Shown one piece after another: positions 1 to 64,000 of a stretch of 64,000 nucleotides of DNA. Source of the stretch: Polyangia bacterium (GTDB lineage: Bacteria > Myxococcota_A > Polyangia > Fen-1088); contig JBJMQQ010000013.1 in assembly GCA_045802645.1 (NCBI GenBank), positions 1,588 through 65,587 of the forward strand, written 5' to 3'. Made by a program: the position numbers and the translations under genes. Positions within the stretch are counted from its first letter, which is position 1. Every line of letters begins with the position of its first letter. The notes beneath the pieces were generated by a model that ran no database searches, was not told where the DNA came from, and saw nothing but the letters and a program-made list of their open reading frames with translations.

Positions 1-3000
1 CGCCTGCGAGCCGTGGGGCGCCTGCGGGCAGTGCTCGTCGTCCAACGCGGCCCAGTGCTCGGGCAGCACGCCCGTCTGCAACACCGGCGCGGGCGCCTGC
101 GTGTCCTGCACGTCGAACGCGCAGTGCGGCGGCTCGACGCCGATCTGCAACACGGCGACGCACACCTGCCGGGCCTGCGCGGGCGACAACGACTGCGGCG
201 GCGCGACGCCCGCCTGCCAGCCGGGCGGCGCCTGCGGCCAGTGCTCGGCGACGAACGCCAGCGCCTGCACGGGCGCGACCCCGGCCTGCTTCACGACGAA
301 CGGCACCTGCGTGCCGTGCACGTCGAACGCCCAGTGCGGCGGGACGACGCCCGTCTGCAACACGACCGCCCACAGCTGCCGGGCTTGCGGCTCCGATGCG
401 GAGTGCGGCGGCGCGACGCCGGCGTGCGAATCGTCGGGCGCGTGCGGCCAGTGCTCGGCCAGCAACGCGACCGCCTGCGCGGGGGCGACCCCCGTCTGCA
501 ACACGGCGACCTCGACGTGCGTGGTCTGCCTGACCAACGCGCAATGCGGCGGGTCGACGCCGGTCTGCAACACGGTGACCCACACCTGCCGGGCGTGCGC
601 GGGCGACGGCGAGTGCGGCGGCGCGACCCCGGCCTGCGAGCCGTGGGGCGCCTGCGGTCAGTGCTCGGCGACGAACGGCGCGCAGTGCTCCGGCGCCACG
701 CCCGTGTGCAACACCGGCGCCGGCAGCTGCGTGTCGTGCACGTCCAACGCGCAGTGCGGCGGCGCCACCCCTGTCTGCAACGTCTCGACGCACACCTGCC
801 GGGCGTGCGCGGGCGACAACGACTGCGGCGGCGCGACGCCGGCCTGCCAGCCGTCGGGCGCGTGCGGCGTGTGCTCGGCGACGAACGCCAGCAAGTGCAC
901 GGGCAGCACGCCGGCCTGCCTGACCACCACCGGTACCTGCGTGCCCTGCACGTCGAACGCGCAGTGCGGCGGCATCGCGCCCGTCTGCAACACGACGACG
1001 CACACCTGCCGGGCCTGCACGGGTGACACCGAGTGCGGCGGGGCGACGCCGGCCTGCCAGGCCTCGGGCGCCTGCGGCCAGTGCTCACTGGGGAACACCA
1101 GCGCCTGCGCCGGTCCGACGCCCGTCTGCTACACGCCGTCGGGAACCTGCGTTCGTTGCACCGCCGACGCCGACTGCAGCGGCGGGTCGCCCGTCTGCGA
1201 CTTCGCCTTCCACACCTGCCGCGCCTGCTCGGGCGACAACGAGTGCGGCGGCGCGACGCCGGCCTGCGAATCGTCGGGCGCGTGCGGGCAGTGCTCGGTC
1301 AACAACAGCACCCAGTGCACGGGCGCCACGCCGCTGTGCGAGACCGGCGCCGGCAAGTGCGTTCGCTGCCTGGCCAACGCCGACTGCAGCGGGACGACGC
1401 CGGTCTGCGACGGCGGCACGCACACCTGCCGCGGTTGTGGCGGCGACGTCGACTGCGGCGGCGCGACCCCCGCTTGCCAGGCCTCGGGCGCCTGCGGCAT
1501 CTGCTCGGCCACCAACACCAGCAAGTGCACCGGGACCACCCCGGCCTGCGACGTCCCGACCGGCACCTGCGTCAACTGCATGAGCAACGCCGAGTGCGGC
1601 GGGAACCGCCCGGTCTGCAACACGGCGACGCACACCTGCCGCGCGTGCGTGGCCGACACCGAGTGTGGCGGCGCGACCCCGGCCTGCCAGGCCTCCGGCG
1701 CGTGCGGGCAGTGCTCGGCGACCAACACGTCCCAGTGCACGGGCGCCACGCCGATCTGTTTGGCCGCGACGGGTAGCTGCGTTGCGTGCCTCGCGAACGC
1801 GGACTGCGGCAGCGCGACGGCGCCGGTCTGCGACGGGAACTTGCACAGCTGTCGTGGCTGCGGCGGCGACACCGAGTGTGGCGCGACGACGCCGGCTTGC
1901 CAGCCCTCGGGCGCGTGCGGGCAGTGCTCGGCCAGCAACGCCGCGGCCTGCACGGGCGCGACGCCTTACTGCAACACGGGGAGCGGAAGCTGCGTCTCCT
2001 GCGTGAACAGCAGCCAGTGCAGCGGCACCACCCCAATCTGCGACGGTGGTACGCACGTGTGCCGGTCCTGCGCGCGCGACGGCGACTGCGGCGGCGCGAC
2101 GCCGGCCTGCGAGCCGTCGGGCGCGTGCGGCCAGTGCTCGGCGACGAACGTCAGCGCCTGCGGTGGCGCGACGCCGGCCTGCGACGTCTCGGCCGGAACG
2201 TGCGTCGGCTGCACGTCGAACACCCAGTGTGGCGGCGCGACGCCCGTCTGCAACACCGCAACCCACGCCTGCCGGGCCTGCAGCGGCGACGGCGAGTGCG
2301 GCGGTGCGACGCCGGCCTGCGAATCATCGGGCGCCTGCGGCCAGTGCTCGTCGACGAACGCCACCGCGTGCACCGGCACGACGGCGCTTTGCGAGACGAC
2401 CAGCGGCACCTGCGTGGCCTGCCTCAGCGACAGCGATTGCGGCACGGCAATGGCGCCCATCTGTGACGGCGCAACCCACACCTGCCGTGGCTGCGGCACC
2501 GACAACGAGTGCGGCGGCGCGCTGCCGGCGTGCCAGCCGTCGGGCGCGTGCGGTGTCTGCTCGGCGACGAACAACACGCGTTGCAGCGCCTCCACACCCG
2601 TTTGCGACGTGCCGAACGGAACCTGCGTCGGCTGCGTGAGCAACGCCCAGTGCAGCGGCACGAGCCCCGTCTGCGACACGGCCAGCCACAGCTGCCGCCC
2701 GTGCGGTGGAACGGCGGATTGCCCGGCCGCGGCGCCCATCTGCCTGACGGCCGGTTCGCTGGCGGGCGCGTGCGCGGCCTGTACGGCGACCGACACCACG
2801 CATTGCACGCCGAAGACGCCCAAGTGCGACACGTCGGCCGGGCCGGGCGTCTGCGTCGGGTGCCTCACGGGGTCCGACTGCGGCGGCATCACGCCGCTCT
2901 GCTCCAGCGCCACCCACAGCTGCGTCGCCTGCAGCGCCGACGGCGCGCCCAGCTGCCCGAACCCCGAACGGCCGTTCTGCTTGACCACGGGGCCGCTGTC

Positions 3001-3100
3001 CGGCGCCTGCAGCGAGTGCACGGCGAGCAACACCACCCTCTGCAACCCGCTGGAGCCGCAGTGTCTGCTGGACCTGGGCATCTGCGGCTGCGCCAGCGAC
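1..3100 (+). repeat. In-frame tandem DNA repeats (~222 bp unit, ~15 copies) inside the Cys-rich protein gene
   Basis: Codon strings recur (tgcacgtcgaacgcgcagtgcggcgg..., gcctgccgggcctgcgcgggcgac..., ggcgcgtgcggccagtgctcggc...). The multiple overlapping same-strand and antisense ORFs with periodic translations reflect the repeat. Confidence 0.8.
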
Positions 3101-4075
3101 CAGAGCTGCGGGGCCGTCGACTCGGGCCTGATCTGCAGTGGCCCAGGCGGGCTGTGTCAGCCCGGCTGCGCGGCGGCGCCGCGGAACGGCTGCCCGGCGG
3201 GCCAGAGCTGCGCGGCGTCCGGCGGCGCGGGCCAGTGCACGATGCCGGCGCCCTGCGCTTCGGACAACGACTGCAGCGCGCCGCTGACCCACTGCGAGAC
3301 GGCGACCGGCCACTGCGTCGGCTGCCTGGTCGACAACGACTGCCCGGCGCCGCTGGTTTGCGACGGGACCGCCCACACCTGCCTCGAGTGCACGCCGGCC
3401 GATCGACAGAACTGCGGCGCCGACCTCGCCGGGGCGCAGTGCCTGCCGGGCGGCCGCTGCGGTTGCACGCAGGACAGCGACTGCGGCGGCACCACCTCGG
3501 GCCGCGTCTGCGACCCCGTGTCGTCGCGCTGCGTCCCCGGGTGCCGCGGCACGGGTGGCAATGCTTGCCCGGCGGGCGAGCCGTGCTCGTCGACGACCTC
3601 CGACGTGGGCCGCTGCAATACTCAGCCGGCGACGGACGGAGGCGCGGGTGGGGCTGGCGGTAACACCGGCAACGGCGCGGCGGGCGGCGCGGGCGGCAAC
3701 ACCGGCCAAGGTGGCGCCGGCACTGACGCCTCGGCGCCCGACGGGGGCGGCGGGTTCGGTGGCATGGCCGGCGCTGGTCAAGGTGCAACGGGCGGTAGCG
3801 CGGGCGCGGGGTCGGGCACGGGCGGGCAGGGCGGCGGCGCGGGCACGCTGGCCGACGGTGGCGGGACGACGGGCGCGGGCGGCAGCCCCACGGACGGACC
3901 GGGCGCGCCGCAGGACGGCAGCGCCGACGGCATCGGCGCGGTGAACCCGGGTGGCTACATCGCCGGCGGCGGTTGCGACTGCTCGACCACCGGTGACTCG
4001 GCCCCATTGCGCCTCCTGGCCTGGGCCGTCGTCGGCGCCCTCGGCTGGGTCCGCCGCCGCCGCCCGCGCCGCTAG
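1..4075 (+). CDS. Cysteine-rich tandem-repeat secreted/surface protein with C-terminal MYXO-CTERM sorting signal (5' end lies outside window)
   Basis: The frame of ORF 101..4075 stays open back to nt 2, and ACEPWGACGQCS... precedes the first Met. It has ~15 tandem ~74-aa modules CVxCxSNAQCGGxTPxCNTxTHTC-RACxGDxECGGATPAC-QxSGACGQCSxTNxSxCTGxTPxC (Myxococcus cysteine-rich repeat type). A Gly-rich low-complexity stretch spans nt 3640-3960. The terminal GGGCDCSTTG-LLAWAVVGALGWV-RRRRPRR is a Cys motif + TM helix + Arg tail, i.e. MYXO-CTERM. Confidence 0.85.
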   Translation, partial: ACEPWGACGQCSSSNAAQCSGSTPVCNTGAGACVSCTSNAQCGGSTPICNTATHTCRACAGDNDCGGATPACQPGGACGQCSATNASACTGATPACFTTNGTCVPCTSNAQCGGTTPVCNTTAHSCRACGSDAECGGATPACESSGACGQCSASNATACAGATPVCNTATSTCVVCLTNAQCGGSTPVCNTVTHTCRACAGDGECGGATPACEPWGACGQCSATNGAQCSGATPVCNTGAGSCVSCTSNAQCGGATPVCNVSTHTCRACAGDNDCGGATPACQPSGACGVCSATNASKCTGSTPACLTTTGTCVPCTSNAQCGGIAPVCNTTTHTCRACTGDTECGGATPACQASGACGQCSLGNTSACAGPTPVCYTPSGTCVRCTADADCSGGSPVCDFAFHTCRACSGDNECGGATPACESSGACGQCSVNNSTQCTGATPLCETGAGKCVRCLANADCSGTTPVCDGGTHTCRGCGGDVDCGGATPACQASGACGICSATNTSKCTGTTPACDVPTGTCVNCMSNAECGGNRPVCNTATHTCRACVADTECGGATPACQASGACGQCSATNTSQCTGATPICLAATGSCVACLANADCGSATAPVCDGNLHSCRGCGGDTECGATTPACQPSGACGQCSASNAAACTGATPYCNTGSGSCVSCVNSSQCSGTTPICDGGTHVCRSCARDGDCGGATPACEPSGACGQCSATNVSACGGATPACDVSAGTCVGCTSNTQCGGATPVCNTATHACRACSGDGECGGATPACESSGACGQCSSTNATACTGTTALCETTSGTCVACLSDSDCGTAMAPICDGATHTCRGCGTDNECGGALPACQPSGACGVCSATNNTRCSASTPVCDVPNGTCVGCVSNAQCSGTSPVCDTASHSCRPCGGTADCPAAAPICLTAGSLAGACAACTATDTTHCTPKTPKCDTSAGPGVCVGCLTGSDCGGITPLCSSATHSCVACSADGAPSCPNPERPFCLTTGPLSGACSECTASNTTLCNPLEPQCLLDLGICGCASDQSCGAVDSGLICSGPGGLCQPGCAAAPRNGCPAGQSCAASGGAGQCTMPAPCASDNDCSAPLTHCETATGHCVGCLVDNDCPAPLVCDGTAHTCLECTPADRQNCGADLAGAQCLPGGRCGCTQDSDCGGTTSGRVCDPVSSRCVPGCRGTGGNACPAGEPCSSTTSDVGRCNTQPATDGGAGGAGGNTGNGAAGGAGGNTGQGGAGTDASAPDGGGGFGGMAGAGQGATGGSAGAGSGTGGQGGGAGTLADGGGTTGAGGSPTDGPGAPQDGSADGIGAVNPGGYIAGGGCDCSTTGDSAPLRLLAWAVVGALGWVRRRRPRR

Positions 4076-4080
4076 CTCGG

Positions 4081-5529
4081 CTACCTCAAGGCCAGCGTCG
4101 AGGCGCGCCACGCCGGCGAGCTCCAGCGCTTGAAGGCGAGCAGCTTGCCGGCGTTGTTGGCCCACTTGTCCACGGATAGCGTCGGCGCGTCCAGCACCTG
4201 GAACCGGCGGCTGGGGCGACCGTCGACGTGGGCTTCGCGGACGACCAGCAGCTTCCCGCCGTCGGGCGACATCCCGGCCGCCTCGACGTAGCCGGCGCCC
4301 GCGTCTGGGTCCGCCGCCGCCGGCGTCAGTGTGTCGATGGTCCAGGCGGCGCCCGCCGGCGCGCGGCGGATGACCCACAGCTCCGTCCAGGCCGGCAGCG
4401 GCTGCACGGCGATCGTTGCGACGTTCCCAGCGGCGGCCCAGCGCAGCGCGCTCGGCCAGACGACGCCGAACGTGCAGCGCTCGCCCAGGACCGCGTGCTT
4501 GCCGCCCCCGTCCACGACGCGGAGGCAGGTCTCGCCCGGTGCTCGCGACGCGACGGAAATGGCGACAGCCCGGGGCTGGCCTGGGCTCGGCGGGGCCTCG
4601 CCCGCCCAGCGGGAGGCGGCCACGCGAACGGCGACCTCGTCGTAAACCGCGCCGTCCTCCGGCGCCAGCACGCCCCGGTCCGCCAGCGCCAGCTCGCGCA
4701 CGGCGGTCCCTTCGGCGCGCGCGGCTGCGTCCAGCTGCCCCTGGCGCGCCTGGTCGAACGCCCGCCAGGCGTACGCCTCGGCGCGCCGCAGCCGCACGCG
4801 TCCCACCAGCGCCGGTGAGATCGATCTTTCGGCGATGAAGTCGATCGAGGTCAGCGCCTGCAGGCGACGGTCGTTGAACGCCCGCGTCAACGTGGGTGGC
4901 GCCGTCACATCGGCGCAGCGGTCGACGGACAGCGCCAGCGCGGCGCGCGCCCGCTCGATGGGTGCCGCGTTCGGCGTCGCCAGCACGCGTTCCCAGGCCT
5001 CGCCGTCGTAGCAGACGCGGGTGCGTCCGGTTGGCGTCTCCGGGTCAACGACGTTGAACTTCACCCCGTAGCTGGCCGCGACCTCCAGGTGGGCAGCCAG
5101 CATCGCGTCTTTCGCGTCGAGCCGCCGCGCGGACGCCCGGCGCGCCAGCCGGTCCGCCATGCTGCCAATCGCCGCCAGCAGCTCGCTCTGGTCGGCGCCA
5201 GGCGGCGCCGTTCGCAGCGCGAGCGCGGCGTAGCCGATCCCCAGCGACTCGTACCCGCCGGCATCGCGCAGGAATCGGACGACCGCCGTCAGCTCGGTCG
5301 TGGCGGTGGCGTCCAGCGGATACTCGCGCACCTGAGAGGGACGCACGTACCCGGGGCGCTCGTGCCGGTGGTCGTACACCCGCAGGAACCCCGCCGCTTC
5401 GCCGCGCACCTCCAGCCAGTCGCCGCGCGCCAGCGTTGCCTGCGCGGGGGCGTCGTCGCGGGGGGCATTACGCAGCACCGCCGGATCCTCGGCGACCAGC
5501 GCGACCAGCAACACGGCGGCCGCGCTCAT
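4081..5529 (-). CDS. Putative secreted protein with N-terminal SH3b-like domain, function unknown
   Basis: 482-aa ORF with a hydrophobic N-terminus (MSAAAVLLVALVA). GDWLEVRGEAAGFLRVYDHRHERPGYVRPSQV resembles the bacterial SH3 fold (GxWLxV...GYV). Its start shares 1 nt with the upstream SPFH stop (TAATG). Confidence 0.6.
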   Translation of the reverse strand: MSAAAVLLVALVAEDPAVLRNAPRDDAPAQATLARGDWLEVRGEAAGFLRVYDHRHERPGYVRPSQVREYPLDATATTELTAVVRFLRDAGGYESLGIGYAALALRTAPPGADQSELLAAIGSMADRLARRASARRLDAKDAMLAAHLEVAASYGVKFNVVDPETPTGRTRVCYDGEAWERVLATPNAAPIERARAALALSVDRCADVTAPPTLTRAFNDRRLQALTSIDFIAERSISPALVGRVRLRRAEAYAWRAFDQARQGQLDAAARAEGTAVRELALADRGVLAPEDGAVYDEVAVRVAASRWAGEAPPSPGQPRAVAISVASRAPGETCLRVVDGGGKHAVLGERCTFGVVWPSALRWAAAGNVATIAVQPLPAWTELWVIRRAPAGAAWTIDTLTPAAADPDAGAGYVEAAGMSPDGGKLLVVREAHVDGRPSRRFQVLDAPTLSVDKWANNAGKLLAFKRWSSPAWRASTLALR

Positions 5530-6809
5530 TACTCGGCCTCCGCGTTGTCGTTGGCGGCGCGGGTGGTGGCCGGCGCGTTGGTGTTCGCCGCGACGGGCCC
5601 ATGCGCCTGCATGCCCAGGAGTCCGCCCGCGAAGAAGCCGCCCGCCGAGGGCGGCGCGACGATGACCTGGATCTTGTCGGACAGCTTGTCGGCCAGCGTC
5701 TTCTGGATCAGCAGCGGGTTGCGGGCGATCAGCGCCGAGTCGCGCGCCATCTGGTCGGCGTTGGCCTTGCCGGTCGCCTCGATTCGGTAGGCGTCAGCAT
5801 CCGCCAGCTTCCTGCGCGCGTCGGCCTCGGCGGCGGTCTCGATCTTGCGAGCCTCGGCGTCGCCTTCCGCGTCCTTCATGCGCTGCACCTTGCGGGCCTC
5901 CGCCTCCAGGCGCCGCTGCTCGATCTCCTTCTCCTTCAGCGGGAGCACGTGCTTCATCGCCTCTTCACGGGCCTTGGCCGCGATGATCTCCTCGGACGCG
6001 GCGGCCTCGGCGGCCTTTTCGCGCTGGACCTTCGCGGCGTCCGCGTCCAGCTCGGACTCCTTCACGCGCTTCTCCTTGAGCTGCAGCGTGTAGCGCATCT
6101 TCTCGGTGGCCAGCTCCTCGGAAAGCATCCCTTCGAGCCCCTTGCGGTACTGCTCGGGCAGGTCGACGTGCCCCAGGTAGAGCGACCGCACCGTGATGCC
6201 GTCAGGCGCCAGCAGGCCACGCAGCTCGCCCTGGATGTCGTCCTGGATTTCGACGCGTTTGTCCGTGAAGATCTCCCGCACGGTGTGCCGCGCCAGTGCC
6301 CGGTGCAAGACCCCTTCCACGACCGGCTCGATCAGATCGTGCCCCACGTTGACCGGCAGGCGCTTGGCCACGTCGCCGACCCGGTTCGGATCGATGGCGT
6401 AGCGGACCGTCACCGCCACACCGACCGACAGCCCCTCGACCGTCTGGAACGGCGCGGGCCCGTCGGCGCTCGCGCTCTCCTGCGGGCGGTAGACCTGGTC
6501 GCGAAGCGGATAGCGCCGCAGCTCGTGCACCAGCGGCACGATCACGGTCGGTCCTTCGGGGATCACGCTCAGCCCTCCTGTGAGGCGGTTCAGGCGCACG
6601 CCGACCTCGCCGGCGGGCACCACCTGCACGGGCGGGCGCAAGCCGATCAGCAGCACGGCGCCCGCGATGAAGCCGGCCGCCAGGTAACGGCGGTGGCGCG
6701 GGCTGCCGAAGGTCTCGATGCAGCCCAGCGCCACGGCGGCGCCGGCGGCCCGCACGAAGACGTACGTCTGGATGGCCACTCGTTTGAAACGTTCGCGGAA
6801 GGTCGTCAT
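5529..6809 (-). CDS. SPFH/band-7 (stomatin/prohibitin/HflK-like) membrane protein
   Basis: N-terminal TM helix, then a band-7 core (VIPEGPTVIVPLVHELRRYPLRDQVY...VGVAVTVRYAIDPNRV...). Long Ala/Glu/Lys-rich coiled-coil C-terminus. RBS AGGAGAttccATG. Confidence 0.85.
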   Translation of the reverse strand: MTTFRERFKRVAIQTYVFVRAAGAAVALGCIETFGSPRHRRYLAAGFIAGAVLLIGLRPPVQVVPAGEVGVRLNRLTGGLSVIPEGPTVIVPLVHELRRYPLRDQVYRPQESASADGPAPFQTVEGLSVGVAVTVRYAIDPNRVGDVAKRLPVNVGHDLIEPVVEGVLHRALARHTVREIFTDKRVEIQDDIQGELRGLLAPDGITVRSLYLGHVDLPEQYRKGLEGMLSEELATEKMRYTLQLKEKRVKESELDADAAKVQREKAAEAAASEEIIAAKAREEAMKHVLPLKEKEIEQRRLEAEARKVQRMKDAEGDAEARKIETAAEADARRKLADADAYRIEATGKANADQMARDSALIARNPLLIQKTLADKLSDKIQVIVAPPSAGGFFAGGLLGMQAHGPVAANTNAPATTRAANDNAEAE

Positions 6810-6833
6810 GGAATCTCCTTTGGGTCTGCAGGT

Positions 6834-7283
6834 TCACGAAACGGTGAAGGTCACGCCCGCCAGCCGCCGACCGTCTGGCCCGAACACCTCGACGGTCGTT
6901 CGGCCCGGCGGCACGCGGTGGCGTGACCAGGTCCGCCAGCAGCGGTCATCGCCGACAGGCATGTAGTGGCGGGCGATCTCGACGCCGTCGCGGGTCCAGA
7001 CGTGCTCGATGAACCCGGCGCCGTGACCCGCGATCGTCGTGTGCGCGTAGACCTGCTCGCCGGCGGCGAACGGGCGCTCGGCGGTCGGCCCGTCGATCGG
7101 GTCGCGGTTCACGATCCGACGAGCCAGGGTGAGGGTGGCGAGAGGTGCTTGCGTCGGCTCGCCCGCGAACGCCCGCGCCGACATCAGAAACTCGAGTCCG
7201 GTCATGCTGGACCTGAATTGCAGCCGGCGTGCCGTCGCCCGGAGAGGCCGATCCACCGGGACTTCGAGGTCCCAGCGGCGCAA
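6834..7283 (-). CDS. Hypothetical protein (last gene of the SH3b/SPFH operon side)
   Basis: 149-aa ORF on the same strand 24 nt upstream of the SPFH gene. I recognise no family. The true start may be an internal Met. Confidence 0.4.
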   Translation of the reverse strand: MRRWDLEVPVDRPLRATARRLQFRSSMTGLEFLMSARAFAGEPTQAPLATLTLARRIVNRDPIDGPTAERPFAAGEQVYAHTTIAGHGAGFIEHVWTRDGVEIARHYMPVGDDRCWRTWSRHRVPPGRTTVEVFGPDGRRLAGVTFTVS

Positions 7284-7285
7284 TC

Positions 7286-7321
7286 TATGTTTTACATATC
7301 CTTTTCTGTAGAATGGCTGAG
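7286..7321. promoter_or_regulatory. AT-rich divergent promoter island (tttacatatccttttctgtagaatgg)
   Basis: This is the only strongly AT-rich stretch in a ~70% GC region, lying between divergent genes. It contains TTTACA and TAGAAT hexamers, and TAGAAT overlaps ATG 7313. Confidence 0.35.
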
Positions 7322-7651
7322 ATGAACGGCGACTCCTGGTTGGCTCGCGTGCGCCACGACCTGGTCAAGCGCCTCGTCTGGCCGGCGCGCGATCGGCGCG
7401 ACGCCGGCGGGCGCGTCATCCCCGGTGAGCTGGTGGCGTCCGTGATCGACGAGGAGGGGCAACCCACGACGGCCGGGGCGTTGTGGGCCACGCTGGCCGC
7501 CGACGCGCCGACCGGGGCGGGCGTGGCGGCGTTCGGCGCGGCCGTCGCGCGCGCCGTCGACGCCGCGCGAGCCGGCGACCTGGACGGCGTCTTGGCGCTG
7601 GAGGCCGCGTTCACGGCTTTGGCGCGATCCTTGGATGGAGAGACGAGCTGA
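7313..7651 (+). CDS. Small hypothetical protein, first gene of a 4-gene signalling operon
   Basis: ATG 7313 (alternative ATG 7322) inside ORF 7229..7651. Its stop overlaps the next start (TGATG). I recognise no domain. Confidence 0.5.
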   Translation: MAEMNGDSWLARVRHDLVKRLVWPARDRRDAGGRVIPGELVASVIDEEGQPTTAGALWATLAADAPTGAGVAAFGAAVARAVDAARAGDLDGVLALEAAFTALARSLDGETS

Positions 7652-9371
7652 TGCCCCGCGTGCTCGTCGTCGACGACCGAGATCAGACCATCGACATGGT
7701 GCACCGGCAGCTGCCGCACCTGGAGACGGTGACCCGCTGCGATCGCCGCATCCCCTGCCAGGTCTGCGAAGAGCGGACGCGCGGCTGCCCGCTGCGCTGC
7801 GCGCACGACTTCGCGGAAGCGGCCGCGGTGCTGGCCCGCGCGCCAACGCTGCCGGACCTGGTCGTACTGGATCTCCACTTCGCGCTTCCGGAAGAGCGCC
7901 TCTTGCCCGAGGACAAGTCCGACTTGCCGGCGGACCCCAAGGCCCGTCGCGCCGCGCTGGAGCGGCTGCGGCGCCGCCAGGGCCTACTGATCCTGGAGCG
8001 GCTGCGCGGGCTTTATCCGGCGCTGCCCGTCGTCATGCTGACGACGACGGGCTCGGACCTGGGCGCCGAGCGCCCGGACGATCCGCTGGTCTATCTGTGC
8101 GAGAACGAGGTTGTCGACAGCCGCAGCCTGGCCGCCGAGATCTCCCGCGCGCTGGCGCTGTCACACACGGCGCAGGAGGGGCCGGTCTTCTGGGGGCGCA
8201 CGCCGGCCATGACCGAGCTGCGGCGGCAGCTGGAGGCGCTGGCCCGTTCGCCGCTGCCGCTGCTGATCGAGGGGGAGACCGGAACCGGCAAGAGCTTCCT
8301 GGCCGAGCACGTGATCCATCCTCGCTCGGGCGTGAAGGGGCCGCTGGTTGTGACCGATCTGTCGACGGTGCCGCCCTCGCTGTTGGCGGCGCACCTGTTG
8401 GCGCGCGCCGGGGGGCTTACACCGGGGCGATCGAGGACCACGCGGGGGTGTTCGAGCAGGCGCATGGCGGCACCCTGTTCGTCGACGAGATCGGCAACCT
8501 GGATCTCGACCTGCAGCGGCAGCTCCTGCTCGTGCTCGAGCGGGGGCAGGTCACGCGCCTCGGCGACACACGGCCGCGCCCGGCGGCGCCGCGGCTGGTC
8601 GCGGCGACCAACTCCGACCTGGACGCGGCGGTCCGCAGCGGCCGGTTTCGCCCCGATCTCTTCATGCGGCTCAACCCCGCCACGCGGCTGCGGCTGCCGC
8701 CGCTGCGGGAGCGGCGCGCCGATCTGCCCGAGCTGGTGCGCTTCGCGTTTCTCGAGGCGCTGCGGTCGGAGGCGCTGCAGCCGCTGGTGCGCGCCTACCT
8801 GGCCCGGTTTCCGACGCCGGACCCCTTCGACGATGCGCGGAACGAAGTCGTGTTCGGGCGGCCGCGGGCGGCGGTCGCGCGGCGCGACGCGTTCACCGTG
8901 TTCATCAGCCGCGAGGCGCTGGCGCGCCTGACGGACAGCGACTGGCCGGGAAATCAGCGGGAGCTGAAGCTGCTGGCGGCCAACGCGGTCGTGTTCGGGC
9001 TGACCCAGCATCTCGACGGCGAGGGTGTCGCCGAAGCCGCGCGTGCTCCAGCCGTGCTGGACGTCCCCGACCCGCTGATCGCGCGCCTGCTCGGCGGCGA
9101 CGTGCGCCGCAGCCCCAAGCCGCGAGCCACCGGCGCGGGGCGAGCCGGCGGCCGGCGGATCGAGGTGGAGGTCGCGGCGCACGGAAGCTTCGCGCGCGTC
9201 TCGGCGGACGTCGAGCGCCAGTACCTGCGCGCGCTTTACGAAGCCTGCGCGGGCGACCTGGCGCGGATGGCGCGCGAGCTGCTGGGTCCCGCCGGGACCG
9301 CTCGCCAGGTCCACCTGCGCATGAACCAGCTGGGGCTGCGCGTTCGCGACCTGCGGGGGGCGACGCCGTGA
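7651..9371 (+). CDS. Sigma-54-dependent transcriptional activator (NtrC-like EBP) with an atypical Cys-cluster receiver-like N-domain; apparent frameshift in G6 run at 8410-8415
   Basis: N-terminus VLVVDDRDQ...LVVLDLHF is receiver-like and carries CDRRIPCQVCEERTRGCPLRC. The AAA+ sigma-54 interaction domain (LLIEGETGTGKSFLAEH ... GAYTGA ... GGTLFVDEIG) is split between ORF 7483..8931 (frame 1) and ORF 7635..9371 (frame 2). Adding one G to the 6-G run restores ...LLARAGGAYTGAIEDH... A C-terminal Fis-type HTH is present (RQYLRALYEACAGDLARMARELL). Confidence 0.85.
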
Positions 9372-12280
9372 TCGCGGCGCTGGCGTTACTGGCGGGGCTC
9401 GCGATCGCGGACGGTGGCGTCGCCCCCGACGCGGCGGCAGTCGTCACGGCGCCGCCAGCGTCGCCGGCCAGCGTGTCGCCGCCGTCCGAGCTCGCCGCTC
9501 GCGTGCGCGCGAAGAGCGAGCACGCGCAGGGCCTGGCGGCGCTGCGGGCGGGCCGCGCCGAGGACGCCGCGCAGCTGTTCGGGCAGGCGGCGGGACACGA
9601 CCGCGGCAACGCGACGTACCTCACCGATTGGGGGTTTGCGCTCGCGAAGGTCGGCAAGCGTGCCGAGGCCGAGGCGGCCCTGCGCGACGCGATCGACAAG
9701 GAGCCGCGGCGATTCTACGCGTACGTGAACCTGGCCGATTTGCTGGCCAGCGATCCCGCGCGCTGGGAGCGGCGCGACGCGATCGTGACATTTCTCGACA
9801 AGGGGCTGGACGCGCTGAAGGAGGACCGCAAGGGGCGCTTCAACCTGGCCCTGGCGCTGGCGGGGTTCGAGCGCGCCGTCGGGCGGACCGCCGAGGCGCG
9901 GTCGCGGCTGGCGCCGTTGCTGGACGCGGCCGCGCCGCCGCTGACGCGGCTGCAGCGCAAGCGGGTGCTGGACCTGCTGGATGCGGTGGCCCTCGACGAT
10001 CGGGCGCGCTCCCTCGAGGACTGGCCGGCGCCGGCGCCCGACGTCGCGCGACGGCTGGCGCACGACGCGCGGGCCGCGGAAGAGAGCGGGCGCGTCGACG
10101 ATGCCATCCGCGACCTGGAGATCGCCGTCAACCTGGCGCCGTCGGACGGCGAATCCTGGCGGGCGCTGGGGCGCTTGCTGGCGGCGAACGGCGGCGCGCT
10201 GGAGCTCGATCGCGCCGACGACGCGCTCCGCAACGCGCTGGCGCTGGAGCCGGGCTGGGCGGATCTGCGAGAGCTGCGGGCGCAGATCGCGCGGCGCAAA
10301 CACGCGGCTGCCGCGACGACCGCGCCTTCTCGGGCGCCCGCCCCGTCGGAGAAGGCCCGCGCGCTGGTGCAGGAGGCGGAGGACTGGATCGACGTCGGCG
10401 ACCCGATCGGCCTCGGGCGCGAGATGCTGGAGCAGGCGCTGGCCGATTCGCCCGCGTTCGTTTCGGCGGCGCTGTCGCTTTACGCGCTGACGGGGACCGT
10501 GCCGGAGGCCACCGTGTCGGCGTTGCAGGACGACGGGCCGGGGCTGTGGGCCCTGGCGGCGGGTGTGCGCAAGCTGGGCGCAGGTGGCGCGCGCGGCGCT
10601 GGACGCGAGCCGGACGGCACGGTGGCGGTTGAACGGCTGGTGCGCCCCTGGATCGATCGCGCCGTCGAGCTGAATGTGCAGGACGCCCGGTTCGCGCGCG
10701 CGACGGCTCGCGCGGCCGCGGGCGATCGGGACGGGGCGCTGGCCGATCTGGTCGCCTACCTGGCGCGCGAGCCGGCACCGGAGCACCTGGCGGAAGCGCG
10801 CGCGTTGCGGGCCGGGCTGCTGGACGACGCGGGCAGCGGTGCGCGCCAGAGCCGGCTGCCGCCCCAGCTGGTCGCGCGCATTCGCCTGGTCGAGGACCGA
10901 CCGGACGCTGCGTTGCGCGCCCTGGGCGGTGCCTGCGCGGCCGGCCTTCCCGTCGAGCGGCTGCTGGCGATCGGCGTCGTTCACGAGTTCGCGGATCGCC
11001 GGGGCGCGGCCCGTGCCTGTTACGAGCTGGCCGCGCTGGGCGGTGAGGGGGCGGCGCTGATCCGGCTGGCGCGGCTGGACGCACGGCTGCCAGACGCCGA
11101 GCTGCGGGCCGCGGACCGGGCGCTGGTGGATCGGGCGGCCGCGCAGGGGGTGGGCGCCGCGCTGTGGGCGCGCGCCCGCCTGGAGCTGGCGGACGGCAAC
11201 CAGGAGGCGGCGCTGGCCGATGCGCGCGCGTCGCTCACCCGGGCGCAGGGCTCTGCCGATTCAATCGATCCCTGGATGCCAGCCGCCGCCGCGATCGAGC
11301 ACCAGCTGGCCGACAGGCGCCGCGCCAGTCAGGAGGCCCGCCGCGTGCGCCGCCAGCGACTGGCCGGTGGGATGGGCGTCGCGGTCGTGGCGGCGATGCT
11401 GGCGATGTTTCGCCGGCGCTGGCGGGGCAAGACGCTGCCGGCGGCGTTGCGCCGGCACCCCGAGCTGTTCCCGGAGCTGGCGCGGGCCGTCGCCGAGTTG
11501 CGCCACGACGTCCTCAAGCACCGCGCGGGTGTGCTGGGCGCGGTCGCGGACGAGGCCGCGCGCGACGAGGTCCGCCGCGCGATGACCGAGCCGCGGCCGA
11601 CGTCGCAGGTGGTGGCGGATCTTTACGGCAAGGTCGCGCAAGCGGGGCGGGGGGCGGGCGTCGCGCTGAAGCCAATCGAGCGTGAGCCGACGTTCGGTCC
11701 GCTGGTCGCCGACCTGGCCAAGGCCGAGCATCTGCTGGCGCGTGCGGCGACCGCGGGCACTGCGGAGTTGCTGGCCATCGACGCGCGGCTGCGCGGCGAG
11801 CACGCCGATCGCCTCAACGCTCTCCTGGAGCTGGGGCCGCGCACCCGGCTGGACGCGGCGGTGCTGTCGTCCTGGATCGGCGGCGTCGAGGCGGCGGTGC
11901 GGCGGGCGGGGCTGGCCTGGACGGCGCCCGGGCTCTCGCTGGCCGATCTGCAGGTCGACTTCCCCGTCGCCGAGCCGGCGCTGGCGGCGATCTTCGCCAA
12001 CTTGCTGCGCAACGCGCAGGCGGCCGTCGCAGGCCAGACCGACCCGCGGGTCGTCGTGAAGCTGGATCGCGCCCGCGACGTCACCGGACGCCCGCTGGTC
12101 AGCCTGTCCGTGGGTGACTCGGCGGCGGCCACGCTGACCCTGGAAGCGATCGAAGGGCGCGAGAGCGGACGCGGGCTGGCGATCGTGCGCGACGCCGTCC
12201 GGCACTGGCGCGGCCACCTGGTGGTGCGACCGGAGGCGCCCCCGGTCGCGAAGGCGATCGGGGCCGTGTTTCCGACATGA
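9368..12280 (+). CDS. Sensor histidine kinase-like protein with large periplasmic TPR-repeat domain, one TM helix and C-terminal HATPase_c domain
   Basis: GTG start overlaps the EBP stop (GTGA). Signal peptide MIAALALLAGLAIA. ~650 aa of TPR-like Ala/Leu/Arg-rich repeats. TM helix GMGVAVVAAMLAMF. Possible H-box ELRHDVLKH. C-terminal HATPase_c (IFANLLRNAQAAV ... GRGLAIVRDAV). Confidence 0.75.
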   Translation: MIAALALLAGLAIADGGVAPDAAAVVTAPPASPASVSPPSELAARVRAKSEHAQGLAALRAGRAEDAAQLFGQAAGHDRGNATYLTDWGFALAKVGKRAEAEAALRDAIDKEPRRFYAYVNLADLLASDPARWERRDAIVTFLDKGLDALKEDRKGRFNLALALAGFERAVGRTAEARSRLAPLLDAAAPPLTRLQRKRVLDLLDAVALDDRARSLEDWPAPAPDVARRLAHDARAAEESGRVDDAIRDLEIAVNLAPSDGESWRALGRLLAANGGALELDRADDALRNALALEPGWADLRELRAQIARRKHAAAATTAPSRAPAPSEKARALVQEAEDWIDVGDPIGLGREMLEQALADSPAFVSAALSLYALTGTVPEATVSALQDDGPGLWALAAGVRKLGAGGARGAGREPDGTVAVERLVRPWIDRAVELNVQDARFARATARAAAGDRDGALADLVAYLAREPAPEHLAEARALRAGLLDDAGSGARQSRLPPQLVARIRLVEDRPDAALRALGGACAAGLPVERLLAIGVVHEFADRRGAARACYELAALGGEGAALIRLARLDARLPDAELRAADRALVDRAAAQGVGAALWARARLELADGNQEAALADARASLTRAQGSADSIDPWMPAAAAIEHQLADRRRASQEARRVRRQRLAGGMGVAVVAAMLAMFRRRWRGKTLPAALRRHPELFPELARAVAELRHDVLKHRAGVLGAVADEAARDEVRRAMTEPRPTSQVVADLYGKVAQAGRGAGVALKPIEREPTFGPLVADLAKAEHLLARAATAGTAELLAIDARLRGEHADRLNALLELGPRTRLDAAVLSSWIGGVEAAVRRAGLAWTAPGLSLADLQVDFPVAEPALAAIFANLLRNAQAAVAGQTDPRVVVKLDRARDVTGRPLVSLSVGDSAAATLTLEAIEGRESGRGLAIVRDAVRHWRGHLVVRPEAPPVAKAIGAVFPT

Positions 12281-12723
12281 CGGCTGCTGGCGTCGCGCGC
12301 CGGGTGTTCGTCGTGTGCGAGGACGGCACCGAGTACATCGATCGATTTCGCCGGTTCCTGGGCCAGTCGTTCGACTTCGTGGCTGCGCCCGATTTCGCGG
12401 CCGCGCGCGGTCTGGTCGCTGAAACCGACGGCCTGCTGCTGGACCTGGATTTCCGCCGGACGCCGCCCGAAAGGTTGGTCGACGAGCAAGGCCAGTCCGC
12501 CGCCGGGGTCGACGCGGGCACGCGCGCACGATTGGCGGAGACTCAGGGCATCCTGATCCTCCGCCGTCTGCGCGCCGAGGGGATCGTCACGCCAGCCGTT
12601 CTCTTCGCCGACCTCGACGACGACGCGCAGGCGGAGTTCCTGCGCCGAACGCTGGCCCCCCTGACGCTGGCGCCGAGCCGCCTGGGCCTGCGCGAGCTGG
12701 CCGCTCTGTTGCGGGGCTACTGA
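12277..12723 (+). CDS. Stand-alone atypical receiver-like domain protein, paralogous to the N-domain of the adjacent sigma-54 activator
   Basis: ATGA overlap with the upstream gene. VFVVCEDGTEY...LLLDLDFRRTPPERL...QGILILRRLRAEG aligns with the EBP N-domain VLVVDDRDQT...LVVLDLHFALPEERL...QGLLILERLRGLY, including the same insertion after the putative phospho-Asp. Confidence 0.65.
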   Translation: MTAAGVARRVFVVCEDGTEYIDRFRRFLGQSFDFVAAPDFAAARGLVAETDGLLLDLDFRRTPPERLVDEQGQSAAGVDAGTRARLAETQGILILRRLRAEGIVTPAVLFADLDDDAQAEFLRRTLAPLTLAPSRLGLRELAALLRGY

Positions 12724-13724
12724 CAGCCGATCTGGTTGTCGTCGATCGCGAGGTCGTCGATCCACATCGTGAACGGGCCCGTGAGCGTGTCCGTTTGATA
12801 GTACGTGGCGCCGAGGATGAGGTCGGTGTAGCTGGCCGGCATCTCGGCGTTCGAGCGATTCGCGAACGCGATCTCGGTGACCTCTTTCGAATCCGAGAAG
12901 AACCGATAGCTCTTCGTCGTGAGGTCGACGTACCACTCGGCGCAGTGCCACGCGTCGTCGAACGTCCAGTTGTAGGGGGAGCTGGTGCAGCAGGCGTCGT
13001 CCGGCGTGTTGAACAGCCACTGATGCGTGTGGGCGCCCTGGGTCTCGACGGTGTCGACGACGCGATCCTCGGTGGACCCGCCCATCAGGCTGAGGAAGGT
13101 GGTGTGCAGGACGTGCGTGTTGTCGACGGCCGACGGGCTCTGCACCTTGTAGAACATGCGCCCCCAGGGTTTGTTGGCGGTCGCGCCCAGGCTGCTCAGC
13201 GCCTTCTGCACGCGGCCGGTCCCTTGCGACGCCGCGATGCTCTTCAGCGCCTTCGAGCCGGAGTGGGCCGCGTCCGTCGCGACCGCCTGGTCGGTGGCGT
13301 TGGTCTTGCCGTTGTATCCCTTGAACACTGTCCAGCCGGTGGGGATCGCGCCTGCCGTGCTCGACTCGAAGTCCTCGCACAGCTTGTACGTCTTGCCCGC
13401 GCAGCCGCCGGCGACAGCGCCCCCGGCGCCACCCGTGCCGGGAGCTCCCGCGGCGCCACCCCCGGCGCCTCCCGTGCCCGGAGCGCCCGCCGTTCCGCCC
13501 GTGCCGCCCGTCGACACGACCGAGCCGCCCGTCCCCGGCGAGCCGCCCGCGCTGGTACCGCCCGTGGCCGCGCCGCCGGTTGCGTTCGTGGTGCCGCCGG
13601 TGCCCGGACTTCCGCCCGCGCCCGTCGTGTTCGGCGCCGAGGAGGAGCAGGCCCCGGTCAGGGCCAGCAGCGCCGCCAGCGCCAGGCGCGGCGAGACGAT
13701 GTTGAGTCGCGTCGGGTGTTGCAT
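12717..13724 (-). CDS. Secreted lipoprotein with Gly/Thr-rich linker and C-terminal jelly-roll-like (lectin / polysaccharide-lyase-like) domain
   Basis: Lipobox LALTGAC. Long GGT/GGS linker. The ~230-aa Cys-containing C-domain (KLCEDFESSTAGAIPTGWTV...WIDDLAIDD) is not a confident family match. RBS AAAGAGG. Confidence 0.7.
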   Translation of the reverse strand: MQHPTRLNIVSPRLALAALLALTGACSSSAPNTTGAGGSPGTGGTTNATGGAATGGTSAGGSPGTGGSVVSTGGTGGTAGAPGTGGAGGGAAGAPGTGGAGGAVAGGCAGKTYKLCEDFESSTAGAIPTGWTVFKGYNGKTNATDQAVATDAAHSGSKALKSIAASQGTGRVQKALSSLGATANKPWGRMFYKVQSPSAVDNTHVLHTTFLSLMGGSTEDRVVDTVETQGAHTHQWLFNTPDDACCTSSPYNWTFDDAWHCAEWYVDLTTKSYRFFSDSKEVTEIAFANRSNAEMPASYTDLILGATYYQTDTLTGPFTMWIDDLAIDDNQIGCQ

Positions 13725-13758
13725 GGTCGATCAGCCTCTTTCTATTAGATGATGCTCA

Positions 13759-14892
13759 TCAAAGGTGCACGCCCGGCACTGGCGCCGGCGTTGCGTGGTC
13801 CGCCTCGGTGCCGTCTCCAAGTTGCCCCGAATCGTTGGAACCCCAGCACAGCACCGCGCCGTCGCGGGTCGCCGCGCACGCATGAAAGCCGCCGCCCGCC
13901 AGCGCGGTGACGCCGCTCAGGCCGGCGACGGGCGCAGGCGTTGCGCGGCTGGCGGTCGTGCCGTCGCCGAGCTGTCCGGACGCGTTCCATCCCCAGCATC
14001 GCGCGGTGCGGTCCTGCAGCACGGCGCAGCTGTGGTTGTAGCCGGTCGCGATCGCGACCGCCGCCGGCATCCCCGCCACAGCGACCGGCGTTGCGCGATC
14101 GGTCGTCGTGCCGTCGCCCAGCTGACCGTAGGCGTTGGCACCCCAGCACCAGACCGTGCCGCCCGCGTCCAGCGCGCAGAGGTGGTCGAAGCCCGACCCG
14201 ACGGCGACGATCGCTGACAGCCCGAGCACGGGCTCGGGGAAGGCGTGGGCGGTCGTCGTGCCGTCCCCCAGCTCGCCGTTGTCGTTGCCGCCCCAGCACT
14301 GGACGGTCCCGTCGCGCAGCAGCGCGCAGGTGTGCCGGCCGCCCGCCGCCAGCGCCGCGGCCGGCGGCAGCGAGAACACCGCTACCGGTGACCCACTGTT
14401 CAGGGAGGAGCCGTCGCCCAGCTGCCCGGCGTCGTTCTGCCCCCAGCAGCGCGCGACGCCGTCCGCGTCCAGCGCGCAACTGTGATAGCTGCCGGCGGCG
14501 ACGCTGGTGGTGAGCGGCAGTCCGGGGACCGCGAACGCGCTCAGCCGGTTGGTGTTCGAGTGATCGCCGATCTGCCCGCCCACGTTCCACCCCCAGCAGA
14601 AGACCGCGCCGTCCACGTCCAGCGCGCAGCTGTGGTAGCTGCCGTCCGCCAGCTCCCGCGCGTGCGCCGGGCCGGGGACGCGCCCGGGCACGGGTGAGTC
14701 GATCTCGGTGCCGTCGCCCAGCTGGCCGTCGACGTTCGAGCCCCAGCACCACACGTCGCCCGCCATGTCGACGGAGCAGGTGTGGCCGGCGCCGGCGCCC
14801 AGCGGGCGCGCCGTGACGGCGACGGCCGGCGCAGCGCCGGTGCCCCCGCAACCGATCGCCGACGAGATCACCAAGACGATCGCCAATCGCAC
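13759..14892 (-). CDS. RCC1-repeat (alpha-tubulin suppressor/ATS1-like) beta-propeller protein, secreted
   Basis: Seven repeats of the form HxCALxxDGxVxCWGxNxxGQLGDG. Signal peptide MRLAIVLVISSAIGC. Confidence 0.85.
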   Translation of the reverse strand: MRLAIVLVISSAIGCGGTGAAPAVAVTARPLGAGAGHTCSVDMAGDVWCWGSNVDGQLGDGTEIDSPVPGRVPGPAHARELADGSYHSCALDVDGAVFCWGWNVGGQIGDHSNTNRLSAFAVPGLPLTTSVAAGSYHSCALDADGVARCWGQNDAGQLGDGSSLNSGSPVAVFSLPPAAALAAGGRHTCALLRDGTVQCWGGNDNGELGDGTTTAHAFPEPVLGLSAIVAVGSGFDHLCALDAGGTVWCWGANAYGQLGDGTTTDRATPVAVAGMPAAVAIATGYNHSCAVLQDRTARCWGWNASGQLGDGTTASRATPAPVAGLSGVTALAGGGFHACAATRDGAVLCWGSNDSGQLGDGTEADHATPAPVPGVHL

Positions 14893-14895
14893 GCG

Positions 14896-16275
14896 TCAGG
14901 TCGTGAGCGCGCTGTCGATGTCGCCGCTGTACTTGGGGTCGCCCACGCCCGTCACGCTGGTCATTCCCATTGCGTGCAGCACGGACGTCAGCAGCTTGTT
15001 GTTCGGCACCTGGCTGGGGAAGGTCACCGTGCGCCCCGTCTTGAAGAACCCCCCGCCGCTGCCGACGATCATGTAGGGGATGCGGCCGACGTAGTGCTCG
15101 GACCCCTCGCTCATGTCGCTGAACACCAGGATGACGGTGTTGTCGAGCACGGTGCCGCTGCCCTCGGGCGCGGCGGCCAGCTTGGCGCACAGCTCGGCCA
15201 CGCACTGCTGGTAGAACCACTGATCGATCTGGGCCTTCTGCGTGTAGTTCGCCTTCCCCAGGTGCGCGATGGCGTGCATGTCGGGGCTGGGGATGCTGAT
15301 CCACGGGAACGTCAGGCTGTTCCCGCCGCCGTTGTCGATCAGATCGATCGTCACGGCCCGCGCTTTCCCGCAAATGACGGCCGCCGCGGCGAGGTCGCTG
15401 ATGAACGTGACGTGGGTCGGGTAGTTCGTGACCGTGCTGAAGTTGAGGCCGGTTGGCGTGACCGTCGGCGCCGTGCAGGTGGTGCCGTTCGACGACATGG
15501 TCGTCAGCTGGTTCTCCAGCGACTGGATCGCCTGGAGGTGGCTCTGCACCTTCACCTTGTCGTCGGTGCCCAGGTTGCCCGCGAACTTGTTCAGCTGGCC
15601 GCCCACGAAGTCCAGCACGCTCTTGCGGCGCGCCATCAGCGCGTTCATCTGCATCGCCGTCATGCTGCTGCCGGCGAAGAGGTTGTTGAACAGCTTGTAG
15701 GGATCGGTCTGAGGCGTGGTCTTGACGCCGTTCGCCGCCCAGCTGGTCGAGCTGCCGTACGGGCGGCAGCCGACGTTCAGCAGCGCGTTGTTCACGCCCG
15801 CGTTCTGCGCCAGCCAGGTCGCGTACAGCTGATCGATCGACGGCTGCGTCGCGGTGATGGTGGGCACCGAATCGGATCCGTTCGGCGACGTCACCGCGCC
15901 AGTCAACAGCGCCGGGTACGTGAAGTGGCCGCCGTACTTGGCGCCGACGTCCATGACGACGTTGCAATCGATCGGGCTGCCCTGGCTGTTGGCCTGCCGC
16001 AAGAGCAGCAGCTTCGAGCTCCAGGCGGAAAGCGGCTGCAGCGTCGAGGGCAACGGGTCTGGCAGGGCGCCGCCCGCGCTGGTGTAGAAGTTCGGCGGGC
16101 AGATCCCGTCCGTCACGGCGACGGTGATCAGCCGCTTGGGGAAGCCCGTCGCCGCCGTCGCCCCGCGCGCCCGCTCGGTCGACAGCAGCGGCAGGAATCC
16201 GGCGCCCAGACCCAGCGCCTTCAGCGTGGCGCGCCGCGAGAACTTGAGCTGGGTCTTGCTGGTGCGGATCGTCAT
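14896..16275 (-). CDS. DUF1552-family protein with Tat signal peptide
   Basis: Twin-arginine motif FSRRATLKALGLGAG. Similar to the DUF1552 family that pairs with DUF1592/DUF1585/DUF1588 proteins. Start ATG 16275 overlaps the upstream stop (ATGA). Confidence 0.8.
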   Translation of the reverse strand: MTIRTSKTQLKFSRRATLKALGLGAGFLPLLSTERARGATAATGFPKRLITVAVTDGICPPNFYTSAGGALPDPLPSTLQPLSAWSSKLLLLRQANSQGSPIDCNVVMDVGAKYGGHFTYPALLTGAVTSPNGSDSVPTITATQPSIDQLYATWLAQNAGVNNALLNVGCRPYGSSTSWAANGVKTTPQTDPYKLFNNLFAGSSMTAMQMNALMARRKSVLDFVGGQLNKFAGNLGTDDKVKVQSHLQAIQSLENQLTTMSSNGTTCTAPTVTPTGLNFSTVTNYPTHVTFISDLAAAAVICGKARAVTIDLIDNGGGNSLTFPWISIPSPDMHAIAHLGKANYTQKAQIDQWFYQQCVAELCAKLAAAPEGSGTVLDNTVILVFSDMSEGSEHYVGRIPYMIVGSGGGFFKTGRTVTFPSQVPNNKLLTSVLHAMGMTSVTGVGDPKYSGDIDSALTT

Positions 16276-17948
16276 GGCAGCACCTCCCCGGCGGCCGGCG
16301 CCCGGTAGCGGAAGGTTCGCGACGTCGCCACCGCGGCGATGAGATCGCGGATGTTGCCGGTGGATTGAAAAGCCTTCGCGGCGCCCTGCACCGACGCCAG
16401 GTCCGCGCTGGTGTCCCAGCGGTTGAGCGCGTAGCGCGTCCACTGGCGCGCGAAGCAGCTCTGAACGTCCGGGCTGCTGGCCAGCATCGTGGTCAGCGCG
16501 ACCGCGTTCGGGAACGTCTGCATCTCACCGTTGAGCGGGATCTGGCCGTTGGCGTCGACCGGCAGGCTCTGGTCCGTCGTGCGGTACTGGCCGATGCCGT
16601 CGTAGTTCTCGAACCCGTAGCCGATGGGGTCCATCGCGTTGTGACAGCTCCCCGTGCAGCTGTTCTGATCGTGCTGCAGGAACCGGTCGCGCGTCGTGAG
16701 CCCGGGGGTGGGTGGTTGCGGCGGCGGCACGTTGTTGGGCGGATTGGGCAGCACGTTGCACAGAAGCCGCGTGTAGATGGCGTGCCCGCGCCGAACCGGC
16801 GACGATCCGTCGCTGGCGCCGGTCACCGTGAGGAACCCGGCCAACGTCAGCAACCCCGAGCGCTGCGTTCCGTCCAGGGTCACCGGCTTGGGCGTCGTCC
16901 CCGTGACGCCCGTGACCTTGTACACCGCCGCAAGGGCCTGGTTCGCGGACGTCGACGTGCCGGTGAGGAGATCGGTGAACGAGCCGCTGCCCGTCAGCAC
17001 GGAGCTCCCGAACGCGCGGAACTCGTTCTCCATGGCGCTGGCCAGGTCCTGGTTCCACATCGGGTAGAGGGTCGCGTCCTTGGGTCGCGACGGCAGCACA
17101 TTGACGTCCAGCCAGTCGTCGAAGAAGTCCGCCGCCATGTCGGCCGCCTTCGGATCCGCCAGCATGCGCTGGATCTGTGTCTGCAGACCGTCTGTGGTGG
17201 TCAGCTCTCCGGCCGCGGCCGCCGCGAACAGCGCCTGATCCGGCATCGTCCCCCACACGAAGTACGACAGCCGGTTGGCGATCTGGTAGTTGCCCAGCTG
17301 CACGACGTTGCCGTCCTTCACCGCGTGGCCGGGATCCATCTCCCAGTGGTAGACGAACTGCGGCGACTGCAGCATCGTCTCGATCAGCAGGTCGATCGCG
17401 CCGTTGAAATCCAGCCCCAGCGTCGTGCGCCCGGTCTGGTACATCGCCGTCAGGTCGGTGACCTCGGTCGGGCTCAGCGGGCGGCGGAAGACCTTGGCGC
17501 CGAACGTCGTGATGAATTGATTCGCGCAGCCGGCCTCCGCGCCGCTGTTGGCGGGCGTGCAGGGGAGCACCGACGACAGCTTCGTGGCGAGGTGGGTAGC
17601 CAGCGTCTCGGCGGCGGACTGCAGGTTGCCGGCCTCGAAGTTCCCGATCGCGCCCGGCTGCCGGAACGGAAAGGCGTTGTTGCTGAGGTCGTCGGATTCG
17701 CTGGGGACGTCGCCGCTGTCCAGGGTCGTGTCGGCCAGCAAATCGCGCGCGGTGTTCAGGTATTCGCGCGCCGTCAGGCGTCGCAGCGGCAACACCCCCG
17801 CGGCCTTCGGGTCGCCGGGCGCGCTGCCGGTACCGCCGGTCGCGCCCGCGCCGCCACCGCTGGCGTCGATCTCTCCGCGGCAACCCCCCAACAGGAGGGC
17901 AGCGATCAGGGCACCGGGGCGTATGAATCGTGTCCAGTGATCGATCAC
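16272..17948 (-). CDS. DUF1592/DUF1585/DUF1588-family lipoprotein (partner of DUF1552)
   Basis: Lipobox LLGGC. DUF1585-type motif SCTGSCHNAMDPIGYGFENYDGIGQYR. GTG start with GGGAGG RBS. Confidence 0.8.
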   Translation of the reverse strand: MIDHWTRFIRPGALIAALLLGGCRGEIDASGGGAGATGGTGSAPGDPKAAGVLPLRRLTAREYLNTARDLLADTTLDSGDVPSESDDLSNNAFPFRQPGAIGNFEAGNLQSAAETLATHLATKLSSVLPCTPANSGAEAGCANQFITTFGAKVFRRPLSPTEVTDLTAMYQTGRTTLGLDFNGAIDLLIETMLQSPQFVYHWEMDPGHAVKDGNVVQLGNYQIANRLSYFVWGTMPDQALFAAAAAGELTTTDGLQTQIQRMLADPKAADMAADFFDDWLDVNVLPSRPKDATLYPMWNQDLASAMENEFRAFGSSVLTGSGSFTDLLTGTSTSANQALAAVYKVTGVTGTTPKPVTLDGTQRSGLLTLAGFLTVTGASDGSSPVRRGHAIYTRLLCNVLPNPPNNVPPPQPPTPGLTTRDRFLQHDQNSCTGSCHNAMDPIGYGFENYDGIGQYRTTDQSLPVDANGQIPLNGEMQTFPNAVALTTMLASSPDVQSCFARQWTRYALNRWDTSADLASVQGAAKAFQSTGNIRDLIAAVATSRTFRYRAPAAGEVLP

Positions 17949-18132
17949 GCAAACCTCCCGCGCTGCAGTCGGGGGGCACCGGCAACCACCCGGGGCGCCG
18001 GCACCGACGGATCCTGGCGAACCCGCATTATCTTCGATTTCGCTTCGGGACGCGCCAAAAAAGAGAGACTGAACGTGTCCTCAATTCAAAGGGCAGCGCC
18101 CCTTCCGGACCTTCATTGGACCTCCACGGCGG

Positions 18133-18161
18133 TTGACATTCGCCGCGCGGCGCGGCAATTC
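18133..18161 (+). promoter_or_regulatory. Putative sigma-70-type promoter for the metE riboswitch leader (TTGACA-N17-CAATTC)
   Basis: Perfect TTGACA at 18133-18138 and a weak -10 CAATTC 17 nt downstream, immediately 5' of the riboswitch P1 region. The architecture is shared with the nrdAB riboswitch promoter. Confidence 0.35.
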
Positions 18162-18365
18162 TGGCGTCCTGCTGGTGTCCCGGGGTTGATCCCTCGGGAC
18201 TGAAAAGGGAACCCGGTGAGAATCCGGGGCTGCCCCGCAGCGGTAAACGAGAACGACGTCCGCCACATGCACTGGTCCACCCGGACCGGGAAGCGGCGGG
18301 CCAAGGGACCCGGCGAAAGCCGGCAAGCTCGCGAGCCCGAAGACCTGCCAGCGGCTGACGTAGGG
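18162..18365 (+). ncRNA. Cobalamin (B12) riboswitch in metE 5' leader
   Basis: Contains tgAAAAGGGAAcccGGTGAGAATCCggGGCTGCCCCGCAGCGGTAAAcg (conserved cobalamin-riboswitch core) and the B12-box GCGAGCCCGAAGACCTGCCAGC, ~150 nt upstream of metE. Confidence 0.8.
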
Positions 18366-18507
18366 ACAAATCCTACGGCTGCAGATCCGTCGCCTCGCGG
18401 GAGGCCGGTGGGTCGATGGCCGGCGGTCTCCGTTCGTGCCTTTCGGCTCTCCGTGTCACCCGCGTGGCGGCTTCACGCCCGGGGGGGCGAGACCCAAGGA
18501 GAGATCG

Positions 18508-20868
18508 ATGCTGTCGAATCAAGGCGTACTGGCAACGTGTTTGGGCCATCCACGAATCGGTGCCCAGCGTGAGCTGAAGGCAACCCTGGAGGCGTACTGG
18601 GCGGGGCGCGCGTCGCGCGAGGAGCTGGAGGAGACGGGCCGGGAGCTGCGGCGGCGACACTGGCTCGCCATGCGCGCCGCGGGCATGGACCACGTCCCGT
18701 GCAACGACTTCTCTTTCTACGATCACGTTCTGGATGCGGCGATCGCGACCGGGATCGTCCCGCCCCGCTATCGCGTCGTCGCCGATCCCCTGGCGCGGAT
18801 GTTCGCGATGGCGCGTGGCCTGCAGGATCGCGCGACGGGCGCGGACCTGCCGGCGCTGGAGATGACCAAGTGGTTCGACACCAACTACCACTACCTGGTC
18901 CCGGAGCTGGAGCCGGACCAGGTGTTCCGGCTGGACCCGACGAAGATCCTCGGTGAGGTGAGGGAGGCGCGCGCGCTGGGGATCCCGGTGCGCCCCGTGC
19001 TGCTGGGGCCGGTGACGTTGCTGCGGCTGTCGAAGACGGCCGCAGGGGCGCCGGCGTCGACGCTGGTCGGCGTGCTGGATCGGCTGGTTGGCGTCTACGA
19101 AGAGCTGCTGGCGACGCTGGCCGGCGAACAGGTTGCATGGGTGCAGCTGGACGAACCGGTGCTGGCTTTGGATCTCGACAGCGCGACGCGCGAGGCTTAC
19201 CGGCGCGCGCTGGGGCGCCTCTCGTTCCTGAAGAAGCGGCCCCGGTTGATGCTGACGACCTACTTCGAGGGGATCGGCGACAATCTGGCTCTGGCCGTGC
19301 AGTCCGGCTGCGAGGCGATCCACGTCGACCTCGTGCGCGCGCCCGAGCAGCTGGACGCAGTCCTGGCCGCGCTGCCACCGGACACCGTGCTGTCCGCGGG
19401 CGTCGTCGACGGGCGCAACGTCTGGCGGGCCGACCTGGACGCCGCCCACGCGCGCGTGCGCCGCGCCGTGCGCGCGCTGGGGCCAGAGCGGGTCTGGGTG
19501 GCGCCGTCGTGTTCGCTGCTGCACGTGCCCGTCGACATCACGGGTGAAGAGGCGCTGGACCCACAGCTGAAGTCGTGGCTGGCGTTCGCGCGGCAGAAGC
19601 TGGAAGAGCTCCGCGTGCTGGCCGACGCCGCCGGAGACGACGCGCCGGCGTCTGCGGCGTTCGCCATCTCGCGCGCGGTGCGCGAGGGGCGCCGCGCGTC
19701 CGAGCAGGTGCGCAACCCCGCGGTCCGCGCGCGGGTGCAGGGAGTCGACGACCGGATGCTGCACCGGCGCAGTCCCTATTCGCAGCGCGCCGTCCGGCAA
19801 CGCGCGCGGTTCGCGCTGCCGCTGCTCCCGACGACGACGATCGGCTCGTTCCCGCAGACGGGGGACGTCCGGGCGGCGCGCGCGGCCTGGCGGGCGCGTC
19901 GTCTGATGGACGCCGACTACGTGCGCTTCTTGAAAGAGGAGACAGCCCGCTGCATCGCCAAGCAAGAGGAGCTGGGCCTGGACGTGCTGGTGCACGGCGA
20001 GTTCGAGCGCACCGACATGGTCGAGTACTTCGGCGAGCAGTTGCAGGGGTTCGCGTTCACCCACAATGGCTGGGTGCAGAGTTACGGGTCGCGCTGCGTG
20101 AAGCCGCCCGTGCTCTACGGCGACGTCGCGCGGCCGCGTCCGATGACGGTTGACTGGAGCCAGTACGCGCAGTCGCTGACGTCGCGCCCGGTGAAGGGGA
20201 TGCTGACGGGGCCCGTCACGATCCTGCAGTGGTCATTCGTTCGCGACGACGAGCCGCGCGCAGCGGTGTGCGCCCAGGTGGCGCTTGCGCTGCGTGACGA
20301 GGTCGCCGATCTGGAAGCGGCGGGCATTGGCATGATCCAGGTCGACGAGCCGGCGATCCGCGAGGGGCTGCCGCTGCGGCGCCGCAAGTGGGGCGACTAC
20401 CTGCGCTGGGCCGTCGACGGATTCCGGCTGGCCACCGCCGGCGTTCGCGACGACACGCAGATCCATACGCACATGTGCTACGCGGAATTTGGCGACATCC
20501 TTGCGGCCGTCGCCGAGATGGACGCGGACGTGCTGTCGATCGAGACGTCGCGCTCGCGCATGGAGCTGCTGGGTGACTTTGGCCGCTTCGCTTACCCGAA
20601 CGAGGTGGGGCCCGGCGTCTACGACATCCACTCGCCGCGCGTGCCCTCGGTCGAGGACATGCTGCAGCTGCTGCGGCGCGCAGCGAGGGTGCTACCGCGC
20701 GAGCGGTTGTGGGTGAACCCCGACTGCGGCCTCAAGACCCGCGGCTGGCCGGAGGTCGAGGCGGCGCTCCGCAACCTGGTGGAAGCAGCGCGCCGCCTTC
20801 GAGAGGAGCAGGGACGCGACGATCAGAAGCTGGCGTCCAGCACGACGTCGCCCGTGACGCCGACCTGA
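18508..20868 (+). CDS. metE: Cobalamin-independent methionine synthase (5-methyltetrahydropteroyltriglutamate-homocysteine S-methyltransferase)
   Basis: ATG 18508 with AAGGAGAG RBS. Translation aligns to MetE over two domains (HRIGAQRELK...; C-terminal NPDCGLKTRGWPE). Confidence 0.92.
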   Translation: MLSNQGVLATCLGHPRIGAQRELKATLEAYWAGRASREELEETGRELRRRHWLAMRAAGMDHVPCNDFSFYDHVLDAAIATGIVPPRYRVVADPLARMFAMARGLQDRATGADLPALEMTKWFDTNYHYLVPELEPDQVFRLDPTKILGEVREARALGIPVRPVLLGPVTLLRLSKTAAGAPASTLVGVLDRLVGVYEELLATLAGEQVAWVQLDEPVLALDLDSATREAYRRALGRLSFLKKRPRLMLTTYFEGIGDNLALAVQSGCEAIHVDLVRAPEQLDAVLAALPPDTVLSAGVVDGRNVWRADLDAAHARVRRAVRALGPERVWVAPSCSLLHVPVDITGEEALDPQLKSWLAFARQKLEELRVLADAAGDDAPASAAFAISRAVREGRRASEQVRNPAVRARVQGVDDRMLHRRSPYSQRAVRQRARFALPLLPTTTIGSFPQTGDVRAARAAWRARRLMDADYVRFLKEETARCIAKQEELGLDVLVHGEFERTDMVEYFGEQLQGFAFTHNGWVQSYGSRCVKPPVLYGDVARPRPMTVDWSQYAQSLTSRPVKGMLTGPVTILQWSFVRDDEPRAAVCAQVALALRDEVADLEAAGIGMIQVDEPAIREGLPLRRRKWGDYLRWAVDGFRLATAGVRDDTQIHTHMCYAEFGDILAAVAEMDADVLSIETSRSRMELLGDFGRFAYPNEVGPGVYDIHSPRVPSVEDMLQLLRRAARVLPRERLWVNPDCGLKTRGWPEVEAALRNLVEAARRLREEQGRDDQKLASSTTSPVTPT

Positions 20869-21848
20869 TAGGCCGAGACCCGCCGCTCGAAGAAGTTCGT
20901 GACCTCCTGGACGTCCTGCAGATCCATGAAGGGCAGCGGGTTGGCGGTCACGCCGTAGCGGCGGGGCATCCCCAGCGTCGCCAGGCGCCGGTCGGCGCAA
21001 TGTTCCAGATAGCGGCGGACGTCACCGACCGACAGGCCGGCGACGCCGCCGCCCAGCAGGTCCTCCGCGAACTGGGTCTCGCACTCGACGGCCTCGTCCA
21101 TCATGGCCGCCACCGCCCGCCCCAGCTCGGCGTCGAACAGCGCCGGCTCCTCGCGGCGGATGGTGGCGATCACCTCGAACGCGAACGCCATGTGCGCGCT
21201 CTCGTCGCGGAACACCCAGTTGGTGCCCGCGGCGAGGCCGTGCAAGAGGCCGCGTGACCGCAGGAAGTACACGTAGGCGAACGCGCCGAAGAAGAACAGC
21301 CCCTCCACGCAGGCCGCGAACGCGATCACGTTCAGCAGGAACTGTCGCCGATCCGCCTGGGTATCCAGGCGGGTGAGCGACTGGATCGAGTCCAGCCAGC
21401 GCATGCAGAACGCCGCCTTTTGCCGGATGGACGGGATGTTGTCGACGGCCGCGAAGGCGCGCGCCCGCTGTTCGGGGTCCGGCACGTAGGTGTCGAGCAG
21501 CGTCAGATAGAACTGCACGTGCAGCGCCTCCTCGTAGAGCTGCCGCGACAGGTACATCCGCGCCTCGGGCGCGTTGATGTGGCGATACAGGTTCAGCACC
21601 AGGTTGTTCGCCACGATGGAGTCGCCGGTCGCGAAGAACGCCACAAGCCGCTGGACCAGGTGGCGCTCGGCGTCGGTCATCTTGACGCCGAGGTCGCGCA
21701 CGTCCGTCGAGAAGTCGACCTCCTCGACCGTCCAGGTGTTCTTGATGGCGCCCCGGTACATGTCGAAGAACGCGGGGTAGGCCATGGGCCGCAACGTCAG
21801 GCAGAGCCCCGGATCCAGCAGCCGGGCAGGGCGCGCGCTGGCGTTCAT
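20823..21848 (-). CDS. nrdB: Ribonucleoside-diphosphate reductase beta subunit (class Ia)
   Basis: Last 341 codons of the artefactual ORF 20823..24110 give an R2-like ferritin fold (AFFATGDSIV..., EEALHVQFY, FRDESAHMAFAF). Start overlaps the nrdA stop (ATGA). Confidence 0.9.
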   Translation of the reverse strand: MNASARPARLLDPGLCLTLRPMAYPAFFDMYRGAIKNTWTVEEVDFSTDVRDLGVKMTDAERHLVQRLVAFFATGDSIVANNLVLNLYRHINAPEARMYLSRQLYEEALHVQFYLTLLDTYVPDPEQRARAFAAVDNIPSIRQKAAFCMRWLDSIQSLTRLDTQADRRQFLLNVIAFAACVEGLFFFGAFAYVYFLRSRGLLHGLAAGTNWVFRDESAHMAFAFEVIATIRREEPALFDAELGRAVAAMMDEAVECETQFAEDLLGGGVAGLSVGDVRRYLEHCADRRLATLGMPRRYGVTANPLPFMDLQDVQEVTNFFERRVSAYQVGVTGDVVLDASF

Positions 21849-24229
21849 TGGCAAGCCTCGCAAGACTCGGGGTTCTCCAGCGAGCAGGCGACGGCGTCGG
21901 CGTCCGCATTCACGTTCGCGACCGGCGCGTCCACCGTCGCCTTCGCGATCTTCGTGGCGGGACGCGAGCGCAGGTAGTACGTCGTCTTCAGCCCTCTTTG
22001 CCAGGCGTAGAAGTACATCGACGAGAGCTGGCCGATGTTCGGGCTCTCGATGAACAGGTTCAGCGACTGGCTCTGGTCGATGAACGCGCCACGGTCGGCG
22101 GCCATGTCGATGAGCGACCGCATCGGGAGCTCCCAGGCGGTCCGGTAGATCGCCCGCAGCGACTCCGGGAGCTCGGAGAGCCCCTGGACCGACCCCTCGG
22201 CCAGCTTCAGCCGGTTCCGCGTCGCGTCCGTCCAGAGGCCCAGCGCCTTCAGCTCCGCGACGAGGTACCGGTTGACCTGCAGGAAGTCGCCGGACAGCGT
22301 CTCGCGCTTGAACAGGTTCGAGACCTGCGGCTCGATGCACTCGCCGCAGCCCGCGATCGAGGCGATGGTGGCCGTCGGCGCGATGGCGATCAGCAACGAG
22401 TTGCGCAGGCCGACCTCCTGAATGCGAGTCCGCAGCGCCTCCCAGCGGGTCGGAGCGTCCGGGGTGACGCCCCAGGCCTGGAACTGCAGCTCGCCCCGGG
22501 CGGCGCGCGTCTCGGCGAACGACGGGTGCGCCCCTTTTTCCGCCGCCAGGTCGGCCGACGTGGTCAGCGCGTGAAAGTAGATCTCCTCGGCGATGCGGCG
22601 CGACAGCGCGCGCGCCTCGGGCGCGTCGAACGGCAGCCGGAGCTGGAAGAAGAGGTCCTGCAAGTCCATCACGCCCAGCCCGACAGGCCGCCAGCGCAGG
22701 TTCGAGGCCTGCGTACTGGGGATCGGATAGAAGTTGAGGTCGATCACCCGATCGAGCTGGCGCACGGCGATCTGCACCGTCCTGGCCAACTTGTCGAAGT
22801 CGAACACCACCGCGCCGTCGTCGGTGCGGCGGCTGTGGCGGGCCAGGTTGATCGACCCGAGGTTGCAGACGGCGGTCTCGTCCCCGGACGTTACCTCCAG
22901 GATCTCCGTGCACAGGTTCGACAGGTGCACGGTGCGCCCCGGCAGCGCCGTCTGGTTGCACGCGCGGTTGGACTTGTCCTTGAACGTCATCCAGCCGTTC
23001 CCGGTCTGCGCCAGCGTGCGCATCATCCGCGCGTAGAGGTCGCGCGCCTTCACGGTCCGGGCCGCCAGCCCCGCCGTCTCGGCGGATGCATAGGCGCGCT
23101 CGAACTCTTCGCCGTAAAGGTCGGGCAGCTCGGGCACCACCTTGGGATCGAACAGGCTCCAGTCCCCGTCGGACTCGACCCGCCGCATGAACAGGTCCGG
23201 CACCCAGTTCGCCAGGTTCAGGTTGTGCGTGCGGCTGGCGTCGTCGCCCGTGTTCTCGCGAAGGGACAGGAACTCCTCGATGTCGGCGTGCCAGGTCTCG
23301 AGATACACGCAGCAGGCGCCCTTGCGCTTGCCCCCCTGGTTCACGGCGGCGACCGAGGCGTCCAGCGTCTTCAGCCACGGGACGATGCCGTTCGAGTGGC
23401 CGTTCGTGCTCTCGATCAGCGACCCGCGCGAACGAACGCGGTGATACGCGAGCCCAATGCCGCCCGAGAACTTCGACAGCAGCGCCGCGTCCGTGTAGCG
23501 CTGGTAGATGCCGGCCAGGTGATCCGGCGGTGAGTCGAGCAGGAAGCAGCTGGACAGCTGCTCGTGCCGGGTGCCGGCGTTGAACATCGTCGGTGAGCTG
23601 GGCAGGTACTCCAGCGTCGAGAACAGCGCATAGAGGTCCAGCGCGCCCGCGACGGTGTCGGACAGCGCGCAGGCGATTCGCAGGAAGAAGTGCTGCGGCG
23701 TCTCGATCACGAGCCGCGTCTGCGGGTGCCGCAGCAGGTAGCGGTCGTAGAGCGTGCGTAGCCCGAAGTACTCGAACTCGTTGCTGCGCGCCGCGACGAC
23801 CGCGTCGTTCAGCTTGCGCGCGTGGGCCGTGACGAATGCGCTCAGTCGCTCGTTGGCCAGCCCGAGCCGGTGCGCGGTCACCACCGACTGAGAGAAGGCG
23901 TGAATCTCCTGACCGCGGACTTCCTTGTCGACGGTGGTCGCCAGCAGCCGCGCGGCCAGCTTCGCGTACTGCGGCTCCTCGACGATCAAGGCCGCGGCGG
24001 TCTGGATCGACAACTGATCCAGCTCGCGCGTGGTCGCCCCGTCGTAAAGGCCGCTGATCGTCTTGGTCGCGACGCGCATGGCGTCGACGTCGGGCAACCC
24101 GGCGCAGCACCGGTTCACCGCGCGGACGATCTTGTTGACGTCGACGGGTTCCCAGGCGCCGTTGCGCTTGCGGACCCGCATGGTCGTGTGCGGCACCATC
24201 GCCGCCTCGGTCTTCGTGGCTGTCAGCAT
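21845..24229 (-). CDS. nrdA: Ribonucleoside-diphosphate reductase alpha subunit (class Ia, with ATP-cone)
   Basis: ATP-cone MRVRKRNGAWEPVDVNKIVRAVN. Catalytic core (...CNLGSINL...). ATG 24229 is preceded by AGGAGGggacgc. Confidence 0.9.
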   Translation of the reverse strand: MLTATKTEAAMVPHTTMRVRKRNGAWEPVDVNKIVRAVNRCCAGLPDVDAMRVATKTISGLYDGATTRELDQLSIQTAAALIVEEPQYAKLAARLLATTVDKEVRGQEIHAFSQSVVTAHRLGLANERLSAFVTAHARKLNDAVVAARSNEFEYFGLRTLYDRYLLRHPQTRLVIETPQHFFLRIACALSDTVAGALDLYALFSTLEYLPSSPTMFNAGTRHEQLSSCFLLDSPPDHLAGIYQRYTDAALLSKFSGGIGLAYHRVRSRGSLIESTNGHSNGIVPWLKTLDASVAAVNQGGKRKGACCVYLETWHADIEEFLSLRENTGDDASRTHNLNLANWVPDLFMRRVESDGDWSLFDPKVVPELPDLYGEEFERAYASAETAGLAARTVKARDLYARMMRTLAQTGNGWMTFKDKSNRACNQTALPGRTVHLSNLCTEILEVTSGDETAVCNLGSINLARHSRRTDDGAVVFDFDKLARTVQIAVRQLDRVIDLNFYPIPSTQASNLRWRPVGLGVMDLQDLFFQLRLPFDAPEARALSRRIAEEIYFHALTTSADLAAEKGAHPSFAETRAARGELQFQAWGVTPDAPTRWEALRTRIQEVGLRNSLLIAIAPTATIASIAGCGECIEPQVSNLFKRETLSGDFLQVNRYLVAELKALGLWTDATRNRLKLAEGSVQGLSELPESLRAIYRTAWELPMRSLIDMAADRGAFIDQSQSLNLFIESPNIGQLSSMYFYAWQRGLKTTYYLRSRPATKIAKATVDAPVANVNADADAVACSLENPESCEACQ

Positions 24230-24287
24230 GCGTCCCCTCCTGCCTCCCGCGAGGCTCAGGTCATTGCCGGCGCGCATTTCGCGCGCG

Positions 24288-24499
24288 GGTGCTGGCAGGT
24301 CTTCGGGCTCGCGAGCGTGTCGGCCGTTTGGCCGCGTGCCTACCGTCCCCGGCTTCCCAACCCCGAAAGGGGATCAGTGCCGGCTCGGCTCGTCGCCAAG
24401 CTGGGGACTTCGTTCTCGCCTACCGCTGCGGGGCAGCCCCGGATTCCGACCGGGTTCCCTTTTGGCCCGCGAGACCATCCCCGCGGGTCACCAGCACAG
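24288..24499 (-). ncRNA. Cobalamin (B12) riboswitch in nrdAB 5' leader (minus strand)
   Basis: The reverse complement contains CAAAAGGGAAcccGGTcgGAATCCggGGCTGCCCCGCAGCGGTAgg and a B12-box GCTCGCGAGCCCGAAGACCTGCCAGC identical to the metE copy. A GCCTCGCGGGAGGC hairpin abuts the AGGAGG RBS. Confidence 0.75.
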
Positions 24500-24505
24500 G
24501 ACGCA

Positions 24506-24534
24506 ACGTAACGCACTGTATGGTCATGCGTCAA
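24506..24534 (-). promoter_or_regulatory. Putative promoter for nrdAB riboswitch leader (TTGACG-N17-TTACGT on minus strand)
   Basis: It has the same spacing and the same downstream GCGTCCTG(C/T)TGGTG start as the metE leader promoter. It lies in the 75-nt gap after the upstream gene stop. Confidence 0.3.
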
Positions 24535-24579
24535 CTGAATATCGTGGGTCGATCGCTGTCGCACCACTGCATACAGTGG

Positions 24580-26796
24580 TCAGCGCCGCCGCCGCGAGAC
24601 CAGGAGCGCCATCAGCAGGGCTGTCGCTGTGAGCCACGACCACCGGTTGGGGAGCCTGCTTGCGGTGCACCCGCAGCCGGATGCCGGCGGCGTGTGCGGG
24701 ACGACGGAGACGCCGACGATCGGGTCGGCGCCGTCAACGGCGGCATCGGCGGTCCCCATGGGCGGCGGGGTGGCGTCCGTGTGACCAGCGCCTCCGTCCG
24801 GTTGCTTGATCGCGCCGGCGTCCGCGGTGGCGATCGGAGGCGGGCTGGCGTCCGTGCGCGGCGGCGGCGCAGCACCCGCGTCGGCCGGTACCACCATCCC
24901 CGGATTGCAGCTGCCGGCCGGGACGGTGACGTCGGCGGCGGGCGTGACGGCGACGTAAGAGATCGAGTCGCCGGCGTAGTTCTCGGCGCCCGTTGCGCAG
25001 AGGCCGGTCACGGGGACGGTCGCCGCGTTCGTCGCGACGTGGACGGTCACGGTGCCGTCGGCCGCGATCGTCGCCGACGCGCCGGACGTATCGAACGGCG
25101 CGCGCGCCGCCACGCGCGCGCCCAGCACGTCCATCGTCGGGCTGACGATGGGCACCGTCATCAGCGCCGCGTATTTGTCGAACGCGGCGTCCAGCAGATC
25201 CGACAGCAGGCTGTGACCGCCGCCGTTGTCGCGCGTATCGGCCTGGTGGAACATCCAGGGGTCGTTCTCGCCGCGCAGCAGGTAGCCGAGCAGCGTGGTG
25301 CTGACCTTGTCGATCAGCGCGGGGTAGTCCAGGTTGGTGCTGTTGCGCGTGTTGTACTCGGCGACCCATTGGGCCGGCGTCGAGACGCTGTAGTAGAGGT
25401 CCGTCGGGCGCCGCGGGATCAGCAGGAGTCCTGCCTGCAGCGTGCTGGGGATCCCCTGGTTGAAGCTGGGATTGTTGTAGCCGGGCTGGGATGTGTCGCT
25501 GACCAGGTAGCGAATGCCTGTGGCGGCCGCCGCGGCGAGCACGTTCGCGTTGGCCAGACCGCTGACGTCCGGCGTGACGGCCGCGGCGACGCTGTACGGC
25601 GTGAGCCCCAGTTGCGCGACGCGATCATCGTTGCGCGTGAACTCGGACAGCGCGGTCGCGTAGTCCATCGAGGTCATGTCCAGGTGATCCCAGGTGTGGT
25701 TGATCCACGCGAACCCGGCGCCGATCGCCTGCGCCTTGGCTGTCAGGGGGTCTCCGTCGACGGCTTTCGCGGTGTTCACGCAGAAGGCGGCCCGGAAGTC
25801 GGCGGTCACCGGCTTTTGACGGCGGGCCGTCTGCCAGGCGAAGAAGGACTGCAGATCGGCGTCCGTGATCCGCACCGCCGCAGAGCCGTCGTACATGCGG
25901 CTGGCCAGGAACAGGTCGTCGATCTGCACGCCTGCGTAGGTGTGACGCTCGCCGATGAAGACGCCGTGCGATGCCCAGCGAATCACGCCGAACATCAGCT
26001 GCATCGTGTGGGCCGCGCCGTCCGCCTGCGAAAACGTGAGCGCCAGCGTTTCGCGTCCGTCGGCATTTCGCCGCGTCGCCGCCAGTGCGTGCCCCGCGTC
26101 GTCGGTCAAGAGCGGGGTCGTCGACGCATCCGCCGGGGCCGCGGTGTAGACGACGGCGTTCGCGATCGCGATCGGGTTCGTGCAGTTCGCCCCGACGAAA
26201 ACCTTCGCCCCGTCGGACGTGCAGTGCGCAGCGACGGTGCCGGCGGCGGTCGTGGTGGTCGCAACGAAGCCGTAGCCGGCGTCCGGCAGCGTGTAGAGCG
26301 CGGCGCGACGCACGCCGAAGGTCGCTTCGTAGGCGGCCAGCGCTTGCCACTCGGCGTCGGTGAATGCGCTGGTCCCGCTCCCCGTCAGCAGCGCGCCGCG
26401 ATCGAGAAGAATCGCGTTGTAGCGGCCGTGCGTGCCGGCCGCCAGTTGATCGGCCGTGAGTCGTTGTCCGTGTGTCGCGTCGTGGACGTCGAACGGCGTG
26501 CCCAGCCGTTTCAACGCGGCCTGTACCGCATTTGCCGCGGGATCCGTGCCGTCGGCCGTGATCACCAGGACGCGTGCGTCCACGGTCGCACCGGCGATCC
26601 GGGTTGCGCCGGTGGCGGGAGCGTCCGGCACGGGGCTCTTCGGCGCCGGCTGCGCAACGGCCGCGGCGGAGATTGACACCGCGGAGATCTCTGGCGCCGC
26701 GGTCGGCTCGCCGGGCACGGGCGTGCGCTCTGGCGTACAAGCCCAGCCGGTCGACAAAGCCAGCCCGGCCGCCAGCGCTCTAAGAGTGAATCGCAT
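24580..26796 (-). CDS. Secreted lipoprotein with MYXO-CTERM anchor; possible polysaccharide deacetylase-like (CE4/Agd3-like) domain
   Basis: Lipobox ALSTGWAC after MRFTLRALAAGLA. Central NHTWDHLDM resembles CE4 motif H-S/T-x-x-H. C-terminal GCGCTASRLPNRWSWLTATALLMALLVSRRRR is a canonical MYXO-CTERM. The domain call is tentative. Confidence 0.7.
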   Translation of the reverse strand: MRFTLRALAAGLALSTGWACTPERTPVPGEPTAAPEISAVSISAAAVAQPAPKSPVPDAPATGATRIAGATVDARVLVITADGTDPAANAVQAALKRLGTPFDVHDATHGQRLTADQLAAGTHGRYNAILLDRGALLTGSGTSAFTDAEWQALAAYEATFGVRRAALYTLPDAGYGFVATTTTAAGTVAAHCTSDGAKVFVGANCTNPIAIANAVVYTAAPADASTTPLLTDDAGHALAATRRNADGRETLALTFSQADGAAHTMQLMFGVIRWASHGVFIGERHTYAGVQIDDLFLASRMYDGSAAVRITDADLQSFFAWQTARRQKPVTADFRAAFCVNTAKAVDGDPLTAKAQAIGAGFAWINHTWDHLDMTSMDYATALSEFTRNDDRVAQLGLTPYSVAAAVTPDVSGLANANVLAAAAATGIRYLVSDTSQPGYNNPSFNQGIPSTLQAGLLLIPRRPTDLYYSVSTPAQWVAEYNTRNSTNLDYPALIDKVSTTLLGYLLRGENDPWMFHQADTRDNGGGHSLLSDLLDAAFDKYAALMTVPIVSPTMDVLGARVAARAPFDTSGASATIAADGTVTVHVATNAATVPVTGLCATGAENYAGDSISYVAVTPAADVTVPAGSCNPGMVVPADAGAAPPPRTDASPPPIATADAGAIKQPDGGAGHTDATPPPMGTADAAVDGADPIVGVSVVPHTPPASGCGCTASRLPNRWSWLTATALLMALLVSRRRR

Positions 26797-27111
26797 ATCT
26801 GCCTCCCACGGCCCCGTCGATCTGCAAGCACCGCTTGTGCCCAATGCAACGTCATCCGCAAGTGACCGTAACCGCGGCGTCCTTGCGCGGCGCTCGTTGC
26901 CGGCCCGTCACGCTGCGGTAACCAAACTTCACCGCGCTTCGCAGCGGCGAAACGGCCGCATCCCGCGACGGCTCATCGCCGGCTGCCATCGACGATGTGG
27001 GATTCTCGGGCGACTCGCGACCCGTCCGTCGGGGTTGTACGTACGTGTGGGAAAGCAGGCGTCGCGCGATTTTCGCCGGCCGCGTGAGCCGTTTCGCCGG
27101 GCTGGTGGCTC

Positions 27112-28140
27112 TTGCCCGGTATGACACACCTCTCGCCCCATTTTCGCCGACGGTTCCGGCTCGGTCTGGTCTGCGCCACGACGCTGGCGCTGCTGGGCTG
27201 CGGGGGCAGCCCGGCGGGATCTCCGACGGGGGCGGGTGGGGCAGCGGCTGCGGGCGGGTCGGGCGTGGGCGGGTCGGGCGGCGTCAAACCTGGGTCGGGC
27301 GGTTCGACGACGGCGGGAATGGCGGGTCGCGGCGCCGGGGGAACCGGCGCGGGCGCCGGCGGGGCGGGTACGGGCGGAACCGGCGCCGCGATGGGCGGGG
27401 GGACCGGCGGCAGCGCCGGCGGGGGCGTGATCAGCAAGGTCGGCATCACCCAGTGCAACGACGGCATCGACAACGACGGTGACGGCAAGATCGATCTCGC
27501 CGATCCCGAGTGCACGGGACCCTACGACAACGACGAGGGTTCGTTCGCGACCGGCATTCCGGGCGACAACATGGACGCCTGCAAGCAGGACTGCTTCTTC
27601 GACGGCAACTCGGGGATGGGCGACGACGGCTGTCTGTGGCAGCTACAATGCGACCCGCTCAGCAACGAGCCAAAGTGCGCCTACGATCCCAGCTTCGTCT
27701 CGCACCATTCGGCCGAGTGTTCGATCTCGGACTCCCAGTCGCAGCACTGCATCGACAAGTGCCGGCCGGTGACGCCGAACGGCTGCGACTGTTTTGGTTG
27801 CTGCCAGGTTCCAGGCGTGGGGCACCCGATTCGCCTCGACTCGACCTGCAAGACCACCGCGGACTTCGGCGATCCCAACAAGTGCCCGGCCTGCACGCAG
27901 GTCACGCAATGCATGAACACCTGCGGGCATTGCCAGCTTTGCCTCGGCAAGACGACGCTGCCCCCCGACTGCGCGACGGGCGGCGGCGGCGGCGGTGCGG
28001 GGACCGACGGAGGTGCCGGCACCGACGCTGGCCCGCCGGTGCCGCAGTGCGATCCCGGCGTCCAGCCGTGCGGCCCGGATCTGCCGGGCTGCCCCGAGAG
28101 CGCCGCCTGCATCACGGGCTGCTGCATCCCGCTGCCCTGA
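27112..28140 (+). CDS. Gly-rich-linker lipoprotein with Cys-rich domain containing a MopE-like putative metal-binding motif
   Basis: Lipobox LALLGCGG. A ~70-aa Gly-rich linker. CNDGIDNDGDGKIDLADPEC (DxDGDG Ca/metal-binding-like motif) followed by a >20-Cys domain. Confidence 0.7.
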   Translation: MPGMTHLSPHFRRRFRLGLVCATTLALLGCGGSPAGSPTGAGGAAAAGGSGVGGSGGVKPGSGGSTTAGMAGRGAGGTGAGAGGAGTGGTGAAMGGGTGGSAGGGVISKVGITQCNDGIDNDGDGKIDLADPECTGPYDNDEGSFATGIPGDNMDACKQDCFFDGNSGMGDDGCLWQLQCDPLSNEPKCAYDPSFVSHHSAECSISDSQSQHCIDKCRPVTPNGCDCFGCCQVPGVGHPIRLDSTCKTTADFGDPNKCPACTQVTQCMNTCGHCQLCLGKTTLPPDCATGGGGGGAGTDGGAGTDAGPPVPQCDPGVQPCGPDLPGCPESAACITGCCIPLP

Positions 28141-28206
28141 GCTGAAGCGCTCGCCGAATGAGGCTTGCGTAAGCCAGCGGCGGATCGCAGGTTCCATGAG
28201 CACCAG

Positions 28207-30051
28207 ATGGGGGCTCGGATCGAAGACTATGCGCTGGTCGGCGACACGCAGACGGCGGCGCTGATCAGCCGGGACGGGTCCCTGGACTGGGCCTGCTTCC
28301 CGCGCTTCGATTCGGGCGCCTGCTTCGCCGCGTTGATCGGGCAGCGCGAAAACGGCCGCTGGCGCATCGCGCCCGACGTCCCCGTGCGCGCCATCCGCCG
28401 GCGCTACCGCCCGGGCACGCTGATCCTCGAGACCGAGATGGACACCGATGGGGGCACCTGCCGCCTCATCGATTTCATGCCTGTTCGCGGTCACGCGCCG
28501 GACATCGTCCGGATCGTGGAAGGCGTGCGCGGCACGGTCCCGATGCGCTCGGACCTGGTGATCCGCTTCGACACGGGGCGGGTGGTGCCCTGGGTGCGCC
28601 GCCACCACGACGCGCTGGTGGCGATCGCCGGGCCGGACGCGCTGTGCATCCGCGGCGACGTCGCCATGCACGGCGAGGGACTGGCGACGGTCGGGACGTT
28701 CGACCTGAAGGCGGGGCAGCGTCGATCGGTCGTCATGACCTGGTTCGCGTCGCACGATCCCAAGCCCAAGCCCGTCGATCCCGCCCAGGCGCTGGCGGAG
28801 ACCGAGCAGTGGTGGGTCGGGTGGTGCGGCCGGCTCACCTATGAGGGCCCGCACCGCGACATCGTCGCGCGGTCGATGATGGTGCTGAAGGCGCTGACCT
28901 ACCAGCCGACGGGCGGGATCGTGGCTGCCCCGACGACGTCGCTGCCGGAATGGCCCGGCGGCGTGCGGAACTGGGACTACCGCTACTGCTGGCTGCGCGA
29001 CGCCACGCTGACGCTGTATGCGCTGATGCAGGGGGGCTACCAGCACGAAGCGCGCGCCTGGCGCGAGTGGCTGCTGCGCGCCGCCGCCGGTGATCCGTCG
29101 GAGCTGCAGATCATGTACGGCCTCGCGGGCGAGCGGCGCCTGCCCGAGTACGAGGCGCCCTGGCTTTGTGGTTACGAAGGGTCGAAGCCGGTTCACATCG
29201 GCAACGCCGCGCACGAGCAGCTGCAGCTCGACGTCTACGGCGAGCTCATCGAGGCCCTCTACGAGTCGCGGCGGTTCGGCATCCCGCCCGATCGCTGGGC
29301 CTGGGCGCTGGAAAAGGCGCTGCTGGATTCGCTGGAGACGAAGTGGCACCAGCCCGACGAAGGGATCTGGGAGATCCGCGGCGAGCGGCGGCACTTTACC
29401 TATTCGAAGGTGATGGCCTGGGTCGCGTTCGATCGGGCCGTGAAGTCGGCCGAGCAGATCCCGCTGGATGGCCCCGTCGAGAAATGGCGGCGAATTCGGG
29501 ACGAGATCCACGCGGAGGTGTGCGCGCGTGGCTTCGACGCGTCGGCGAACACCTTCACCCAGTCGTACGGCAGCCCGGAGCTCGACGCCAGCCTGCTGAT
29601 GATCCCGCTGGTCGGATTCCTGCCGTGCCAGGACGAACGCGTGCTGGGGACGCTGCGCGCCGTCGAGCGCGACCTGATGAAGGACGGGTTCCTGCTGCGC
29701 TACAAGACCGACCCGAAGCGCTCGCCCGACGGTCTGCCGCCCGGCGAAGGGGTGTTCCTGCCGTGCTCCTTCTGGTTGGCCGACACGTATCTACAGATGG
29801 GCCGGCGTGAGGAGGCCCAAGCGCTGTTCGATCGTCTGTGCGCGGTGGCCAACGATCTGGGACTGCTATCCGAGGAGTACGACCCGCAGGCGAAGCGGCT
29901 GCTGGGGAACTTTCCGCAGGCGTTCACGCACCTGGCGCTGATCAACACCGCCTTCAACCTGGCCGGTCACCCGGGCAGCGCGGCCCGGCACCGCCAGAAC
30001 GGGCACGGGCGGTCGCCGGATGAAGCTTCCGATCAGTCGCGCCAGGCGTAG
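28207..30051 (+). CDS. Glycoside hydrolase family 15 (glucoamylase/trehalase-related) protein
   Basis: Typical bacterial GH15-like N- and catalytic domains (IEDYALVGDTQTAALISRDGSLDWACFPRFDS ... WDYRYCWLRDATLTLYAL ... FLPCSFWLAD). ATG 28207 (alternative TTG 28165). Confidence 0.85.
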   Translation: MGARIEDYALVGDTQTAALISRDGSLDWACFPRFDSGACFAALIGQRENGRWRIAPDVPVRAIRRRYRPGTLILETEMDTDGGTCRLIDFMPVRGHAPDIVRIVEGVRGTVPMRSDLVIRFDTGRVVPWVRRHHDALVAIAGPDALCIRGDVAMHGEGLATVGTFDLKAGQRRSVVMTWFASHDPKPKPVDPAQALAETEQWWVGWCGRLTYEGPHRDIVARSMMVLKALTYQPTGGIVAAPTTSLPEWPGGVRNWDYRYCWLRDATLTLYALMQGGYQHEARAWREWLLRAAAGDPSELQIMYGLAGERRLPEYEAPWLCGYEGSKPVHIGNAAHEQLQLDVYGELIEALYESRRFGIPPDRWAWALEKALLDSLETKWHQPDEGIWEIRGERRHFTYSKVMAWVAFDRAVKSAEQIPLDGPVEKWRRIRDEIHAEVCARGFDASANTFTQSYGSPELDASLLMIPLVGFLPCQDERVLGTLRAVERDLMKDGFLLRYKTDPKRSPDGLPPGEGVFLPCSFWLADTYLQMGRREEAQALFDRLCAVANDLGLLSEEYDPQAKRLLGNFPQAFTHLALINTAFNLAGHPGSAARHRQNGHGRSPDEASDQSRQA

Positions 30052-32135
30052 GGCGGGGCGGGGGTGACGTCGGCGCCGGCGCAGTTGCTGCCGACGGTGT
30101 TGTCGACGAAGCCGCAGAAGCTCCCGCTGCTCTCGGTCATGCTCGCGCCGCGATACTCGATGTCGCCCAGCAGTTGCGCCGTGCCCGAGATCGATTGCGG
30201 CCGCTCGAACCACCCAGGCGCGTAGGGCCACGACACGTTCTCGGTCCCGCCGTTGACCGTCATGCCCGTGCCGACGATCGAAAGTCCGGTGACGGTGCCG
30301 GCCGTCACCGTGCCACCCAAGATCACGGCGTGGCCGTCGATGCGGGCGCCCGCGCCGACGGTGCCGCTGAGGACGGCCGCCAGCGGACCCACGTACGCCC
30401 CGGTGGCGACGCTGGCGCCGGACGCGACCCAACCCCCGCCGTTCGACCAACGCGCGCCCGCCGGCGACGGGTTGGGGGCGTTCGGCTGGTAGCCGTCCGG
30501 CTGCCCGTTGCCGACCTGGATCATGTACGGGTAGCGGGCGACGGTCGGGTAGAGTTGGTCCCAGTTGATCTGCTGCTGCACGGACGGCGTGGCCATCACG
30601 ACCAGCCACACCGATTCGCCCGCGTTCACGCAGAAGGTCAGCGCGCCGTCGGTGCCGCTCTGAATCTTGCTGTAGCGCGGCTTCGTGACGGCCACGTCGG
30701 TGGCGACGATCCCCCACCGAAAATCGGCGTGGGCGGCGGCCTGCAGCACGCCGCGGAAGGTGATGGTCACCGACGTGGCGCCAGCGTCGGGGAACAGGCG
30801 CACGACGTCGTAGCCCCAGCGCTGCGGCGCCTGCAGTGGATGCACGGCGTAGCGCCGGTTCGCGGCGTCCGTCTGTTCCAGGCGCGTGAGTCGCAGCCGC
30901 CGCTCGGGCTTGGACGTGTCCGTCGGCAGGCCGTAGTTCGACCGAAAGACGCTCCCCAGGTTCGTTCCGGCCGTGGCTTCGGGCGCCGGGTCGACGTAGT
31001 CCCAGGTGATGTTGTGCATCGCCCACTCGGCGAAAAAGTCGTTCAGCTGCGCGACCGACCAGCCGCGTGTCGACATGATGTTGGTGAACGGATCGTTGCT
31101 GGGCGGCGCCGCCGTCCAGATCGCGTTGACCGCCGAATAGCAGAAGCGATCCTTCAGGTACTCCATGAACTGCCAGTTGCAGTAACGATCGCGCGTCGAG
31201 CCCAGATACAGGTGCGGCGCGTTGTCCAGGTACTCCGAGCAGTGGACATTCGTCGTGTGGTACTCGGGCAGCTGGAACGCTCGCCAGTTGGCGTGGCTCT
31301 CGTAGATCCATCCGCAGAAGTTGCTGTTGGCGTTGCCGCCGCACGACAGCCCGCGCGTCGTGGATTGGACCGCGTGCATGAACTCGTGCGCGAGCCCCCA
31401 ATGGTCGGCCGTGGCGCCCGGGCCGACCCACATGCCCATGTAGCCGGTTCCCCAGCCGCCGCCGGTCAGGCCGTAGTCGCTGTGGATGACGATGCTGGCC
31501 TTGTACTTCGTCGCGGAGCTGCAGTAGGGCTCGGGGAAGTAGATCGGGCTGCCGAAGAGATTCGGCCAGATGACGTTCTCCAGCTGGTCGGTCGCCTGCG
31601 TGCACTGCGCGGCGGTGATGGTGCCCGACGGCGCGTGCACGGCGAAGTGCGCGCTCTGGCAGACGACGGGATCGTTGGTCGTCGAGCCCGGATCCGTCCA
31701 GGTCCCGGAGACGCAGGTCGTCGCCGGCGCCGCCTGACAGCTGGTTGCCCAGGCGGTGGTCGTGGTCCCCATGTCGCAGCTGCCGGGCGTCCCGCCGGTT
31801 GCCACCGGGCCGCCCGTGCCGATCGTGCCGCCGGTGGCGGTCATCCCACCATTGCCCGGCGCCCCACCGGTGGCCGTCGCGCCGCCTCTGCCGGTACCGC
31901 CACTGCCGGTCGCTCTGCCGCCGCTGCCCGGCGTGACGCCGCCGCTGCCTGCGGACGTGCCGCCCGTGTTGCCGCCGCTACCCGCCGTCGGTCCCGGGGA
32001 GCCGCCTGTCTGGGCTGGCGCCGTACCCCCCGAGCCAGCGGCCGTCGTCGAACCCCCACCGCCGCCGCATCCCAGCAAAGTCGCAAACATGACGATCGCG
32101 GGCCGACCCGCTGCCGGGGCAAAGCAGCGCTTCAT
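30033..32135 (-). CDS. Secreted lipoprotein, putative zinc metalloprotease (HExxH) with C-terminal Gly-rich beta-helix-like region
   Basis: Lipobox ATLLGCGG. Gly-rich linker. HEFMHAVQ with a downstream Glu (GWIYESHANW) suggests a gluzincin-like site. The C-terminal GxVxAG repeats are tentative. Confidence 0.65.
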   Translation of the reverse strand: MKRCFAPAAGRPAIVMFATLLGCGGGGGSTTAAGSGGTAPAQTGGSPGPTAGSGGNTGGTSAGSGGVTPGSGGRATGSGGTGRGGATATGGAPGNGGMTATGGTIGTGGPVATGGTPGSCDMGTTTTAWATSCQAAPATTCVSGTWTDPGSTTNDPVVCQSAHFAVHAPSGTITAAQCTQATDQLENVIWPNLFGSPIYFPEPYCSSATKYKASIVIHSDYGLTGGGWGTGYMGMWVGPGATADHWGLAHEFMHAVQSTTRGLSCGGNANSNFCGWIYESHANWRAFQLPEYHTTNVHCSEYLDNAPHLYLGSTRDRYCNWQFMEYLKDRFCYSAVNAIWTAAPPSNDPFTNIMSTRGWSVAQLNDFFAEWAMHNITWDYVDPAPEATAGTNLGSVFRSNYGLPTDTSKPERRLRLTRLEQTDAANRRYAVHPLQAPQRWGYDVVRLFPDAGATSVTITFRGVLQAAAHADFRWGIVATDVAVTKPRYSKIQSGTDGALTFCVNAGESVWLVVMATPSVQQQINWDQLYPTVARYPYMIQVGNGQPDGYQPNAPNPSPAGARWSNGGGWVASGASVATGAYVGPLAAVLSGTVGAGARIDGHAVILGGTVTAGTVTGLSIVGTGMTVNGGTENVSWPYAPGWFERPQSISGTAQLLGDIEYRGASMTESSGSFCGFVDNTVGSNCAGADVTPAPPYAWRD

Positions 32136-32176
32136 GGTCAGGAGGTGCCGTCACCTTTCGACGGGGGGTCAACCAA

Positions 32177-32689
32177 ATGAAATGGTCTGGTATCGTCATC
32201 CCGATGCGCGCCTTCACGACCGCGGCCTGCCTGCTCTTCTCGGTCGCCGTTGGGTGCGGGTCGAGCTTACCGTCGGGCGCTGGCGGAATCGGGGGGATGG
32301 CGACCGGCGGGTCGTTCGGGACCGGCGGGGCCTCGGGCGGCACCGGGGGCGCGGACGCGGGTGCGCTGGCGGCGGTGTGCCGGTCCTTCGCACAGGCCTA
32401 CGCCGCGGCGCTGCCGGCGGCGGAGCGGTGTTCGGTCGGCGCGAGCGACCCCTGTGCCACCCTCGTTCCACAAGCCGTGTCGGGCGACGTCTGCGTGACG
32501 GGCTGCCAAGTCTACGTCAGCGACGCGACTGCGCTGAACGCGATCATGCAGGGCATGGAGCAGGCCGGTTGCTCCACCTTGACGGCGTGCTTTCTGGCGA
32601 TTGCCTGCGCGACCCCCGCGGCGGGCTTTTGCATGCCGGGTGACGGCGGCGACGGCCGTTGCCAGAACCTCTACAACGTCGCGCGCTAA
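32177..32689 (+). CDS. Small Cys-rich lipoprotein, hypothetical
   Basis: Lipobox SVAVGCGS, Gly-rich linker, 10 Cys in the mature part. Confidence 0.5.
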   Translation: MKWSGIVIPMRAFTTAACLLFSVAVGCGSSLPSGAGGIGGMATGGSFGTGGASGGTGGADAGALAAVCRSFAQAYAAALPAAERCSVGASDPCATLVPQAVSGDVCVTGCQVYVSDATALNAIMQGMEQAGCSTLTACFLAIACATPAAGFCMPGDGGDGRCQNLYNVAR

Positions 32690-32722
32690 TCACCTGGACG
32701 CGCCGAGGCGCGCTCGTCTAGG

Positions 32723-33778
32723 CTAGGGCGCGGCGCGGGCCGCGGTGGCCAGGCTGGTTTGCACCGCCGATTCCAGCGCCCCCAGGTGATCGATCTGCGC
32801 GCTGACGGCGCGGAACCAATCGGTGGGGTCGACGCCGAAGCCGCCGCGGCGGTGGGCAATGGCGATCTGCTCCATCCGTTGCACGGCGGTGGCCACGTCC
32901 GAGGTCAGCTGCTCGTTCAGAAGGTCACGCGCGGGCGCCGGGGCCGCGTCCGTGAACAGATGCAAATAGCTGTCGCGCGCCGCGATGAGGCCCAGCAACG
33001 CCTGGTACTGGCCCTCGACGTAGCGGTCTCGCTCGAACGCGCTCACGAGCTGCGCGCGCTCGATCCCCGTCTTCTCTTTCGCGTTCAGCAGCGCGATCCA
33101 GGCCAGCGCCGTCGGCCGCTGCGCCGGGTCGGTGACCATCACCAGCAGCGCGTCGATGACCTGCAAGAACTCGCGGTTGAGCTGGCTGTAGGCTTCGATC
33201 AGCTCGGTCGGCCGCATCTTCAGCTTCTCGACGGCGGCGCGCGACGCGATGACGTCGGCCAGACGTTCGTCCGCGGCCGCCAGACGGCTCGCGATCCCGG
33301 GTGGCAGCCGCGCGCCGAACCGTTCGCGAAAAGCCGCGAAGTCGGCGCGGCATCGCTCGGTCGTGCGCCACTGCCGTGCCAGCTCCTCGCGGAACAGCCG
33401 CCCGCCCGACGCCGCGTACAGTGAAGAGACACCGCGCTCGCGCTGCGTCTCGTGGATGAGCGCGCTCAGGACACCGGTGGCTTCGTGGAACCGGGCCGGC
33501 TCCGTCGGTTCGATCAGCCGGCCCGGTCGGGGCGAGGTGCGCTGGAGGAACGCGATCTGTCTTTCGACTGCCGCGCCCTTCAGCACACCCGCCTCGACCG
33601 CCGCCTGCAACGCCGCCTCGAACGTCTCCCCCTCGAACTCGTGCATCTGCGTCCGGTCGGCGGCGTGGACGACCAGATTGATCGTGCGGACGTCGCCCTC
33701 GTACAACGCCTTCCCCCAGCCGTCCCCCGCCAGGCAGAACTGGACGATCCGTGTTGCTTCGTCGACCGTCAGTGCCAT
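32723..33778 (-). CDS. Stand-alone NIT (nitrate/nitrite-sensing) domain protein without recognisable output domain
   Basis: LIHETQRERGVSSLYAASGGRLFREELARQWRTTE matches the NIT-domain signature (HELQKERGxSAxYL). There is no ANTAR, HTH or kinase module. The ~80-aa N-terminal region is unknown. It is the last gene of the nirBD-narK operon side. Confidence 0.75.
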   Translation of the reverse strand: MALTVDEATRIVQFCLAGDGWGKALYEGDVRTINLVVHAADRTQMHEFEGETFEAALQAAVEAGVLKGAAVERQIAFLQRTSPRPGRLIEPTEPARFHEATGVLSALIHETQRERGVSSLYAASGGRLFREELARQWRTTERCRADFAAFRERFGARLPPGIASRLAAADERLADVIASRAAVEKLKMRPTELIEAYSQLNREFLQVIDALLVMVTDPAQRPTALAWIALLNAKEKTGIERAQLVSAFERDRYVEGQYQALLGLIAARDSYLHLFTDAAPAPARDLLNEQLTSDVATAVQRMEQIAIAHRRGGFGVDPTDWFRAVSAQIDHLGALESAVQTSLATAARAAP

Positions 33779-33841
33779 CCCGTCTAGCTTGTACCCGATG
33801 CGGTTAAGAGGTGGTTTCGGACCGGTACAATGTAAGTAACC

Positions 33842-35233
33842 TTAAATCCCGACCTGCGCCTCCGCCAGGTTGCGGACAGGCGCGGCGGCGGAGGCCGTCT
33901 TGCGGGCGTAGAACCACCACGTCAGCGCCACGCACGTGACGTAGAAGCCCAGGAACCCGCGCAGCGCCAGCTCGACGCCGCCCGTCGCGTGGATCGACGC
34001 GCCGAACGAGCGCGGGATCAGGTAGCCGCCGCAGGCGCCGATGGCGGACGTGAAGCCCAGGACGGCCGCGCTCTCGCGGCGGGCGACGGCCAGCGCCTGA
34101 CGCTCGGCCTCGGGGCCCTGGCCCTCGACGGCGCGCAGCTTCTCGCGACGGAAGATCACCGGGATCATGCGGAATGTCGAGCCGTTCCCGACGCCGGTCG
34201 TCACGAACAGCAGCAGGAACACCCCCAGGAATCCGCCGAACGAATGCTGGTGAACGAAGTGCGTCACCCCCAGCGTCGCCAGCCCCATGAGGACGAAGTT
34301 CCACATGGTCACGCGGGTGCCGCCGATCCGGTCGGCCAGCTTGCCGCCCAGCGGCCGCGCAATGGACCCGACCAGCGCGCCAAGGAAGGCGAGGTTCATC
34401 GTCACCTGCGGAAACTGCGTCTTCAGCAGCAGCGGAAACGCCGCCGAGTACCCGATGAACGAGCCGAACGTGCCGATGTAAAGCCACGACATCACCCAGG
34501 TGTGCTTGCTGCGCGTGACGGTGATCTGGTCGCGGAACGTCGAGCGCGCCGAGGCGAGATTGTTCATGAAGCGCGCCGCACCCAGCGCCGCGATCGCGAT
34601 GAGCGGCATCCAGAAGAGGCCCGCGTTCTCGAGGTGCAGCTTCGTCGTGGCGGCCAGGATGGGCACGGTCATGACCAGCGGGATCAATAGCTGGACCGTG
34701 CTGACGCCGATGTTGCCGCCCGCCGCGTTGAGCCCCAGCGCGAACCCCTTGGCGCGGTCCGGGTAGAAGAACGAGATGTTGGCCATGCTGGAGGCGAAGT
34801 TTCCGCCGCCCAGTCCGGCCGTCGCCGCCGCCATCGCCATCAACCAGAACGGGGTCGACGGATCACGAACCAGCAGCACCAGCGCCGTCGTCGGGATGAA
34901 CAGCAGCAGCGCGCTGACGATCGTCCAGTTTCGGCCGCCGAAGCGCGGGACCGCGAACGTGTACGGGAACCGCATCAACGACCCGATGAGCCCGGGCAAC
35001 GCCACCAGCGAGAAGAGCTGCTCCGTCGTGTAGTGGAATCCGACCTTGTTGAGGCGGGGCGCCACGACGCTCCAGATCAGCCACACCGAGAACCCGATGT
35101 TCTCGGCCAGGATCGACCAGATCAGGTTGCGGCGCGCCACGCGCCGGCCCGTCTGGCGCCAGAACGTCTCGTCTTCGGGGTTCCACTCGCTGATCCAGTG
35201 CGGACCCGTGTGAGCTTCTTTCGCGGTCTTCAT
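33842..35233 (-). CDS. narK: Nitrate/nitrite transporter, MFS NNP family
   Basis: 12-TM MFS protein with NNP-like GLNAAGGNIGVS signature. ATGA coupling to nirD. Confidence 0.88.
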   Translation of the reverse strand: MKTAKEAHTGPHWISEWNPEDETFWRQTGRRVARRNLIWSILAENIGFSVWLIWSVVAPRLNKVGFHYTTEQLFSLVALPGLIGSLMRFPYTFAVPRFGGRNWTIVSALLLFIPTTALVLLVRDPSTPFWLMAMAAATAGLGGGNFASSMANISFFYPDRAKGFALGLNAAGGNIGVSTVQLLIPLVMTVPILAATTKLHLENAGLFWMPLIAIAALGAARFMNNLASARSTFRDQITVTRSKHTWVMSWLYIGTFGSFIGYSAAFPLLLKTQFPQVTMNLAFLGALVGSIARPLGGKLADRIGGTRVTMWNFVLMGLATLGVTHFVHQHSFGGFLGVFLLLFVTTGVGNGSTFRMIPVIFRREKLRAVEGQGPEAERQALAVARRESAAVLGFTSAIGACGGYLIPRSFGASIHATGGVELALRGFLGFYVTCVALTWWFYARKTASAAAPVRNLAEAQVGI

Positions 35234-35625
35234 TGTCGGACTCCGTTTCGCGGCGCGATGCCGATTGCGACCCGGCCGTCGCGCACACGGACCGGGTAGA
35301 CGGGGAGCTTCACCAAGGGGTCGTCGAAGCAGGCGCCCGTCTCCAGGTCGAACGTCTGCTTGTAGATGGGGGAGGCGATCTTGGGGCGGCCGCCGCGGTC
35401 GCCCACGATGCCGCGGGCGATCACGAAGGCCTGACTGAACGGGTCGTAGTTCGACAGCGCGTAAACGCGGTCGCCCTCGTCGGGGCGAACCAGCGCGATC
35501 TGGCGGTCGCCGACCAGCGCAGCGACCCCGCTGGCGGGCGGGATGTCGTCCAGCGCGCAGGTGTCGATCCAGATGACGTCGGGCTCGGGCGCGGCCAGCG
35601 CTTCGACGTGGATGGCGACGCTCAT
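35230..35625 (-). CDS. nirD: Nitrite reductase [NAD(P)H] small subunit (Rieske-like)
   Basis: 131-aa C-terminal part of the shadow ORF 35230..37347 (MSVAIHVEALAAPEPDVIWIDTCALDDIPP...). Flanked by ATGA overlaps with nirB and narK. Confidence 0.85.
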   Translation of the reverse strand: MSVAIHVEALAAPEPDVIWIDTCALDDIPPASGVAALVGDRQIALVRPDEGDRVYALSNYDPFSQAFVIARGIVGDRGGRPKIASPIYKQTFDLETGACFDDPLVKLPVYPVRVRDGRVAIGIAPRNGVRQ

Positions 35626-38180
35626 GCCGCCTCCTTCTTGGCCGCGTGGGCTGGATCGGCGAGGCGGTCCAGCAGGTCGCGCTTTTCGTCGGGGTGGGCC
35701 GGGCGCGGTTGCCCGCGCTCGCGGATGAAGACCAGGCTGGGATCGGCGGCGGGGCTGTTCACGAACCCGCGGAACTGGGCCAGCTTCTGCGGGTCCTCCA
35801 GCGCGTCCTTCCACTCGCACTTGTACGTGCCGACCACGTGAGCCATCTCGGCTTCCAGCTCGGCGCCGATGCCCAGCTTGTCGTCGACGACCACCTCGCG
35901 CAGATACGCGATGCCCCCCTCGAGGTTGTTGAGCCAGCCGGCGGTCCGCTGCAGCCGGTCGGCCGTGCGGATGTAGAACATCAGGAAGCGGTCGATGTAC
36001 TGGACCAGCGTCGCCTCGTCGAGGTCGGTCGCCAGGAGCTGCGCGTGCTGCGGCTTCATGCCGCCGTTGCCGCAGACGTAGAGGTTCCACCCCTTCTCCG
36101 TCGCGATGATCCCGAAGTCCTTCCCCTGCGCCTCGGCGCACTCGCGCGCGCACCCGGACACGGCCGACTTCAGCTTGTGGGGGCTGCGGAGCCCCTTGTA
36201 GCGGTTCTCGATCCGCACGGCCAGGCCGACGGAGTCCTGCACGCCGTAGCGGCACCAGGTGTCGCCGACGCAGGACTTCACGGTCCGCAGCGACTTGCCG
36301 TAGGCGTGGCCGGACTCGAACCCGGCCGCGACCAGGTCGCGCCAGATCAGCGGAAGCTGGTCGACGCGCGCCCCCAGCATGTCGATGCGCTGGGCGCCCG
36401 TGATCTTGGTGTAGAGGCCGTACTTCTTGGCGATCTCGCCGATCGTGACCAGCTGGTCGGGCGTGATCTCGCCGGCCGCGACGCGCGGGATCACCGAGTA
36501 GGTTCCGTCGCGCTGGATGTTGGCCAAAAATCGATCGTTGGTGTCCTGCAGCGGGCGGTGCTTGCGTTCCAGCACCGGCTCGTTCCAGGCGGACGCCAGG
36601 ATGGACGCCACCGCCGGCTTGCAGATCTCGCAGCCGCGCCCGCGCCCGTGCCGCGCGATCAGCTCGTCGAACGTCTTCAGCTTGTGGACGCGCACGAGCT
36701 GATAAAGGTCCTGGCGCGAGCAGGGGAAGTGCTCGCAGAGCGCGTTGTTGACGGCGACGCCGGCCTTCTTCAGCTCGATCTTCAGGAGGTCGTTCAGCAA
36801 CGGCACGCAGGAGCCGCAGCTGGTGCCGGCGCGCGTGCAGCTCTTGAGGGCGCCGACGGCCTGCGCGCCCCCCGCGATCGCCTGGCAGATGGCCCCCTTG
36901 TCGACGTTGTTGCAGCTGCAGATGGTGGCCGACGCGGGCAGGCTGTCGACGCCCATTCCGGCGGGCGCCTCGCCGGGCGGCAGCAGCAGCGCCTCGACCT
37001 TCACGGGCAGCGCCGCCTTGCTCTGGACCATCGCGACCAGCTGCGCGTACTGCGACGCGTCCCCGACCAGGATGCCGCCCAGCAGGCGCTGGCGGTCGGC
37101 CGAGACGACCAGCTGCTTGTAGACGCCCGCCACGTTGTCGATGAGGCGCAGCGTGTGGGCGCCGCCCTCCAGGCCGAACGCGTCGCCGAAGCTGGCGACG
37201 TCCACGCCCAGCAGCTTCAGCTTGGTGCTCATGTCGAAGTGACCGAGGTGCCGGCCCGCCGTCTCGGCCAGCTCGTCGGCGGCGACCTGCGCCATCGTGT
37301 AGCCGGGCGCGACCAGGCCGTAGCAGCGGCCGTCCCAGGCCGCGCACTCGCCGATGGCCAGGATGTCGGGGTCGGAGGTGCGGCAGCGGGCGTCGATCTC
37401 GATGCCGCCGCGCTGCCCCACCGCCAGGCCGGCGGCGCGCGCCAGCTCGTCGCGCGGGCGCACGCCGGCGGAAAAGACGATCAGCGACGCGTCCAGCGCG
37501 CCACCGTCGGAGAGCTGCAACCCCATCGCGCGTCCCGTCTCGTCCGTCAGCACGCGCTTGGCGGAGACGCCGGTGTGGACGGCCACGCCCAGCGTCTCGA
37601 TGTGGCGGCGCAGGATGGCGCCGCCGGCGTCGTCGATCTGCAGCGCCATCAGCCGGGGCGCGATCTCGATGACGTGGGTCTCGAGGCCCAGGTTACGCAG
37701 CGCGTTCGCCGCTTCCAGCCCCAGCAAGCCGCCCCCGATGACCACGCCCACGCCGGCCGAAGCGACCGATGCGGCCGCGGCGATGGCCTCCAGGTCTTCG
37801 ATCGTGCGGTAGACGAAGCAGCCGGGGGCGTCGCGCCCCTCGACGGGGGGGACGAACGGCGACGACCCGGTGGCCAGCACCAGCTTGTCGTAAGGGAGCG
37901 TCACGCCGGCCGCGGTGCGGACCACCTTGGCGGCGCGATCGATCGAGGCGACCGCGTCACTCAGGACCAGGCGGATGCCCGCCGTTTCGTAAGCTTCGCG
38001 TGAGGTCAGCGCCAGCGGCTCGGCGCCGCCGTCGAAGAACTTCGTGAGGTTGACGCGATCGTAGGCGGGCCGGGGCTCTTCGCCGACCACCGTGATGTCG
38101 AAGTGGCCGGCGTCGCGGCACAGCTCGACCAGCCGGTGTCCGACCATTCCGTTTCCGACGATGACCAGTTGGGGTGCCAT
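35622..38180 (-). CDS. nirB: Nitrite reductase [NAD(P)H] large subunit (FAD/NAD, BFD-like 2Fe-2S, sirohaem-4Fe4S domains)
   Basis: MAPQLVIVGNGMVGHRL... Rossmann fold, CSCNNVDKGAICQAI BFD-like motif, sulfite/nitrite reductase haem-binding region CVGDTWCRYG...SGCARECAEA. Confidence 0.92.
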   Translation of the reverse strand: MAPQLVIVGNGMVGHRLVELCRDAGHFDITVVGEEPRPAYDRVNLTKFFDGGAEPLALTSREAYETAGIRLVLSDAVASIDRAAKVVRTAAGVTLPYDKLVLATGSSPFVPPVEGRDAPGCFVYRTIEDLEAIAAAASVASAGVGVVIGGGLLGLEAANALRNLGLETHVIEIAPRLMALQIDDAGGAILRRHIETLGVAVHTGVSAKRVLTDETGRAMGLQLSDGGALDASLIVFSAGVRPRDELARAAGLAVGQRGGIEIDARCRTSDPDILAIGECAAWDGRCYGLVAPGYTMAQVAADELAETAGRHLGHFDMSTKLKLLGVDVASFGDAFGLEGGAHTLRLIDNVAGVYKQLVVSADRQRLLGGILVGDASQYAQLVAMVQSKAALPVKVEALLLPPGEAPAGMGVDSLPASATICSCNNVDKGAICQAIAGGAQAVGALKSCTRAGTSCGSCVPLLNDLLKIELKKAGVAVNNALCEHFPCSRQDLYQLVRVHKLKTFDELIARHGRGRGCEICKPAVASILASAWNEPVLERKHRPLQDTNDRFLANIQRDGTYSVIPRVAAGEITPDQLVTIGEIAKKYGLYTKITGAQRIDMLGARVDQLPLIWRDLVAAGFESGHAYGKSLRTVKSCVGDTWCRYGVQDSVGLAVRIENRYKGLRSPHKLKSAVSGCARECAEAQGKDFGIIATEKGWNLYVCGNGGMKPQHAQLLATDLDEATLVQYIDRFLMFYIRTADRLQRTAGWLNNLEGGIAYLREVVVDDKLGIGAELEAEMAHVVGTYKCEWKDALEDPQKLAQFRGFVNSPAADPSLVFIRERGQPRPAHPDEKRDLLDRLADPAHAAKKEAA

Positions 38181-38216
38181 CGAGATTCACGGTAGGGGAG
38201 TCCACGTTTCTCGATG
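38176..38216 (-). promoter_or_regulatory. 9-bp perfect inverted repeat enclosing nirB start codon (CCATCGAGA-N23-TCTCGATGG)
   Basis: Read from the sequence. The 3' arm on the mRNA contains ATG 38178-38180. Confidence 0.35.
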
Positions 38217-38332
38217 GTCAAGACACGGTCAAAGGTCGTTAATTCTGCCGCCGCAGCGTCGGCTGCGTTGTTTACGGCTGTTGGCCGAATCTTGACGCCG
38301 ACGAAACGTGCGCCAGCGGATGCTGATCATCG

Positions 38333-40432
38333 ATGGATCCCACGCCCGCGACGAGCACCGCGACGCGCACGCACTGCCCTTACTGCGCGTTCCAGTGCGG
38401 GATGCTGGTCAGCCCCGGTGAGGTGAAAGGCGATCCCGACTTTCCCGTCAACCGCGGTCAGATGTGTGTCAAAGGATTCACCGCCGGCGAGCTCCTGGCG
38501 CACCCGGCGCGGCTGACGACGCCGCGCTTGCGCGGGCGCGACGGGCGCCTCGTCGACGCGAGCTGGGACGCCGCCCTGGACTTCGTCGCCGAGCGACTGC
38601 TGGCGCTGCGCGCCGCGCACGGGCCGGCGTCGCTGGCCGCGTTCGGAAGCGGCGCCCTCACCAACGAGAAGGCGTATCTGCTGGGAAAGTTCGTGCGGGT
38701 CGCGCTGGGTTCGCCGAACATCGACTACAACGGGCGCTACTGCATGGCGTCCGCGGCGGCCGGTCAGAACCGGGCGTTCGGGATCGATCGCGGCTTGCCG
38801 TTCCCCGTTGCCGACATCGCGCGCACGAAGACGTTGCTGCTGTGGGGCGCCAACTCGGTCGACACGATGCCGCCGCTGGCGCAGTGGATCGGCGAGCAGC
38901 AGGCGCAGGGACAGCTGATCGTCGTCGACCCGCGCCGGTCCGAGACCGCGCGGCGCGCAGACCTGCACCTGCAGCTCACGCCGGGCACCGACCTCGCGCT
39001 GGCCAACGGCCTCCTGCACCTGGCGATTGACGAGCGGCTGATCGACACCGCGTACATCGCCGCCCGGACCGTCGGGTTCGAGGCGGTGCGGCGGACGGTG
39101 ATGGAGGTTCACCCGGCGCACGTCGAGCGTCTGACCGGCGTGTCGATCGACGACCAGCTGCGGACGGTGCGGCGACTGGCCGTCGAGGACAGCGCCATGC
39201 TGCTGTCGGGGCGCGGTCCCGAGCAGCAGGCCAAGGGCTCGGAGACGGTGCTGGCGTTCACCAACTTGATGCTGGCGCTGGGCAAGGTGGGGCGCCCCTA
39301 CAGCGGCTACGGCTGCCTGACCGGGCAGGGCAACGGGCAGGGCGGGCGCGAGCACGGCCAGAAGGCGGACCAGTTGCCGGGCTACCGATCGATCGAAGAC
39401 GCGTCCGACCGGGCGGCTGTCGCGCGCGTGTGGGGCGTCGACCCGGCGACGTTGCCGCCGAAGGGCAAGAGCGCCTACGAGCTGCTGGACAGCCTGGGGC
39501 CGGAGGGCGGCATCCGCGGCCTGCTGGTCTTCGGGTCGAACGTGGCGGTCGCTTCGCCGAACGCGCGAAACATCGTGCGCAAGCTGGCGGCGCTGGACCT
39601 GCTGGTCGTCTGCGACGCCTTCGACAACGAGACCGCGGCGGACGCGCACGTGCTGCTGCCGACGCTTCAGTGGGCCGAGGAAGAGGGGACCATGACCAAT
39701 CTGGAAGGGCGCGTGCTCTTGCGTGAGCGAGCCGTGCCGCCGCCCGTCGGGCCGCGCAGCGATCTCGAAATCTTGTCCCAGCTGGCCGCGCGGCTGGGGC
39801 ACGGCGACAAGTTCCAGTTCGCCTCGGCCGAAGCGGTGTTCGACGAGCTGCGCGCCGCGACGGCCGGCGCGCGCGCCGATTACAGCGGGATCAGCCACGC
39901 CCGCATCCGGCGCGAGCAAGGGGTGTTCTGGCCATGCCCGGCCGAGGATCACCCGGGCACGCCGCGCCTCTTCGCCGAGAAGTTCGCGTTTGCCGACGGG
40001 CGCGCCCGGTTCCACGCCGTCCGGCACCGGCCGTCGGCCGAGGTGCCCGACGGCGAGTACCCGCTCTACTTCACGACCGGGCGGTACCGGGAACATTACA
40101 ACTCGGGGGCGCAGACCCGCCGCGTGCCGGCGCTGGTGCGCGCGCGGCCCGAAGCGCGCCTGCAGGTTCACCCACGGCTGGCGGCGCGGCTGGGCGTGGC
40201 GGACGGCGAGGCGCTGCTGCTGGAGAGCCGGCGCGGCACGGCCACGTTCACCGTCGAGCTCACCGCCGACGTTCGCCCCGACACGCTGTTCGCGCCGTTT
40301 CACTGGGGCGGTTCGTCTTGCGCAAATCTACTGACGAACCCGGCGCTGGACCCGCTGAGCCGGATGCCGGAGTTCAAGGTCTGCGCCGTGCGCGCCCGGG
40401 CGGCGGGCGCCGGCGAAAGGGCGGCGTCGTGA
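38333..40432 (+). CDS. nasA: Assimilatory nitrate reductase catalytic subunit (molybdopterin oxidoreductase, N-terminal 4Fe-4S)
   Basis: N-terminal CPYCAFQCGM...C Fe-S motif. Molybdopterin oxidoreductase and MopB C-terminal domains. Confidence 0.9.
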   Translation: MDPTPATSTATRTHCPYCAFQCGMLVSPGEVKGDPDFPVNRGQMCVKGFTAGELLAHPARLTTPRLRGRDGRLVDASWDAALDFVAERLLALRAAHGPASLAAFGSGALTNEKAYLLGKFVRVALGSPNIDYNGRYCMASAAAGQNRAFGIDRGLPFPVADIARTKTLLLWGANSVDTMPPLAQWIGEQQAQGQLIVVDPRRSETARRADLHLQLTPGTDLALANGLLHLAIDERLIDTAYIAARTVGFEAVRRTVMEVHPAHVERLTGVSIDDQLRTVRRLAVEDSAMLLSGRGPEQQAKGSETVLAFTNLMLALGKVGRPYSGYGCLTGQGNGQGGREHGQKADQLPGYRSIEDASDRAAVARVWGVDPATLPPKGKSAYELLDSLGPEGGIRGLLVFGSNVAVASPNARNIVRKLAALDLLVVCDAFDNETAADAHVLLPTLQWAEEEGTMTNLEGRVLLRERAVPPPVGPRSDLEILSQLAARLGHGDKFQFASAEAVFDELRAATAGARADYSGISHARIRREQGVFWPCPAEDHPGTPRLFAEKFAFADGRARFHAVRHRPSAEVPDGEYPLYFTTGRYREHYNSGAQTRRVPALVRARPEARLQVHPRLAARLGVADGEALLLESRRGTATFTVELTADVRPDTLFAPFHWGGSSCANLLTNPALDPLSRMPEFKVCAVRARAAGAGERAAS

Positions 40433-41877
40433 GCGCGCGCAAGCGGCGGCTGGTGATCGTCGGCAACGGGATGGCGACCTGCCGCCTCCTCGACGAGCTC
40501 GAGCGCCGCGGCGGCTTCGATCGGTACGAGGTGAGCGTCTTCGGCGACGAGCGCGGCGGCGCGTACAACCGCGTGCTGCTCAGCAAGGTGCTGGCCGGCG
40601 ACGAGCCGGACGCGATCGTCACCAAGCCGCCGGGTTGGTTCGCGGATCGGGGCGTTCGGTTGCACGACGGCGTCGCCGTGCGGCGCCTCGACACGGAGGC
40701 CAAGCAGGTCGAGACCACCGACGGCGCGACCCACCGCTACGACGTCGCGGTGCTGGCCACGGGCAGTCAGCCGCGGGTGCCGCCGCTCGACGGCATGACG
40801 GGCGACGACGGCGATCTGCGCCCCGGCGTCTTCGTCTACAGGACCATGGACGACTGCGTGCGGATGCGGGCCCACGCGCGCTCGGGCGACGCGGCCGTCG
40901 TGCTGGGCGGCGGCCTGCTGGGACTCGAAGCGGCGAAGGTGCTGAGCGACGCGGGGCTGCACGTCACCGTCGTGCACGCGGCGCGCACGCTGATGAACGC
41001 CCAGCTCGACGAGCTGGGGGGCGAAATGCTCGAACGCCAGATCGAATCCCACGGCATCTTCGTGCGCACGGGCCGCACCATCGAGGCGGTGGTCGGCGAG
41101 GCGACCGTCGAGGGCGTGCGCCTGGACGACGGCAAGGTGCTGGCGGCGGAGCTGCTGGTGCTGGCCTGCGGCGTGCGGCCGCGCATCGACGTCGCGCGCG
41201 CCTCGGGGCTGCCCATCAACAACGGCGTCATCGTGAACGACACGCTGGCCACGGAGGCGGCCGGTGTGTACGCGATTGGCGACTGCGCCGAGCACGCCGG
41301 GCGCACCTACGGCATCGTCGCCCCGGCCTGGGAGCAGGCCGCGGTGCTGGCCGACGTGTTGACCGGCGCCAACCCGCAGGCGCGCTATCGCGGCTCGAAG
41401 ACGTACACGCGCCTCAAGGTGGCCGGCGTCGACGTCGCCTCGATGGGGCGCATCGATCCAGAGCTGGAACGGGACGAGGTGATCCAGGTCGTCGAGACGC
41501 GCCGCGGGTCGTACCGAAAGCTGATCGTGCGCGGCAACGAGCTCATCGGCGCGATGCTGGTCGGCAACACGGCCGCCGCGCCCGCGCTGGTGCAGGCGCT
41601 GGACCGGGGCGATCCGCTGCCCGACGATCCGCTGGAGGCGCTCTGCCCGAACGCCGGCGCCGCCGCTCCGGCCTGCGCCGACCGCCTGGTGTGCAACTGC
41701 AACGCCGTCCCGGAGTCGCGCCTGCGCGAGGCCATTGCTGCCGGCGCGAACACCGTCGAGGAGCTGGCCCTGGCCACCCGCGCCGGCACCGGCTGCGGCT
41801 CCTGCAAGACCGAGCTGGCGCAGATCCTGAGACGCGAAGCGGCGGTGCGGCTCCCGACGCTCGCGGCGGCGGGCTAG
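40429..41877 (+). CDS. Assimilatory nitrate reductase electron-transfer subunit (FAD-dependent pyridine nucleotide-disulfide oxidoreductase with C-terminal BFD-like 2Fe-2S domain)
   Basis: GTG start overlapping the nasA stop (GTGA). LVIVGNGMATCRLLDEL Rossmann fold. C-terminal CNCNAVPESRLREA...TGCGSCKTE BFD-like motif. Confidence 0.8.
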   Translation: MSARKRRLVIVGNGMATCRLLDELERRGGFDRYEVSVFGDERGGAYNRVLLSKVLAGDEPDAIVTKPPGWFADRGVRLHDGVAVRRLDTEAKQVETTDGATHRYDVAVLATGSQPRVPPLDGMTGDDGDLRPGVFVYRTMDDCVRMRAHARSGDAAVVLGGGLLGLEAAKVLSDAGLHVTVVHAARTLMNAQLDELGGEMLERQIESHGIFVRTGRTIEAVVGEATVEGVRLDDGKVLAAELLVLACGVRPRIDVARASGLPINNGVIVNDTLATEAAGVYAIGDCAEHAGRTYGIVAPAWEQAAVLADVLTGANPQARYRGSKTYTRLKVAGVDVASMGRIDPELERDEVIQVVETRRGSYRKLIVRGNELIGAMLVGNTAAAPALVQALDRGDPLPDDPLEALCPNAGAAAPACADRLVCNCNAVPESRLREAIAAGANTVEELALATRAGTGCGSCKTELAQILRREAAVRLPTLAAAG

Positions 41878-41937
41878 AGCCGCCGCCGCGGGGAGGATGA
41901 AACGCCAGGACGCCGGGACGCCAGGGACCGGAGCCGT

Positions 41938-42945
41938 TCAGAACACCAGCGGCACGTCGACCTGCACCATGTTGTACGACGAGTTGCTGAGCGGCGCGTC
42001 CAGGGCGCGGGCGTAGGAGATCCCGGGGCGCAGGAACATTCCACGGCCGACCGCGAAGTGCGCGCGCGGGCCGATGGCGACGGTGGTGGTGTCCTTGTTG
42101 GCGGAGGGGATGTCGCTCTTCGTGCCCATCACCACCCGCGTCGGCGTGCTCAGCCACCGCTGGTAGCGGAGCTCGGCGCCGACCGACAGAAACGGCAGCA
42201 GGAAGTACCCGGCGTGCAGACCCATCGTCGAGTTCGTGCGCGCCGCGTCGCTGCTCTGGCCGCCGGCGTCGTCTCCGTGCACGCGCAGGAGCTGGAACAG
42301 GGTCGCTTCGGCCTGCACGGTCAAGCGGTGGTCGACGTACGCCACGTCGGCGCCCACGATCCCGGTGAAGTAGTTGACCGCGAACATCGCGTTGTCCATG
42401 CCCGATCGGGCCTGAAGGCCCGCCGTGTTGGCCGCCGCGACGCCTGCATCCGGGTGGTCGCCGCTGCCTGCGCCGATGGGGATCGTGCCGCCCGCGAACG
42501 CCGCCCAGCGGACGCTCCCGGCGCGCCGCGCGTAGGTCAGGCCCACGATCGGGTTGATGAACGACGAGCCGTCCGGCGCCGCGCCCGGTGCCTGGTTCTG
42601 AACGAATCCCAGACGCAGGAGCGGCGCCAGGTGCGACGTCACCGCGTAGCTGCCCAGCAGCATCGTGGCCACCGTGGACCCACTGGCGCCGGCCGTGTCG
42701 TAGAACGCGACCGAGCTGTCCGACCGCACGACGCTGGCCGCCGCCGCCGGTCGGAGCTGCCAGGGGATCGAATAGGGTGGCGGCGGCGTGGGGGCCGTGG
42801 CGCTGGGCGGCGCGACGGCGACGGCCGTCGCTTCGGGCGCAACACTGTCTGCGCCGCGTGCGACGCCGCCCAGAACGCCGGCCGCACAGGCCGCCGCCAA
42901 GGCCGTGGAATTTCGGAACCAGCGGTGAAATTTCAGTTCGGTCAT
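41938..42945 (-). CDS. Outer-membrane beta-barrel protein (C-terminal Phe), function unknown
   Basis: Signal peptide. Alternating amphipathic beta-strand pattern. Terminal ...VQVDVPLVF. Confidence 0.55.
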   Translation of the reverse strand: MTELKFHRWFRNSTALAAACAAGVLGGVARGADSVAPEATAVAVAPPSATAPTPPPPYSIPWQLRPAAAASVVRSDSSVAFYDTAGASGSTVATMLLGSYAVTSHLAPLLRLGFVQNQAPGAAPDGSSFINPIVGLTYARRAGSVRWAAFAGGTIPIGAGSGDHPDAGVAAANTAGLQARSGMDNAMFAVNYFTGIVGADVAYVDHRLTVQAEATLFQLLRVHGDDAGGQSSDAARTNSTMGLHAGYFLLPFLSVGAELRYQRWLSTPTRVVMGTKSDIPSANKDTTTVAIGPRAHFAVGRGMFLRPGISYARALDAPLSNSSYNMVQVDVPLVF

Positions 42946-43079
42946 GTGTCCCTCCGAACGCGACGGTAGGAGGGGCACCGTTTCTCAGCGGTCAATTGTC
43001 AGTCAGAGATCGATGACGAGTCAGCCAATGCCCTCGTTGACAGATCGGGTCGGCGGCTCCTGGTTTCCTGACTGCAGCC

Positions 43080-43095
43080 TGGTGCCAGGTTTGCA
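43080..43095 (+). promoter_or_regulatory. Sigma-54 promoter-like element TGGTGCCAGGTTTGCA (GG-N10-GC spacing exact)
   Basis: -24 GG at 43081-82 and -12 TTGCA at 43091-95. The predicted transcription start site at ~43106 lies just upstream of ATG 43110 of the PAP2 gene. Confidence 0.45.
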
Positions 43096-43109
43096 ATTGC
43101 GCGGAGACC

Positions 43110-44153
43110 ATGACGCCACCAACGCTGCCCGCCGTATCCGGGCCTGCCCCCTCGTACCCGGCCGTCGTCAGACCGACAGCGGGTGTCGCGCTTCCGACAC
43201 GCGTCCTGGCGTTCCTGGGCCCGGACTTCGGCCTGACCCTGGCGTTCCTGACGGCGCTGGCCACGCTGGTGGCCGCCTTCGGCACCTCGTTCGTCTGGGG
43301 GAAGGGCCCGATCCTCTGGGCTGGTGGAATCTTGACGGCGCTGGTGGTGATTGCGCTGCTCTCCCGGTTGCCGGCCATCCTCGGCGGCCAACCCGGCGCC
43401 TGGCGCGAGGTCGGCGCTGCCGCCCGCGTCGCGGCGCGCGACTGGGGGCCGTTCACCATCATCATGTGGGCGTTCGAGAGCATGGAGACGTACACGGGGG
43501 CGATCCGGAAGACGGGGATCGACGACGCGCTCTACCGCCTGGACCTGAGACTCTTCGGCATCGAGCCGACCGTCTGGGCCGGCGGCTTCCATCACCCCCT
43601 GCTCACCGACTGGATGTCGCTGTGTTATGGGCTCTACTTCGTGCTGCCGATGGCCGTGGCCGCCGCCCTGTCGCTACGCGGCCGGCGGCGCGACCTGCGC
43701 GAGCTCTCGACCGCCGTCATCCTTCAGATGGGGCTCGGTTTCCTGCTGTTCCTGCTGTTCCCCGCCGGACCGCCCCGCTTTTACCCGCCGCTGCTCGCCG
43801 GCGTGTTCCAGCCGGTCCACCTTCGGTCCTGGACCGGCCTTTATGAAATGCAGCAGACCGTCTTCGACGCGGTCGATCCGCTGCGGGTGCGCTCGGCCTT
43901 CCCGTCGCTGCACTGCTCGATCGGCTTGCTGACCCTGTTCTATTCCTGGCGCTTCGGGGACGCGCTGTTCCCGCGGCACCGCCGCCTGTATTTCTGGATC
44001 TGCTTACCGCTGGTCGTCAGCCTGTGGCTCTCGACCGTCTACCTGCGCCACCACTGGATCCCCGACATTGCCGCCGGGCTGCTGCTGGGGCTGGTCTCGG
44101 CGACGCTGGCGCCTCGCCTGCGCCGCGCCTGGCCGGTGCTCCCCTCTGCCTGA
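43110..44153 (+). CDS. PAP2-superfamily integral membrane protein (lipid phosphatase or inositol-phosphotransferase-like)
   Basis: Multi-TM protein. PAP2 C2/C3-like motifs SAFPSLHCS and YLRHHWIPD. Confidence 0.8.
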   Translation: MTPPTLPAVSGPAPSYPAVVRPTAGVALPTRVLAFLGPDFGLTLAFLTALATLVAAFGTSFVWGKGPILWAGGILTALVVIALLSRLPAILGGQPGAWREVGAAARVAARDWGPFTIIMWAFESMETYTGAIRKTGIDDALYRLDLRLFGIEPTVWAGGFHHPLLTDWMSLCYGLYFVLPMAVAAALSLRGRRRDLRELSTAVILQMGLGFLLFLLFPAGPPRFYPPLLAGVFQPVHLRSWTGLYEMQQTVFDAVDPLRVRSAFPSLHCSIGLLTLFYSWRFGDALFPRHRRLYFWICLPLVVSLWLSTVYLRHHWIPDIAAGLLLGLVSATLAPRLRRAWPVLPSA

Positions 44154-46556
44154 CGACAGCGCCGGCGCGACCAGCAGGGCGGCGGCGAGGCAGGTGATCT
44201 CACCGAGCATCGCCGCGACGCCGAAGCTGCGGATCCCGCGGTTCGCCGAGAACCACAGCGACCCGTACCCGACGACCGTCGTGTAGGAGCAGAGCGCCAC
44301 GGCGGATGCCGTGTGGACGCCCTCGCTCCGCGCACCGCGCACGGCGGCGTCGGCGCGCGCGCGGCTGATGATGTTCACCGCGTAGTCGACGCCGATCCCG
44401 ATCGTGATCGGCAGGGCCACGAAATCCAGGAAGTTCACCTTCAGGTGGAGCACCGAGGCGATCAGCAGCAGGGCCAGGGTGCCCAGCGCGCAGCAGAACA
44501 GCGTGGACATCGCCGCCGCCGTCGGTCCCAGCAGCAGCAGCACCACGATGACGGCCCCGACCGCCGCCACCGCCGTCGCGCGCGGGCCGTCGCGCTCCAT
44601 CGCGTCCAGCATGTCGCTGAACACGAAGGCGGTGCCGCCGATGAGGACGTCGCCCGGCAGCCCCAGGCCGCGGACGGCGTGGGCGAACCGGCGCAGGTCG
44701 TTCGTGTTCCAGGAATTGATGCCGAGGCCGTTGTTGGCCAGCACGATCCGCCCGCGGCTGCCGTCGCGCTCGACGTACGGCCAGGCCAGGTCCGCCGGGA
44801 CGTCCGCGTCACCCAGCGCGCGCAAGCCCTCGGGCGGGCGCGCGTCTTCCAGCTGTTTCCGCTCGTCCGCGGTCAGCGCGTCTGGGTGGCGGAGCTGGCG
44901 GTCGACCAGGTGTCGGATCTCGGACAGCACCTGGAGCTTCTCGTCCTGGTCGGCGGGCAGGCGGTCGTCGATCGAGCTGATGCGGCTGAAGAGGCGCGCC
45001 CGCTCCGGCTTGCCCGCGTCCGTCGCGCGTAGCCGGGCGACCAGCGGCTCGACCTCGGCGCGGCGCGCGACCGCCAGCGCGAACCCGCCGGAGATCCCGT
45101 GGCCGAACGCGTGGTCGAACTTGTCCATCCAGGCGCCCGAGCGGTCCATCTCGGCGCTGGTGCTCGCCAGGTTCTGCAGGTTTGTCTCCAGCGGGTCATG
45201 CGCCAGGTAGCGCCAGGCGCCTGCCGCGCAGACCACGAAAAGGACGGCCGCCACCGGGACGATGACCCGGCGGTTGCGCGGCAGCAGCCGCTCGAAGCGC
45301 GCCACGGCGGCCGGCGCCGGCCGGACCTTCACCCAGCCGCGGCGTTCGAGCAGGGCCAGGGCCGCCGGCAGCACGGTGTAGGCGGAGATCCAGCAGCACA
45401 GCATTCCGACGCCACCGATGATCCCGAAGTCGCGAAACCCGCGAAACGGGGTGACGGCCAGGGACAGGTATGCCGTGCCGGCCGTGGCCGCCGCGGCGGC
45501 GGTGGGACGAAGCGTGCCGGCGACCGCCAGCGCGCGCGCCGCGACCGGGCTGTGTCCGGCCCGCCGCTCTTCCAGGTACCGGCCAAGCAGGATGATTCCG
45601 AAGTTGATGCCGTTGCCGACGACGATCGACGACAGGAACGCGCTGGCGATGTTGAGATGGCCGATCGTGAGGTCCGTGACGGCAAAGGCGACCAGCGCGC
45701 CCACGGTCAGTGACCAGCCGAGCGCCAGGACCGCCGCGCCCGAGCGGAAGTAGAGCAGCATGCCGACCAGCACCGCCACGACCGTCAGCAGCGTCGCGAT
45801 GGCCATGCCGCGGACCAGGCCGTTCTGCTCGGCCAGCGCCCGGACGACGTCACCAGCGACGCCGAACCGGACCGACGGCCCCGATTCGTGCGCGGTCGCG
45901 TCGACGGCGCCGCCCAGCGCCGCCGCCAGCCGGCCGCCGCGGTCCAGATCGCCGCCGTTGAAGTCGGCCCGCACGATGATCAGCTGCAACCGGCCGTCGG
46001 CCGAGACCAGCGGCTGGGGGTGACCCGCCTTGGCGCGCGCCTCGTCGAGGCGCCGCCGGAGCGCGTCCAGCGAATCGCCGTTGGCACGGTCGTCGCTGCC
46101 CTTGGCCGGTTCGTCCAGCGGCACGTAGAGCGGGTTCTCTTTCATCGCCCGCTCGTGCAGGGCGTCTCGCGCCGCCGTCAGGTCATCCAGCGACGCGAAC
46201 AGGAACCGGTTGTCCCAGGTGTACTGGCGCAGGACGCCGTCGTCCGCGGTGATGCCGGCTATCCCCAGCGCTCGCGCGTCCAGCGCCCGGATTCGCCGCA
46301 ACAGCGCCTCCCCGGCCCGGTTGCGCGCGGCGGGGTCGGCGCTCTCGACGCCAATCATGAAGGTGGCCGCCACGCGCGCCCGCTTCTCGATCGCGCGTAG
46401 CTGCTGGACGGAGGGCGTCGACTCCGGCAGCAGGTACGACAGATCGCTCTTGATCGGCAGCCGGCTGGTGAGGGCGGCCGCCACGATCGCCACCAGCGCC
46501 GCCGCGACCAGAACGGCTCGATCGCGCCCGGCCTGGCTCATGGATGAAGATTTCAT
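44004..46556 (-). CDS. MMPL-family RND-type membrane transporter (putative lipid exporter)
   Basis: Two 6-TM bundles with periplasmic loops typical of MMPL/HpnN-like transporters. Start ATGA-coupled to the upstream GT4. The low-complexity C-terminal tail overlaps the PAP2 gene antisense. Confidence 0.85.
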   Translation of the reverse strand: MKSSSMSQAGRDRAVLVAAALVAIVAAALTSRLPIKSDLSYLLPESTPSVQQLRAIEKRARVAATFMIGVESADPAARNRAGEALLRRIRALDARALGIAGITADDGVLRQYTWDNRFLFASLDDLTAARDALHERAMKENPLYVPLDEPAKGSDDRANGDSLDALRRRLDEARAKAGHPQPLVSADGRLQLIIVRADFNGGDLDRGGRLAAALGGAVDATAHESGPSVRFGVAGDVVRALAEQNGLVRGMAIATLLTVVAVLVGMLLYFRSGAAVLALGWSLTVGALVAFAVTDLTIGHLNIASAFLSSIVVGNGINFGIILLGRYLEERRAGHSPVAARALAVAGTLRPTAAAAATAGTAYLSLAVTPFRGFRDFGIIGGVGMLCCWISAYTVLPAALALLERRGWVKVRPAPAAVARFERLLPRNRRVIVPVAAVLFVVCAAGAWRYLAHDPLETNLQNLASTSAEMDRSGAWMDKFDHAFGHGISGGFALAVARRAEVEPLVARLRATDAGKPERARLFSRISSIDDRLPADQDEKLQVLSEIRHLVDRQLRHPDALTADERKQLEDARPPEGLRALGDADVPADLAWPYVERDGSRGRIVLANNGLGINSWNTNDLRRFAHAVRGLGLPGDVLIGGTAFVFSDMLDAMERDGPRATAVAAVGAVIVVLLLLGPTAAAMSTLFCCALGTLALLLIASVLHLKVNFLDFVALPITIGIGVDYAVNIISRARADAAVRGARSEGVHTASAVALCSYTTVVGYGSLWFSANRGIRSFGVAAMLGEITCLAAALLVAPALSSGRGEHRPGAAQARRQRRRDQPQQQPGGNVGDPVVAQVDGREPQADDQR

Positions 46557-47752
46557 GCGTGCTGGCGGAGCGGCGCTTCACCCAGCGGAGTCGTCGCCGG
46601 TGCCCCCAGCCGAACGTAAAGGTCCAGGACCTGCTGCGCGACGGCGGGCCAGTCGAACTGCGCGGCGGTGGCACGCCCCGCAGCGGCGCACCGACGCCGC
46701 AGTGTGGCGTCCTGCAGCAGGCGAGTCGTTTGCGCGGCCAGCGTCGCGCAGTCCGGGTCCGCCGCGACGTCCACCATGAACCCCTGCTGGCCGTCCCGCA
46801 TGACGGTCCGAAAACCCGGCGTGTCCGCCGCCACGATCGCGCAGCCGGCCGCCATCGCCTCCAGCAAGATGATCCCGAAGGTGCCGCCGAGGGCCGGACA
46901 CAAGAGGACGTCCGCCGACGCGTAGTACGACGGCCGCTCGGGCCCCGGCACGAACCCCACGAAGTGCGCGTCCGCGCGGAGATCCGCCGGGATGAGGCTC
47001 TCGTACGCCGGGCGCAGCGGGCCGTCGCCGACCAGGACCAGGCGCGCGTCAGTCCCGCCCCGTCGTACGCGCACCCAGGCCCGAATGACGCGGTCGACGC
47101 CGTTCCGCGGATCGAAGCGCCCGACGTGCAGGACGTTCAGGCGGCCGTCGTCCAGCTCGGGTCGGCGGCGGCCCGCCGCGAACTCCGCGACGTCCACGCC
47201 GTTCGGGATGACATGCCAGGGCGCCCGGAAGGTGCGTTTGAGGTCGACCAGCGCCGTCTCCGAAACACCAATCGCCGCGTCCAGCCGGTCGGCGTAGCGC
47301 TGCAGCGACCCGCGCAGCGCCCCATAAAGGATGCTGCGACCGACGACGCTGTGAAACGTCCCGACCGTCAGCGCGGACGACTGCCGCAAGAACAGCAGCG
47401 GCAGCGTGGGCATCAGCGGCGAGTGCAGGTGGACCACGTCGAACTGCTCGCTGCGCAGGAGCTTGGCGACCTGCGCCGACAGCCCTGGCCCAGACGATAC
47501 CCGCGCGACCGACCCGCCCGAGAACACCGGGATCGAGCGCCCCAGCCGGATCACCCCGTTCTCCCGATCGAGGCGCGCCGCGGCGGCTTCGGTCGCCGCG
47601 CCGTCCAGGGAGGCCAGCGTGTCGCTCACGACCGGCGTGATGATGCGGACGTCGTGACCCAGCAGCCGGGCAGCCCGCACGAAGTGGTGCACGTGCTCCT
47701 GAATGCCGCCCAGGGTGGGGTAGTAGTACTCAGTGACGATCCCGATCTTCAT
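46553..47752 (-). CDS. GT4 glycosyltransferase, PimA-like
   Basis: MKIGIVTEYYYPTLGGIQEHVHHF (PimA-like N-terminus), FDVVHLHSP, C-terminal EAMAAGCAIVAADTPGF. Confidence 0.85.
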   Translation of the reverse strand: MKIGIVTEYYYPTLGGIQEHVHHFVRAARLLGHDVRIITPVVSDTLASLDGAATEAAAARLDRENGVIRLGRSIPVFSGGSVARVSSGPGLSAQVAKLLRSEQFDVVHLHSPLMPTLPLLFLRQSSALTVGTFHSVVGRSILYGALRGSLQRYADRLDAAIGVSETALVDLKRTFRAPWHVIPNGVDVAEFAAGRRRPELDDGRLNVLHVGRFDPRNGVDRVIRAWVRVRRGGTDARLVLVGDGPLRPAYESLIPADLRADAHFVGFVPGPERPSYYASADVLLCPALGGTFGIILLEAMAAGCAIVAADTPGFRTVMRDGQQGFMVDVAADPDCATLAAQTTRLLQDATLRRRCAAAGRATAAQFDWPAVAQQVLDLYVRLGAPATTPLGEAPLRQHA

Positions 47753-47923
47753 GTTTGGCGTGTACCTCGATAGACACTGGAACGTAGGTGCGAACCGCAT
47801 GCCGTCGAGGCCAGCCCATGGATGACCGGCCATTTGGTGTCCGCACCTGTCGGACTTTCGGCAGGGTGACGAACTTCCGGCAGGGCCGTGACGACTCGGG
47901 GGTAAGTCGCGGTCTGCGGCTTT

Positions 47924-47935
47924 GGGCAATTGCCC
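47924..47935. promoter_or_regulatory. Perfect 12-bp palindrome GGGCAATTGCCC plus downstream GGCAATT half-site repeat
   Basis: It lies in the 442-nt divergent intergenic region between the GT4 and CDP-alcohol phosphatidyltransferase genes. GGCAATT recurs at 47945-47951. Confidence 0.4.
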
Positions 47936-47991
47936 GCTGCTTGCGGCAATTCCTGACTTGCCCGGCGTGAGGCGCTCCTCAGATTGCTGGA

Positions 47992-48007
47992 TGGCCTCGG
48001 CGTTGCA
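47992..48007 (+). promoter_or_regulatory. Sigma-54 promoter-like element TGGCCTCGGCGTTGCA
   Basis: -24 TGGC at 47992-95 and -12 TTGCA at 48003-07 with exact spacing. Oriented toward the small ORF and the CDP-alcohol phosphatidyltransferase gene. Confidence 0.45.
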
Positions 48008-48033
48008 CTTGGATGGCTGGCAGGCGGGCAGGC

Positions 48034-48198
48034 ATGAACAACGACGGCCACAAAAACTTCTTCCAGCAGGTGCGCATGATCGTAGGTATCGGGCGTGTCA
48101 ACGCGCGCGCTTACGCAGCGGTGCTCGGCACCATCTTGCGCGAGCGCCTGTGGCGGGTTCCCGTGCGCGGCACCCGCGCGGCAGGGAGCACCCGATGA
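48034..48198 (+). CDS. Possible small upstream ORF (54 aa) translationally coupled (ATGA) to the CDP-alcohol phosphatidyltransferase gene
   Basis: ATG 48034, high GC3 consistent with the host. Its stop overlaps ATG 48195. No homology assessable. Confidence 0.3.
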   Translation: MNNDGHKNFFQQVRMIVGIGRVNARAYAAVLGTILRERLWRVPVRGTRAAGSTR

Positions 48199-48995
48199 CT
48201 CCCGCGGCGGGCGCGGCGCGCGATCTGCCGTTCCTCATCACGATGTTCGCGCTGTTCGCGGTGCCGTTCCTGGTGCACGCGGTTCGGGTGTGGCGCGGCA
48301 CCGTGCGGTTGCCGGCGGCCGGCCCGGCGGGCGCCGGCGGACGGCTCTTCGGGCCGCTGTTCATCAGCTACTACTACTGGATGATGCGGCCCGTCATCCG
48401 CGGCCTGGCCCGCACGCGGGTGACGCCCAACCAGGTGACGATGCTGACGCTGGTCATCGCGGCCGGCGCGGCCGTCGCGATCGCGACCGGGCACTTCGCG
48501 TGGGGTTCCGCGCTGGTGATCGGCGGCGGCACGCTGGACATCGTCGACGGGCACCTCGCGCGCACGAAGAACATGGCGACGGCGGAGGGGGCCTTCCTCG
48601 ATTCGACGATCGACCGCATCTGTGACGGGCTCATCTTCGGCGGTTGCGTGGTCTATTACGCGGGCACGCCGTTCATGTACGTGGCGCTGGCCGTCCTGGT
48701 CCTGTCGTTCACCGTCAGCTACGCCCGCACCCGCGGCGAGCTGTTCGGTGTCACGGGCACACAAGGGCTGATGCAGCGGGCGGACCGGATCGCGGTGCTG
48801 GGCATCTCGATGGCGCTGTCGTCGTTCTTCGCGCATCGCGCCGAAGGGCTGGTGCCGCACCCGATCTACGCGGTGACCGCGGGCGGGCTGTGCCTGATGG
48901 CGGTGTTGAACGCCGTCACGGCGTGCCGCCGGATCGTCTGGACCGTCCAGCAACTCCGGCGCCGCGGCGCCGCCCCGGTGCGGGCCCGGGGATGA
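48195..48995 (+). CDS. CDP-alcohol phosphatidyltransferase family protein (phosphatidylinositol-phosphate synthase-like)
   Basis: Signature DG-x2-AR-x8-G-x3-D-x3-D present as DIVDGHLARTKNMATAEGAFLDSTIDRICD. Six predicted TM helices. Confidence 0.88.
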   Translation: MTPAAGAARDLPFLITMFALFAVPFLVHAVRVWRGTVRLPAAGPAGAGGRLFGPLFISYYYWMMRPVIRGLARTRVTPNQVTMLTLVIAAGAAVAIATGHFAWGSALVIGGGTLDIVDGHLARTKNMATAEGAFLDSTIDRICDGLIFGGCVVYYAGTPFMYVALAVLVLSFTVSYARTRGELFGVTGTQGLMQRADRIAVLGISMALSSFFAHRAEGLVPHPIYAVTAGGLCLMAVLNAVTACRRIVWTVQQLRRRGAAPVRARG

Positions 48996-50092
48996 GGGCG
49001 ACGACCCGGCGCGCCGCCTCGCTGGCGGCGCGCATTGCCGTGGTCGTGGGGGCGCTCTGGTTCGTCCTGCGGGGTGTCAACGGCGCCGTCGTCGGCGCGA
49101 CCCTGCGCCACGCGCGCCCGTGGCCGCTGGTCGCCGTGGTGGCGCTGAACGCGCTGGTGATGGGCGTGCGAGCCGTGCGCCTGCGCCTGCTGCTGGGCGG
49201 GGCGGCCGGGCTGCTGGCGTGCTGGCTGGCGAAGCTGACGGCCTCGGCCATGAACAACGTCATTCCGCTGCGCGGCGGCGACATGGCTCGCCTCTGGATG
49301 CTGCAGCGGCACGCGCACATCTCGAAGACCGGGGCCGCCGCCATCGCCGTCGTCGAGGGGCTGTTCGACATGGCGACGCTGGGCGCGCTGGCGCTGGTTG
49401 CCGCCGCCGGGCTGCGGACGCAGCACTGGGCCGTGGGGGTGGCGGTGGTGGTCGGCCCGGGCGCGGCCGTGCTGATCGGGCTTTCGCGCCGGCTGGCCCG
49501 GCGGCCCCGCACCAGCGCCCAGCAGACCGGCCGCTGGCGGCGGGCGTTCGTCCGGGTGGCGGCGCGCATCGAGCCGGGCGTCCGCGCGTTGCGGCAGCCC
49601 GGCGTCATTCCCCGGGTCGCGGCGACGTCCCTGCTGTCGTGGGCGGTGGAGCTCTGCATGGTCGTCGTGTGCGCCCGCGCGGTCCACCTGCCGATCGGCC
49701 CGCGCCTGGCGGCCGTCGTCTTGCTGGCGATCAACGTCGCGATGGCGGTGCCGTCGTCACCGGCGGGCGCGGGCGCCTTCGAGGGCGCCGTCGTCGTGGT
49801 GCTGACCCTGGCGGGCATCGGGAAGTCGCCGGCGCTCGCCTTCGCGCTGCTCTATCACCTGGCTCAGGTCGTGCCGGTGACCATCGCCGGGACGCTGGTC
49901 GTCTGGCGTGCCGGCCTCACGCTGGACCGGCTGCCCGCCGATCCAGGCGATCGCGTTGACGGAGCTGGGCTTTGCCTAGCGGAGTCGTCGCGGGAGGTCC
50001 AAGGAACCCTCCCAGGGTTCCTGCCTGATCGAGATCAGCCGGTGACCAGCGCCATGGCCAGGCCGTCCCAGCCCTTGAGGCCGACGGTTTGA
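48992..50092 (+). CDS. UPF0104 / lysyl-phosphatidylglycerol-synthase-TM-like (flippase-like) membrane protein
   Basis: ATGA-coupled to the upstream gene. 8 predicted TM helices with an MprF-N-terminal-like pattern. The tail overlaps the convergent O-methyltransferase gene. Confidence 0.7.
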   Translation: MRATTRRAASLAARIAVVVGALWFVLRGVNGAVVGATLRHARPWPLVAVVALNALVMGVRAVRLRLLLGGAAGLLACWLAKLTASAMNNVIPLRGGDMARLWMLQRHAHISKTGAAAIAVVEGLFDMATLGALALVAAAGLRTQHWAVGVAVVVGPGAAVLIGLSRRLARRPRTSAQQTGRWRRAFVRVAARIEPGVRALRQPGVIPRVAATSLLSWAVELCMVVVCARAVHLPIGPRLAAVVLLAINVAMAVPSSPAGAGAFEGAVVVVLTLAGIGKSPALAFALLYHLAQVVPVTIAGTLVVWRAGLTLDRLPADPGDRVDGAGLCLAESSREVQGTLPGFLPDRDQPVTSAMARPSQPLRPTV

Positions 50093-50703
50093 ATCGCCGT
50101 CGCGTCGACGCGGGGCTCGTCGTGGAGGCGGTCGAACAGCTTGCGCGTGCCGACGATGGCGGGATCGCTGCTGCGCCCGTCCGTGATCGCGCCGTGGCGG
50201 ACGACGTTGTCGATCAGGATCAGGCTGCCGGGGCGCGACAGGGCCAGCGCCGCGTCGAAGTAGGCGGCGTTGTTCTGCTTGTCCGCGTCGATGAACGTCA
50301 GGTCGAACGGGGGCTGCTTCTCGGCGGCCAGCCGGGCCAGCGTGTCCAGCGCGGGCCCGATGCGGATCTCGACCCTGTCGCGGAGTCCGGCGCGGGCGAG
50401 ATTCTTCTCAGCGACCTGCGCGTGCTTCGGGTCGACCTCCAGCGTCACCAGGCGGCCGTCGGGCGGCAGCGCACGGCCCAGCCAGATGGCGCTGTACCCA
50501 CCCAGGGTCCCGACCTCCAGAATCCGGCGCGCCCCGCGCACACGCGCCAGGAGGTTCAGCAGCTTGCCCTGATTGGGGGCGACCGCGATGGCCGGCAGCC
50601 CGGCCGCCGCGCTGTCGGCCAGGGCCGCCTGCAGCGCCGGATCGCGCTCGACCAGCCGTTCGTTCAGGTACTCGTCGACGGAATTCCAGGCGTGTTCGCT
50701 CAT
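50035..50703 (-). CDS. Class I SAM-dependent O-methyltransferase (caffeoyl-CoA OMT family)
   Basis: WNSVDEYL start typical of the family. SAM motif ILEVGTLGGYSAIW. Likely true start is ATG 50703. Confidence 0.85.
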   Translation of the reverse strand: MSEHAWNSVDEYLNERLVERDPALQAALADSAAAGLPAIAVAPNQGKLLNLLARVRGARRILEVGTLGGYSAIWLGRALPPDGRLVTLEVDPKHAQVAEKNLARAGLRDRVEIRIGPALDTLARLAAEKQPPFDLTFIDADKQNNAAYFDAALALSRPGSLILIDNVVRHGAITDGRSSDPAIVGTRKLFDRLHDEPRVDATAIQTVGLKGWDGLAMALVTG

Positions 50704-50795
50704 GGTCGGGGCGAAATATACCGCCGCGTCAAGGACCTGCCGGAAGAACCTCCCCAACTTCGCAAGTAAAATTCCCTCCGCCGACGCGATTGTGA

Positions 50796-50811
50796 CCAAG
50801 TCATGACTTGG
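50796..50811. promoter_or_regulatory. Perfect 16-bp palindrome CCAAGTCATGACTTGG upstream of desaturase gene
   Basis: 30 nt upstream of ATG 50841 in a 137-nt divergent intergenic region. Flanked by GTGAC...GTCAC and two GGCCTG repeats. Confidence 0.5.
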
Positions 50812-50840
50812 CCTGACACGAGGCCTGTCACCTTGGAAAC

Positions 50841-51773
50841 ATGCATGTCGTCCCTGCGCCCGCTGCGACGGTCACGTCGCCCGCGCCCGCAACCGAAACC
50901 GCAGCCTCCCCATCCCGATTCGCCAAGCTTGCCGGCTACGTGCGCGTCACGTCCCTGGCTTTTTGGGGCGTCCACGTGGCCGCCGTCGTCGGCATCATCG
51001 TCGGCGGATGGTCCTGGTCGGGCGTCGCGCTGGCCCTGGGCACCTACTACGTCCGTATGATCGTGGTGACCGCCGGGTACCACCGCTACTTCGCCCATCG
51101 CGCCTTCAAGACCTCGCGCTGGTTCCAGTTCGTGCTGGCCGTCGCCGCACAGACCGCCGCCCAGAAGGGCGTGCTCTGGTGGTCGAGCCACCACCGCTGG
51201 CACCACAAGTATTCGGACACGCCGAAGGACATCCACTCGGCGAAGCTGCGCGGGTTTTGGTACTCGCACATCGGGTGGGTCATGGCGCCCAACTGGGAAG
51301 AGACCGACCAGAGCCTGGTCGGCGACCTGGCGAAGTTCCCGGAGCTCCGGCTCCTCGACCGCGCGGGCTGGAACATTCTTCCGACCGTGCTGCTGGCCCT
51401 CGGCCTCTTGATCTTCGGCGGCGGCCACCTGCTGGTCTGGGGATATTTCGTCCCGACGGTTCTGCTGTGGCACGGGTCGTTCTCGATCAACTCGCTGGCG
51501 CACCTCATCGGCCGGCGCCGCTACGCCACGTCGGATGACTCACGCAACAGCTTCATGCTGGCGCTGCTGACGACCGGCGAAGGCTGGCACAACAATCACC
51601 ACCACTATCAGAGCTCGGCCAACCAGGGCTTCCGGTGGTGGGAGGTCGACGTGACCTTCTATGTCCTGCGCCTGCTCTCGATGACGGGCCTCATCTGGGA
51701 CCTGCGCCGCCCGCCGGCGCACGTGATGGCCGCCGACGGCTCAGCCGACGACGGCGCCCGCGCCGCGGCGTAA
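50841..51773 (+). CDS. Acyl-CoA (delta-9-type) fatty-acid desaturase, membrane-bound
   Basis: Three His boxes HRYFAH, HRWHH, HNNHHHY. Confidence 0.9.
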   Translation: MHVVPAPAATVTSPAPATETAASPSRFAKLAGYVRVTSLAFWGVHVAAVVGIIVGGWSWSGVALALGTYYVRMIVVTAGYHRYFAHRAFKTSRWFQFVLAVAAQTAAQKGVLWWSSHHRWHHKYSDTPKDIHSAKLRGFWYSHIGWVMAPNWEETDQSLVGDLAKFPELRLLDRAGWNILPTVLLALGLLIFGGGHLLVWGYFVPTVLLWHGSFSINSLAHLIGRRRYATSDDSRNSFMLALLTTGEGWHNNHHHYQSSANQGFRWWEVDVTFYVLRLLSMTGLIWDLRRPPAHVMAADGSADDGARAAA

Positions 51774-51801
51774 CGGCCCGGACTTCTGGCAAAATAGGGG
51801 C

Positions 51802-52731
51802 GTGAAGGTCCACGCCCCGACCAGCGTCGTCCTGTACCGCGCCCGACTCATCTTCGTCCTCACGGCCCTCATCCCGACCGTGCTCATCACCGTGCTGGGC
51901 GTGCTGTTCGTCGCGACGGGTGGATCCCATTCCATGGCGGTGGTGGGAGGGATCCTGATGCTCGCGTTTTGCGCGACCGCCCTGGCCGGCTGGGCGCTGG
52001 GGACGATCTTCGTGACCCGGGGCGCCAGCCTGGCGGCGCTGCAGAACGAGTTCCTCTCGTCGGTCTCGCACGAGCTGCGCACGCCGCTGACGTCGATCCG
52101 GCTGTTCATCGACACCCTCAGCGAGGGGCGGGTCGCCGACCCCGTCGCCGAGCAGCGTTGCTTTTCGATCATCAACCAGGAGCTGGTGCGGCTGGACGGC
52201 CTGGTCGGCCGCCTCATCGAGCTGTCGAAGATCGAATCGCGACGGGACGTGTTCGAACGGCGCCCCGTGACGGTGTCCGACATCGTCGAGGACGCGCTGG
52301 CGACGTTGAAGACAGTGGACCTCTCGGACGACGTCGAGGTCGACGTGAAGGTCGACCGCAGCTTGGTGGTGCGCGGCGATCGGGCTGCGCTGGTGCAAGC
52401 GGTCGGCAACCTGCTGAGCAATGCCTGGAAGTACACCCGCCCCGGCAACCGGCGCATCCAGGTGATCGCCACCGCTGACGTCAAGCACGTCTACATCTCC
52501 GTGACGGACAACGGGTTCGGCATCTCCGCCGAGGAGCAGCGGGTCATCTTCGACAAGTTCCAGCGGGGCGCCGCCGCCATCGAGCAGCGGAGCCCCGGGT
52601 CCGGGTTGGGACTGGCGATCGTGCGCGCGATCGTGACCGCCCACGCCGGCCGCATCGACGTCAATTCGCAGATCGACCGCGGGGCGACCTTCCGCATCAC
52701 CCTGCCGCGCGGCGTTCCGGAACCGGCGTGA
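51802..52731 (+). CDS. Sensor histidine kinase (HisKA + HATPase_c) with two TM helices and no periplasmic domain (intramembrane-sensing type)
   Basis: GTG start. TM1/TM2 separated by ~5 residues. H-box SHELRTPLTSI. N/G boxes. Confidence 0.88.
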   Translation: MKVHAPTSVVLYRARLIFVLTALIPTVLITVLGVLFVATGGSHSMAVVGGILMLAFCATALAGWALGTIFVTRGASLAALQNEFLSSVSHELRTPLTSIRLFIDTLSEGRVADPVAEQRCFSIINQELVRLDGLVGRLIELSKIESRRDVFERRPVTVSDIVEDALATLKTVDLSDDVEVDVKVDRSLVVRGDRAALVQAVGNLLSNAWKYTRPGNRRIQVIATADVKHVYISVTDNGFGISAEEQRVIFDKFQRGAAAIEQRSPGSGLGLAIVRAIVTAHAGRIDVNSQIDRGATFRITLPRGVPEPA

Positions 52732-53456
52732 GCGAGCCAGGGACACCCCGTCTGGTCGTCATCGTCGAAGACGACGGGGCGATCGCGGAAGGGCTGGCGC
52801 TGAATCTCAAGTTGCAGGGCTATCGCACGGAGATCGTCGGAGACGCCGAGACCGCCGTCGAGGTGATCGCGGCGACGCGACCGGCCCTAGTGCTGCTCGA
52901 CATCTCGCTCCCCAAGCGCAGCGGTCTGTGGGTCCTGGAAACGCTGCGCGGCGAGGGCGATTCGGTGCCGATCATCGTGCTCTCGGCGCGGCAGGACGAA
53001 TTCGACAAGGTGGCGGCGCTGCGCCTGGGGGCCGACGACTACGTGACCAAGCCGTTCGCGCTGGCCGAGCTGCTGGCGCGCGTCGCCGCCGTGCTTCGCC
53101 GCGCGCCGCCGGACCGTGAAGCCGCCCCCGCGCCGGCGCCACCGTCGTCATCCCGGTTCGGCGACGTCGTCGTCGATCTCTCGGCGCGAACCGTGACCAA
53201 GGCCGGCAAGCCCGTGAAGTTGACGCACCTCGAATTCGAGCTGCTGGCCTTTTTCTGCTGCAACGACGAGCGGGTCTTCTCGCGCGAAGAGCTGCTGCGT
53301 GAAGTGTGGGGCCTTCGCCAGGCGACCCCGGCGCGCACCGTCGACAACTTCGTCGCCCAGCTCCGCGCCAAGCTGGAAGACGACCCCGACCGTCCGACCT
53401 ACCTGCTCACCGTCCGCGGCTCCGGCTACCGCTTCGCCCGCGGCGCGCGCGTCTAG
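52728..53456 (+). CDS. OmpR/PhoB-family response regulator
   Basis: Receiver LVVIVEDD...LDISLP...GADDYVTKPF. Winged-helix LTHLEFELLAFF...TVRGSGYRF. ATGA-type overlap with the kinase gene. Confidence 0.9.
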   Translation: MSEPGTPRLVVIVEDDGAIAEGLALNLKLQGYRTEIVGDAETAVEVIAATRPALVLLDISLPKRSGLWVLETLRGEGDSVPIIVLSARQDEFDKVAALRLGADDYVTKPFALAELLARVAAVLRRAPPDREAAPAPAPPSSSRFGDVVVDLSARTVTKAGKPVKLTHLEFELLAFFCCNDERVFSREELLREVWGLRQATPARTVDNFVAQLRAKLEDDPDRPTYLLTVRGSGYRFARGARV

Positions 53457-53695
53457 CTTCGCTGCCGTTCGGCTTCGGCGTGGGGCGGTCGGTCTGTGGG
53501 GTTCCCTCCCGTGCTCAAACAGGTCCTCGCGGGTCGACCCCGGATCTGCTCGGCTCGCGCCGTAGACCGCTGCGGAACTGCGCGCGGAGGGGACACTCAC
53601 TCCGACGTCTCCTCAACCAAAGCGAGCGGAACCCCAAGAACGCCCGCACTGACAGTCACGAAGGCGCCTGCGGCGTCCTGGCGCTTCATTCAGGC

Positions 53696-54322
53696 TCAGA
53701 GGTTGTTGACGATCGGCTGGCCGATGCCGACGAAGGACGGGCGGGCCTCGCAGCGGGTCGCGTGCGCGGTCAGGCGCGGGTAGCGGGCTTCGTCGAAGAG
53801 GGTCGGGTGCGCCTCGCGCACGAACCGCAGCATGCAGGCGACGGCGATGTCGGCGTGCGAGAGGGTTCCGCCCAGCCACCAGCCCGTCGCGCGGCGCGCG
53901 CGGTCGTCCTCGAGGGCGTGCAGCCCCTTTTCAATCTGCAGCCGGCAGCGGGCCATCCAGCGCTCGGACGGGTGGTCGTGCTGCAGCGTTTCGTAAAGAA
54001 GGCTGACGGCCTTGTCGGCGGTACCGGTGGCCAGCGCGACGACGCGCAGCCCGTCGCGGCGAGGCGCGCCAGCGCGCGGCAAGAGGGCGCGTTCGGGCCC
54101 GGCCATCTCGTCGACGGCGTCCAGGATTGCGCCGCTTTCGATGAGCGCGCTCCCGTCATCCAGCAGCAGGGTGGGGACCCGGCCAAGCGGGTTGTACGCG
54201 GCGATCTTTTCGGCGTCGCCCCACACCGACCAGGGGCGGTGCTCGAACGGCATGCCAAGCTCGCTCAGCGCAATGCCCACCCGCCTCACAAACGGCGAAT
54301 CGTATTGACCAATCAGAATCAT
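53696..54322 (-). CDS. Glutathione S-transferase
   Basis: GST N-terminal fold (MILIGQYDSPFVRRVGIAL, VPTLLLDDGSALIESGAIL) and C-terminal helical domain. Confidence 0.85.
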   Translation of the reverse strand: MILIGQYDSPFVRRVGIALSELGMPFEHRPWSVWGDAEKIAAYNPLGRVPTLLLDDGSALIESGAILDAVDEMAGPERALLPRAGAPRRDGLRVVALATGTADKAVSLLYETLQHDHPSERWMARCRLQIEKGLHALEDDRARRATGWWLGGTLSHADIAVACMLRFVREAHPTLFDEARYPRLTAHATRCEARPSFVGIGQPIVNNL

Positions 54323-54385
54323 TTCGTCACCTGATTCTCAAGGTATCAGGTTGCGGTTGACCTTCGAACGCGTAAGTACTCTTCC

Positions 54386-56746
54386 ATGCCCGACGCCACG
54401 CTGACGGATGACGAGCTCGAGGCCACGGACGCCTACTGGCGCGCCGCGAACTACCTGACCGTCGGGCAGATCTATTTGAAGGACAACCCGCTCTTGCGCG
54501 AGCCGCTGCGCGCCGAGCACGTCAAGCCACGCCTCCTTGGTCACTGGGGCACGTCGCCGGGGTTGAACCTGGTGTACGTCCACATGAACCGGGCCATCCG
54601 CACCCGCGGGCTGAACGCGATCTTCCTGGCCGGCCCCGGTCACGGCGGCCCGGCGGTGCTGGCCAACGTTTACCTCGAGGGGACGTATTCGGAGACTTAC
54701 CCGGCGATCACGACGGACGTCGCGGGGCTGCGCGCGCTGTTCCGGCAGTTCTCGACCCCGGGCGGTGTCCCCAGCCACGTCAGCCCGCCCACCCCCGGGT
54801 CGATTCACGAAGGCGGCGAGCTGGGCTATGTGCTGAGCCACGCGTTCGGCGCGGTGTTCGACAACCCGGATCTCGTCGCCGTGGCGGTGGTCGGCGACGG
54901 TGAGGCGGAGACCGGGCCGCTGGAAGGGTCCTGGAAGGGAATCAGCTTCCTCGATCCGCGCCGTGACGGCGCGGTGCTGCCGATCCTGCACCTCAACGGC
55001 TACAAGATCTCGGGGCCGACGGTGCTCGGACGCTCGACGGACGAAGAGGTCGCCGCGTTGCTGCGCGGGCACGGCTACGACCCGCGGTTCGTGGCCGGGG
55101 ACGATCCGCCCGTCGTGCACCGCGCGTTCGCGGCGGCGCTGGCCGGCGCGCTGGACACGATCGCCGACATTCAGAAGACCAGCCGGACGTCCGGGGTGGG
55201 CGTCCGGCCGCAGTGGCCGGTCCTGGTCTTGCGCACGCCCAAGGGGTGGACGGGGCCGAAGACCGTCGACGGCGTGCCCGTCGAAGGCACGTTCCGCGCG
55301 CACCAGGTGCCGCTGGCGGAGGTCCGCAGCAACCCGGCGCACCTGGCGATGCTCGAGTCCTGGATGCGCAGCTACCACCCCGAGGCGCTGTTCGACGACC
55401 AGGGGCGTTTGATCGAGCGGCTGCGCGCGCTGGCGCCGTCCGCGGATCGGCGCATGAGCGCCAACCCTCACGCGAACGGCGGCCCCCTGTCGCGCCCGCT
55501 GGACCGGCCGGACTACGCGGCCCACGCGATCCGCGTCGAACGTCCGGGCGCCGAGCGGCACGAATCGACCCGCCAGCTGGGGCTGTGGCTGCGCGACATC
55601 TACGCGCGCAACCCCGACAACTTCCGGCTGTTCTGTCCGGACGAGACCAACTCGAACCGCCTGGGCGCGGTGTTCGATCAGCAGAGCCGCTGCCTGGTCG
55701 AGCGACTGGAGCCCGGCGACGACCACGTCGCCACCGACGGGCGCGTGATGGAGGTGCTGAGCGAGCACAACTGCGAAGGCTGGCTGGAAGGTTACGTTCT
55801 CACCGGCCGCCACGGGATCTTCGCGACGTACGAGGCGTTCGCCTTGATCGTCGCGTCGATGGCGACCCAGCACGCGAAGTGGCTGGAGGCCTGCCTGGAT
55901 TTGCCGTGGCGCGCCCCGGTGCCGTCGCTGAACATCCTGCTGACGTCGACGTGCTGGCGGAACGACCACAACGGCTTTTCGCATCAGGGGCCGGGCTTCA
56001 TGGACACGATCCTGTCCAAGAAGGGCGCCATCTCGCGCATCTACCTGCCGCCCGACGCGAACTGCCTGCTGTCGATGGCCGACCACGCGCTGGCCAGCCG
56101 AAACTACGTCAACCTGCTGATCATCGACAAGCAGCCCGAGCTGCAGTGGCTGAACCTGGAGGCCGCGCGCGAGCACTGCGCGCGCGGCGCCTCGATCTGG
56201 GAGTGGGCCGGGACCGCGGGCGGTGACGCGCCGGACGTCGTGCTGGCGTGCGCCGGTGACGTCCCAACGCTGGAGACGATGGCTGCCGCCGCCTGGCTGC
56301 GGCAGCGCGCGCCCGGCCTGAAGACCCGCGTCGTCAACGTCGTCGATCTCATGGGTCTCTATTCGCCGGACGAGCACCCGCACGGGATGACCGACGACCG
56401 CTTTGCCGGCCTGTTCACGCACGACACCGACGTCGTGTTCGCGTTCCACGGATACGCGGGCGCGGTGCACCAGGTCTTGCACGGCCGCCCCAACCCCACC
56501 CGCTTTCACGTGCGCGGCTACCGTGAAGAGGGGACCACCACGACCCCGTTCGACATGGTGGTCCTGAACGGGATGAGCCGCTTTCACCTAGCGGCGGAGG
56601 CGCTGAAGCGCGCCCGCCGCCCGCCCGCTGACGCCGACCTGCTGATCGACGAATGCACGGCGATCCTGAAACGGCACCGCGCCTACGTTCGCGAGCACCT
56701 GGAGGACCTGCCCGAGATCCGGGACTGGACCTGGCCGGCCGCGTGA
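54386..56746 (+). CDS. xfp: Phosphoketolase (xylulose-5-P/fructose-6-P phosphoketolase)
   Basis: [30 protein letters not shown]-binding regions. Full-length 786 aa. Confidence 0.92.
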
Positions 56747-57873
56747 GCACGCCAGGCGCGCCACGCTCGATCGTCTGCCTCAATTGTGGCTCCTCGTCGG
56801 TCAAGGCCGCCTGGCTCGAGCCGGCTGACGGCGAGCGGCCCGGCGCCGAGCGCCACGTGCGCTCGGCGAACGTCGAGGGGACGGGGGCGGGCGCGATCAC
56901 GGCGGCGCTGGAGCAGGTCGCGCCGCCCGGGACGGCTCCGGCCGCGGTCGCGCACCGGCTGGTGCACGGCGGCAGCCACTACACGGCGCCGACGCGCGTC
57001 GACGCGCGCGTGGCGGCCGACCTGCGCGCGCTGGTCCCGCTGGCGCCGCTGCATCTGCCCAGCGCGGTGGCCGGCATCGACGCCGCCCGTGCGCGCTGGC
57101 CCGACCTGCCCCAGGTCGCCTGCTTCGACACCGCTTTTCACGCGACGCTGCCGGAGGTCGCACGGCGGCTGCCGCTGCCCGCCGCCGTGCTGGGCGGCGA
57201 AGTCCGCCGCTACGGCTTCCATGGATTGTCGTACGCGCACGTGATGTGGACGCTGGGGGCTGACGCGCCGGCGCGGCTCGTCATCGCGCACCTGGGCAGC
57301 GGCGCCAGCCTGGTCGCCGTCGCGGGCGGGCGCGCCGTCGACACGACGATGGGGTTCACCCCCGCCGGCGGCATCCCGATGGGGACGCGAACCGGTGACC
57401 TGGACCCGGGCGCGCTCTTCTACCTGGCGCGCGCGCGCGGTCTGTCGCTGGACGCGCTGGAACAGATCTGCGAGCACGAATCAGGGCTGCGCGGGATCGG
57501 CGGCAGCGCCGATGTCCGCGCTCTGGAGGCGCGGGCCGCGCAAGACAGCGACGCCGCGCTGGCGCTGGCGATGTTCGGCTACGGGGTCCGCAAAGCGATT
57601 GGCGCCTTCGCGGCCGTGCTGGGCGGCCTGGACCTGCTGGTGTTCACGGGCGGCATCGGTGAGCACGCGCCAGCGGTGCGCGCGGAGGCGTGCCGCGGAT
57701 TGGAGGCGCTGGGCGTGCGGCTGGATCCGGCCCGCAACGGCCGCAACGCCGACCGGATCAGCAGCGACCAGAGCCCCTGCGCCGTCCGCGTCGTCCCCGC
57801 CGACGAGGAGGGGACGATGGCGCGCGAGGCCCGTGCGTTGCTGGCCGGGCCCCTTCAGTCGCGGGCCGGGTGA
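56743..57873 (+). CDS. ackA: Acetate kinase
   Basis: GTG start overlapping the xfp stop. [14 protein letters not shown] and HRLVHGG motifs. Confidence 0.88.
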
Positions 57874-58904
57874 TCGGCGGCAACGGCGCGCTCGACGCCG
57901 TCGAAGAGCGCGTGACCCAGCCAGGCCACCCCGGCGCCGAGCAACGTGCACACGGCGCGGTGGACGACTACGGTCCGTTCCGCGGCGCCGGCCAGCGCCA
58001 GAAGGAAAACGACGTAGGCGGTCAGCGTCGCCACGAACGCGGCGTAGTTCACGAACACCAACACGTAGCTGGCCGCGGCGAACAGCAGCACCAGCCCTGA
58101 CACTGCCAGCGGGTTGGGGTGGATGGCCCACGCCGCCAGCGTCGCGAGCGCGGCGCCGGCCAGCGTGCCGGCCGTCCGGGCGACCCCGCGCTCGAGCGTC
58201 TGCCGGAACGCCGGCCGGGTGACGATCGCCGCGGTCATCGGGATCCAGTAGCTGTTGGCGAGACCGACGACCCGGGCCAGCCCCATCGACACAGCCAGGA
58301 CGATCCCGGCATGGGCGGCGCGCCAGGCCCGCGCCCGGTTGGTGTTCCCGGCCGGCGCCGCCACAGGGGAGGCGGGGCCCGGAATCCGGCCCGCCACCCG
58401 CCACGCGGTCGAGACCACCAGCATCTGCAAGAGCCCGCCGGCCAGCGCGCAGGATCCGCGCACCAGCGCCAGGGTTCCGTGCGCGGGGTAGGCCGTCGAG
58501 ATCACCAGCCAGATGAGACACTGCAGCGCCAGCCACGACGCGCCGGGGCTGGACGCCCAGGCGAGGCCACAGGCAGCCCCCCACAGGCCGGTCAGCGCGA
58601 TCGTCAGTGCCGGCGACAGACCGGCCAGCGTGCCGATCCAGCTGGAAAGGCAGATCCCGACCGCCGCCACCAGCATCGGCAACCGGCGCGACCCGCGGAT
58701 CTGCTGGAACGACCCCAGCCCGACGGAGAACGCGCCGGCCGCCGCCATGATGCCGACCCGGGGGCGGCCGACGGCGGCGCCCGCCGCCAGCGACAGCGCC
58801 ACGGCCGGCAGGCACAGCAGCGCGGCTCCCGGCTGCGCGCGCGACCAATCGAACGCCAGCGTTCGCTTGACCAGCGGTTCGATTCGGCGCGTGCCCGCCC
58901 GCAT
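57855..58904 (-). CDS. FUSC-family (fusaric-acid-resistance/aromatic-acid-exporter-like) integral membrane protein
   Basis: ~10 TM helices with a pattern typical of the YccS/FUSC family. Convergent 19-nt overlap with ackA. Confidence 0.65.
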   Translation of the reverse strand: MRAGTRRIEPLVKRTLAFDWSRAQPGAALLCLPAVALSLAAGAAVGRPRVGIMAAAGAFSVGLGSFQQIRGSRRLPMLVAAVGICLSSWIGTLAGLSPALTIALTGLWGAACGLAWASSPGASWLALQCLIWLVISTAYPAHGTLALVRGSCALAGGLLQMLVVSTAWRVAGRIPGPASPVAAPAGNTNRARAWRAAHAGIVLAVSMGLARVVGLANSYWIPMTAAIVTRPAFRQTLERGVARTAGTLAGAALATLAAWAIHPNPLAVSGLVLLFAAASYVLVFVNYAAFVATLTAYVVFLLALAGAAERTVVVHRAVCTLLGAGVAWLGHALFDGVERAVAADHPARD

Positions 58905-59105
58905 GCCCGAGAGTCTACGTGATCAGGGTTTGGTCACACCGACCTGGGCGCCAATGCGATACTCGGGCGTGCCGATCACGCCGCCGGAACCAGGTTCCCA
59001 GCGCCGCAATGCGGTCGTTCGGCCGGCACGCGCAGTTCCTGCCGGCGGGCTGGCGGCGCCGCGAAGCAATTGCGGGACAACCGGGCGCGCGACGCGGCGT
59101 TCAGC

Positions 59106-59121
59106 GGGAACGCCGGTTGCA
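59106..59121 (+). promoter_or_regulatory. Sigma-54 promoter-like element GGGAACGCCGGTTGCA upstream of small-ORF/mgtA operon
   Basis: -24 GG 59107-08, -12 TTGCA 59117-21, exact spacing. Predicted transcription start site ~59132, followed by SD AAAGGAGG 59141-48 and ATG 59155. Confidence 0.5.
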
Positions 59122-59154
59122 GAAGCACTGAGGGTCTTCAAAAGGAGGCTCACG

Positions 59155-59526
59155 ATGCTCACCCGCTTTCTGGCGATCCTTCTCGCTCCCTGCTTGCCGC
59201 TGGCCGCCCTGATCGTTCCCTTGTCCACGGCGCATCACGTTTCGGCCCTGCTGGCAGGGACAGCCGCCACGGTGCTGGCGGCGTTCGCCTTCAGCAGCGA
59301 CCGCGCGCGCTTCGCGGCGGCCGCCGTTGCCGCCTGGGTCGCGCTGACGGCGTTGCTGTTCCCCTCGACGCTGCTGGAAGAGGTGATCGTGCTTTCCTGG
59401 GGCGTTCCGATGTTCGCGTGCCTGGCGGGGCCGTTCAGCGCGCCACCGGTGGTCACGCGTACCGCCGCGCCCGCCGCGGCCGCCGCGCCACCGCGCGCCG
59501 CTGAGCATCTGCCGATGGCCGCATGA
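59155..59526 (+). CDS. Small (124 aa) membrane protein with Pro/Ala-rich C-terminus, translationally coupled to mgtA
   Basis: Strong SD. Three hydrophobic helices. Tail PPVVTRTAAPAAAAAPPRAAEHLP. Stop overlaps the mgtA ATG (ATGA). Confidence 0.55.
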   Translation: MLTRFLAILLAPCLPLAALIVPLSTAHHVSALLAGTAATVLAAFAFSSDRARFAAAAVAAWVALTALLFPSTLLEEVIVLSWGVPMFACLAGPFSAPPVVTRTAAPAAAAAPPRAAEHLPMAA

Positions 59527-62084
59527 GCACGACGGCCGCCGGCCACGCCACCGGGGAGCCGGACGCCTTCTGGGCGGCGGAGCCCGGCGACCTGTACGGG
59601 CGGCTGCAGAGCACCGCGCTCGGCCTCGCTGCTGACGAGGCCGCCGCGCGCCGCAAGTCCGTCGGCCCCAACGCGCTGGCGCAGGGGCGGCGCACCGACT
59701 TGCCGGCGCTGATCGCCGGCCAGCTTGGCAACCCGATCGTCCTCATCCTGCTGGTGGCGACGGTGCTGGCAGCGCTTTTGGGCGACGCCGCCGACGCGGC
59801 GATCGTGCTGGCGATCGTCGTGTTGTCGGCGGCCGTCGGTGTCTGGCAAGAGCACGGCGCTTCGCGCGCGGTGAAGCAGTTGATGGCGCAGGTCGCGACG
59901 CGCGCCCGCGTGCTGCGCGACGGCGCGGTCTGTGAAATCCCGATCGCCGACGTGGTCCCCGGCGATGTCGCGCTGCTGGACGCCGGCCGCAGCGTACCCG
60001 GCGACGGCCGTTTGCTGGAGGCCCGCGATCTCTTCGTGTCAGAGGCGCCGCTGACCGGCGAGAGTGAGCCCGCGGAGAAGGGCGCGGCTGCCAGCCCCGC
60101 CGATGCGCCGCTGGCCCGGCGAACCAGCGCCGTGTTCCTGGGGACGCACGTGGTCAGCGGCGCAGCGCGCGTGCTGATCGTGCGCACGGGGCCGCGCACG
60201 GAGCTGGGGCGGGTCGCCGCGCGCGTGGCGGCGCGTCCGCCCGAGACGGACTTCGAGCACGGCCTGCGCCGCTTTGGCTACCTGCTGATGGAGCTGACGC
60301 TGCTGCTGGTGCTGGGGATCTTCGCCGTGAACGTCTACTTCGCGCGCCCGGTCCTGGAGTCGTTGATGTTCTCGCTGGCGCTGGCGATCGGGCTGACGCC
60401 GCAGTTGTTACCGGCGATCGTGGCGGTCAACCTGGCCCGCGGCGCGTCCCGCATGGCGGCCCAGAAGGTGATCGTGCGGCGACTGGCGTCGATCGAGAAC
60501 CTGGGGAGCATGACGCTGCTGTGCTCCGACAAGACGGGCACGCTGACGGAAGGGCGGCTGACGTTCGAGGGAGCCGTCGACGGCGATGGTCAGCCAAGCG
60601 AGCGCGTGCGGCGGCTGGCGTTCTTGAATGCGGCTCACGAGACCGGCTACGCCAGCCCGCTGGATCAGACGTTGCGCGACCTGGCGGTCACGGCCGTGGA
60701 CCCGGCTGACAAGCGTGACGAGATCCCCTTCGACTTCGTGCGGCGGCGCCTGTCGGTGCTGCTGGCGACCGACGGGGGCCTCCTCATCACGAAGGGCGCC
60801 GTGGGCGCGGTCCTGGATGCGTGCGACACGGTGGCGACGGCCGCTGGCGTCGTGCCGCTGGACGGGCGCCGCGCGGCGATCGAGGCGGGCTTCACCGGCG
60901 CGTGCGACGACGGGCTGCGCGTCATCGCCGTCGCGACGCGCGCGCTGCCCGGGCGTGTCGCCGTCACGCGCGACGACGAGCGCGGCATGACCTTCGCGGG
61001 GCTGGTTCGCTTTCACGATCCACCCAAGGCCGACGTGCGCGCCGCGCTGGACGAGCTGGCGGGCCTGGGTGTGGCCGTCAAGGTGGTCACCGGCGACAAC
61101 GCGGCGGCGGCGCGCGCGCTGGCGCGGCGGTTGGGGATCGCGGCGCCGGTCGTCGTCACCGGGACCGAGCTGCGCCACGCCGCCGCCGCGGCGCTGCCCG
61201 CGCTGGCCCGCACCGTCGACATCTTCGCGGAGGTCGAGCCGACCCAGAAGGAACAGATCGTCACCGCGCTGCGCCGGTCGGGCCACGTGGTGGGATTCCT
61301 GGGCGACGGCATCAACGACGCGCCGGCCCTGCACGCGGCCGACGTCGGCATCTCCGTCGCGGGCGCCGCCGACGTCGCGCGCGAAGCGGCCGACCTGGTG
61401 CTGCTGGAAAAAGAGCTGAGCGTGGTCGCCCGCGGCCTGCGCGAGGGGCGCCGCACCTTCGCGAACACGCTGAAGTACGTGTTCATGGCGACCAGCGCCA
61501 ACTTCGGAAACATGTTCAGCATGGCCGGCGCCTCGCTGTTCCTGCCGTTCCTGCCGCTGGTCCCGAAGCAGGTGCTGCTGACGAACATGCTGACCGACAT
61601 GCCCGAGATGGCGATCGCCTCCGACACCGTCGACGACGCGGACGTCGCGCGGCCGCGCCGCTGGGACCTGGGGCTGGTCCGCCGCTTCATGATCGTGTTC
61701 GGCCTGGTCAGCTCGGTGTTCGACTACCTGACGTTCGGGGCTTTGTTGTGGCTGGTCGGCCCGCAGCCGGCTGCGTTCCGGACGGGCTGGTTCGTCGAAT
61801 CGGTCGTCTCGGCCGCCAGCGTCGTGCTGGTCATCCGCAGCCGGCGGCCGCTGGGCCGCAGCCGGCCCGGCCGGGCGCTGGTGAAGGCGACGGGGCTCTG
61901 CGTCGCGGCGACCGTGGCGCTGCCTTTCTCCCCGCTGGCCCGGCCGCTGGGACTGGTGCACCCGCGCCCGGCCGTGCTGGCGCTGATCGGCGTCATCGTC
62001 GTCAGCTATGTGGCCGTCGCCGAGCTGGTGAAGCGGTGGTTCTTTGCCCGATTCGTACCCGAGATCGTAGACCCGCGGGCGTAA
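59523..62084 (+). CDS. mgtA: Magnesium-translocating P-type ATPase
   Basis: DKTGTLT, GDGINDAPAL, TGES motifs. MgtA-like N-terminal region and 10 TM helices. Confidence 0.88.
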   Translation: MSTTAAGHATGEPDAFWAAEPGDLYGRLQSTALGLAADEAAARRKSVGPNALAQGRRTDLPALIAGQLGNPIVLILLVATVLAALLGDAADAAIVLAIVVLSAAVGVWQEHGASRAVKQLMAQVATRARVLRDGAVCEIPIADVVPGDVALLDAGRSVPGDGRLLEARDLFVSEAPLTGESEPAEKGAAASPADAPLARRTSAVFLGTHVVSGAARVLIVRTGPRTELGRVAARVAARPPETDFEHGLRRFGYLLMELTLLLVLGIFAVNVYFARPVLESLMFSLALAIGLTPQLLPAIVAVNLARGASRMAAQKVIVRRLASIENLGSMTLLCSDKTGTLTEGRLTFEGAVDGDGQPSERVRRLAFLNAAHETGYASPLDQTLRDLAVTAVDPADKRDEIPFDFVRRRLSVLLATDGGLLITKGAVGAVLDACDTVATAAGVVPLDGRRAAIEAGFTGACDDGLRVIAVATRALPGRVAVTRDDERGMTFAGLVRFHDPPKADVRAALDELAGLGVAVKVVTGDNAAAARALARRLGIAAPVVVTGTELRHAAAAALPALARTVDIFAEVEPTQKEQIVTALRRSGHVVGFLGDGINDAPALHAADVGISVAGAADVAREAADLVLLEKELSVVARGLREGRRTFANTLKYVFMATSANFGNMFSMAGASLFLPFLPLVPKQVLLTNMLTDMPEMAIASDTVDDADVARPRRWDLGLVRRFMIVFGLVSSVFDYLTFGALLWLVGPQPAAFRTGWFVESVVSAASVVLVIRSRRPLGRSRPGRALVKATGLCVAATVALPFSPLARPLGLVHPRPAVLALIGVIVVSYVAVAELVKRWFFARFVPEIVDPRA

Positions 62085-62170
62085 GGCGCGCAGATTATGC
62101 GCGAGCGTGCGGGCCGGCGCAGGAATTGCGGCGGCCTGGAAAAACAGCCGCGCTGGACAGGACTTCCCGG

Positions 62171-62186
62171 TGGCGCGGCGGTTGCA
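62171..62186 (+). promoter_or_regulatory. Sigma-54 promoter-like element TGGCGCGGCGGTTGCA upstream of sigma-54 activator gene
   Basis: -24 TGGCGC, -12 TTGCA, exact spacing. Followed by AGGAG 62201-05 and GTG 62217. Confidence 0.5.
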
Positions 62187-62216
62187 ATCCCGACCATCCA
62201 AGGAGCTGTGCGCACC

Positions 62217-63599
62217 GTGGAAAGCAAAGGACGGATTCTGATCGTCGACGACGAGGTCAATGCCCGCACCGCGCTCGTCGAGCTGCTGCGCGACGAGGGC
62301 TACGCTGCCGAGTCGGCGGCCGACGCGTTCAAGGCGCTGGGCAAGGTGGCGGACTTCGCGCCCGACCTGGTGGTCACTGATCTCAAGATGCCCGGGATGG
62401 ACGGGCTGCAGCTGCTCGCCAAGCTGCGCGAGGGCGACCCCGACCTGCCGATCATCGTGATGACCGCGTTCGGCGAGGTCGAGACGGCAGTGAAGGCGAT
62501 GCGCTCGGGCGCGCGCGACTACCTGTCCAAGCCCGTCAACGTCGGCGAGCTGTCCGTGGTCGTCGCGCGGGAGCTGGAACAGCGGCGGCTGCGCGCCGAG
62601 ACCGGCCTCTTGCGCCAGCGCCTGTCGGAGAAGTACAGCTTCTCGAACATCATCGGCAGCGCGGCGCCCATGCAGGCGGTGTTCAAGACGGTCGCCCAGG
62701 TCGCGTCGTCGCGAGCCACCGTCCTCATCACCGGCGAGTCGGGGACGGGCAAGGAGCTCATCGCGGCGGCCATTCATCAGCGCAGCACGCGCGCGAGCGG
62801 ACCGTTCGTGAAGCTGCACTGCGCGGCCCTTGCCGAATCGATCCTGGAGAGCGAGCTCTTCGGGCACGAGCGCGGCTCGTTCACCGGCGCGCAGGCGCGC
62901 CGCGACGGGCGCTTCTTCCAGGCCCACAACGGCACGCTGTTCCTGGACGAGATCGGCGAGATCTCGCCGGCCGTCCAGGTGAAGCTGCTGCGGTTCCTGC
63001 AGGAGCGCGAGTTCGAGCGGGTCGGGGGCAACGACACCATCAGCGTCGACGTGCGCCTGCTGGCCGCCACGAACCGCAACCTGCAACAGATGGTCGCCGA
63101 CGGAAAGTTCCGCGAGGACCTCTTTTATCGCCTGAACGTCATCACCGTCGAAATGCCGGCGTTGCGCGCTCGGCTCAGCGACGTGCCGCTGCTGGCGTCG
63201 TTTTTCCTGCGCAAGTACGCCGCCGAGAACGGCAAGGACGTCCGCGGCTTTTCGGGCGAGGCCCTGGATCTGCTGAGCGGATATGCCTGGCCAGGGAACG
63301 TGCGCGAGCTAGAGAACGTCGTCGAGCGCGCCGTGGTGCTGGCGCAATCCGCCGAGGTGACGCCGGCGGATTTGCCCGCCCATCTCGGCGCCGGCAAGGG
63401 GCGCGCCGGCGTGCAGATCCCCGGCGCGACGATGGACGACATCGAGCGCTACGCGATCACCAAGACGCTGGAGGCGACGGGCGGCTCGACGAGCCGGGCC
63501 GCCGAGATGCTGAACATCAGCGTCCGCAAGATCCAGTACAAGCTGCACGAGTACGAGAGCGCCCCCAAGTCCGCCCGTTCCGCGATCAGTCAGGCGTAG
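62217..63599 (+). CDS. Sigma-54-dependent response regulator (NtrC family: receiver + AAA+ + Fis HTH)
   Basis: ILIVDDE...VVTDLKMPGMDG receiver. GESGTGKE Walker A. GAFTGA-equivalent GSFTGA. C-terminal HTH AAEMLNISVRKIQYKL. Confidence 0.88.
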   Translation: MESKGRILIVDDEVNARTALVELLRDEGYAAESAADAFKALGKVADFAPDLVVTDLKMPGMDGLQLLAKLREGDPDLPIIVMTAFGEVETAVKAMRSGARDYLSKPVNVGELSVVVARELEQRRLRAETGLLRQRLSEKYSFSNIIGSAAPMQAVFKTVAQVASSRATVLITGESGTGKELIAAAIHQRSTRASGPFVKLHCAALAESILESELFGHERGSFTGAQARRDGRFFQAHNGTLFLDEIGEISPAVQVKLLRFLQEREFERVGGNDTISVDVRLLAATNRNLQQMVADGKFREDLFYRLNVITVEMPALRARLSDVPLLASFFLRKYAAENGKDVRGFSGEALDLLSGYAWPGNVRELENVVERAVVLAQSAEVTPADLPAHLGAGKGRAGVQIPGATMDDIERYAITKTLEATGGSTSRAAEMLNISVRKIQYKLHEYESAPKSARSAISQA

Positions 63600-63600
63600 G

Positions 63601-64000
63601 TCAGCCGGCGACGGGCAGCGTGAAGGTGAAGCAGGTGCGGCCCGGCCGCGAGGCCACCCGGATCGTGCCGCCGTGGTCGGCGACGATCCGGTGCGCCAGC
63701 GACAGCCCCAGCCCGGTCCCCTGATCCTTGGTCGTGAAGAAGGCGTCGAAGACCGGCAGGTCGTTCGGGAACCCGGGCCCGTCGTCCTCGACGTCGATCT
63801 CCAAGGTCTCTCCGTCGCGCCGCGCCCGTAGCGTGAGAAGGCCGCCCCGGCCCTGCATCGCCTCCACCGCGTTGCGGATCAGATTGAGCAGCACCTGGCG
63901 CAGGCGCTCGGCGTCGCCGGTCGCCGCCGGCAGTTCGGCCGGGACATCGAGGGCCAGCGTGACGCGCGCCGCTTCGGCCTCCGGCCCGACCAGCCCGGCG
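63601..64000 (-). CDS. Sensor histidine kinase, C-terminal HATPase_c domain (N-terminus beyond window end)
   Basis: NLIRNAVEAM...DDGPGFP...GTGLGLSL... G1/G2 boxes. The frame is open to the window edge. Confidence 0.8.
   Translation of the reverse strand, partial: AGLVGPEAEAARVTLALDVPAELPAATGDAERLRQVLLNLIRNAVEAMQGRGGLLTLRARRDGETLEIDVEDDGPGFPNDLPVFDAFFTTKDQGTGLGLSLAHRIVADHGGTIRVASRPGRTCFTFTLPVAG

Follow-up and report, generated by a model that had tools for sequence, protein, structure and literature searches.

The Bacillus sporulation phosphorelay (KinA-Spo0F-Spo0B-Spo0A) and the CckA-ChpT-CtrA system are each assembled from a kinase His, a single-domain receiver, a small DHp-related His protein and a terminal response regulator, and the PEP-CTERM system PrsK/PrsR/PrsT combines a sigma-54 enhancer-binding protein (EBP), a histidine kinase and a TPR protein. 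In envelope stress, ZraR drives the divergent sigma-54 promoters of zraP and zraSR (PMC4987338). RedCDEF of Myxococcus xanthus is described as a four-gene two-component operon whose products are two receiver proteins, a kinase and a further protein resembling a kinase (PMC2755868). The window that we analyzed, a 64-kb stretch of DNA from a Polyangia bacterium, holds a cassette of four genes (p1, EBP, p3 and p4) that is a real, widely conserved, uncharacterized signaling operon of uncultured soil myxobacteria (Polyangia). We infer that it falls within the sigma-54 two-component or phosphorelay systems, with a phosphoryl route that can be proposed from its modules. The features of the locus are as follows.

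4081 to 5529, minus strand: gene for a protein of 482 aa whose N-terminus is hydrophobic, with weak Pfam SH3_16/SH3_3 matches, last of the divergent operon
5529 to 6809, minus strand: gene for an SPFH/Band_7 membrane protein (426 aa; Pfam Band_7, E 1.6e-18)
6834 to 7205, minus strand: gene for a DUF2914 protein (123 aa; Pfam DUF2914, E 5.8e-7), first after the promoter
7219 to 7234, minus strand: sigma-54 (-24/-12) promoter CGGCAC-GCCGG-CTGCA, pointing to the DUF2914-SPFH-482aa operon
7277 to 7312, plus strand: AT-rich element ATCTAT-N-TTTTACATAT-N-TTCTGTAGAAT, conserved across loci and lying immediately before p1
7313 to 7651, plus strand: p1, a small protein (alternative start 7322)
7651 to 9371, plus strand: the sigma-54 EBP, 573 aa when repaired, frameshifted here
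7738 to 7806, plus strand: Cys cluster C30-x5-C36-x2-C39-x6-C46-x3-C50-x-H52, inserted into the EBP receiver-like domain at alpha1-beta2
9368 to 12280, plus strand: p3, a 970-aa sensor histidine-kinase-type protein
12277 to 12723, plus strand: p4, a 148-aa stand-alone receiver-like protein

An earlier note on this DNA had taken the four co-directional plus-strand ORFs for a signaling operon, and this stands: the ORFs are present, and the order p1-EBP-p3-p4, whose loss among Myxococcota the note had named as one of two points against itself, is kept in all 44 Polyangia/Myxococcota MAG loci that have enough flank. Repetition of the order in every one of these related loci puts the arrangement far beyond chance. 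The genes meet in overlaps at three junctions (TGATG at 7649-7653, GTGA at 9368-9371 and ATGA at 12277-12280), rather than at the four once counted, and their layout supports reading the cassette as a co-transcribed signaling operon. Stoichiometric co-expression is inferred from these stop/start overlaps, and the p1/EBP overlap is absent in some orthologues. Among distant cassettes, L049 and L053 keep the four-gene order with a p4 only ~30% identical, and L051 has no p1 and retains EBP-p3-p4. The cassette resembles RedCDEF as a four-gene two-component operon of Myxococcota but differs from it in domain make-up, RedD being a dual receiver and RedE a full kinase-like protein; no sigma-54 activator, TPR sensor or small H-box protein is described for RedCDEF. 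PrsK/PrsR/PrsT differs in that the TPR region of the cassette is fused to the kinase and in that the cassette has no conserved exopolysaccharide or exosortase neighborhood, the genes downstream of it being unlike between L001 and L002. The EBP also scores far under every NCBIfam equivalog cut-off (147 bits against 502.6 for TIGR02915; 201 against 558.6 for ntrC).

The EBP is nevertheless recognizable as an NtrC-class sigma-54 activator, sharing with the NtrB/NtrC class a receiver-like domain, a Sigma54_activat AAA+ module (Pfam, E 4.1e-49), a Fis-type HTH and an adjoining DHp-CA kinase gene. Walker A (8272-8295), the GAYTGA-type loop (GAYTGA at 8412-8429) and Walker B (8475-8492) are kept in 30/30 orthologues, and the divergent Fis-type HTH, which begins at about 9210, gave weak HTH_8 matches in each of the four EBPs tested (E 0.0025-0.07, below the Pfam threshold). 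The Cys-cluster activator announced in the earlier note thus has its cluster and, once the frameshift is repaired, its full AAA+ module; it does not have an intact ORF, since the span of 1721 nt is no multiple of 3 and two frames are used, frame A from 7651 to ~8400 and frame B for the remainder of the AAA+ domain. Alignment with five orthologues places a 1-nt deletion at 8399/8400, where the C of a TTC (Phe) codon is missing and the orthologues read HLFGARRGAYTGA. The frameshift is not conserved and hence not programmed; it is either a sequencing/assembly error or a recent inactivation. Were the deletion real, the cassette could be a decaying pseudogene locus, non-functional in the present genome, and the loss of a single base outside any homopolymer run, when every EBP orthologue is in frame, fits such decay. 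We regard it as unlikely, however, because the EBP is the sole frame-broken gene among 11 genes in 16 kb syntenic with L001; p1, p3 and p4 are intact and 82-96% identical to the L001 proteins; and scattered frameshifts occur in cassette genes of several long-read MAG loci (L017, L030 and L043). Consensus errors are common in MAGs, which counts in the same direction.

The EBP departs from the NtrB/NtrC class in its receiver-like domain (aa 1-175): the conserved Lys is missing, two inserts are present, one of 30 aa at beta3-alpha3 and the other the Cys4 insert, and Pfam Response_reg fails to recognize the domain (E 0.077). D8, D9, D74 and T131-133 of this domain are invariant across EBP orthologues. 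An AF2 model of p4 (pLDDT 87.4) returns only response-regulator receivers as top Foldseek matches (PhoP 3r0j, E 6e-6), and its predicted fold is that of a CheY-like receiver. The p4 sequence aligns with the EBP N-terminal domain in hhalign (probability 95.4%, E 1.9e-8) and the unusual insert is common to both, so that the earlier description of p4 as a stand-alone copy of this atypical receiver holds, and p4 is identified by homology as its paralogue. The family is narrow, with 136 matches among 1.84 billion representatives. E15, D16 and D56 do not vary among p4 proteins as little as 29% identical, except that one (P0066) carries Asn at the Asp56 position; the conserved Thr and Lys are absent and the beta3-alpha3 insert is ~30 aa. 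Within the Cys cluster of the EBP, invariance is complete at C30, C36, C39 and C46 and almost complete at C50; the insert is probably a metal site (Zn or Fe-S) and might provide a second input, redox or metal.

The third protein is predicted to be a membrane sensor with a TPR-like extracytoplasmic domain and a histidine-kinase core. The large periplasmic TPR domain and kinase-like character claimed for it earlier are both borne out, and the H-box and ATP-binding residues, whose lack the note had named as its other weak point, are there: hydrophobic segments at aa 1-17 and 667-681 (the latter TM segment at 11366-11410) enclose a ~645-aa extracytoplasmic stretch with weak but multiple Pfam TPR matches, and the cytoplasmic part models confidently as a DHp-CA core. 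The H-box RHDVLKHR (11501-11524) has an invariant His, His713, and the N-box NLLRNA (11999-12016), the Asp of the G1-like VGDSA (12110-12124) and the residues of the G2 box GRGLAIV (12167-12187) are conserved across orthologues. This H-box and the extra helices between the DHp helices set p3 apart from the NtrB/NtrC class, and HisKA models do not recognize the region. Structural matches include the pseudokinase RetS, among the best, and ZraS; with no glycines in the G1 box and a short ATP lid, p3 may or may not be an active kinase.

Many pseudo-receivers, as defined in PMC12632262, are not regulated by Asp phosphorylation, and by that definition the EBP receiver-like domain and p4 are pseudo-receivers, because Lys is missing in both and Thr/Ser in p4. 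The cassette might then be a phosphorylation-independent partner switch, with Lys-less pseudo-receivers run by protein binding and by the Cys4 metal/redox site and with p3 as an ATP-binding scaffold or pseudokinase. The degenerate G1 box would fit, as would the invariance of the Cys4 insert in 27/27 Polyangia-type EBPs, and OrpR, already described as an Fe-S-sensing EBP (PMC8359166), would be a precedent. We nonetheless consider such a switch very unlikely. The acidic pair, the acceptor Asp, the H-box His-Asp and the N-box Asn are invariant over deep divergence, for which it is hard to account unless phospho-chemistry takes place; the Cys4 insert is wholly absent from distant cassettes (0/3 EBPs); and T or K substitutions need not abolish phosphorylation (PMC12632262).

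Called just a small protein before, p1 is indeed small (112 aa from ATG 7313, or 109 aa from ATG 7322) but not anonymous, as its RHDLVKR mirrors the p3 H-box in a shared RHDxxK. The start is more likely ATG 7322, from which the L001 orthologue aligns. Orthologue alignment gives the invariant motif W-LAR-V-RHDLVKR-LVWPARDRR, with His15 within nt 7352-7372, and the distant cassettes have the variants RHDVGKY and RHDLGKY. Searches of p1 against Pfam, NCBIfam and PDB gave no match. Compared directly with the His module of p3, it reached an hhalign score of 27.25 (E 5.6e-4; probability 9-30%), ~5.7 sd above 150 column shuffles (12.3 +/- 2.6, maximum 21.5). This moderate support for homology suggests that p1 is probably a paralogue of the helical module that bears the His in p3.

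The sigma-54 promoter between the two operons points to the target of the cassette. GGCAC-N5-CTGCA (minus strand, 7219-7233) occurs exactly only once in the 64-kb window, and GGCA[C/T]-N6-TGCA is found at the equivalent position in 26/27 loci; its spacers come in at least 12 versions, and the intergenic DNA around it is otherwise unalignable between loci. The four sigma-54-like sites reported elsewhere in the window, by comparison, are at chance level: a scan with TGGCAC-N5-TTGCW and up to 2 mismatches gave 26 matches against 23.6 expected. Some loci, those of this sub-lineage among them, have the DUF2914 gene; in some others it is absent, and the promoter there stands directly before an AAAGGAG Shine-Dalgarno and the SPFH start codon, ATG. 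The SPFH gene, whose product matches HflK weakly and has a TM segment around residue 42, is kept downstream of the promoter in nearly all loci, with the 482-aa gene adjoining it, and is probably the main target. No sigma-54 promoter was seen adjoining the distant cassette L049 or found for the regulator operon itself. The AT-rich element showed neither a canonical sigma-70 match nor a long inverted repeat; it may serve the cassette as a -10-like promoter or as an operator, and possibly the divergent promoter as its enhancer (UAS); no enhancer site for the EBP was identified.

On balance, and with somewhat better than even confidence, we favor a lineage-restricted sigma-54-dependent two-component-type module with the SPFH operon as output and signal flow by relay or directly. 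In the relay, p3 would autophosphorylate on His713 and pass the phosphoryl group to p4 Asp56, then to p1 His15 and finally to EBP Asp74; alternatively, p3 would phosphorylate EBP Asp74 directly. The His-Asp-His-Asp order is favored because p1 and p4 duplicate the reacting modules and keep the reactive His and Asp. It recalls the Spo0 and CckA relays in its four separate modules, here with p1 related to p3 and p4 to the EBP as paralogues, and differs from them in that all genes lie in one operon, the receivers lack Lys, p1 has no degenerate CA domain and phosphotransfer is predicted only. The direct route also has a branched form, in which p4 would compete for phosphate, as a sink or with phosphatase help as a drain, and p1 would be a DHp-like decoy that binds receiver domains or heterodimerizes with p3, tuning kinase or phosphatase output. 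The conserved His/Asp residues and the paralogy are equally expected under a relay, and sequence alone does not separate a sink from a relay intermediate. RetS-GacS-type DHp interactions among the structural neighbors speak for the branched form, as does L051, in which p1 is dispensable; the invariant His-Asp pair of p1, going beyond a helix surface, argues for chemistry at the His. We hold branching to be possible but doubtful. Points against the module that we favor are the Lys-less receivers, the degenerate G1, the moderate p1-p3 homology, L051 without p1, the Asn of P0066, the lacking enhancer site, the sub-threshold HTH, the absence of the promoter at L049 and the out-of-frame EBP.

By either route of the favored module, the well-supported output step is that the EBP would activate the opposite-strand sigma-54 promoter, ~80 nt upstream of p1, from which DUF2914-SPFH/Band_7-482aa would be transcribed; most likely, then, the cassette switches on the adjoining divergent SPFH operon. 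ZraPSR and, more loosely, PspF/PspA of Enterobacteria share the divergent regulator and effector operons, the effector sigma-54 promoter in the shared intergenic region and an effector at the envelope or membrane. They differ in that DUF2914-SPFH-482aa takes the place of ZraP or PspA as effector of the cassette, that the cassette sensor has a 645-aa TPR-like domain, that p1 and p4 are extra paralogous proteins and that the cassette's own regulator operon has no detected sigma-54 promoter. Activation of the divergent operon would mean an envelope or membrane response in these Polyangia, laid out like ZraPSR or Psp.

There is good support both for a sigma-54 module of the two-component type at this locus and for the divergent SPFH operon as its output. 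Four co-directional genes span 7313-12723, as the earlier note described, in DNA of ~73% G+C, and the overlapping junctions that it claimed (TGATG, GTGA and ATGA) are exact at all three. The activator gene is not a single open reading frame, and its length is not a multiple of three. The genes of the cassette (p1, the activator EBP, the kinase-like p3 and the stand-alone receiver-like p4) and the elements opposite p1 are as follows.

Features of the cassette and of the divergent SPFH operon
4081-5529, minus strand, gene for a protein of 482 aa whose N-terminus is hydrophobic; the promoter points at it
5529-6809, minus strand, SPFH/Band_7 gene; the promoter points at it
6834-7205, minus strand, DUF2914 gene; the promoter points at it
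7234-7219, minus strand, sigma-54 promoter CGGCAC-GCCGG-CTGCA, with correct GG-N10-GC spacing
7277-7312, conserved AT-rich block directly before p1, 55-90 bp upstream of the sigma-54 promoter
7313-7651, plus strand, p1 open reading frame
7651-9371, plus strand, activator (EBP) gene, in two frames, 1721 nt
9368-12280, plus strand, p3 open reading frame
12277-12723, plus strand, p4 open reading frame

The first 250 codons of EBP lie in one frame, from 7651 to ~8400, and the remaining AAA+ domain lies in another, from 8403. In a DNA alignment with five orthologues, a TTC codon is missing its C between 8399 and 8400, and this 1-nt deletion leaves the window without an intact EBP reading frame; the orthologues, in frame at the site, read ...AAHLFGARRGAYTGA.... 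A programmed -1 frameshift is ruled out because the shift is not conserved, all orthologues being in frame at that codon. EBP is the sole broken gene among the 11 in the 16 kb common to the window and the closest long contig, and the deletion stems either from consensus error or from inactivation in the recent past. Five other loci on long-read MFD MAG contigs (L017, L030, L043, L002 and L015) carry scattered frameshifts in EBP, p3 or p4, a pattern typical of long-read consensus error and one that bears on the window's own frameshift.

An exact look-up of p4 in the contig index gave no hit, but NCBI has a protein of identical sequence (100%), annotated as hypothetical, from a "Polyangia bacterium" MAG. 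A scan with one genome per species yielded 44 loci, every one from uncultured Polyangia or Myxococcota MAGs. Across this set EBP is 64-94% and p3 38-85% identical, and tblastn finds the order p1-EBP-p3-p4 kept in each locus with enough flank. The p4 family is narrow, since an exhaustive HMM search of 1.84 billion representatives returned just 136 proteins at E<=1e-3, most of them 145-165 aa long. The same cassette surrounds distant p4 members that are ~30% identical: in L049 the four genes encode 125, 533, 874 and 157 aa, L053 has all four, L052 is an error-ridden copy, and L051 has EBP-p3-p4 with no room for p1, followed by a hybrid PAS kinase. The latter (8535-10913 of L051, 792 aa, PAS-HATPase-receiver) lies directly after the sole p1-less cassette, a position that hints that it may stand in for p1 function there. 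In one MAG, a ~2.3-kb insert (~480-2800 of L036) encoding a 572-aa secreted Cys-rich protein on the minus strand and a 240-aa plus-strand ORF splits the p3-p4 junction; direct coupling of p4 to p3 is lost in this locus alone. Searching with a profile of the EBP N-terminus brought up gene fragments for the most part and revealed no architecture that was new. Homologues are named at source only as "hypothetical," "ATP-binding protein" or "sigma-54 interacting regulator," apart from one p4 homologue called a "class 3 adenylate cyclase" by JGI, a name that we reject because no domain match backs it.

Once repaired, EBP is a protein of 573 aa with a strong Sigma54_activat match (PF00158, E 4.1e-49). 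Walker A (GETGTGKS) and Walker B (LF[LV]DEI) are present in 30/30 orthologues, and the sigma-54 contact loop reads GAYTGA in 26 of the 30 and GAFTGA, GSFTGS, GAYTGS or GSYTGA in the others; in work on PspF, Tyr is reported to be tolerated at the Phe position of GAFTGA. At the C-terminus, HTH_8 matches are weak and consistent (E 0.0025-0.074 in 4/4 orthologues, all under the 22-bit gathering score), and no NCBIfam equivalog cut-off is reached. Membership in the PEP-CTERM PrsKRT system is ruled out by a TIGR02915 score of 147.2 bits against a cut-off of 502.6, and the context also argues against it. The N-terminal 175 aa are extremely conserved, with D8, D9, D74 and T131-133 invariant, and contain a cluster in which C30, C36, C39, C46 and H52 are invariant and C50 nearly so. 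This cluster is found in 27/27 Polyangia-type EBPs versus 0/3 from distant cassettes and is thus a lineage-specific addition; it is plausibly a Zn or Fe-S site, for which OrpR, reported as an Fe-S-sensing EBP (PMC8359166), offers a precedent. The window also encodes a second NtrC-type response regulator/EBP (ESKGRILIVDDE...; GTG start at 62218), 33% identical to the cassette EBP by tblastn. A near-consensus sigma-54 promoter, TGGCGC-GGCGG-TTGCA (62171-62186, plus strand), lies ~30 nt upstream of its AAGGAG Shine-Dalgarno sequence and start, and the gene may be autoregulated.

The p4 protein matches no family in Pfam or NCBIfam. AF2 models it (pLDDT 87.4) as a (beta-alpha)5 domain whose beta3-alpha3 insert contains an additional helix, and the top Foldseek matches in the PDB are all response-regulator receiver domains (TM ~0.6). 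Profile-profile comparison aligns p4 with the EBP N-terminal domain at a probability of 95.4% (E 1.9e-8), with the insert covered, and pairwise BLASTP gives E 0.001; EBP carries a conserved ~30-aa insert after the Asp74 strand. Down to 29% identity, E15, D16, G17, E19, D56, F59, R61, Q90, G91 and D112 are invariant in the p4 family, one variant carrying D56N. The acidic pair and phospho-acceptor Asp of receivers (E15, D16 and D56 in p4; D8, D9 and D74 in EBP) are invariant or nearly so. At the canonical T and K positions p4 has Ala111 and Ala132, and EBP has T131-133 but lacks the beta5 Lys (YLCENEVVDSR). PMC12632262 defines pseudo-receivers as domains in which one or more of DD, D, T and K is lacking, and both domains fall under that definition; according to the same source, T or K substitutions need not abolish phosphorylation. 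Downstream, the 3′ ends of p4 and of a convergent minus-strand gene (12717-13724, 335 aa) have 7 nt in common (12717-12723), leaving no room for an intrinsic terminator. The product of the convergent gene is Gly/Thr/Ala-rich with a lipoprotein-like N-terminus, and the gene is kept only in the closest relatives (L001, L003, L006, L008 and L010).

In p3, ~645 aa separate hydrophobic segments at 1-17 and 667-681 and give several weak TPR matches, which are firmer in distant orthologues. The remainder is modelled with a DHp-CA fold, with three extra helices between the His helix and the helix leading into the CA domain. The H-box reads R-H-D-V-L-K-H-R (His713), in which R-H-D-x-x-K-H-R is invariant in sets of 24 and 32 sequences; it reads RHEVLKHN in a distant cassette and is not recognized by the Pfam HisKA models. 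Invariant ATP-site residues comprise the N-box N-L-L-R-N-A, the Asp of the G1-like VGDSA and the G2 R-G-L. Other residues take the place of the G1 glycines (VGDSA), an F-box is absent, and the Pfam HATPase_c match reaches only E 0.041. The earlier note had named the lack of an H-box or of ATP-binding residues in p3 as grounds for abandoning its reading of the operon; p3 keeps the H-box and, of the ATP-site residues, those of the N-box, the G1 Asp and the G2 R-G-L. The catalytic competence of p3, in autophosphorylation and in phosphotransfer, is putative.

The small protein p1 has no match in Pfam, NCBIfam or PDB sequences, and profile searches of PDB sequences yielded no significant hit for p1, for p4 or for the cytoplasmic region of p3; p1 and p4 represent families without relatives detectable by sequence in these three databases. 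The N-terminal motif of p1, W-LAR-V-R-H-D-L-V-K-R-L-V-W-P-A-R-D-R-R, is essentially invariant, with His15-Asp16 fully so, and its RHD mirrors the p3 H-box; the p1 proteins of distant cassettes have RHDVGKY and RHDLGKY. Aligned by hhalign to the p3 His module, p1 scores 27.25 (E 5.6e-4), with RHD and a second motif (LALEPAF/REPxFGPL) in register, against a mean of 12.3 (sd 2.6, maximum 21.5) for 150 column shuffles and 14 for the reversed profile. We consider p1 probably paralogous to the helical module that bears the kinase's His, on evidence that is moderate because the hhalign probability is only 9-30%; it was also weighed as a candidate histidine phosphotransferase (Hpt/Spo0B/ChpT-like). 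Upstream alignment and the gene model of L001, a close relative, suggest that the true p1 start is the ATG at 7322, ~9 nt past a conserved TAGAAT, and the transcript may therefore be leaderless.

The sigma-54 promoter lies in the 107 bp that separate p1 from the divergently oriented gene. GGCAC-N5-CTGCA occurs once only in the window, at 7219-7233 on the minus strand, and the same element occupies the same place in 26/27 loci, with the -24/-12 blocks fixed, at least 12 spacers and the surrounding DNA unalignable. From the adjacency of the two, we infer that the cassette EBP acts on the 7219-7233 promoter. The SPFH operon adjoins the cassette in nearly all loci; where DUF2914 is absent, AAAGGAG and the SPFH start codon (ATG) come next after the promoter, and in one locus (L046) the SPFH pair is relocated downstream of p4. 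No convincing sigma-54 promoter was found near the distant cassette L049. The layout parallels that of ZraPSR, an envelope-stress system whose regulator ZraR activates sigma-54 promoters that diverge (PMC4987338). A plus-strand TGGAC-N-TTGCA at 7208-7222 was rejected as the cassette's own sigma-54 promoter because its GG-GC spacing is 9 rather than 10, whereas the site on the complementary strand is correctly spaced. The AT-rich block may be the cassette's promoter, an enhancer or both. We found no canonical sigma-70 site or terminator in 7100-7400, no inverted repeat of at least 8 nt in 7190-7340 and no Rfam family in 4000-13800; a short palindrome flanked by the sigma-54 promoter and the AT-rich block, GGGAC-TTCGAG-GTCCC (7246-7261), is not conserved in the other loci. 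The earlier note reported four sigma-54 promoter-like sites elsewhere in the window; counted window-wide, such sites are at chance level (26 found versus 23.6 expected), and enrichment was rejected. One-mismatch matches to TGGCAC-N5-TTGCW, chance-level in overall frequency, lie at 32444-32459 (minus strand, TGGCACAGGGGTCGCT) and 46082-46097 (plus strand, TGGCACGGTCGTCGCT). Farther out, large ORFs at 101-4075 (plus strand, 1324 aa) and 13745-15967 (minus strand, 740 aa) are without a Pfam hit at E<=0.01 and may be spurious or overlapping-frame ORFs in high-GC DNA; the HXXSHH and PSD/PSCyt genes of L001 map to 14899-16275 and 16278-17909 on the minus strand.

In the mechanism that we propose, the TPR-like domain of p3 would sense an extracytoplasmic cue, p3 would then autophosphorylate at His713, and the phosphoryl group would end at Asp74 of EBP, releasing its AAA+ activity. 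The model for a His-Asp-His-Asp relay is KinA-Spo0F-Spo0B-Spo0A, to which we liken a possible route p3 to p4 to p1 to EBP. We favor this relay tentatively because p1 and p4 duplicate both reacting modules and the reactive His and Asp are kept over deep divergence. The same duplicated modules could be arranged in a branched scheme, with p4 as a sink and p1 as a decoy, a reading that we regard as nearly as likely as the relay, each of the two being less likely than not. Caution on mechanism is warranted because Lys and Thr are missing, G1 is degenerate, L051 has no p1 and one p4 variant carries D56N; set beside the deep conservation of the reactive His and Asp, a partner switch independent of phosphorylation seems improbable. 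If the relay arose by duplication, p1 would descend from the His module of the kinase, and p4 from the receiver in the activator. The receivers would then form a previously undescribed Lys-less class with a conserved 30-aa insert near the active site, the terminal activator would also be gated by a Cys4 metal or redox center, and the system would control SPFH (flotillin/HflK-like) membrane-scaffold genes through sigma-54. It is rather doubtful that all of these hold jointly, as a self-contained relay from a duplicated pair with Lys-less, insert-bearing receivers, a Cys4 gate and sigma-54 control of SPFH genes.

All components come from known superfamilies and follow the logic of sigma-54 two-component systems; the cassette itself is uncharacterized. 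What is unusual is that it combines receivers that lack the Lys and share a conserved insert, a Cys4 insertion within the receiver domain of the activator, free-standing paralogues of the two reacting modules and an SPFH operon as target. Because both receiver-like domains keep the phospho-acceptor pocket and lack the canonical Lys, they provide a test case for pseudo-receiver phosphorylation, and the cassette provides one for the origin of multi-step relays by duplication of a cognate pair. For the Polyangia, a group represented here by metagenomes only, the locus offers a testable circuit that runs from a sensor through accessory protein(s) and a sigma-54 activator to one promoter and an SPFH operon, and it would tie sigma-54 control to SPFH or flotillin-type membrane organization.

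Follow-up and report, generated by a model that had tools for sequence, protein, structure and literature searches.

The window analysed here, a stretch of 64,000 nucleotides, carries a gene for a sigma-54 activator with a cysteine-rich loop in its N-terminal domain. The activator gene is the second member of a four-gene signalling cassette, and a presumed target operon is transcribed away from the cassette on the opposite strand (Table 1). The cassette is syntenic in essentially all loci of sufficient length, and a member of the sister group of the activator is surrounded by a related cassette.

Table 1. Coordinates of features at the activator locus, numbered from the first letter of the window
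Feature	Positions	Strand	Evidence
Presumed target operon: DUF2914, SPFH/Band 7, 482-aa protein	4081-7205	-	Pfam, synteny, position
482-aa protein, weak SH3-like matches	4081-5529	-	Pfam
SPFH/Band 7 protein	5529-6809	-	Pfam Band_7 1.6e-18
DUF2914 protein	6834-7205	-	Pfam DUF2914 5.8e-7
Sigma-54 type -24/-12 element CGGCAC-N5-CTGCA, towards the DUF2914-SPFH operon	7219-7234	-	Comparison of 72 sequences
A+T-rich repeat TTCTAYAGAA, ~12 bases, AAAAYATAGA (minus-strand reading)	7283-7315	.	27-locus intergenic alignment
Small upstream gene, 109 aa, invariant motif WLaRvRHDLVKRlvWPARD	7322-7651	+	Synteny in 66 loci
Sigma-54 activator gene: receiver-like domain, AAA+, weak Fis-type helix-turn-helix; disrupted here	7651-9371	+	Pfam on repaired protein
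Divergent receiver-like N-terminal domain, residues 1-177	7651-8181	+	Pfam, AlphaFold, Foldseek, alignments
Cys loop of activator, C30-x5-C36-x2-C39-x6-C46-x3-C50	7738-7800	+	Translation, 70-orthologue alignment
Second insertion, ~29 residues (81-109), LDLHFALP...RRRQG, after acceptor Asp	7891-7977	+	Alignments
One-base deletion, C of a TTC Phe codon	8399/8400	+	DNA alignment with L001-L004
970-aa protein: TPR region, membrane segment, kinase-like H-box (ELRHDVLKHR), N-box, weak HATPase_c	9368-12280	+	Pfam, synteny
Stand-alone receiver-like paralogue, with the second insertion and lacking the Cys loop	12277-12723	+	tblastn, alignments, synteny

The TGA stop codon of the small upstream gene overlaps the activator ATG, and in one sequence (P0161) the two genes are fused. 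A profile comparison of the small protein with the H-box region of the 970-aa protein gives a probability of 67% (E-value = 5e-5). The 970-aa protein matches Pfam TPR families and, weakly, HATPase_c (0.005-0.04); H, N and G-like boxes are conserved. By these motifs it appears kinase-like and is an atypical candidate partner of the activator. The stand-alone paralogue shows 36% identity to the activator N-domain by tblastn (E-value = 1.4e-4).

The DUF2914-SPFH operon is syntenic with the cassette and lies downstream of a conserved sigma-54 promoter. The -24/-12 element precedes the start codon and keeps its relative position and its strand in approximately 42 of 72 sequences (71 loci and the window), with the GGCAC and CTGCA blocks fixed and the spacer variable. 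It becomes visible only when the 72 sequences are compared; a TGGCAC-N5-TTGCW scan of the window alone yields 26 matches where 23.6 are expected, i.e. no enrichment. From its position and conservation we infer that this divergent promoter would be the target of the activator. The A+T-rich repeat between the promoter and the small gene is also conserved and is a candidate site for the activator or IHF, or a candidate promoter of the cassette.

The activator gene and its disrupted reading frame

When repaired by one base, the activator displays a Sigma54_activat domain (PF00158, 1.7e-50, residues 182-343) and an AAA_lid_14 match (3.2e-7). Walker A and B motifs are present in the repaired AAA+ domain as GETGTGKS and LFVDEI. 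The GAFTGA-type loop is GAYTGA, found at 8412-8429 in the shifted frame; orthologues carry HLFGARRGAYTGA and the sister group GAFSGA. The C-terminal HTH_8 match is weak (14.2 bits, cut-off 22). The NCBIfam ntrC model gives 204 bits vs. the required 558.6, and no NCBIfam equivalog is reached. The Sigma54_activat match, together with the conserved -24/-12 promoter adjoining the gene, supports the identification as a sigma-54 activator that the earlier note had made from the window.

At position 8399/8400 the window reads CTGTT-GGC, and four orthologues (L001-L004) read CTGTTCGGC. The deletion shifts the frame just upstream of the GAYTGA loop and the AAA+ domain is broken. The frameshift is missing from the earlier note. 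All 60 of the 60 orthologous open reading frames whose stop codon falls inside the fetched locus are uninterrupted (514-613 aa) and read straight across the site, which rejects a programmed frameshift.

A real deletion would make the activator a recent pseudogene and the Cys loop a dead element in the genome from which the window comes. The four orthologues make the deletion evident, the site is outside any long homopolymer run, and the intact orthologous frames point the same way. However, the frame downstream of the deletion remains open for 323 codons with 92% identity to L001, thus the change is either very recent or an assembly error. In addition, many homologues from metagenome assemblies are frameshifted at other places, thus indel errors are common in such data, and the neighbouring genes show no other frameshift. 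A true pseudogene is considered rather unlikely. This question is independent of the role of the loop in intact orthologues.

Two insertions in a divergent receiver-like domain

Within the whole cassette, conservation is highest in the N-domain of the activator (63-97% identity). Pfam Response_reg (PF00072) scores it at 18.7 bits vs. a cut-off of 30.2, with the match confined to the helix 3-strand 4 segment; when PDB sequences are searched with a profile of the family, ordinary receivers alone are found, over the same segment. AlphaFold models of the domain have pLDDT values of 77.5 and 86.7, and the best Foldseek matches are all receivers, at TM values of about 0.6-0.77. For the model with pLDDT 86.7, many receivers match with a probability of 1.00 and a target-normalised TM of about 0.66-0.77. 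In the predicted models a (beta/alpha)5 receiver fold is present. The pocket residues D8 and D9 (after strand 1), the acceptor D74 (after strand 3) and T131 (after strand 4) are invariant in 79 of 79 aligned sequences. No Lys is found after strand 5, where YLCENE stands in place of the K-P of CheY, NtrC and the canonical NtrC-type receiver of the window. Receiver phosphorylation is uncertain because this conserved Lys is missing.

Strand 2 and helix 2 flank the loop, an insertion of approximately 21 residues. The earlier note had proposed that the Cys cluster is an insertion, that canonical receivers have no Cys at this place and that the stand-alone paralogue lacks the cluster. All three points agree with the alignments: the approximately 21 residues have no counterpart in NtrC, CheY or the NtrC-type receiver of the window, which has no Cys at all, and they are missing from the paralogue as well. 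The description of the host domain as receiver-like stands as to fold, but the domain is strongly divergent, with a Pfam score below the cut-off, no conserved Lys and a second, 29-residue insertion.

The second insertion is common to all three activator groups and to the stand-alone paralogue, and its pLDDT exceeds 90 in the deeper AlphaFold model. The Cys loop has a pLDDT of approximately 82 when modelled with a 47-sequence alignment and displays short turns or helices at positions 36-38, 40-44 and 47-49. In a receiver fold a loop at this place is situated on the side of the phospho-acceptor pocket. The loop is also missing from a Cys-less activator group (group C). It is not essential to the fold, because this group appears to work with a domain that is otherwise the same.

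The architecture recalls NtrC, NtrC1, DctD, NtrX and FleR: a receiver-like N-domain, a sigma-54 AAA+ domain with a GAFTGA-type loop, a candidate Fis-like C-terminal helix-turn-helix (a weak match here) and an adjacent kinase-like gene. The nearest structural matches are NtrC-family receivers. The activator differs from this family in that its receiver falls below the Pfam cut-off and lacks the Lys, its kinase-like partner is atypical, and it carries the Cys4 loop of about 21 residues as well as the 29-residue loop after the acceptor Asp.

Conservation of the four Cys residues

The sequence CDRRIPCQVCEERTRGCPLRC is the translation of the loop on the plus strand, residues 30-50 of the activator. 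It lies within a conserved block from about T28 to D53 (7732-7809). C30, C36, C39 and C46 are Cys at all 70 orthologous loci, which belong to different uncultured Polyangia/Myxococcales species, and the block includes H52, after the motif, which is invariant at the same 70 loci. R29, P35, V38, R42 and A51 are likewise invariant in the orthologues. TGT is found rather than TGC in 4, 16, 4 and 12 of the 70 codons for C30, C36, C39 and C46, respectively, i.e. synonymous variation. In the sister group (group B), with about 35% identity, the loop is retained and all eight proteins keep the four Cys, so that the pattern Cx5Cx2Cx4-6C is found in 79 of 79 sequences. A second homologue search, with a profile against a set of 5.8 billion proteins, largely duplicated the group A fragments of the first, with little that was new. 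The carriers are all uncultured Polyangia, with hosts mainly from soils and peat.

Position 50 behaves otherwise. It is Cys in group A, except that 3 of the 70 orthologues have Gly, Ser or His instead (one His is at locus L065). In the sister group it varies among His, Asn and Arg, with His as the typical residue. As read from the alignment, the conserved core is Cx5Cx2Cx4-6C, four Cys rather than five, because C50 is lost in these orthologues and is His in the sister group. A five-Cys ligand set is rejected, as some members have G, S, H, N or R in place of C50 and the four remaining Cys are constant throughout. The earlier statement that five Cys fall within 21 residues is correct for the window, where they are present in the true reading frame, but the fifth is not universal. 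Group A displays a second semi-conserved Cys, C150, which ends strand 5 on the side of the pocket. Each of these two residues is missing in 3 of 71 sequences, and the sister group has neither. In group C the position of H52 is Arg.

A Cys-rich stretch could be a functionless by-product of G+C-rich DNA. The window has about 70% G+C, and a six-frame scan finds 62 windows with at least five Cys per 21 residues, mostly in non-coding frames. Cys density by itself is weak evidence in such DNA. The loop, however, sits in the true reading frame. In ten neighbouring real proteins, about 1.1% of the residues are Cys, and the binomial chance of at least four more Cys within the next 20 residues is about 4e-5. 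The four Cys are invariant across 70 species through synonymous codon changes and are kept by a sister group at about 35% identity. The conservation data effectively refute a neutral origin, which is left with a negligible probability. By the alignment the loop is under strong purifying selection; non-conservation in orthologues, which the earlier note had named as one observation that would count against its proposal, is the opposite of what is found.

Metal and redox readings of the loop

The four-Cys loop is probably a metal site, and the conserved Cys/His pattern may reflect the metal binding or redox sensing that the earlier note had proposed. The change between Cys and His at position 50 in sister lineages resembles the behaviour of a ligand. 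The reading preferred here, to which about even odds are given, is that a selected Cys4 metal loop reshapes the partner surface of the divergent receiver and in this way controls the AAA+ module and the SPFH-operon promoter. C30, C36, C39 and C46 would serve as ligands, aided by Cys or His at position 50 and by H52, and the metal ion would fold the loop into a small rigid knuckle. The knuckle, together with the 29-residue insertion, would then reshape the partner-facing surface of the domain. Possible partners are the three other products of the cassette: the TPR protein with kinase-like motifs, the small protein with the H-box motif and the stand-alone receiver. Contact of the loop with these partners or with the pocket would be expected. 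Through the reshaped surface the input domain would control the AAA+ module, which would activate the divergent DUF2914-SPFH sigma-54 promoter.

An arrangement with some likeness is that of PspF and pspA, in which a sigma-54 activator is also divergent from the sigma-54 promoter of an operon for a membrane-associated coiled-coil/scaffold protein. PspF is not known to have an input domain and is controlled by PspA binding. The activator described here differs in having an elaborate input domain and kinase-like partners, and in its SPFH/DUF2914 target.

As the metal in the knuckle, zinc may be slightly ahead of an Fe-S cluster. Two traits of the loop are those of zinc sites: Cys and His interchange at position 50, and the whole loop is absent from group C. 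Structural Cys4 zinc sites are often present or absent between lineages of one fold, e.g. in adenylate kinase lids. Typical zinc ribbons have two CxxC knuckles that supply the four ligands, whereas the loop has a single one (C36-x2-C39), the remaining spacings being x5, x6 and x3. Neither the N-domain nor the isolated loop matched a zinc or Fe-S family in Pfam or NCBIfam. Zinc is not clearly favoured, since compact [4Fe-4S] loops are likewise compatible with the spacing and with a span of 17 residues.

Cys spacings known from Fe-S proteins are Cx6Cx2Cx5C in the [4Fe-4S] loop of endonuclease III and MutY, Cx2Cx5C in FNR and WhiB, and Cx5Cx5Cx2H in IscR; the retroviral-type zinc knuckle is Cx2Cx4Hx4C. 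In both the endonuclease III/MutY loop and the zinc knuckle the ligands fall within a single segment of some 14-17 residues that contains one CxxC, and the spacings Cx5Cx2Cx5-6C and Cx2Cx6Cx3(C/H) of the activator loop are close to theirs. The likeness is one of spacing only, with no detectable homology and a different host fold, and spacing does not decide the metal.

The four Cys may instead bind a [4Fe-4S] or [2Fe-2S] cluster, in which Cys/His50 or His52 would act as a second-sphere or alternative ligand. Were the cluster lost or oxidised through O2, NO, ROS or a shortage of iron, the input domain would change and sigma-54 transcription would be gated, a more far-reaching version of the gating proposed in the earlier note. 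Closely spaced conserved Cys, necessary but not sufficient for such a sensor, are found in all 79 sequences. With four invariant Cys in one 17-residue stretch and a single CxxC, the loop is nearer to Fe-S regulators and loops than to classical zinc ribbons, and the Cys/His exchange recalls Cys3His [2Fe-2S] sites. The loop is on the active-site face, therefore the cluster state could affect signalling directly. However, Pfam, NCBIfam and PDB sequence searches show no homology to any Fe-S family. Being short and highly charged (R29, R32, E40, E41, R42), the loop would give poor shielding to a cubane cluster. The cassette and the presumed operon (TPR kinase-like, SPFH, DUF2914) also give no pointers to redox, iron or nitrogen-oxide metabolism. 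An Fe-S sensor is a possible but doubtful reading. The soil and peat habitat of the hosts is uninformative for this question.

Sigma-54 activators whose conserved Cys are needed for activity include VnfA and AnfA of Azotobacter and rhizobial NifA, all of which control nitrogenase genes rather than a presumed SPFH operon. The NifA Cys motif is located in an interdomain linker. The Cys motifs of VnfA and AnfA are in a GAF domain. None of these motifs sits in a receiver fold or shows a sequence relation to the activator loop. VnfA is nevertheless a precedent for an enhancer-binding protein with a Cys motif in its sensory domain and a reconstituted Fe-S cluster (PMC9542535).

A thiol switch has precedents as well. 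In this reading oxidative or sulfane-sulfur stress would convert the Cys, either metal-free or in a zinc-thiolate that loses its zinc when oxidised, to disulfides or persulfides, and the activator would be regulated by this change. HP1021/CemR, an atypical orphan response regulator of Campylobacteria, shows Cys-dependent zinc binding and a redox switch, its zinc affinity dropping on oxidation (PMC8266642); it is a precedent for the metal-site reading as well. Its Cys are dispersed, with no contiguous Cys4 loop, and the protein is neither a sigma-54 activator nor related in sequence to the one described here. In Cupriavidus FisR, a sigma-54 activator, Cys of the regulatory domain contribute to sulfide induction (as cited in PMC7315123). 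The semi-conserved C50 and C150 of group A would suit such a switch, but each is dispensable in a few sequences and absent from the sister group. Four close, absolutely conserved Cys with a Cys/His exchange are seen more typically in metal sites than in two-Cys switches, and genes for sulfur oxidation or peroxide defence were not found nearby. A thiol switch is regarded as improbable.

Tentatively, the domain may also be a receiver with two inputs, in which a redox- or iron-labile Fe-S cluster or a zinc-thiolate switch would sit beside the phospho-acceptor pocket, and phosphotransfer from the kinase-like TPR protein would switch on the sigma-54 dependent SPFH operon only in the appropriate state of the cluster. 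A literature search for receiver domains and the receivers of sigma-54 activators found no matching Cys, Fe-S or Zn loop, and we know of no receiver domain described so far that has a metal cofactor as an integral part.

As signalling modules, receiver domains rank with the most common, and they are normally switched by phosphorylation of one Asp only. A Cys4 site by the pocket would provide a receiver either with another input, of a different chemistry, or with a docking surface that depends on a metal. Three natural versions are available for comparison, namely Cys5-His, Cys4-His2 and a loop-free form, and the conserved cassette around each is of the same kind. To our knowledge the regulation of bacterial SPFH proteins is poorly understood; the cassette appears to control an SPFH/DUF2914 operon and would thus offer a regulatory handle on these proteins.

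The activator gene and its neighbourhood

The activator is the second gene of a four-gene cassette in which stop and start codons overlap; its ATG shares one base with the TGA of the open reading frame upstream. The frame from this ATG is correct only to position 8399. What remains of the AAA+ domain is read, with the C-terminus, from an open reading frame at 7635-9371, and the AAA+ domain is thus divided over two frames by a one-base deletion, which the earlier note overlooked. DNA alignment shows CTGTT-GGC in the window vs. CTGTTCGGC in the four closest orthologues. Each of the 60 orthologous open reading frames whose stop codon falls inside the fetched locus is uninterrupted, at 514-613 aa. 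Past the deletion, the frame in the window stays open and displays 92% identity to L001, one of the closest orthologues, which leaves two readings: an error in the assembly, or a gene that has only very recently become a pseudogene. An assembly error is clearly the likelier, since many metagenome-derived homologues carry frameshifts at other positions.

With the one base repaired, the product is 573 aa and matches Sigma54_activat (1.7e-50) and AAA_lid_14 (3.2e-7). It has the AAA+ and GAFTGA-type features of sigma-54 enhancer-binding proteins, and the architecture is that of an NtrC-type enhancer-binding protein. None of the NCBIfam equivalog cut-offs is reached (ntrC, 204 bits vs. 558.6), and database annotations of family members are generic only ("NtrC family response regulator" or "sigma-54-dependent Fis family transcriptional regulator").

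Features in the window, with positions and strand
Feature	Position	Strand	Description
Divergent operon	7205 down to 4081	-	DUF2914 protein, SPFH/Band 7 protein, 482-aa protein (weak SH3-like matches)
Sigma-54 type element	7234-7219	-	CGGCAC-N5-CTGCA, about 417 nt 5' of the activator ATG
A+T-rich repeat	7283-7315		minus strand: TTCTAYAGAA, about 12 bases, AAAAYATAGA
109-aa protein	7322-7651	+	invariant motif WLaRvRHDLVKRlvWPARD
Activator	ATG 7651	+	second gene of cassette
Cys loop	7738-7800	+	C30-x5-C36-x2-C39-x6-C46-x3-C50, then H52
Second insertion	7891-7977	+	29 residues, LDLHFALP...RRRQG
C150	8098-8100		extra Cys, end of strand 5, pocket face
Missing base	8399-8400		C of a Phe codon, shortly 5' of GAYTGA
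970-aa protein			third gene of cassette; TPR region, membrane segment, kinase-like part
Stand-alone receiver-like protein	12277-12723		fourth gene of cassette
342-aa protein	27112-28140	+	predicted secreted or lipoprotein-like; Gly-rich N-terminal part; C-terminal domain very Cys-rich, e.g. CPACTQVTQCMNTCGHCQLCL, probably a disulfide-rich extracellular domain
Second activator	~62097-63599	+	canonical NtrC-type response regulator; receiver with DD/D/T/K, no Cys, no insertions
Canonical NtrC-type receiver	62226-62588		no Cys

The cassette gene order is held in essentially all sufficiently long loci. A locus of group B, the sister group of the window orthologues, has the same cassette parts, with the TPR protein separate from the kinase-like protein. 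The surroundings of the group B cassette in L075 (1920-3359) include a gene for a B12-binding radical SAM protein and one for a giant TPR protein of >2288 aa. The kinase-like part of the 970-aa protein shows ELRHDVLKHR, an NLLRNA N-box and a weak HATPase_c match. In an hhalign comparison, the 109-aa protein matches the kinase-like protein over the H-box region (probability 67%, E 5e-5), and in the relative P0161 it is fused with the activator; it may serve as a phosphotransfer domain that stands alone, or as a mimic of a kinase domain. The best-conserved part of the cassette is the receiver-like N-domain of the activator, above the AAA+ domain, which fits a surface obliged to match several partners.

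About 42 of the 72 sequences compared (71 loci and the window) have the sigma-54 type element in the corresponding position and orientation, always just 5' of the first gene of the divergent operon. Its GG/GC blocks are fixed and the spacer is variable. The simplest reading of this position and conservation is that the activator would drive the DUF2914-SPFH operon. Among the closest relatives only about 14 nt separate the -12 element from the start codon, suggesting a nearly leaderless transcript. The intergenic DNA from this promoter to the cassette is G+C-rich apart from the conserved A+T-rich repeat, which is a candidate activator or IHF binding site, or cassette promoter.

Conservation of the Cys loop

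The loop reads CDRRIPCQVCEERTRGCPLRC. Translated in six frames, the DNA has 62 stretches of 21 residues with at least five Cys, most of them in wrong frames, and Cys density by itself is not persuasive at about 70% G+C. The loop is in the true frame, among neighbouring proteins with about 1.1% Cys, and its conservation shows it to be real; chance origin is effectively excluded.

A scan with one genome per species gave 71 orthologous loci, all from uncultured Polyangia, Myxococcales or "Deltaproteobacteria" MAGs, with N-domain identities of 63-97%. C30, C36, C39, C46 and H52 are unchanged in all 70 loci that cover the loop region, as are R29, P35, V38, R42 and A51. The Cys codons vary synonymously, with TGT in place of TGC in 4 (C30), 16 (C36), 4 (C39) and 12 (C46) of these loci. 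In three loci C50 gives way to Gly, Ser or His.

When 1.84 billion representative proteins were searched exhaustively with a profile, only 108 relatives emerged, and these form three groups. Group A, the window orthologues, carries Cx5Cx2Cx6Cx3CxH. Group B, about 35% identical, carries Cx5Cx2Cx4-6Cx3HxH, the fifth Cys being His and occasionally Asn or Arg. In group C the loop is absent, strand 2 runs directly into helix 2, and Arg replaces H52. The earlier note described a cluster of five Cys; conservation in orthologues holds, but the invariant Cys number four, in all 79 sequences aligned from groups A and B, and position 50 varies. The selected core is thus four Cys, accompanied by a Cys/His position and a His. 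C150 is kept in 68 of 71 group A sequences and is missing from group B.

An atypical receiver with two insertions

The N-domain scores 18.7 bits against Pfam Response_reg (cut-off 30.2). The AlphaFold model is a (beta/alpha)5 fold, with pLDDT rising from 77.5 (15 sequences) to 86.7 (47 sequences), and Foldseek matches are receiver domains solely, including NtrX, DctD, NtrC1, FleR and HupR. The domain was aligned with the canonical receiver of the window and with CheY and NtrC. The pocket positions are filled by D8/D9, D74 and T131, none of which varies; the alignment shows no counterpart of the Lys that receivers conserve after strand 5. Modelled fold and pocket residues point to a receiver, one below the family score threshold and without the Lys, i.e. 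strongly atypical.

The same alignment, together with the loop-free group C, bears out the claim that the Cys cluster is an insertion: it adds about 21 residues at the strand 2/helix 2 junction (pLDDT about 82 in the 47-sequence model). The second insertion directly follows the acceptor Asp and has pLDDT >90; all three groups share it, as does the stand-alone paralogue, and even taken alone it is unusual among receivers. In the receiver fold every strand-to-helix loop is on the pocket face, so both insertions would decorate the phosphotransfer face. A PDB sequence search with the family profile found no solved structure with either insertion.

Possible roles of the loop

The metal or redox function proposed in the earlier note is plausible. 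Four invariant thiols within 17 residues, the Cys/His exchange at position 50 and a His confined to the loop-bearing groups make a metal site the probable reading. This could well be a Zn-organised structural or docking loop, a tentative assignment with which several features agree: the Cys/His interchange, the presence or absence of the site among lineages of one fold, the short, charged and exposed loop, and, in the model, a Pro-Cys-x-x-Cys knuckle leading into a short helix. The atypical regulator HP1021 binds Zn in a Cys-dependent manner (PMC8266642).

An Fe-S sensor is rather unlikely; in its favour, the loop holds only one CxxC. The spacings and span of the loop are close to those of compact Fe-S loops and sensor motifs. 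VnfA, also a sigma-54 activator, requires Cys in its sensory domain, and an Fe-S cluster can be reconstituted (PMC9542535). No neighbouring gene hints at a role in redox, iron or nitrogen-oxide physiology. A redox switch built on thiols or Zn-thiolate is improbable.

No receiver domain with a contiguous Cys4 loop turned up in the literature searches. Unlike the activator described here, the enhancer-binding proteins VnfA and AnfA (PMC9542535) carry their Cys in domains other than the receiver, as do NifA and, as cited in PMC7315123, Cupriavidus FisR. The Cys loop is a well-defined conserved feature that, among the sequences searched, is restricted to uncultured myxobacteria.

What the first reader, a model, noticed from the sequence alone, without database searches (positions are those of the whole stretch)
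24288..24534. Second cobalamin riboswitch on the minus strand controlling class Ia ribonucleotide reductase nrdAB
The reverse complement carries the same cobalamin core and a B12-box immediately upstream of nrdA (ATP-cone class Ia). A GCCUCGCGGGAGGC hairpin overlaps the AGGAGG RBS, consistent with translational OFF control. B12 repression of B12-independent RNR predicts a B12-dependent class II nrdJ elsewhere in the genome.
Basis: partly seen in the sequence, partly recalled or inferred. Interest (0 to 1): 0.55.

Follow-up and report, generated by a model that had tools for sequence, protein, structure and literature searches.

The report
B12 riboswitch upstream of nrdAB
This is a genuine vitamin-B12-sensing RNA switch in front of the genes for the B12-independent DNA-precursor enzyme (class Ia ribonucleotide reductase) of an uncultured myxobacterium, an arrangement already known from Streptomyces, so the finding is correct but ordinary.

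Summary
Rfam finds a full-length cobalamin riboswitch (RF00174, 86.2 bits against a threshold of 31.5) at 24277-24510 on the minus strand. A sister copy lies at 18156-18366 (+), ahead of metE. The gene downstream is nrdA (ATP-cone, all-alpha and barrel domains; 21845-24229). It is translationally coupled to nrdB (20823-21848), which keeps the Asp ligand and the radical Tyr of class Ia.

It abuts the AGGAGG Shine-Dalgarno sequence (24236-24241) rather than overlapping it. It is not an ad hoc sequestering hairpin. It is the conserved P13/L13 kissing-loop hairpin of cobalamin riboswitches: it is present in 44 of 56 related leaders, its stem covaries, and its loop is complementary to the invariant L5 loop CCCCGC.

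A tandem NrdR-box pair sits on the putative promoter, so control is probably dual (NrdR plus B12).

The same riboswitch-nrdAB arrangement is widespread in Polyangia, Nannocystis, Archangium, Lysobacterales and some Acidobacteriota. It was shown experimentally in Streptomyces in 2006.

No nrdJ lies in the 64 kb window. Whether the genome has one could not be tested. Verdict: a new member of a known kind, of low interest.

The parts
24564..24579 (-). NrdR-box-like palindrome 1, CCACTGTATGCAGTGG
   Evidence: C4, A8, T9 and G13 are present. It lies 16 bp from box 2. This pair is the only tandem pair in the window that passes the criteria taken from PMC13584703.
24532..24547 (-). NrdR-box-like palindrome 2, CCACGATATTCAGTTG; it overlaps the putative -35
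   Evidence: C4, A6, A8, T9 and G13 are present. Equivalent pairs lie upstream of the riboswitch in most related loci.
24505..24534 (-). Putative sigma-70-type promoter, TTGACG-N18-TACGTT; predicted transcription start near 24498, just before P1
   Evidence: Read from the sequence. TTGAC(G/A/C) and TACGTTGC are conserved in L081 and L083-L086 while the flanks vary. The consensus scan did not call it. This is an inference.
24277..24510 (-). Cobalamin riboswitch aptamer (RF00174), with the peripheral extension
   Evidence: 86.2 bits, full model. Orthologous hits of 73-114 bits in nine relatives.
24428..24433 (-). L5 loop CCCCGC (stem-loop GCUGCCCCGCAGC at 24425-24437), the kissing-loop partner
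   Evidence: Invariant in all riboswitch-bearing loci examined. Coordinates.
24294..24309 (-). B12 box AGCCCGAAGACCUGCC
24270..24286 (-). Hairpin in the P1-P13 linker (P12-like), GCGCGC-GAAAU-GCGCGC
   Evidence: Relatives have a hairpin at the same place with a different stem sequence and a GGAGACA loop.
24257..24262 (-). Conserved GACCUG; its CCU can pair with the AGG of the Shine-Dalgarno sequence (anti-SD)
   Evidence: Conserved in relatives. The pairing appears in the predicted folds. This is an inference.
24242..24255 (-). P13/L13 hairpin GCCUC-GCGG-GAGGC; the loop plus closing G (GCGGG) is complementary to CCCGC of L5
   Evidence: Predicted stability -8.0 kcal/mol. The same type of hairpin occurs in 44 of 56 leaders against 1% of shuffles. 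The stem covaries.
24236..24241 (-). Shine-Dalgarno sequence AGGAGG, 6 nt before the ATG
   Evidence: The same layout is found in L081 and L083-L086.
21845..24229 (-). nrdA, class I ribonucleotide reductase large subunit with an ATP-cone (794 aa)
   Evidence: Pfam. TIGR02506 NrdE_NrdA scores 704.7 bits, above its cut-off; NrdJ_Z scores below its cut-off.
20823..21848 (-). nrdB, small subunit (341 aa); its ATG overlaps the nrdA TGA (ATGA)
   Evidence: The Asp ligand (FFATGDS) and the ExxHxxxY motif with the radical Tyr are retained.
18156..18366 (+). Sister cobalamin riboswitch ahead of metE (metE at 18508-20868); identical L5 and an identical first L13-type hairpin (18392-18405)

Best explanation
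The RNA is a class-I (AdoCbl-type) cobalamin riboswitch in the 5' leader of the nrdA-nrdB operon of an uncultured Polyangia myxobacterium. It switches the B12-independent class Ia ribonucleotide reductase off when coenzyme B12 is available.

Proposed course of events:
1. Transcription starts at a promoter that carries a tandem NrdR operator (inferred).
2. The aptamer (24289-24497) folds and binds the cobalamin (inferred from family membership).
3. The bound ligand stabilises the kissing-loop contact between L5 (CCCCGC) and the loop of the P13 hairpin (GCGGG, 24242-24255).
4. That hairpin ends one base before the Shine-Dalgarno AGGAGG, and it is flanked by a CCU that can pair with the AGG of the SD. 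Docking it buries the ribosome-binding region (-26 to -7) and blocks 30S loading on nrdA.
5. nrdB follows by translational coupling (ATGA overlap).
6. Loss of translation may then lower transcript levels through Rho or mRNA decay.

Shown here: the RNA family, the gene identities, the conservation and covariation of the hairpin, and the L5/L13 complementarity. Inferred: ligand binding, kissing-loop formation, ribosome occlusion, and the existence of a B12-dependent NrdJ that takes over.
For: - RF00174 hit of 86.2 bits over the full model.
- The orthologous leaders of nine relatives all carry the riboswitch, at 73-114 bits. About 45 of 80 species-level loci were positive by motif.
- The closest relative (L081, NrdA 94% identical) has an identical P13-SD-ATG segment, while the linker hairpin differs by compensated changes.
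- A hairpin with a stem of at least 5 bp and a C-GNGG-G loop lies 36-45 nt after P1 in 44 of 56 leaders. The rate is 1% in shuffled sequence and 0 of 56 in coding controls.
- The stem is 92% paired, with 35 double-change cells, and 0 of 500 shuffles reach this.
- L5 is invariant and complementary to the loop.
- In the compact leaders (window, L081, L083-L086, L008, L010) the Shine-Dalgarno sequence follows the hairpin within 0-5 nt, even where the stem sequence is different, for example CGCCC/GGGCG.
- In the published mechanism for cobalamin riboswitches, the L5-L13 kissing loop is cobalamin-dependent and the RBS lies at L13 (PMC5028336).
- There is no terminator-like hairpin with a U-tract on the minus strand.
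- Precedent: the S. coelicolor nrdABS B12 riboswitch, with NrdJ as the primary reductase (Borovok 2006, as cited in PMC4991794, and PMC12528414).
Against: - There are no experimental data for this sequence.
- In thermodynamic folds of the isolated platform, the first four bases of AGGAGG are mostly unpaired (unpaired probability 0.81-0.99). Occlusion therefore has to come from tertiary docking, which cannot be computed here.
- The whole-leader MFE does not reproduce the aptamer and is only weakly better than shuffles (z = -2.1).
- The linker between P1 and P13 is 33 nt. In env8HyCbl, long single-stranded linkers weakened regulation. Here 17 of the 33 nt form a hairpin, which may compensate.
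- In Streptomyces the reported effect was on transcript level.
- The hairpin set used for covariation was picked by a hairpin finder, which biases the percentage paired.
- nrdJ was not found, because the genome is not available.
Confidence: 0.78

Rival explanations
1. The riboswitch is functional, but its main output is at transcript level: Rho-dependent premature termination or accelerated mRNA decay. Direct ribosome occlusion would then be secondary or absent.
For: The only experimentally studied nrdAB riboswitch (Streptomyces) was reported to control transcription (title of Borovok 2006, cited). [quoted passage not shown] Many relatives have 100-400 nt between the L13-type hairpin and the start codon, where simple occlusion by that hairpin cannot work.
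Against: In this window and its closest relatives the hairpin sits directly against the Shine-Dalgarno sequence, and that juxtaposition is kept when the stem sequence changes. There is no intrinsic terminator. The two outputs are not mutually exclusive.
Confidence: 0.15
2. Classical transcription attenuation: the GCCUCGCGGGAGGC hairpin acts as an intrinsic terminator.
For: It is a stable GC-rich hairpin (-8.0 kcal/mol) downstream of the aptamer.
Against: It is followed by AGGAGGGGACGCAUG, with no U-tract. The terminator scan finds nothing on the minus strand. The hairpin loop is conserved as the complement of L5, which is the signature of a kissing-loop hairpin.
Confidence: 0.03
3. The element is a decaying or constitutive relic that no longer regulates nrdAB. 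NrdR would then be the only regulator.
For: Its score (86 bits) is lower than that of the metE copy (114 bits). It carries a window-specific insertion of about 17 nt in the peripheral region, and its outer P1 pairs are non-canonical. Orthologous nrdA genes in Myxococcaceae and Stenotrophomonas do without a riboswitch.
Against: All core motifs, P1, L5, the B12 box and the L13 hairpin are intact and nearly identical in relatives whose flanks have diverged. The insertion itself forms a hairpin at a position where peripheral elements vary. 86 bits is far above the 31.5-bit threshold.
Confidence: 0.04

Closest known systems
Streptomyces coelicolor nrdABS B12 riboswitch (Borovok et al. 2006, J Bacteriol 188:2512; known to me through PMC4991794 and PMC12528414; the paper itself was not readable here)
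   Same: A cobalamin riboswitch sits in the 5' leader of a class Ia nrdAB operon. The logic is the same: the B12-independent reductase is shut down when AdoCbl is available for NrdJ. NrdR boxes at the same promoter give dual control.
   Different: The phylum differs (Myxococcota/Polyangia against Actinomycetota). There is no nrdS gene. The reported output there is transcriptional, whereas here the platform abuts the Shine-Dalgarno sequence. Nothing here is experimentally tested, and NrdJ is not verified.
Translational cobalamin riboswitches that use the L5-L13 kissing loop (env8HyCbl, E. coli btuB; Johnson 2012; Polaski 2016, PMC5028336)
   Same: A P13 hairpin downstream of P1 has a loop complementary to L5 and carries or abuts the RBS. 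An SD-like GGGAGG lies within L13 and its 3' arm.
   Different: This aptamer is the large RF00174 type with a peripheral extension, not the AdoCbl-variant class. The P1-P13 linker is 33 nt and contains a hairpin, against 7 nt single-stranded in env8. The best-placed SD (AGGAGG) lies just 3' of the hairpin rather than in the loop.
The metE cobalamin riboswitch in the same window (18156-18366, +)
   Same: Same aptamer core, identical L5 and an identical first L13-type hairpin. It also controls a B12-independent isozyme.
   Different: The metE leader is the long form: a second G-loop hairpin (18476-18489) about 70 nt further on abuts the SD. The nrdA leader has only one hairpin.

Membership tests
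Cobalamin riboswitch (Rfam RF00174, clan CL00101) | Covariance-model score at or above the gathering threshold over the full model | tested here: met
   86.2 bits against 31.5, model 1-189 of 189, E = 7e-20.
Cobalamin riboswitch (Rfam RF00174, clan CL00101) | B12 box and closing P1 helix | tested here: met
   AGCCCGAAGACCUGCC at 24294-24309. GUGCUGG pairs with CCAGCAC over 7 bp.
Cobalamin riboswitch (Rfam RF00174, clan CL00101) | L5-L13 kissing loop: a downstream hairpin whose loop is complementary to L5 | tested here: met
   Tested at sequence level. L5 CCCCGC is invariant. The hairpin loop GCGG plus the closing G is complementary to it. The hairpin is present in 44 of 56 leaders against 1% of shuffles, and its stem covaries. 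Formation of the tertiary contact itself was not testable.
Cobalamin riboswitch (Rfam RF00174, clan CL00101) | Binds a cobalamin and changes expression in response | not testable with these tools
   Needs in-line probing or ITC, and reporter assays.
Class Ia ribonucleotide reductase (NrdAB) | Large subunit with an N-terminal ATP-cone, the all-alpha domain and the ten-stranded barrel; matches the class I model, not the class II model | tested here: met
   Pfam PF03477, PF00317 and PF02867. TIGR02506 scores 704.7 against a cut-off of 341; TIGR02504 NrdJ_Z scores 345, below its cut-off of 400.
Class Ia ribonucleotide reductase (NrdAB) | Small subunit with the Asp first metal ligand and the radical tyrosine (ExxHxxxY), as opposed to Glu/Phe in class Ic | tested here: met
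   FFATGDS and EEALHVQFY align with Tyr of yeast R2. The nearest structure, 6y2n, has E and F at these positions.
Class Ia ribonucleotide reductase (NrdAB) | No NrdI or NrdH partners (these would indicate class Ib) | tested here: met
   nrdB is followed directly by the convergent metE, and the gene upstream of the leader is a deacetylase. TIGR04170 and TIGR04171 score far below their cut-offs.
B12-riboswitch-controlled nrdAB with an NrdJ backup (Streptomyces type) | A B12-dependent class II reductase (nrdJ) in the same genome | not testable with these tools
   No nrdJ lies in the 64 kb window. A bona fide NrdJ query hits only NrdA.
NrdR operator | Two 16-bp partially palindromic boxes separated by 15-16 bp, with C4 and G13 in both | tested here: met
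   Boxes at 24564-24579 and 24532-24547 with a 16-bp linker. This is the only such pair in the window. Criteria from PMC13584703.
NrdR operator | A6 and T11 conserved in each box; an NrdR protein encoded in the genome and binding the site | tested here: inconclusive
   Box 1 has G6/C11 and box 2 has A6/C11. The nrdR gene and its binding were not testable.

The most novel reading that the evidence does not exclude
In this lineage the L13-type hairpin occurs in two contexts.
- Compact leaders (nrdA here) have one hairpin that abuts the Shine-Dalgarno sequence.
- Long leaders have a first L13-type hairpin next to the aptamer and a second G-loop hairpin (CGCCC-GNGG-GGGCG) 70-400 nt downstream. It abuts the SD in metE here and in nrdA of L087. 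In nrdA of Chondromyces and Minicystis further leader sequence separates it from the start codon. A CCCGCG stretch resembling L5 often lies between the two hairpins.

If the two hairpins, or the L5-like stretch, compete for the single L5, this would be an undescribed expression platform with two kissing-loop receptors. The compact nrdA leader of the window would then be its deletion derivative.
Probability: 0.12. Interest if true: 0.5.

Novelty: new member of a known kind. Interest (0 to 1): 0.15.

Why it matters
The finding adds a myxobacterial (Polyangia) example to a known regulatory logic: B12-independent isozymes (NrdAB, MetE) are repressed by B12 riboswitches when the cofactor is available. 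It also shows that the nrdAB-riboswitch pairing is broadly conserved outside Actinomycetota.

Practical value:
- The annotation is correct.
- It makes a testable prediction that the organism uses or imports cobalamin and encodes NrdJ and MetH.
- It provides a compact natural leader (NrdR operator, aptamer, L13-SD) that could be used to study kissing-loop-mediated translational control in high-GC bacteria.

It does not open a new question.

Tried and rejected
- **Exact-sequence look-ups.** NrdA (794 aa and the 810-aa upstream-ATG version) is not on record. The source genome could not be retrieved. The upstream in-frame ATG at 24277 lies inside the riboswitch and is rejected as a start.
- **Whole-leader MFE fold.** It gives a non-native long-range fold with z of only -2.1. 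It was not used as evidence.
- **Lower helix CGGCA:UGCUG.** This helix pairs the start codon in the platform MFE. It is not conserved in L081, so it is rejected as a feature.
- **Intrinsic terminator.** None on the minus strand.
- **Promoter scan.** It found nothing. The promoter proposed here rests on conservation only.
- **nrdJ.** phmmer with NrdA and with a genuine NrdJ (Oceanithermus plasmid) against all window ORFs hits only NrdA. Literature searches for NrdJ in myxobacteria found nothing. The supplements of Shelton et al. hold no Sorangium, Chondromyces or Minicystis rows. I ran no further search on a foreign NrdJ, because the top 120 hits would be its own relatives rather than Polyangia.
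- **Primary papers.** Borovok 2006 and Vitreschak 2003 are not held.
- **MYXO-CTERM tail of the upstream gene.** It scores 16.5 bits, below the cut-off of 20. This is suggestive only.

Full report
**What is there**

A scan of the whole window against Rfam gives two matches, both to the cobalamin riboswitch RF00174.
- One lies at 18156-18366 (+), 113.7 bits.
- The other lies at 24277-24510 (-), 86.2 bits, E = 7e-20, covering the full model 1-189.

Read on the minus strand, it has these parts:
- P1 helix: GUGCUGG (24491-24497) paired with CCAGCAC (24289-24295).
- The conserved GGGAACCCGGU...AAUCCGGGGCUG core.
- L5 stem-loop GCUGCCCCGCAGC (24425-24437).
- B12 box AGCCCGAAGACCUGCC (24294-24309).

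A window-specific insertion of about 17 nt (about 24385-24402) forms an extra small hairpin in the variable periphery. It is absent from the closest relative.

**The regulated genes**

The ATG at 24229 opens a 794-aa protein with ATP-cone, Ribonuc_red_lgN and Ribonuc_red_lgC domains. It passes the NCBIfam class I model TIGR02506 (704.7 bits against a cut-off of 341). It stays below the cut-off of the class II model NrdJ_Z.

Its TGA overlaps the ATG of a 341-aa Ribonuc_red_sm protein (21848-20823, ATGA). That protein keeps the Asp metal ligand (FFATGDS) and the ExxHxxxY motif with the radical tyrosine. The nearest solved structure, 6y2n, has Glu and Phe at these positions. No nrdI or nrdH is adjacent. 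This is a class Ia nrdAB operon.

An in-frame ATG at 24277 lies inside the riboswitch and is not the start.

**Organism and conservation**

The window has about 70% G+C. The nearest NrdA proteins are from Polyangia MAGs, at up to 94% identity. The nearest cultured relatives are Chondromyces crocatus (83%) and Sorangium (82%). The window's own proteins are not on record.

The 94% relative (L081) is fully syntenic: an Agd3-like deacetylase, then the riboswitch with nrdA and nrdB, then a convergent metE with its own riboswitch.

Rfam finds RF00174 ahead of nrdA in all nine relatives that I scanned. These are Polyangia MAGs, Chondromyces, Minicystis and Nannocystis.

A motif search finds the core or the B12 box ahead of nrdA in about 45 of 80 species-level loci. 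They include Archangium, Haliangiales/Kofleriaceae, many Lysobacterales (Arenimonas, Rhodanobacter, Dyella, Lysobacter) and some Acidobacteriota.

Orthologous nrdA genes of Myxococcaceae, Stenotrophomonas and some Acidobacteriota lack the riboswitch. The arrangement is therefore widespread but lineage-dependent.

**The expression platform**

After P1 come, in order:
1. A short hairpin, GCGCGC-GAAAU-GCGCGC (24270-24286).
2. The conserved GACCUG (24257-24262).
3. The hairpin GCCUC-GCGG-GAGGC (24242-24255).
4. AGGAGG (24236-24241), then six bases, then the ATG.

It is not a private feature of this leader:
- A hairpin with at least 5 bp and a C-GNGG-G loop lies 36-45 nt after P1 in 44 of 56 riboswitch-bearing leaders. 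The rate is 1% in shuffled sequence and 0 of 56 in coding controls.
- Its stem covaries: GCCUC/GAGGC, ACCUC/GAGGU, UCUCC/GGAGA, CUUCC/GGAAG, CGCCC/GGGCG. It is 92% paired with 35 double-change cells, and 0 of 500 shuffles reach this. One caveat is that the hairpins were picked by a hairpin finder.
- The loop is always G-rich and complementary to L5, and L5 is invariant (CCCCGC) in every locus.

This is the P13/L13 hairpin of cobalamin riboswitches. Its kissing-loop contact with L5 is cobalamin-dependent, and it carries the ribosome-binding site in the studied cases (PMC5028336).

In the compact leaders (window, L081, L083-L086, L008, L010), the Shine-Dalgarno sequence follows the hairpin within 0-5 nt, even where the stem is entirely different. 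That argues for selection on the juxtaposition.

The CCU of GACCUG can pair with the AGG of the SD around the hairpin. However, plain thermodynamic folding leaves most of AGGAGG unpaired, so occlusion would have to come from ligand-stabilised docking. No U-tract follows the hairpin, and no terminator is called on this strand.

**Mechanism**

The most likely mechanism is that B12 binding stabilises the L5-L13 kissing loop, which buries the region from -26 to -7 and blocks 30S loading on nrdA. nrdB follows through translational coupling. Secondary effects through Rho or mRNA decay are possible. In Streptomyces the reported effect was at transcript level.

**Upstream control**

Immediately after the stop codon of the upstream gene lie two 16-bp partial palindromes:
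- CCACTGTATGCAGTGG (24564-24579)
- CCACGATATTCAGTTG (24532-24547)

They are separated by 16 bp, and the second overlaps a TTGACG-N18-TACGTT promoter-like element. They meet the published NrdR-box layout: C4 and G13 in both boxes, the central AT, and a 15-16 bp linker (PMC13584703). They are the only such pair in the window. Equivalent pairs, often with all six key positions, lie upstream of the riboswitch in most related loci. nrdAB is thus probably under dual control by NrdR and B12, as in S. coelicolor.

**What is known**

B12-riboswitch control of class Ia nrdAB is established. The S. coelicolor nrdABS operon is regulated by AdoCbl through a riboswitch, with the B12-dependent NrdJ as the primary reductase. 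Other RNR operons, such as that of B. halodurans, carry B12 riboswitches. The window's element is a new member of that known kind.

**nrdJ**

No second RNR-like ORF exists in the 64 kb. NrdA as a query finds only itself. A genuine NrdJ query hits only NrdA, at 78.6 bits.

Presence of nrdJ elsewhere in the genome could not be tested. The prediction remains logical but open.

**Verdict**

The feature is ordinary and of low interest.

Noticed in passing
window 24532-24579 (-): A tandem NrdR-box-like pair (CCACTGTATGCAGTGG, 16-bp linker, CCACGATATTCAGTTG) overlaps the putative -35 of the nrdA leader. It is the only such pair in the window. Similar pairs precede the riboswitch in most related loci. 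This suggests dual NrdR plus B12 control.
   Followed up: partly
window 18367-18510 (+): The metE leader is a long form. The same GCCUCGCGGGAGGC hairpin (18392-18405) follows the aptamer. A second G-loop hairpin, CGCCCGGGGGGGCG (18476-18489), then abuts the SD AAGGAGAG (18496-18503) and the ATG at 18508. A CUCUCC and a CCCGCG stretch lie in between. How the two hairpins share one L5 is unexplained.
   Followed up: partly
L001-L004, L018, L082, L087 (nrdA leaders of Polyangiaceae MAGs, Minicystis, Nannocystis, Chondromyces): In these relatives, 100-400 nt separate the first L13-type hairpin from the nrdA start. The spacer holds a conserved second hairpin, GUCGCCCGCGGGGGCGA(A)GGUCGG, often a CCCCCGCG stretch resembling L5, and pyrimidine-rich anti-SD-like runs. 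In L087 the second hairpin abuts the SD.
   Followed up: partly
window 20823-20868: The convergent metE (+) and nrdB (-) coding regions overlap by 46 nt at their 3' ends, with no room for terminators. The same overlap is found in L081 and L084 but not in L083. Both genes are B12-independent isozymes, each behind its own B12 riboswitch.
   Followed up: partly
L082 (Chondromyces crocatus CP012159.1, 3277944-3300376): nrdA, nrdB, a 4HBT thioesterase gene and metE are co-directional behind a single cobalamin riboswitch, and there is no separate metE riboswitch. This is a possible single B12-repressed operon of two B12-independent enzymes.
   Followed up: no
window about 24385-24402 (-): A window-specific insertion of about 17 nt (AGCUUGGCGACGAGCCG) forms a small extra hairpin in the peripheral part of the aptamer. 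It is absent from L081, L085 and L086 and variable in L083 and L084.
   Followed up: partly
window 24580-26844 (-): The upstream gene encodes an Agd3-like polysaccharide deacetylase (CBM87 plus CE domains). Its C-terminal tail, GCGC...hydrophobic...RRRR, resembles a MYXO-CTERM sorting signal. TIGR03901 scores 16.5 bits, below its cut-off of 20.
   Followed up: partly
window 6834-12716: This stretch of about 6 kb has 71-77% G+C. Long overlapping ORFs lie on both strands, and none of the three that were scanned has a Pfam match. The coding assignment is unclear.
   Followed up: no
window 32723-40432: A nitrate and nitrite assimilation cluster: a NIT sensor domain protein, an MFS transporter, a NirB-type nitrite reductase and a molybdopterin oxidoreductase. 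The NIT and MFS genes are also found near nrdA in L081. This is ordinary.
   Followed up: no
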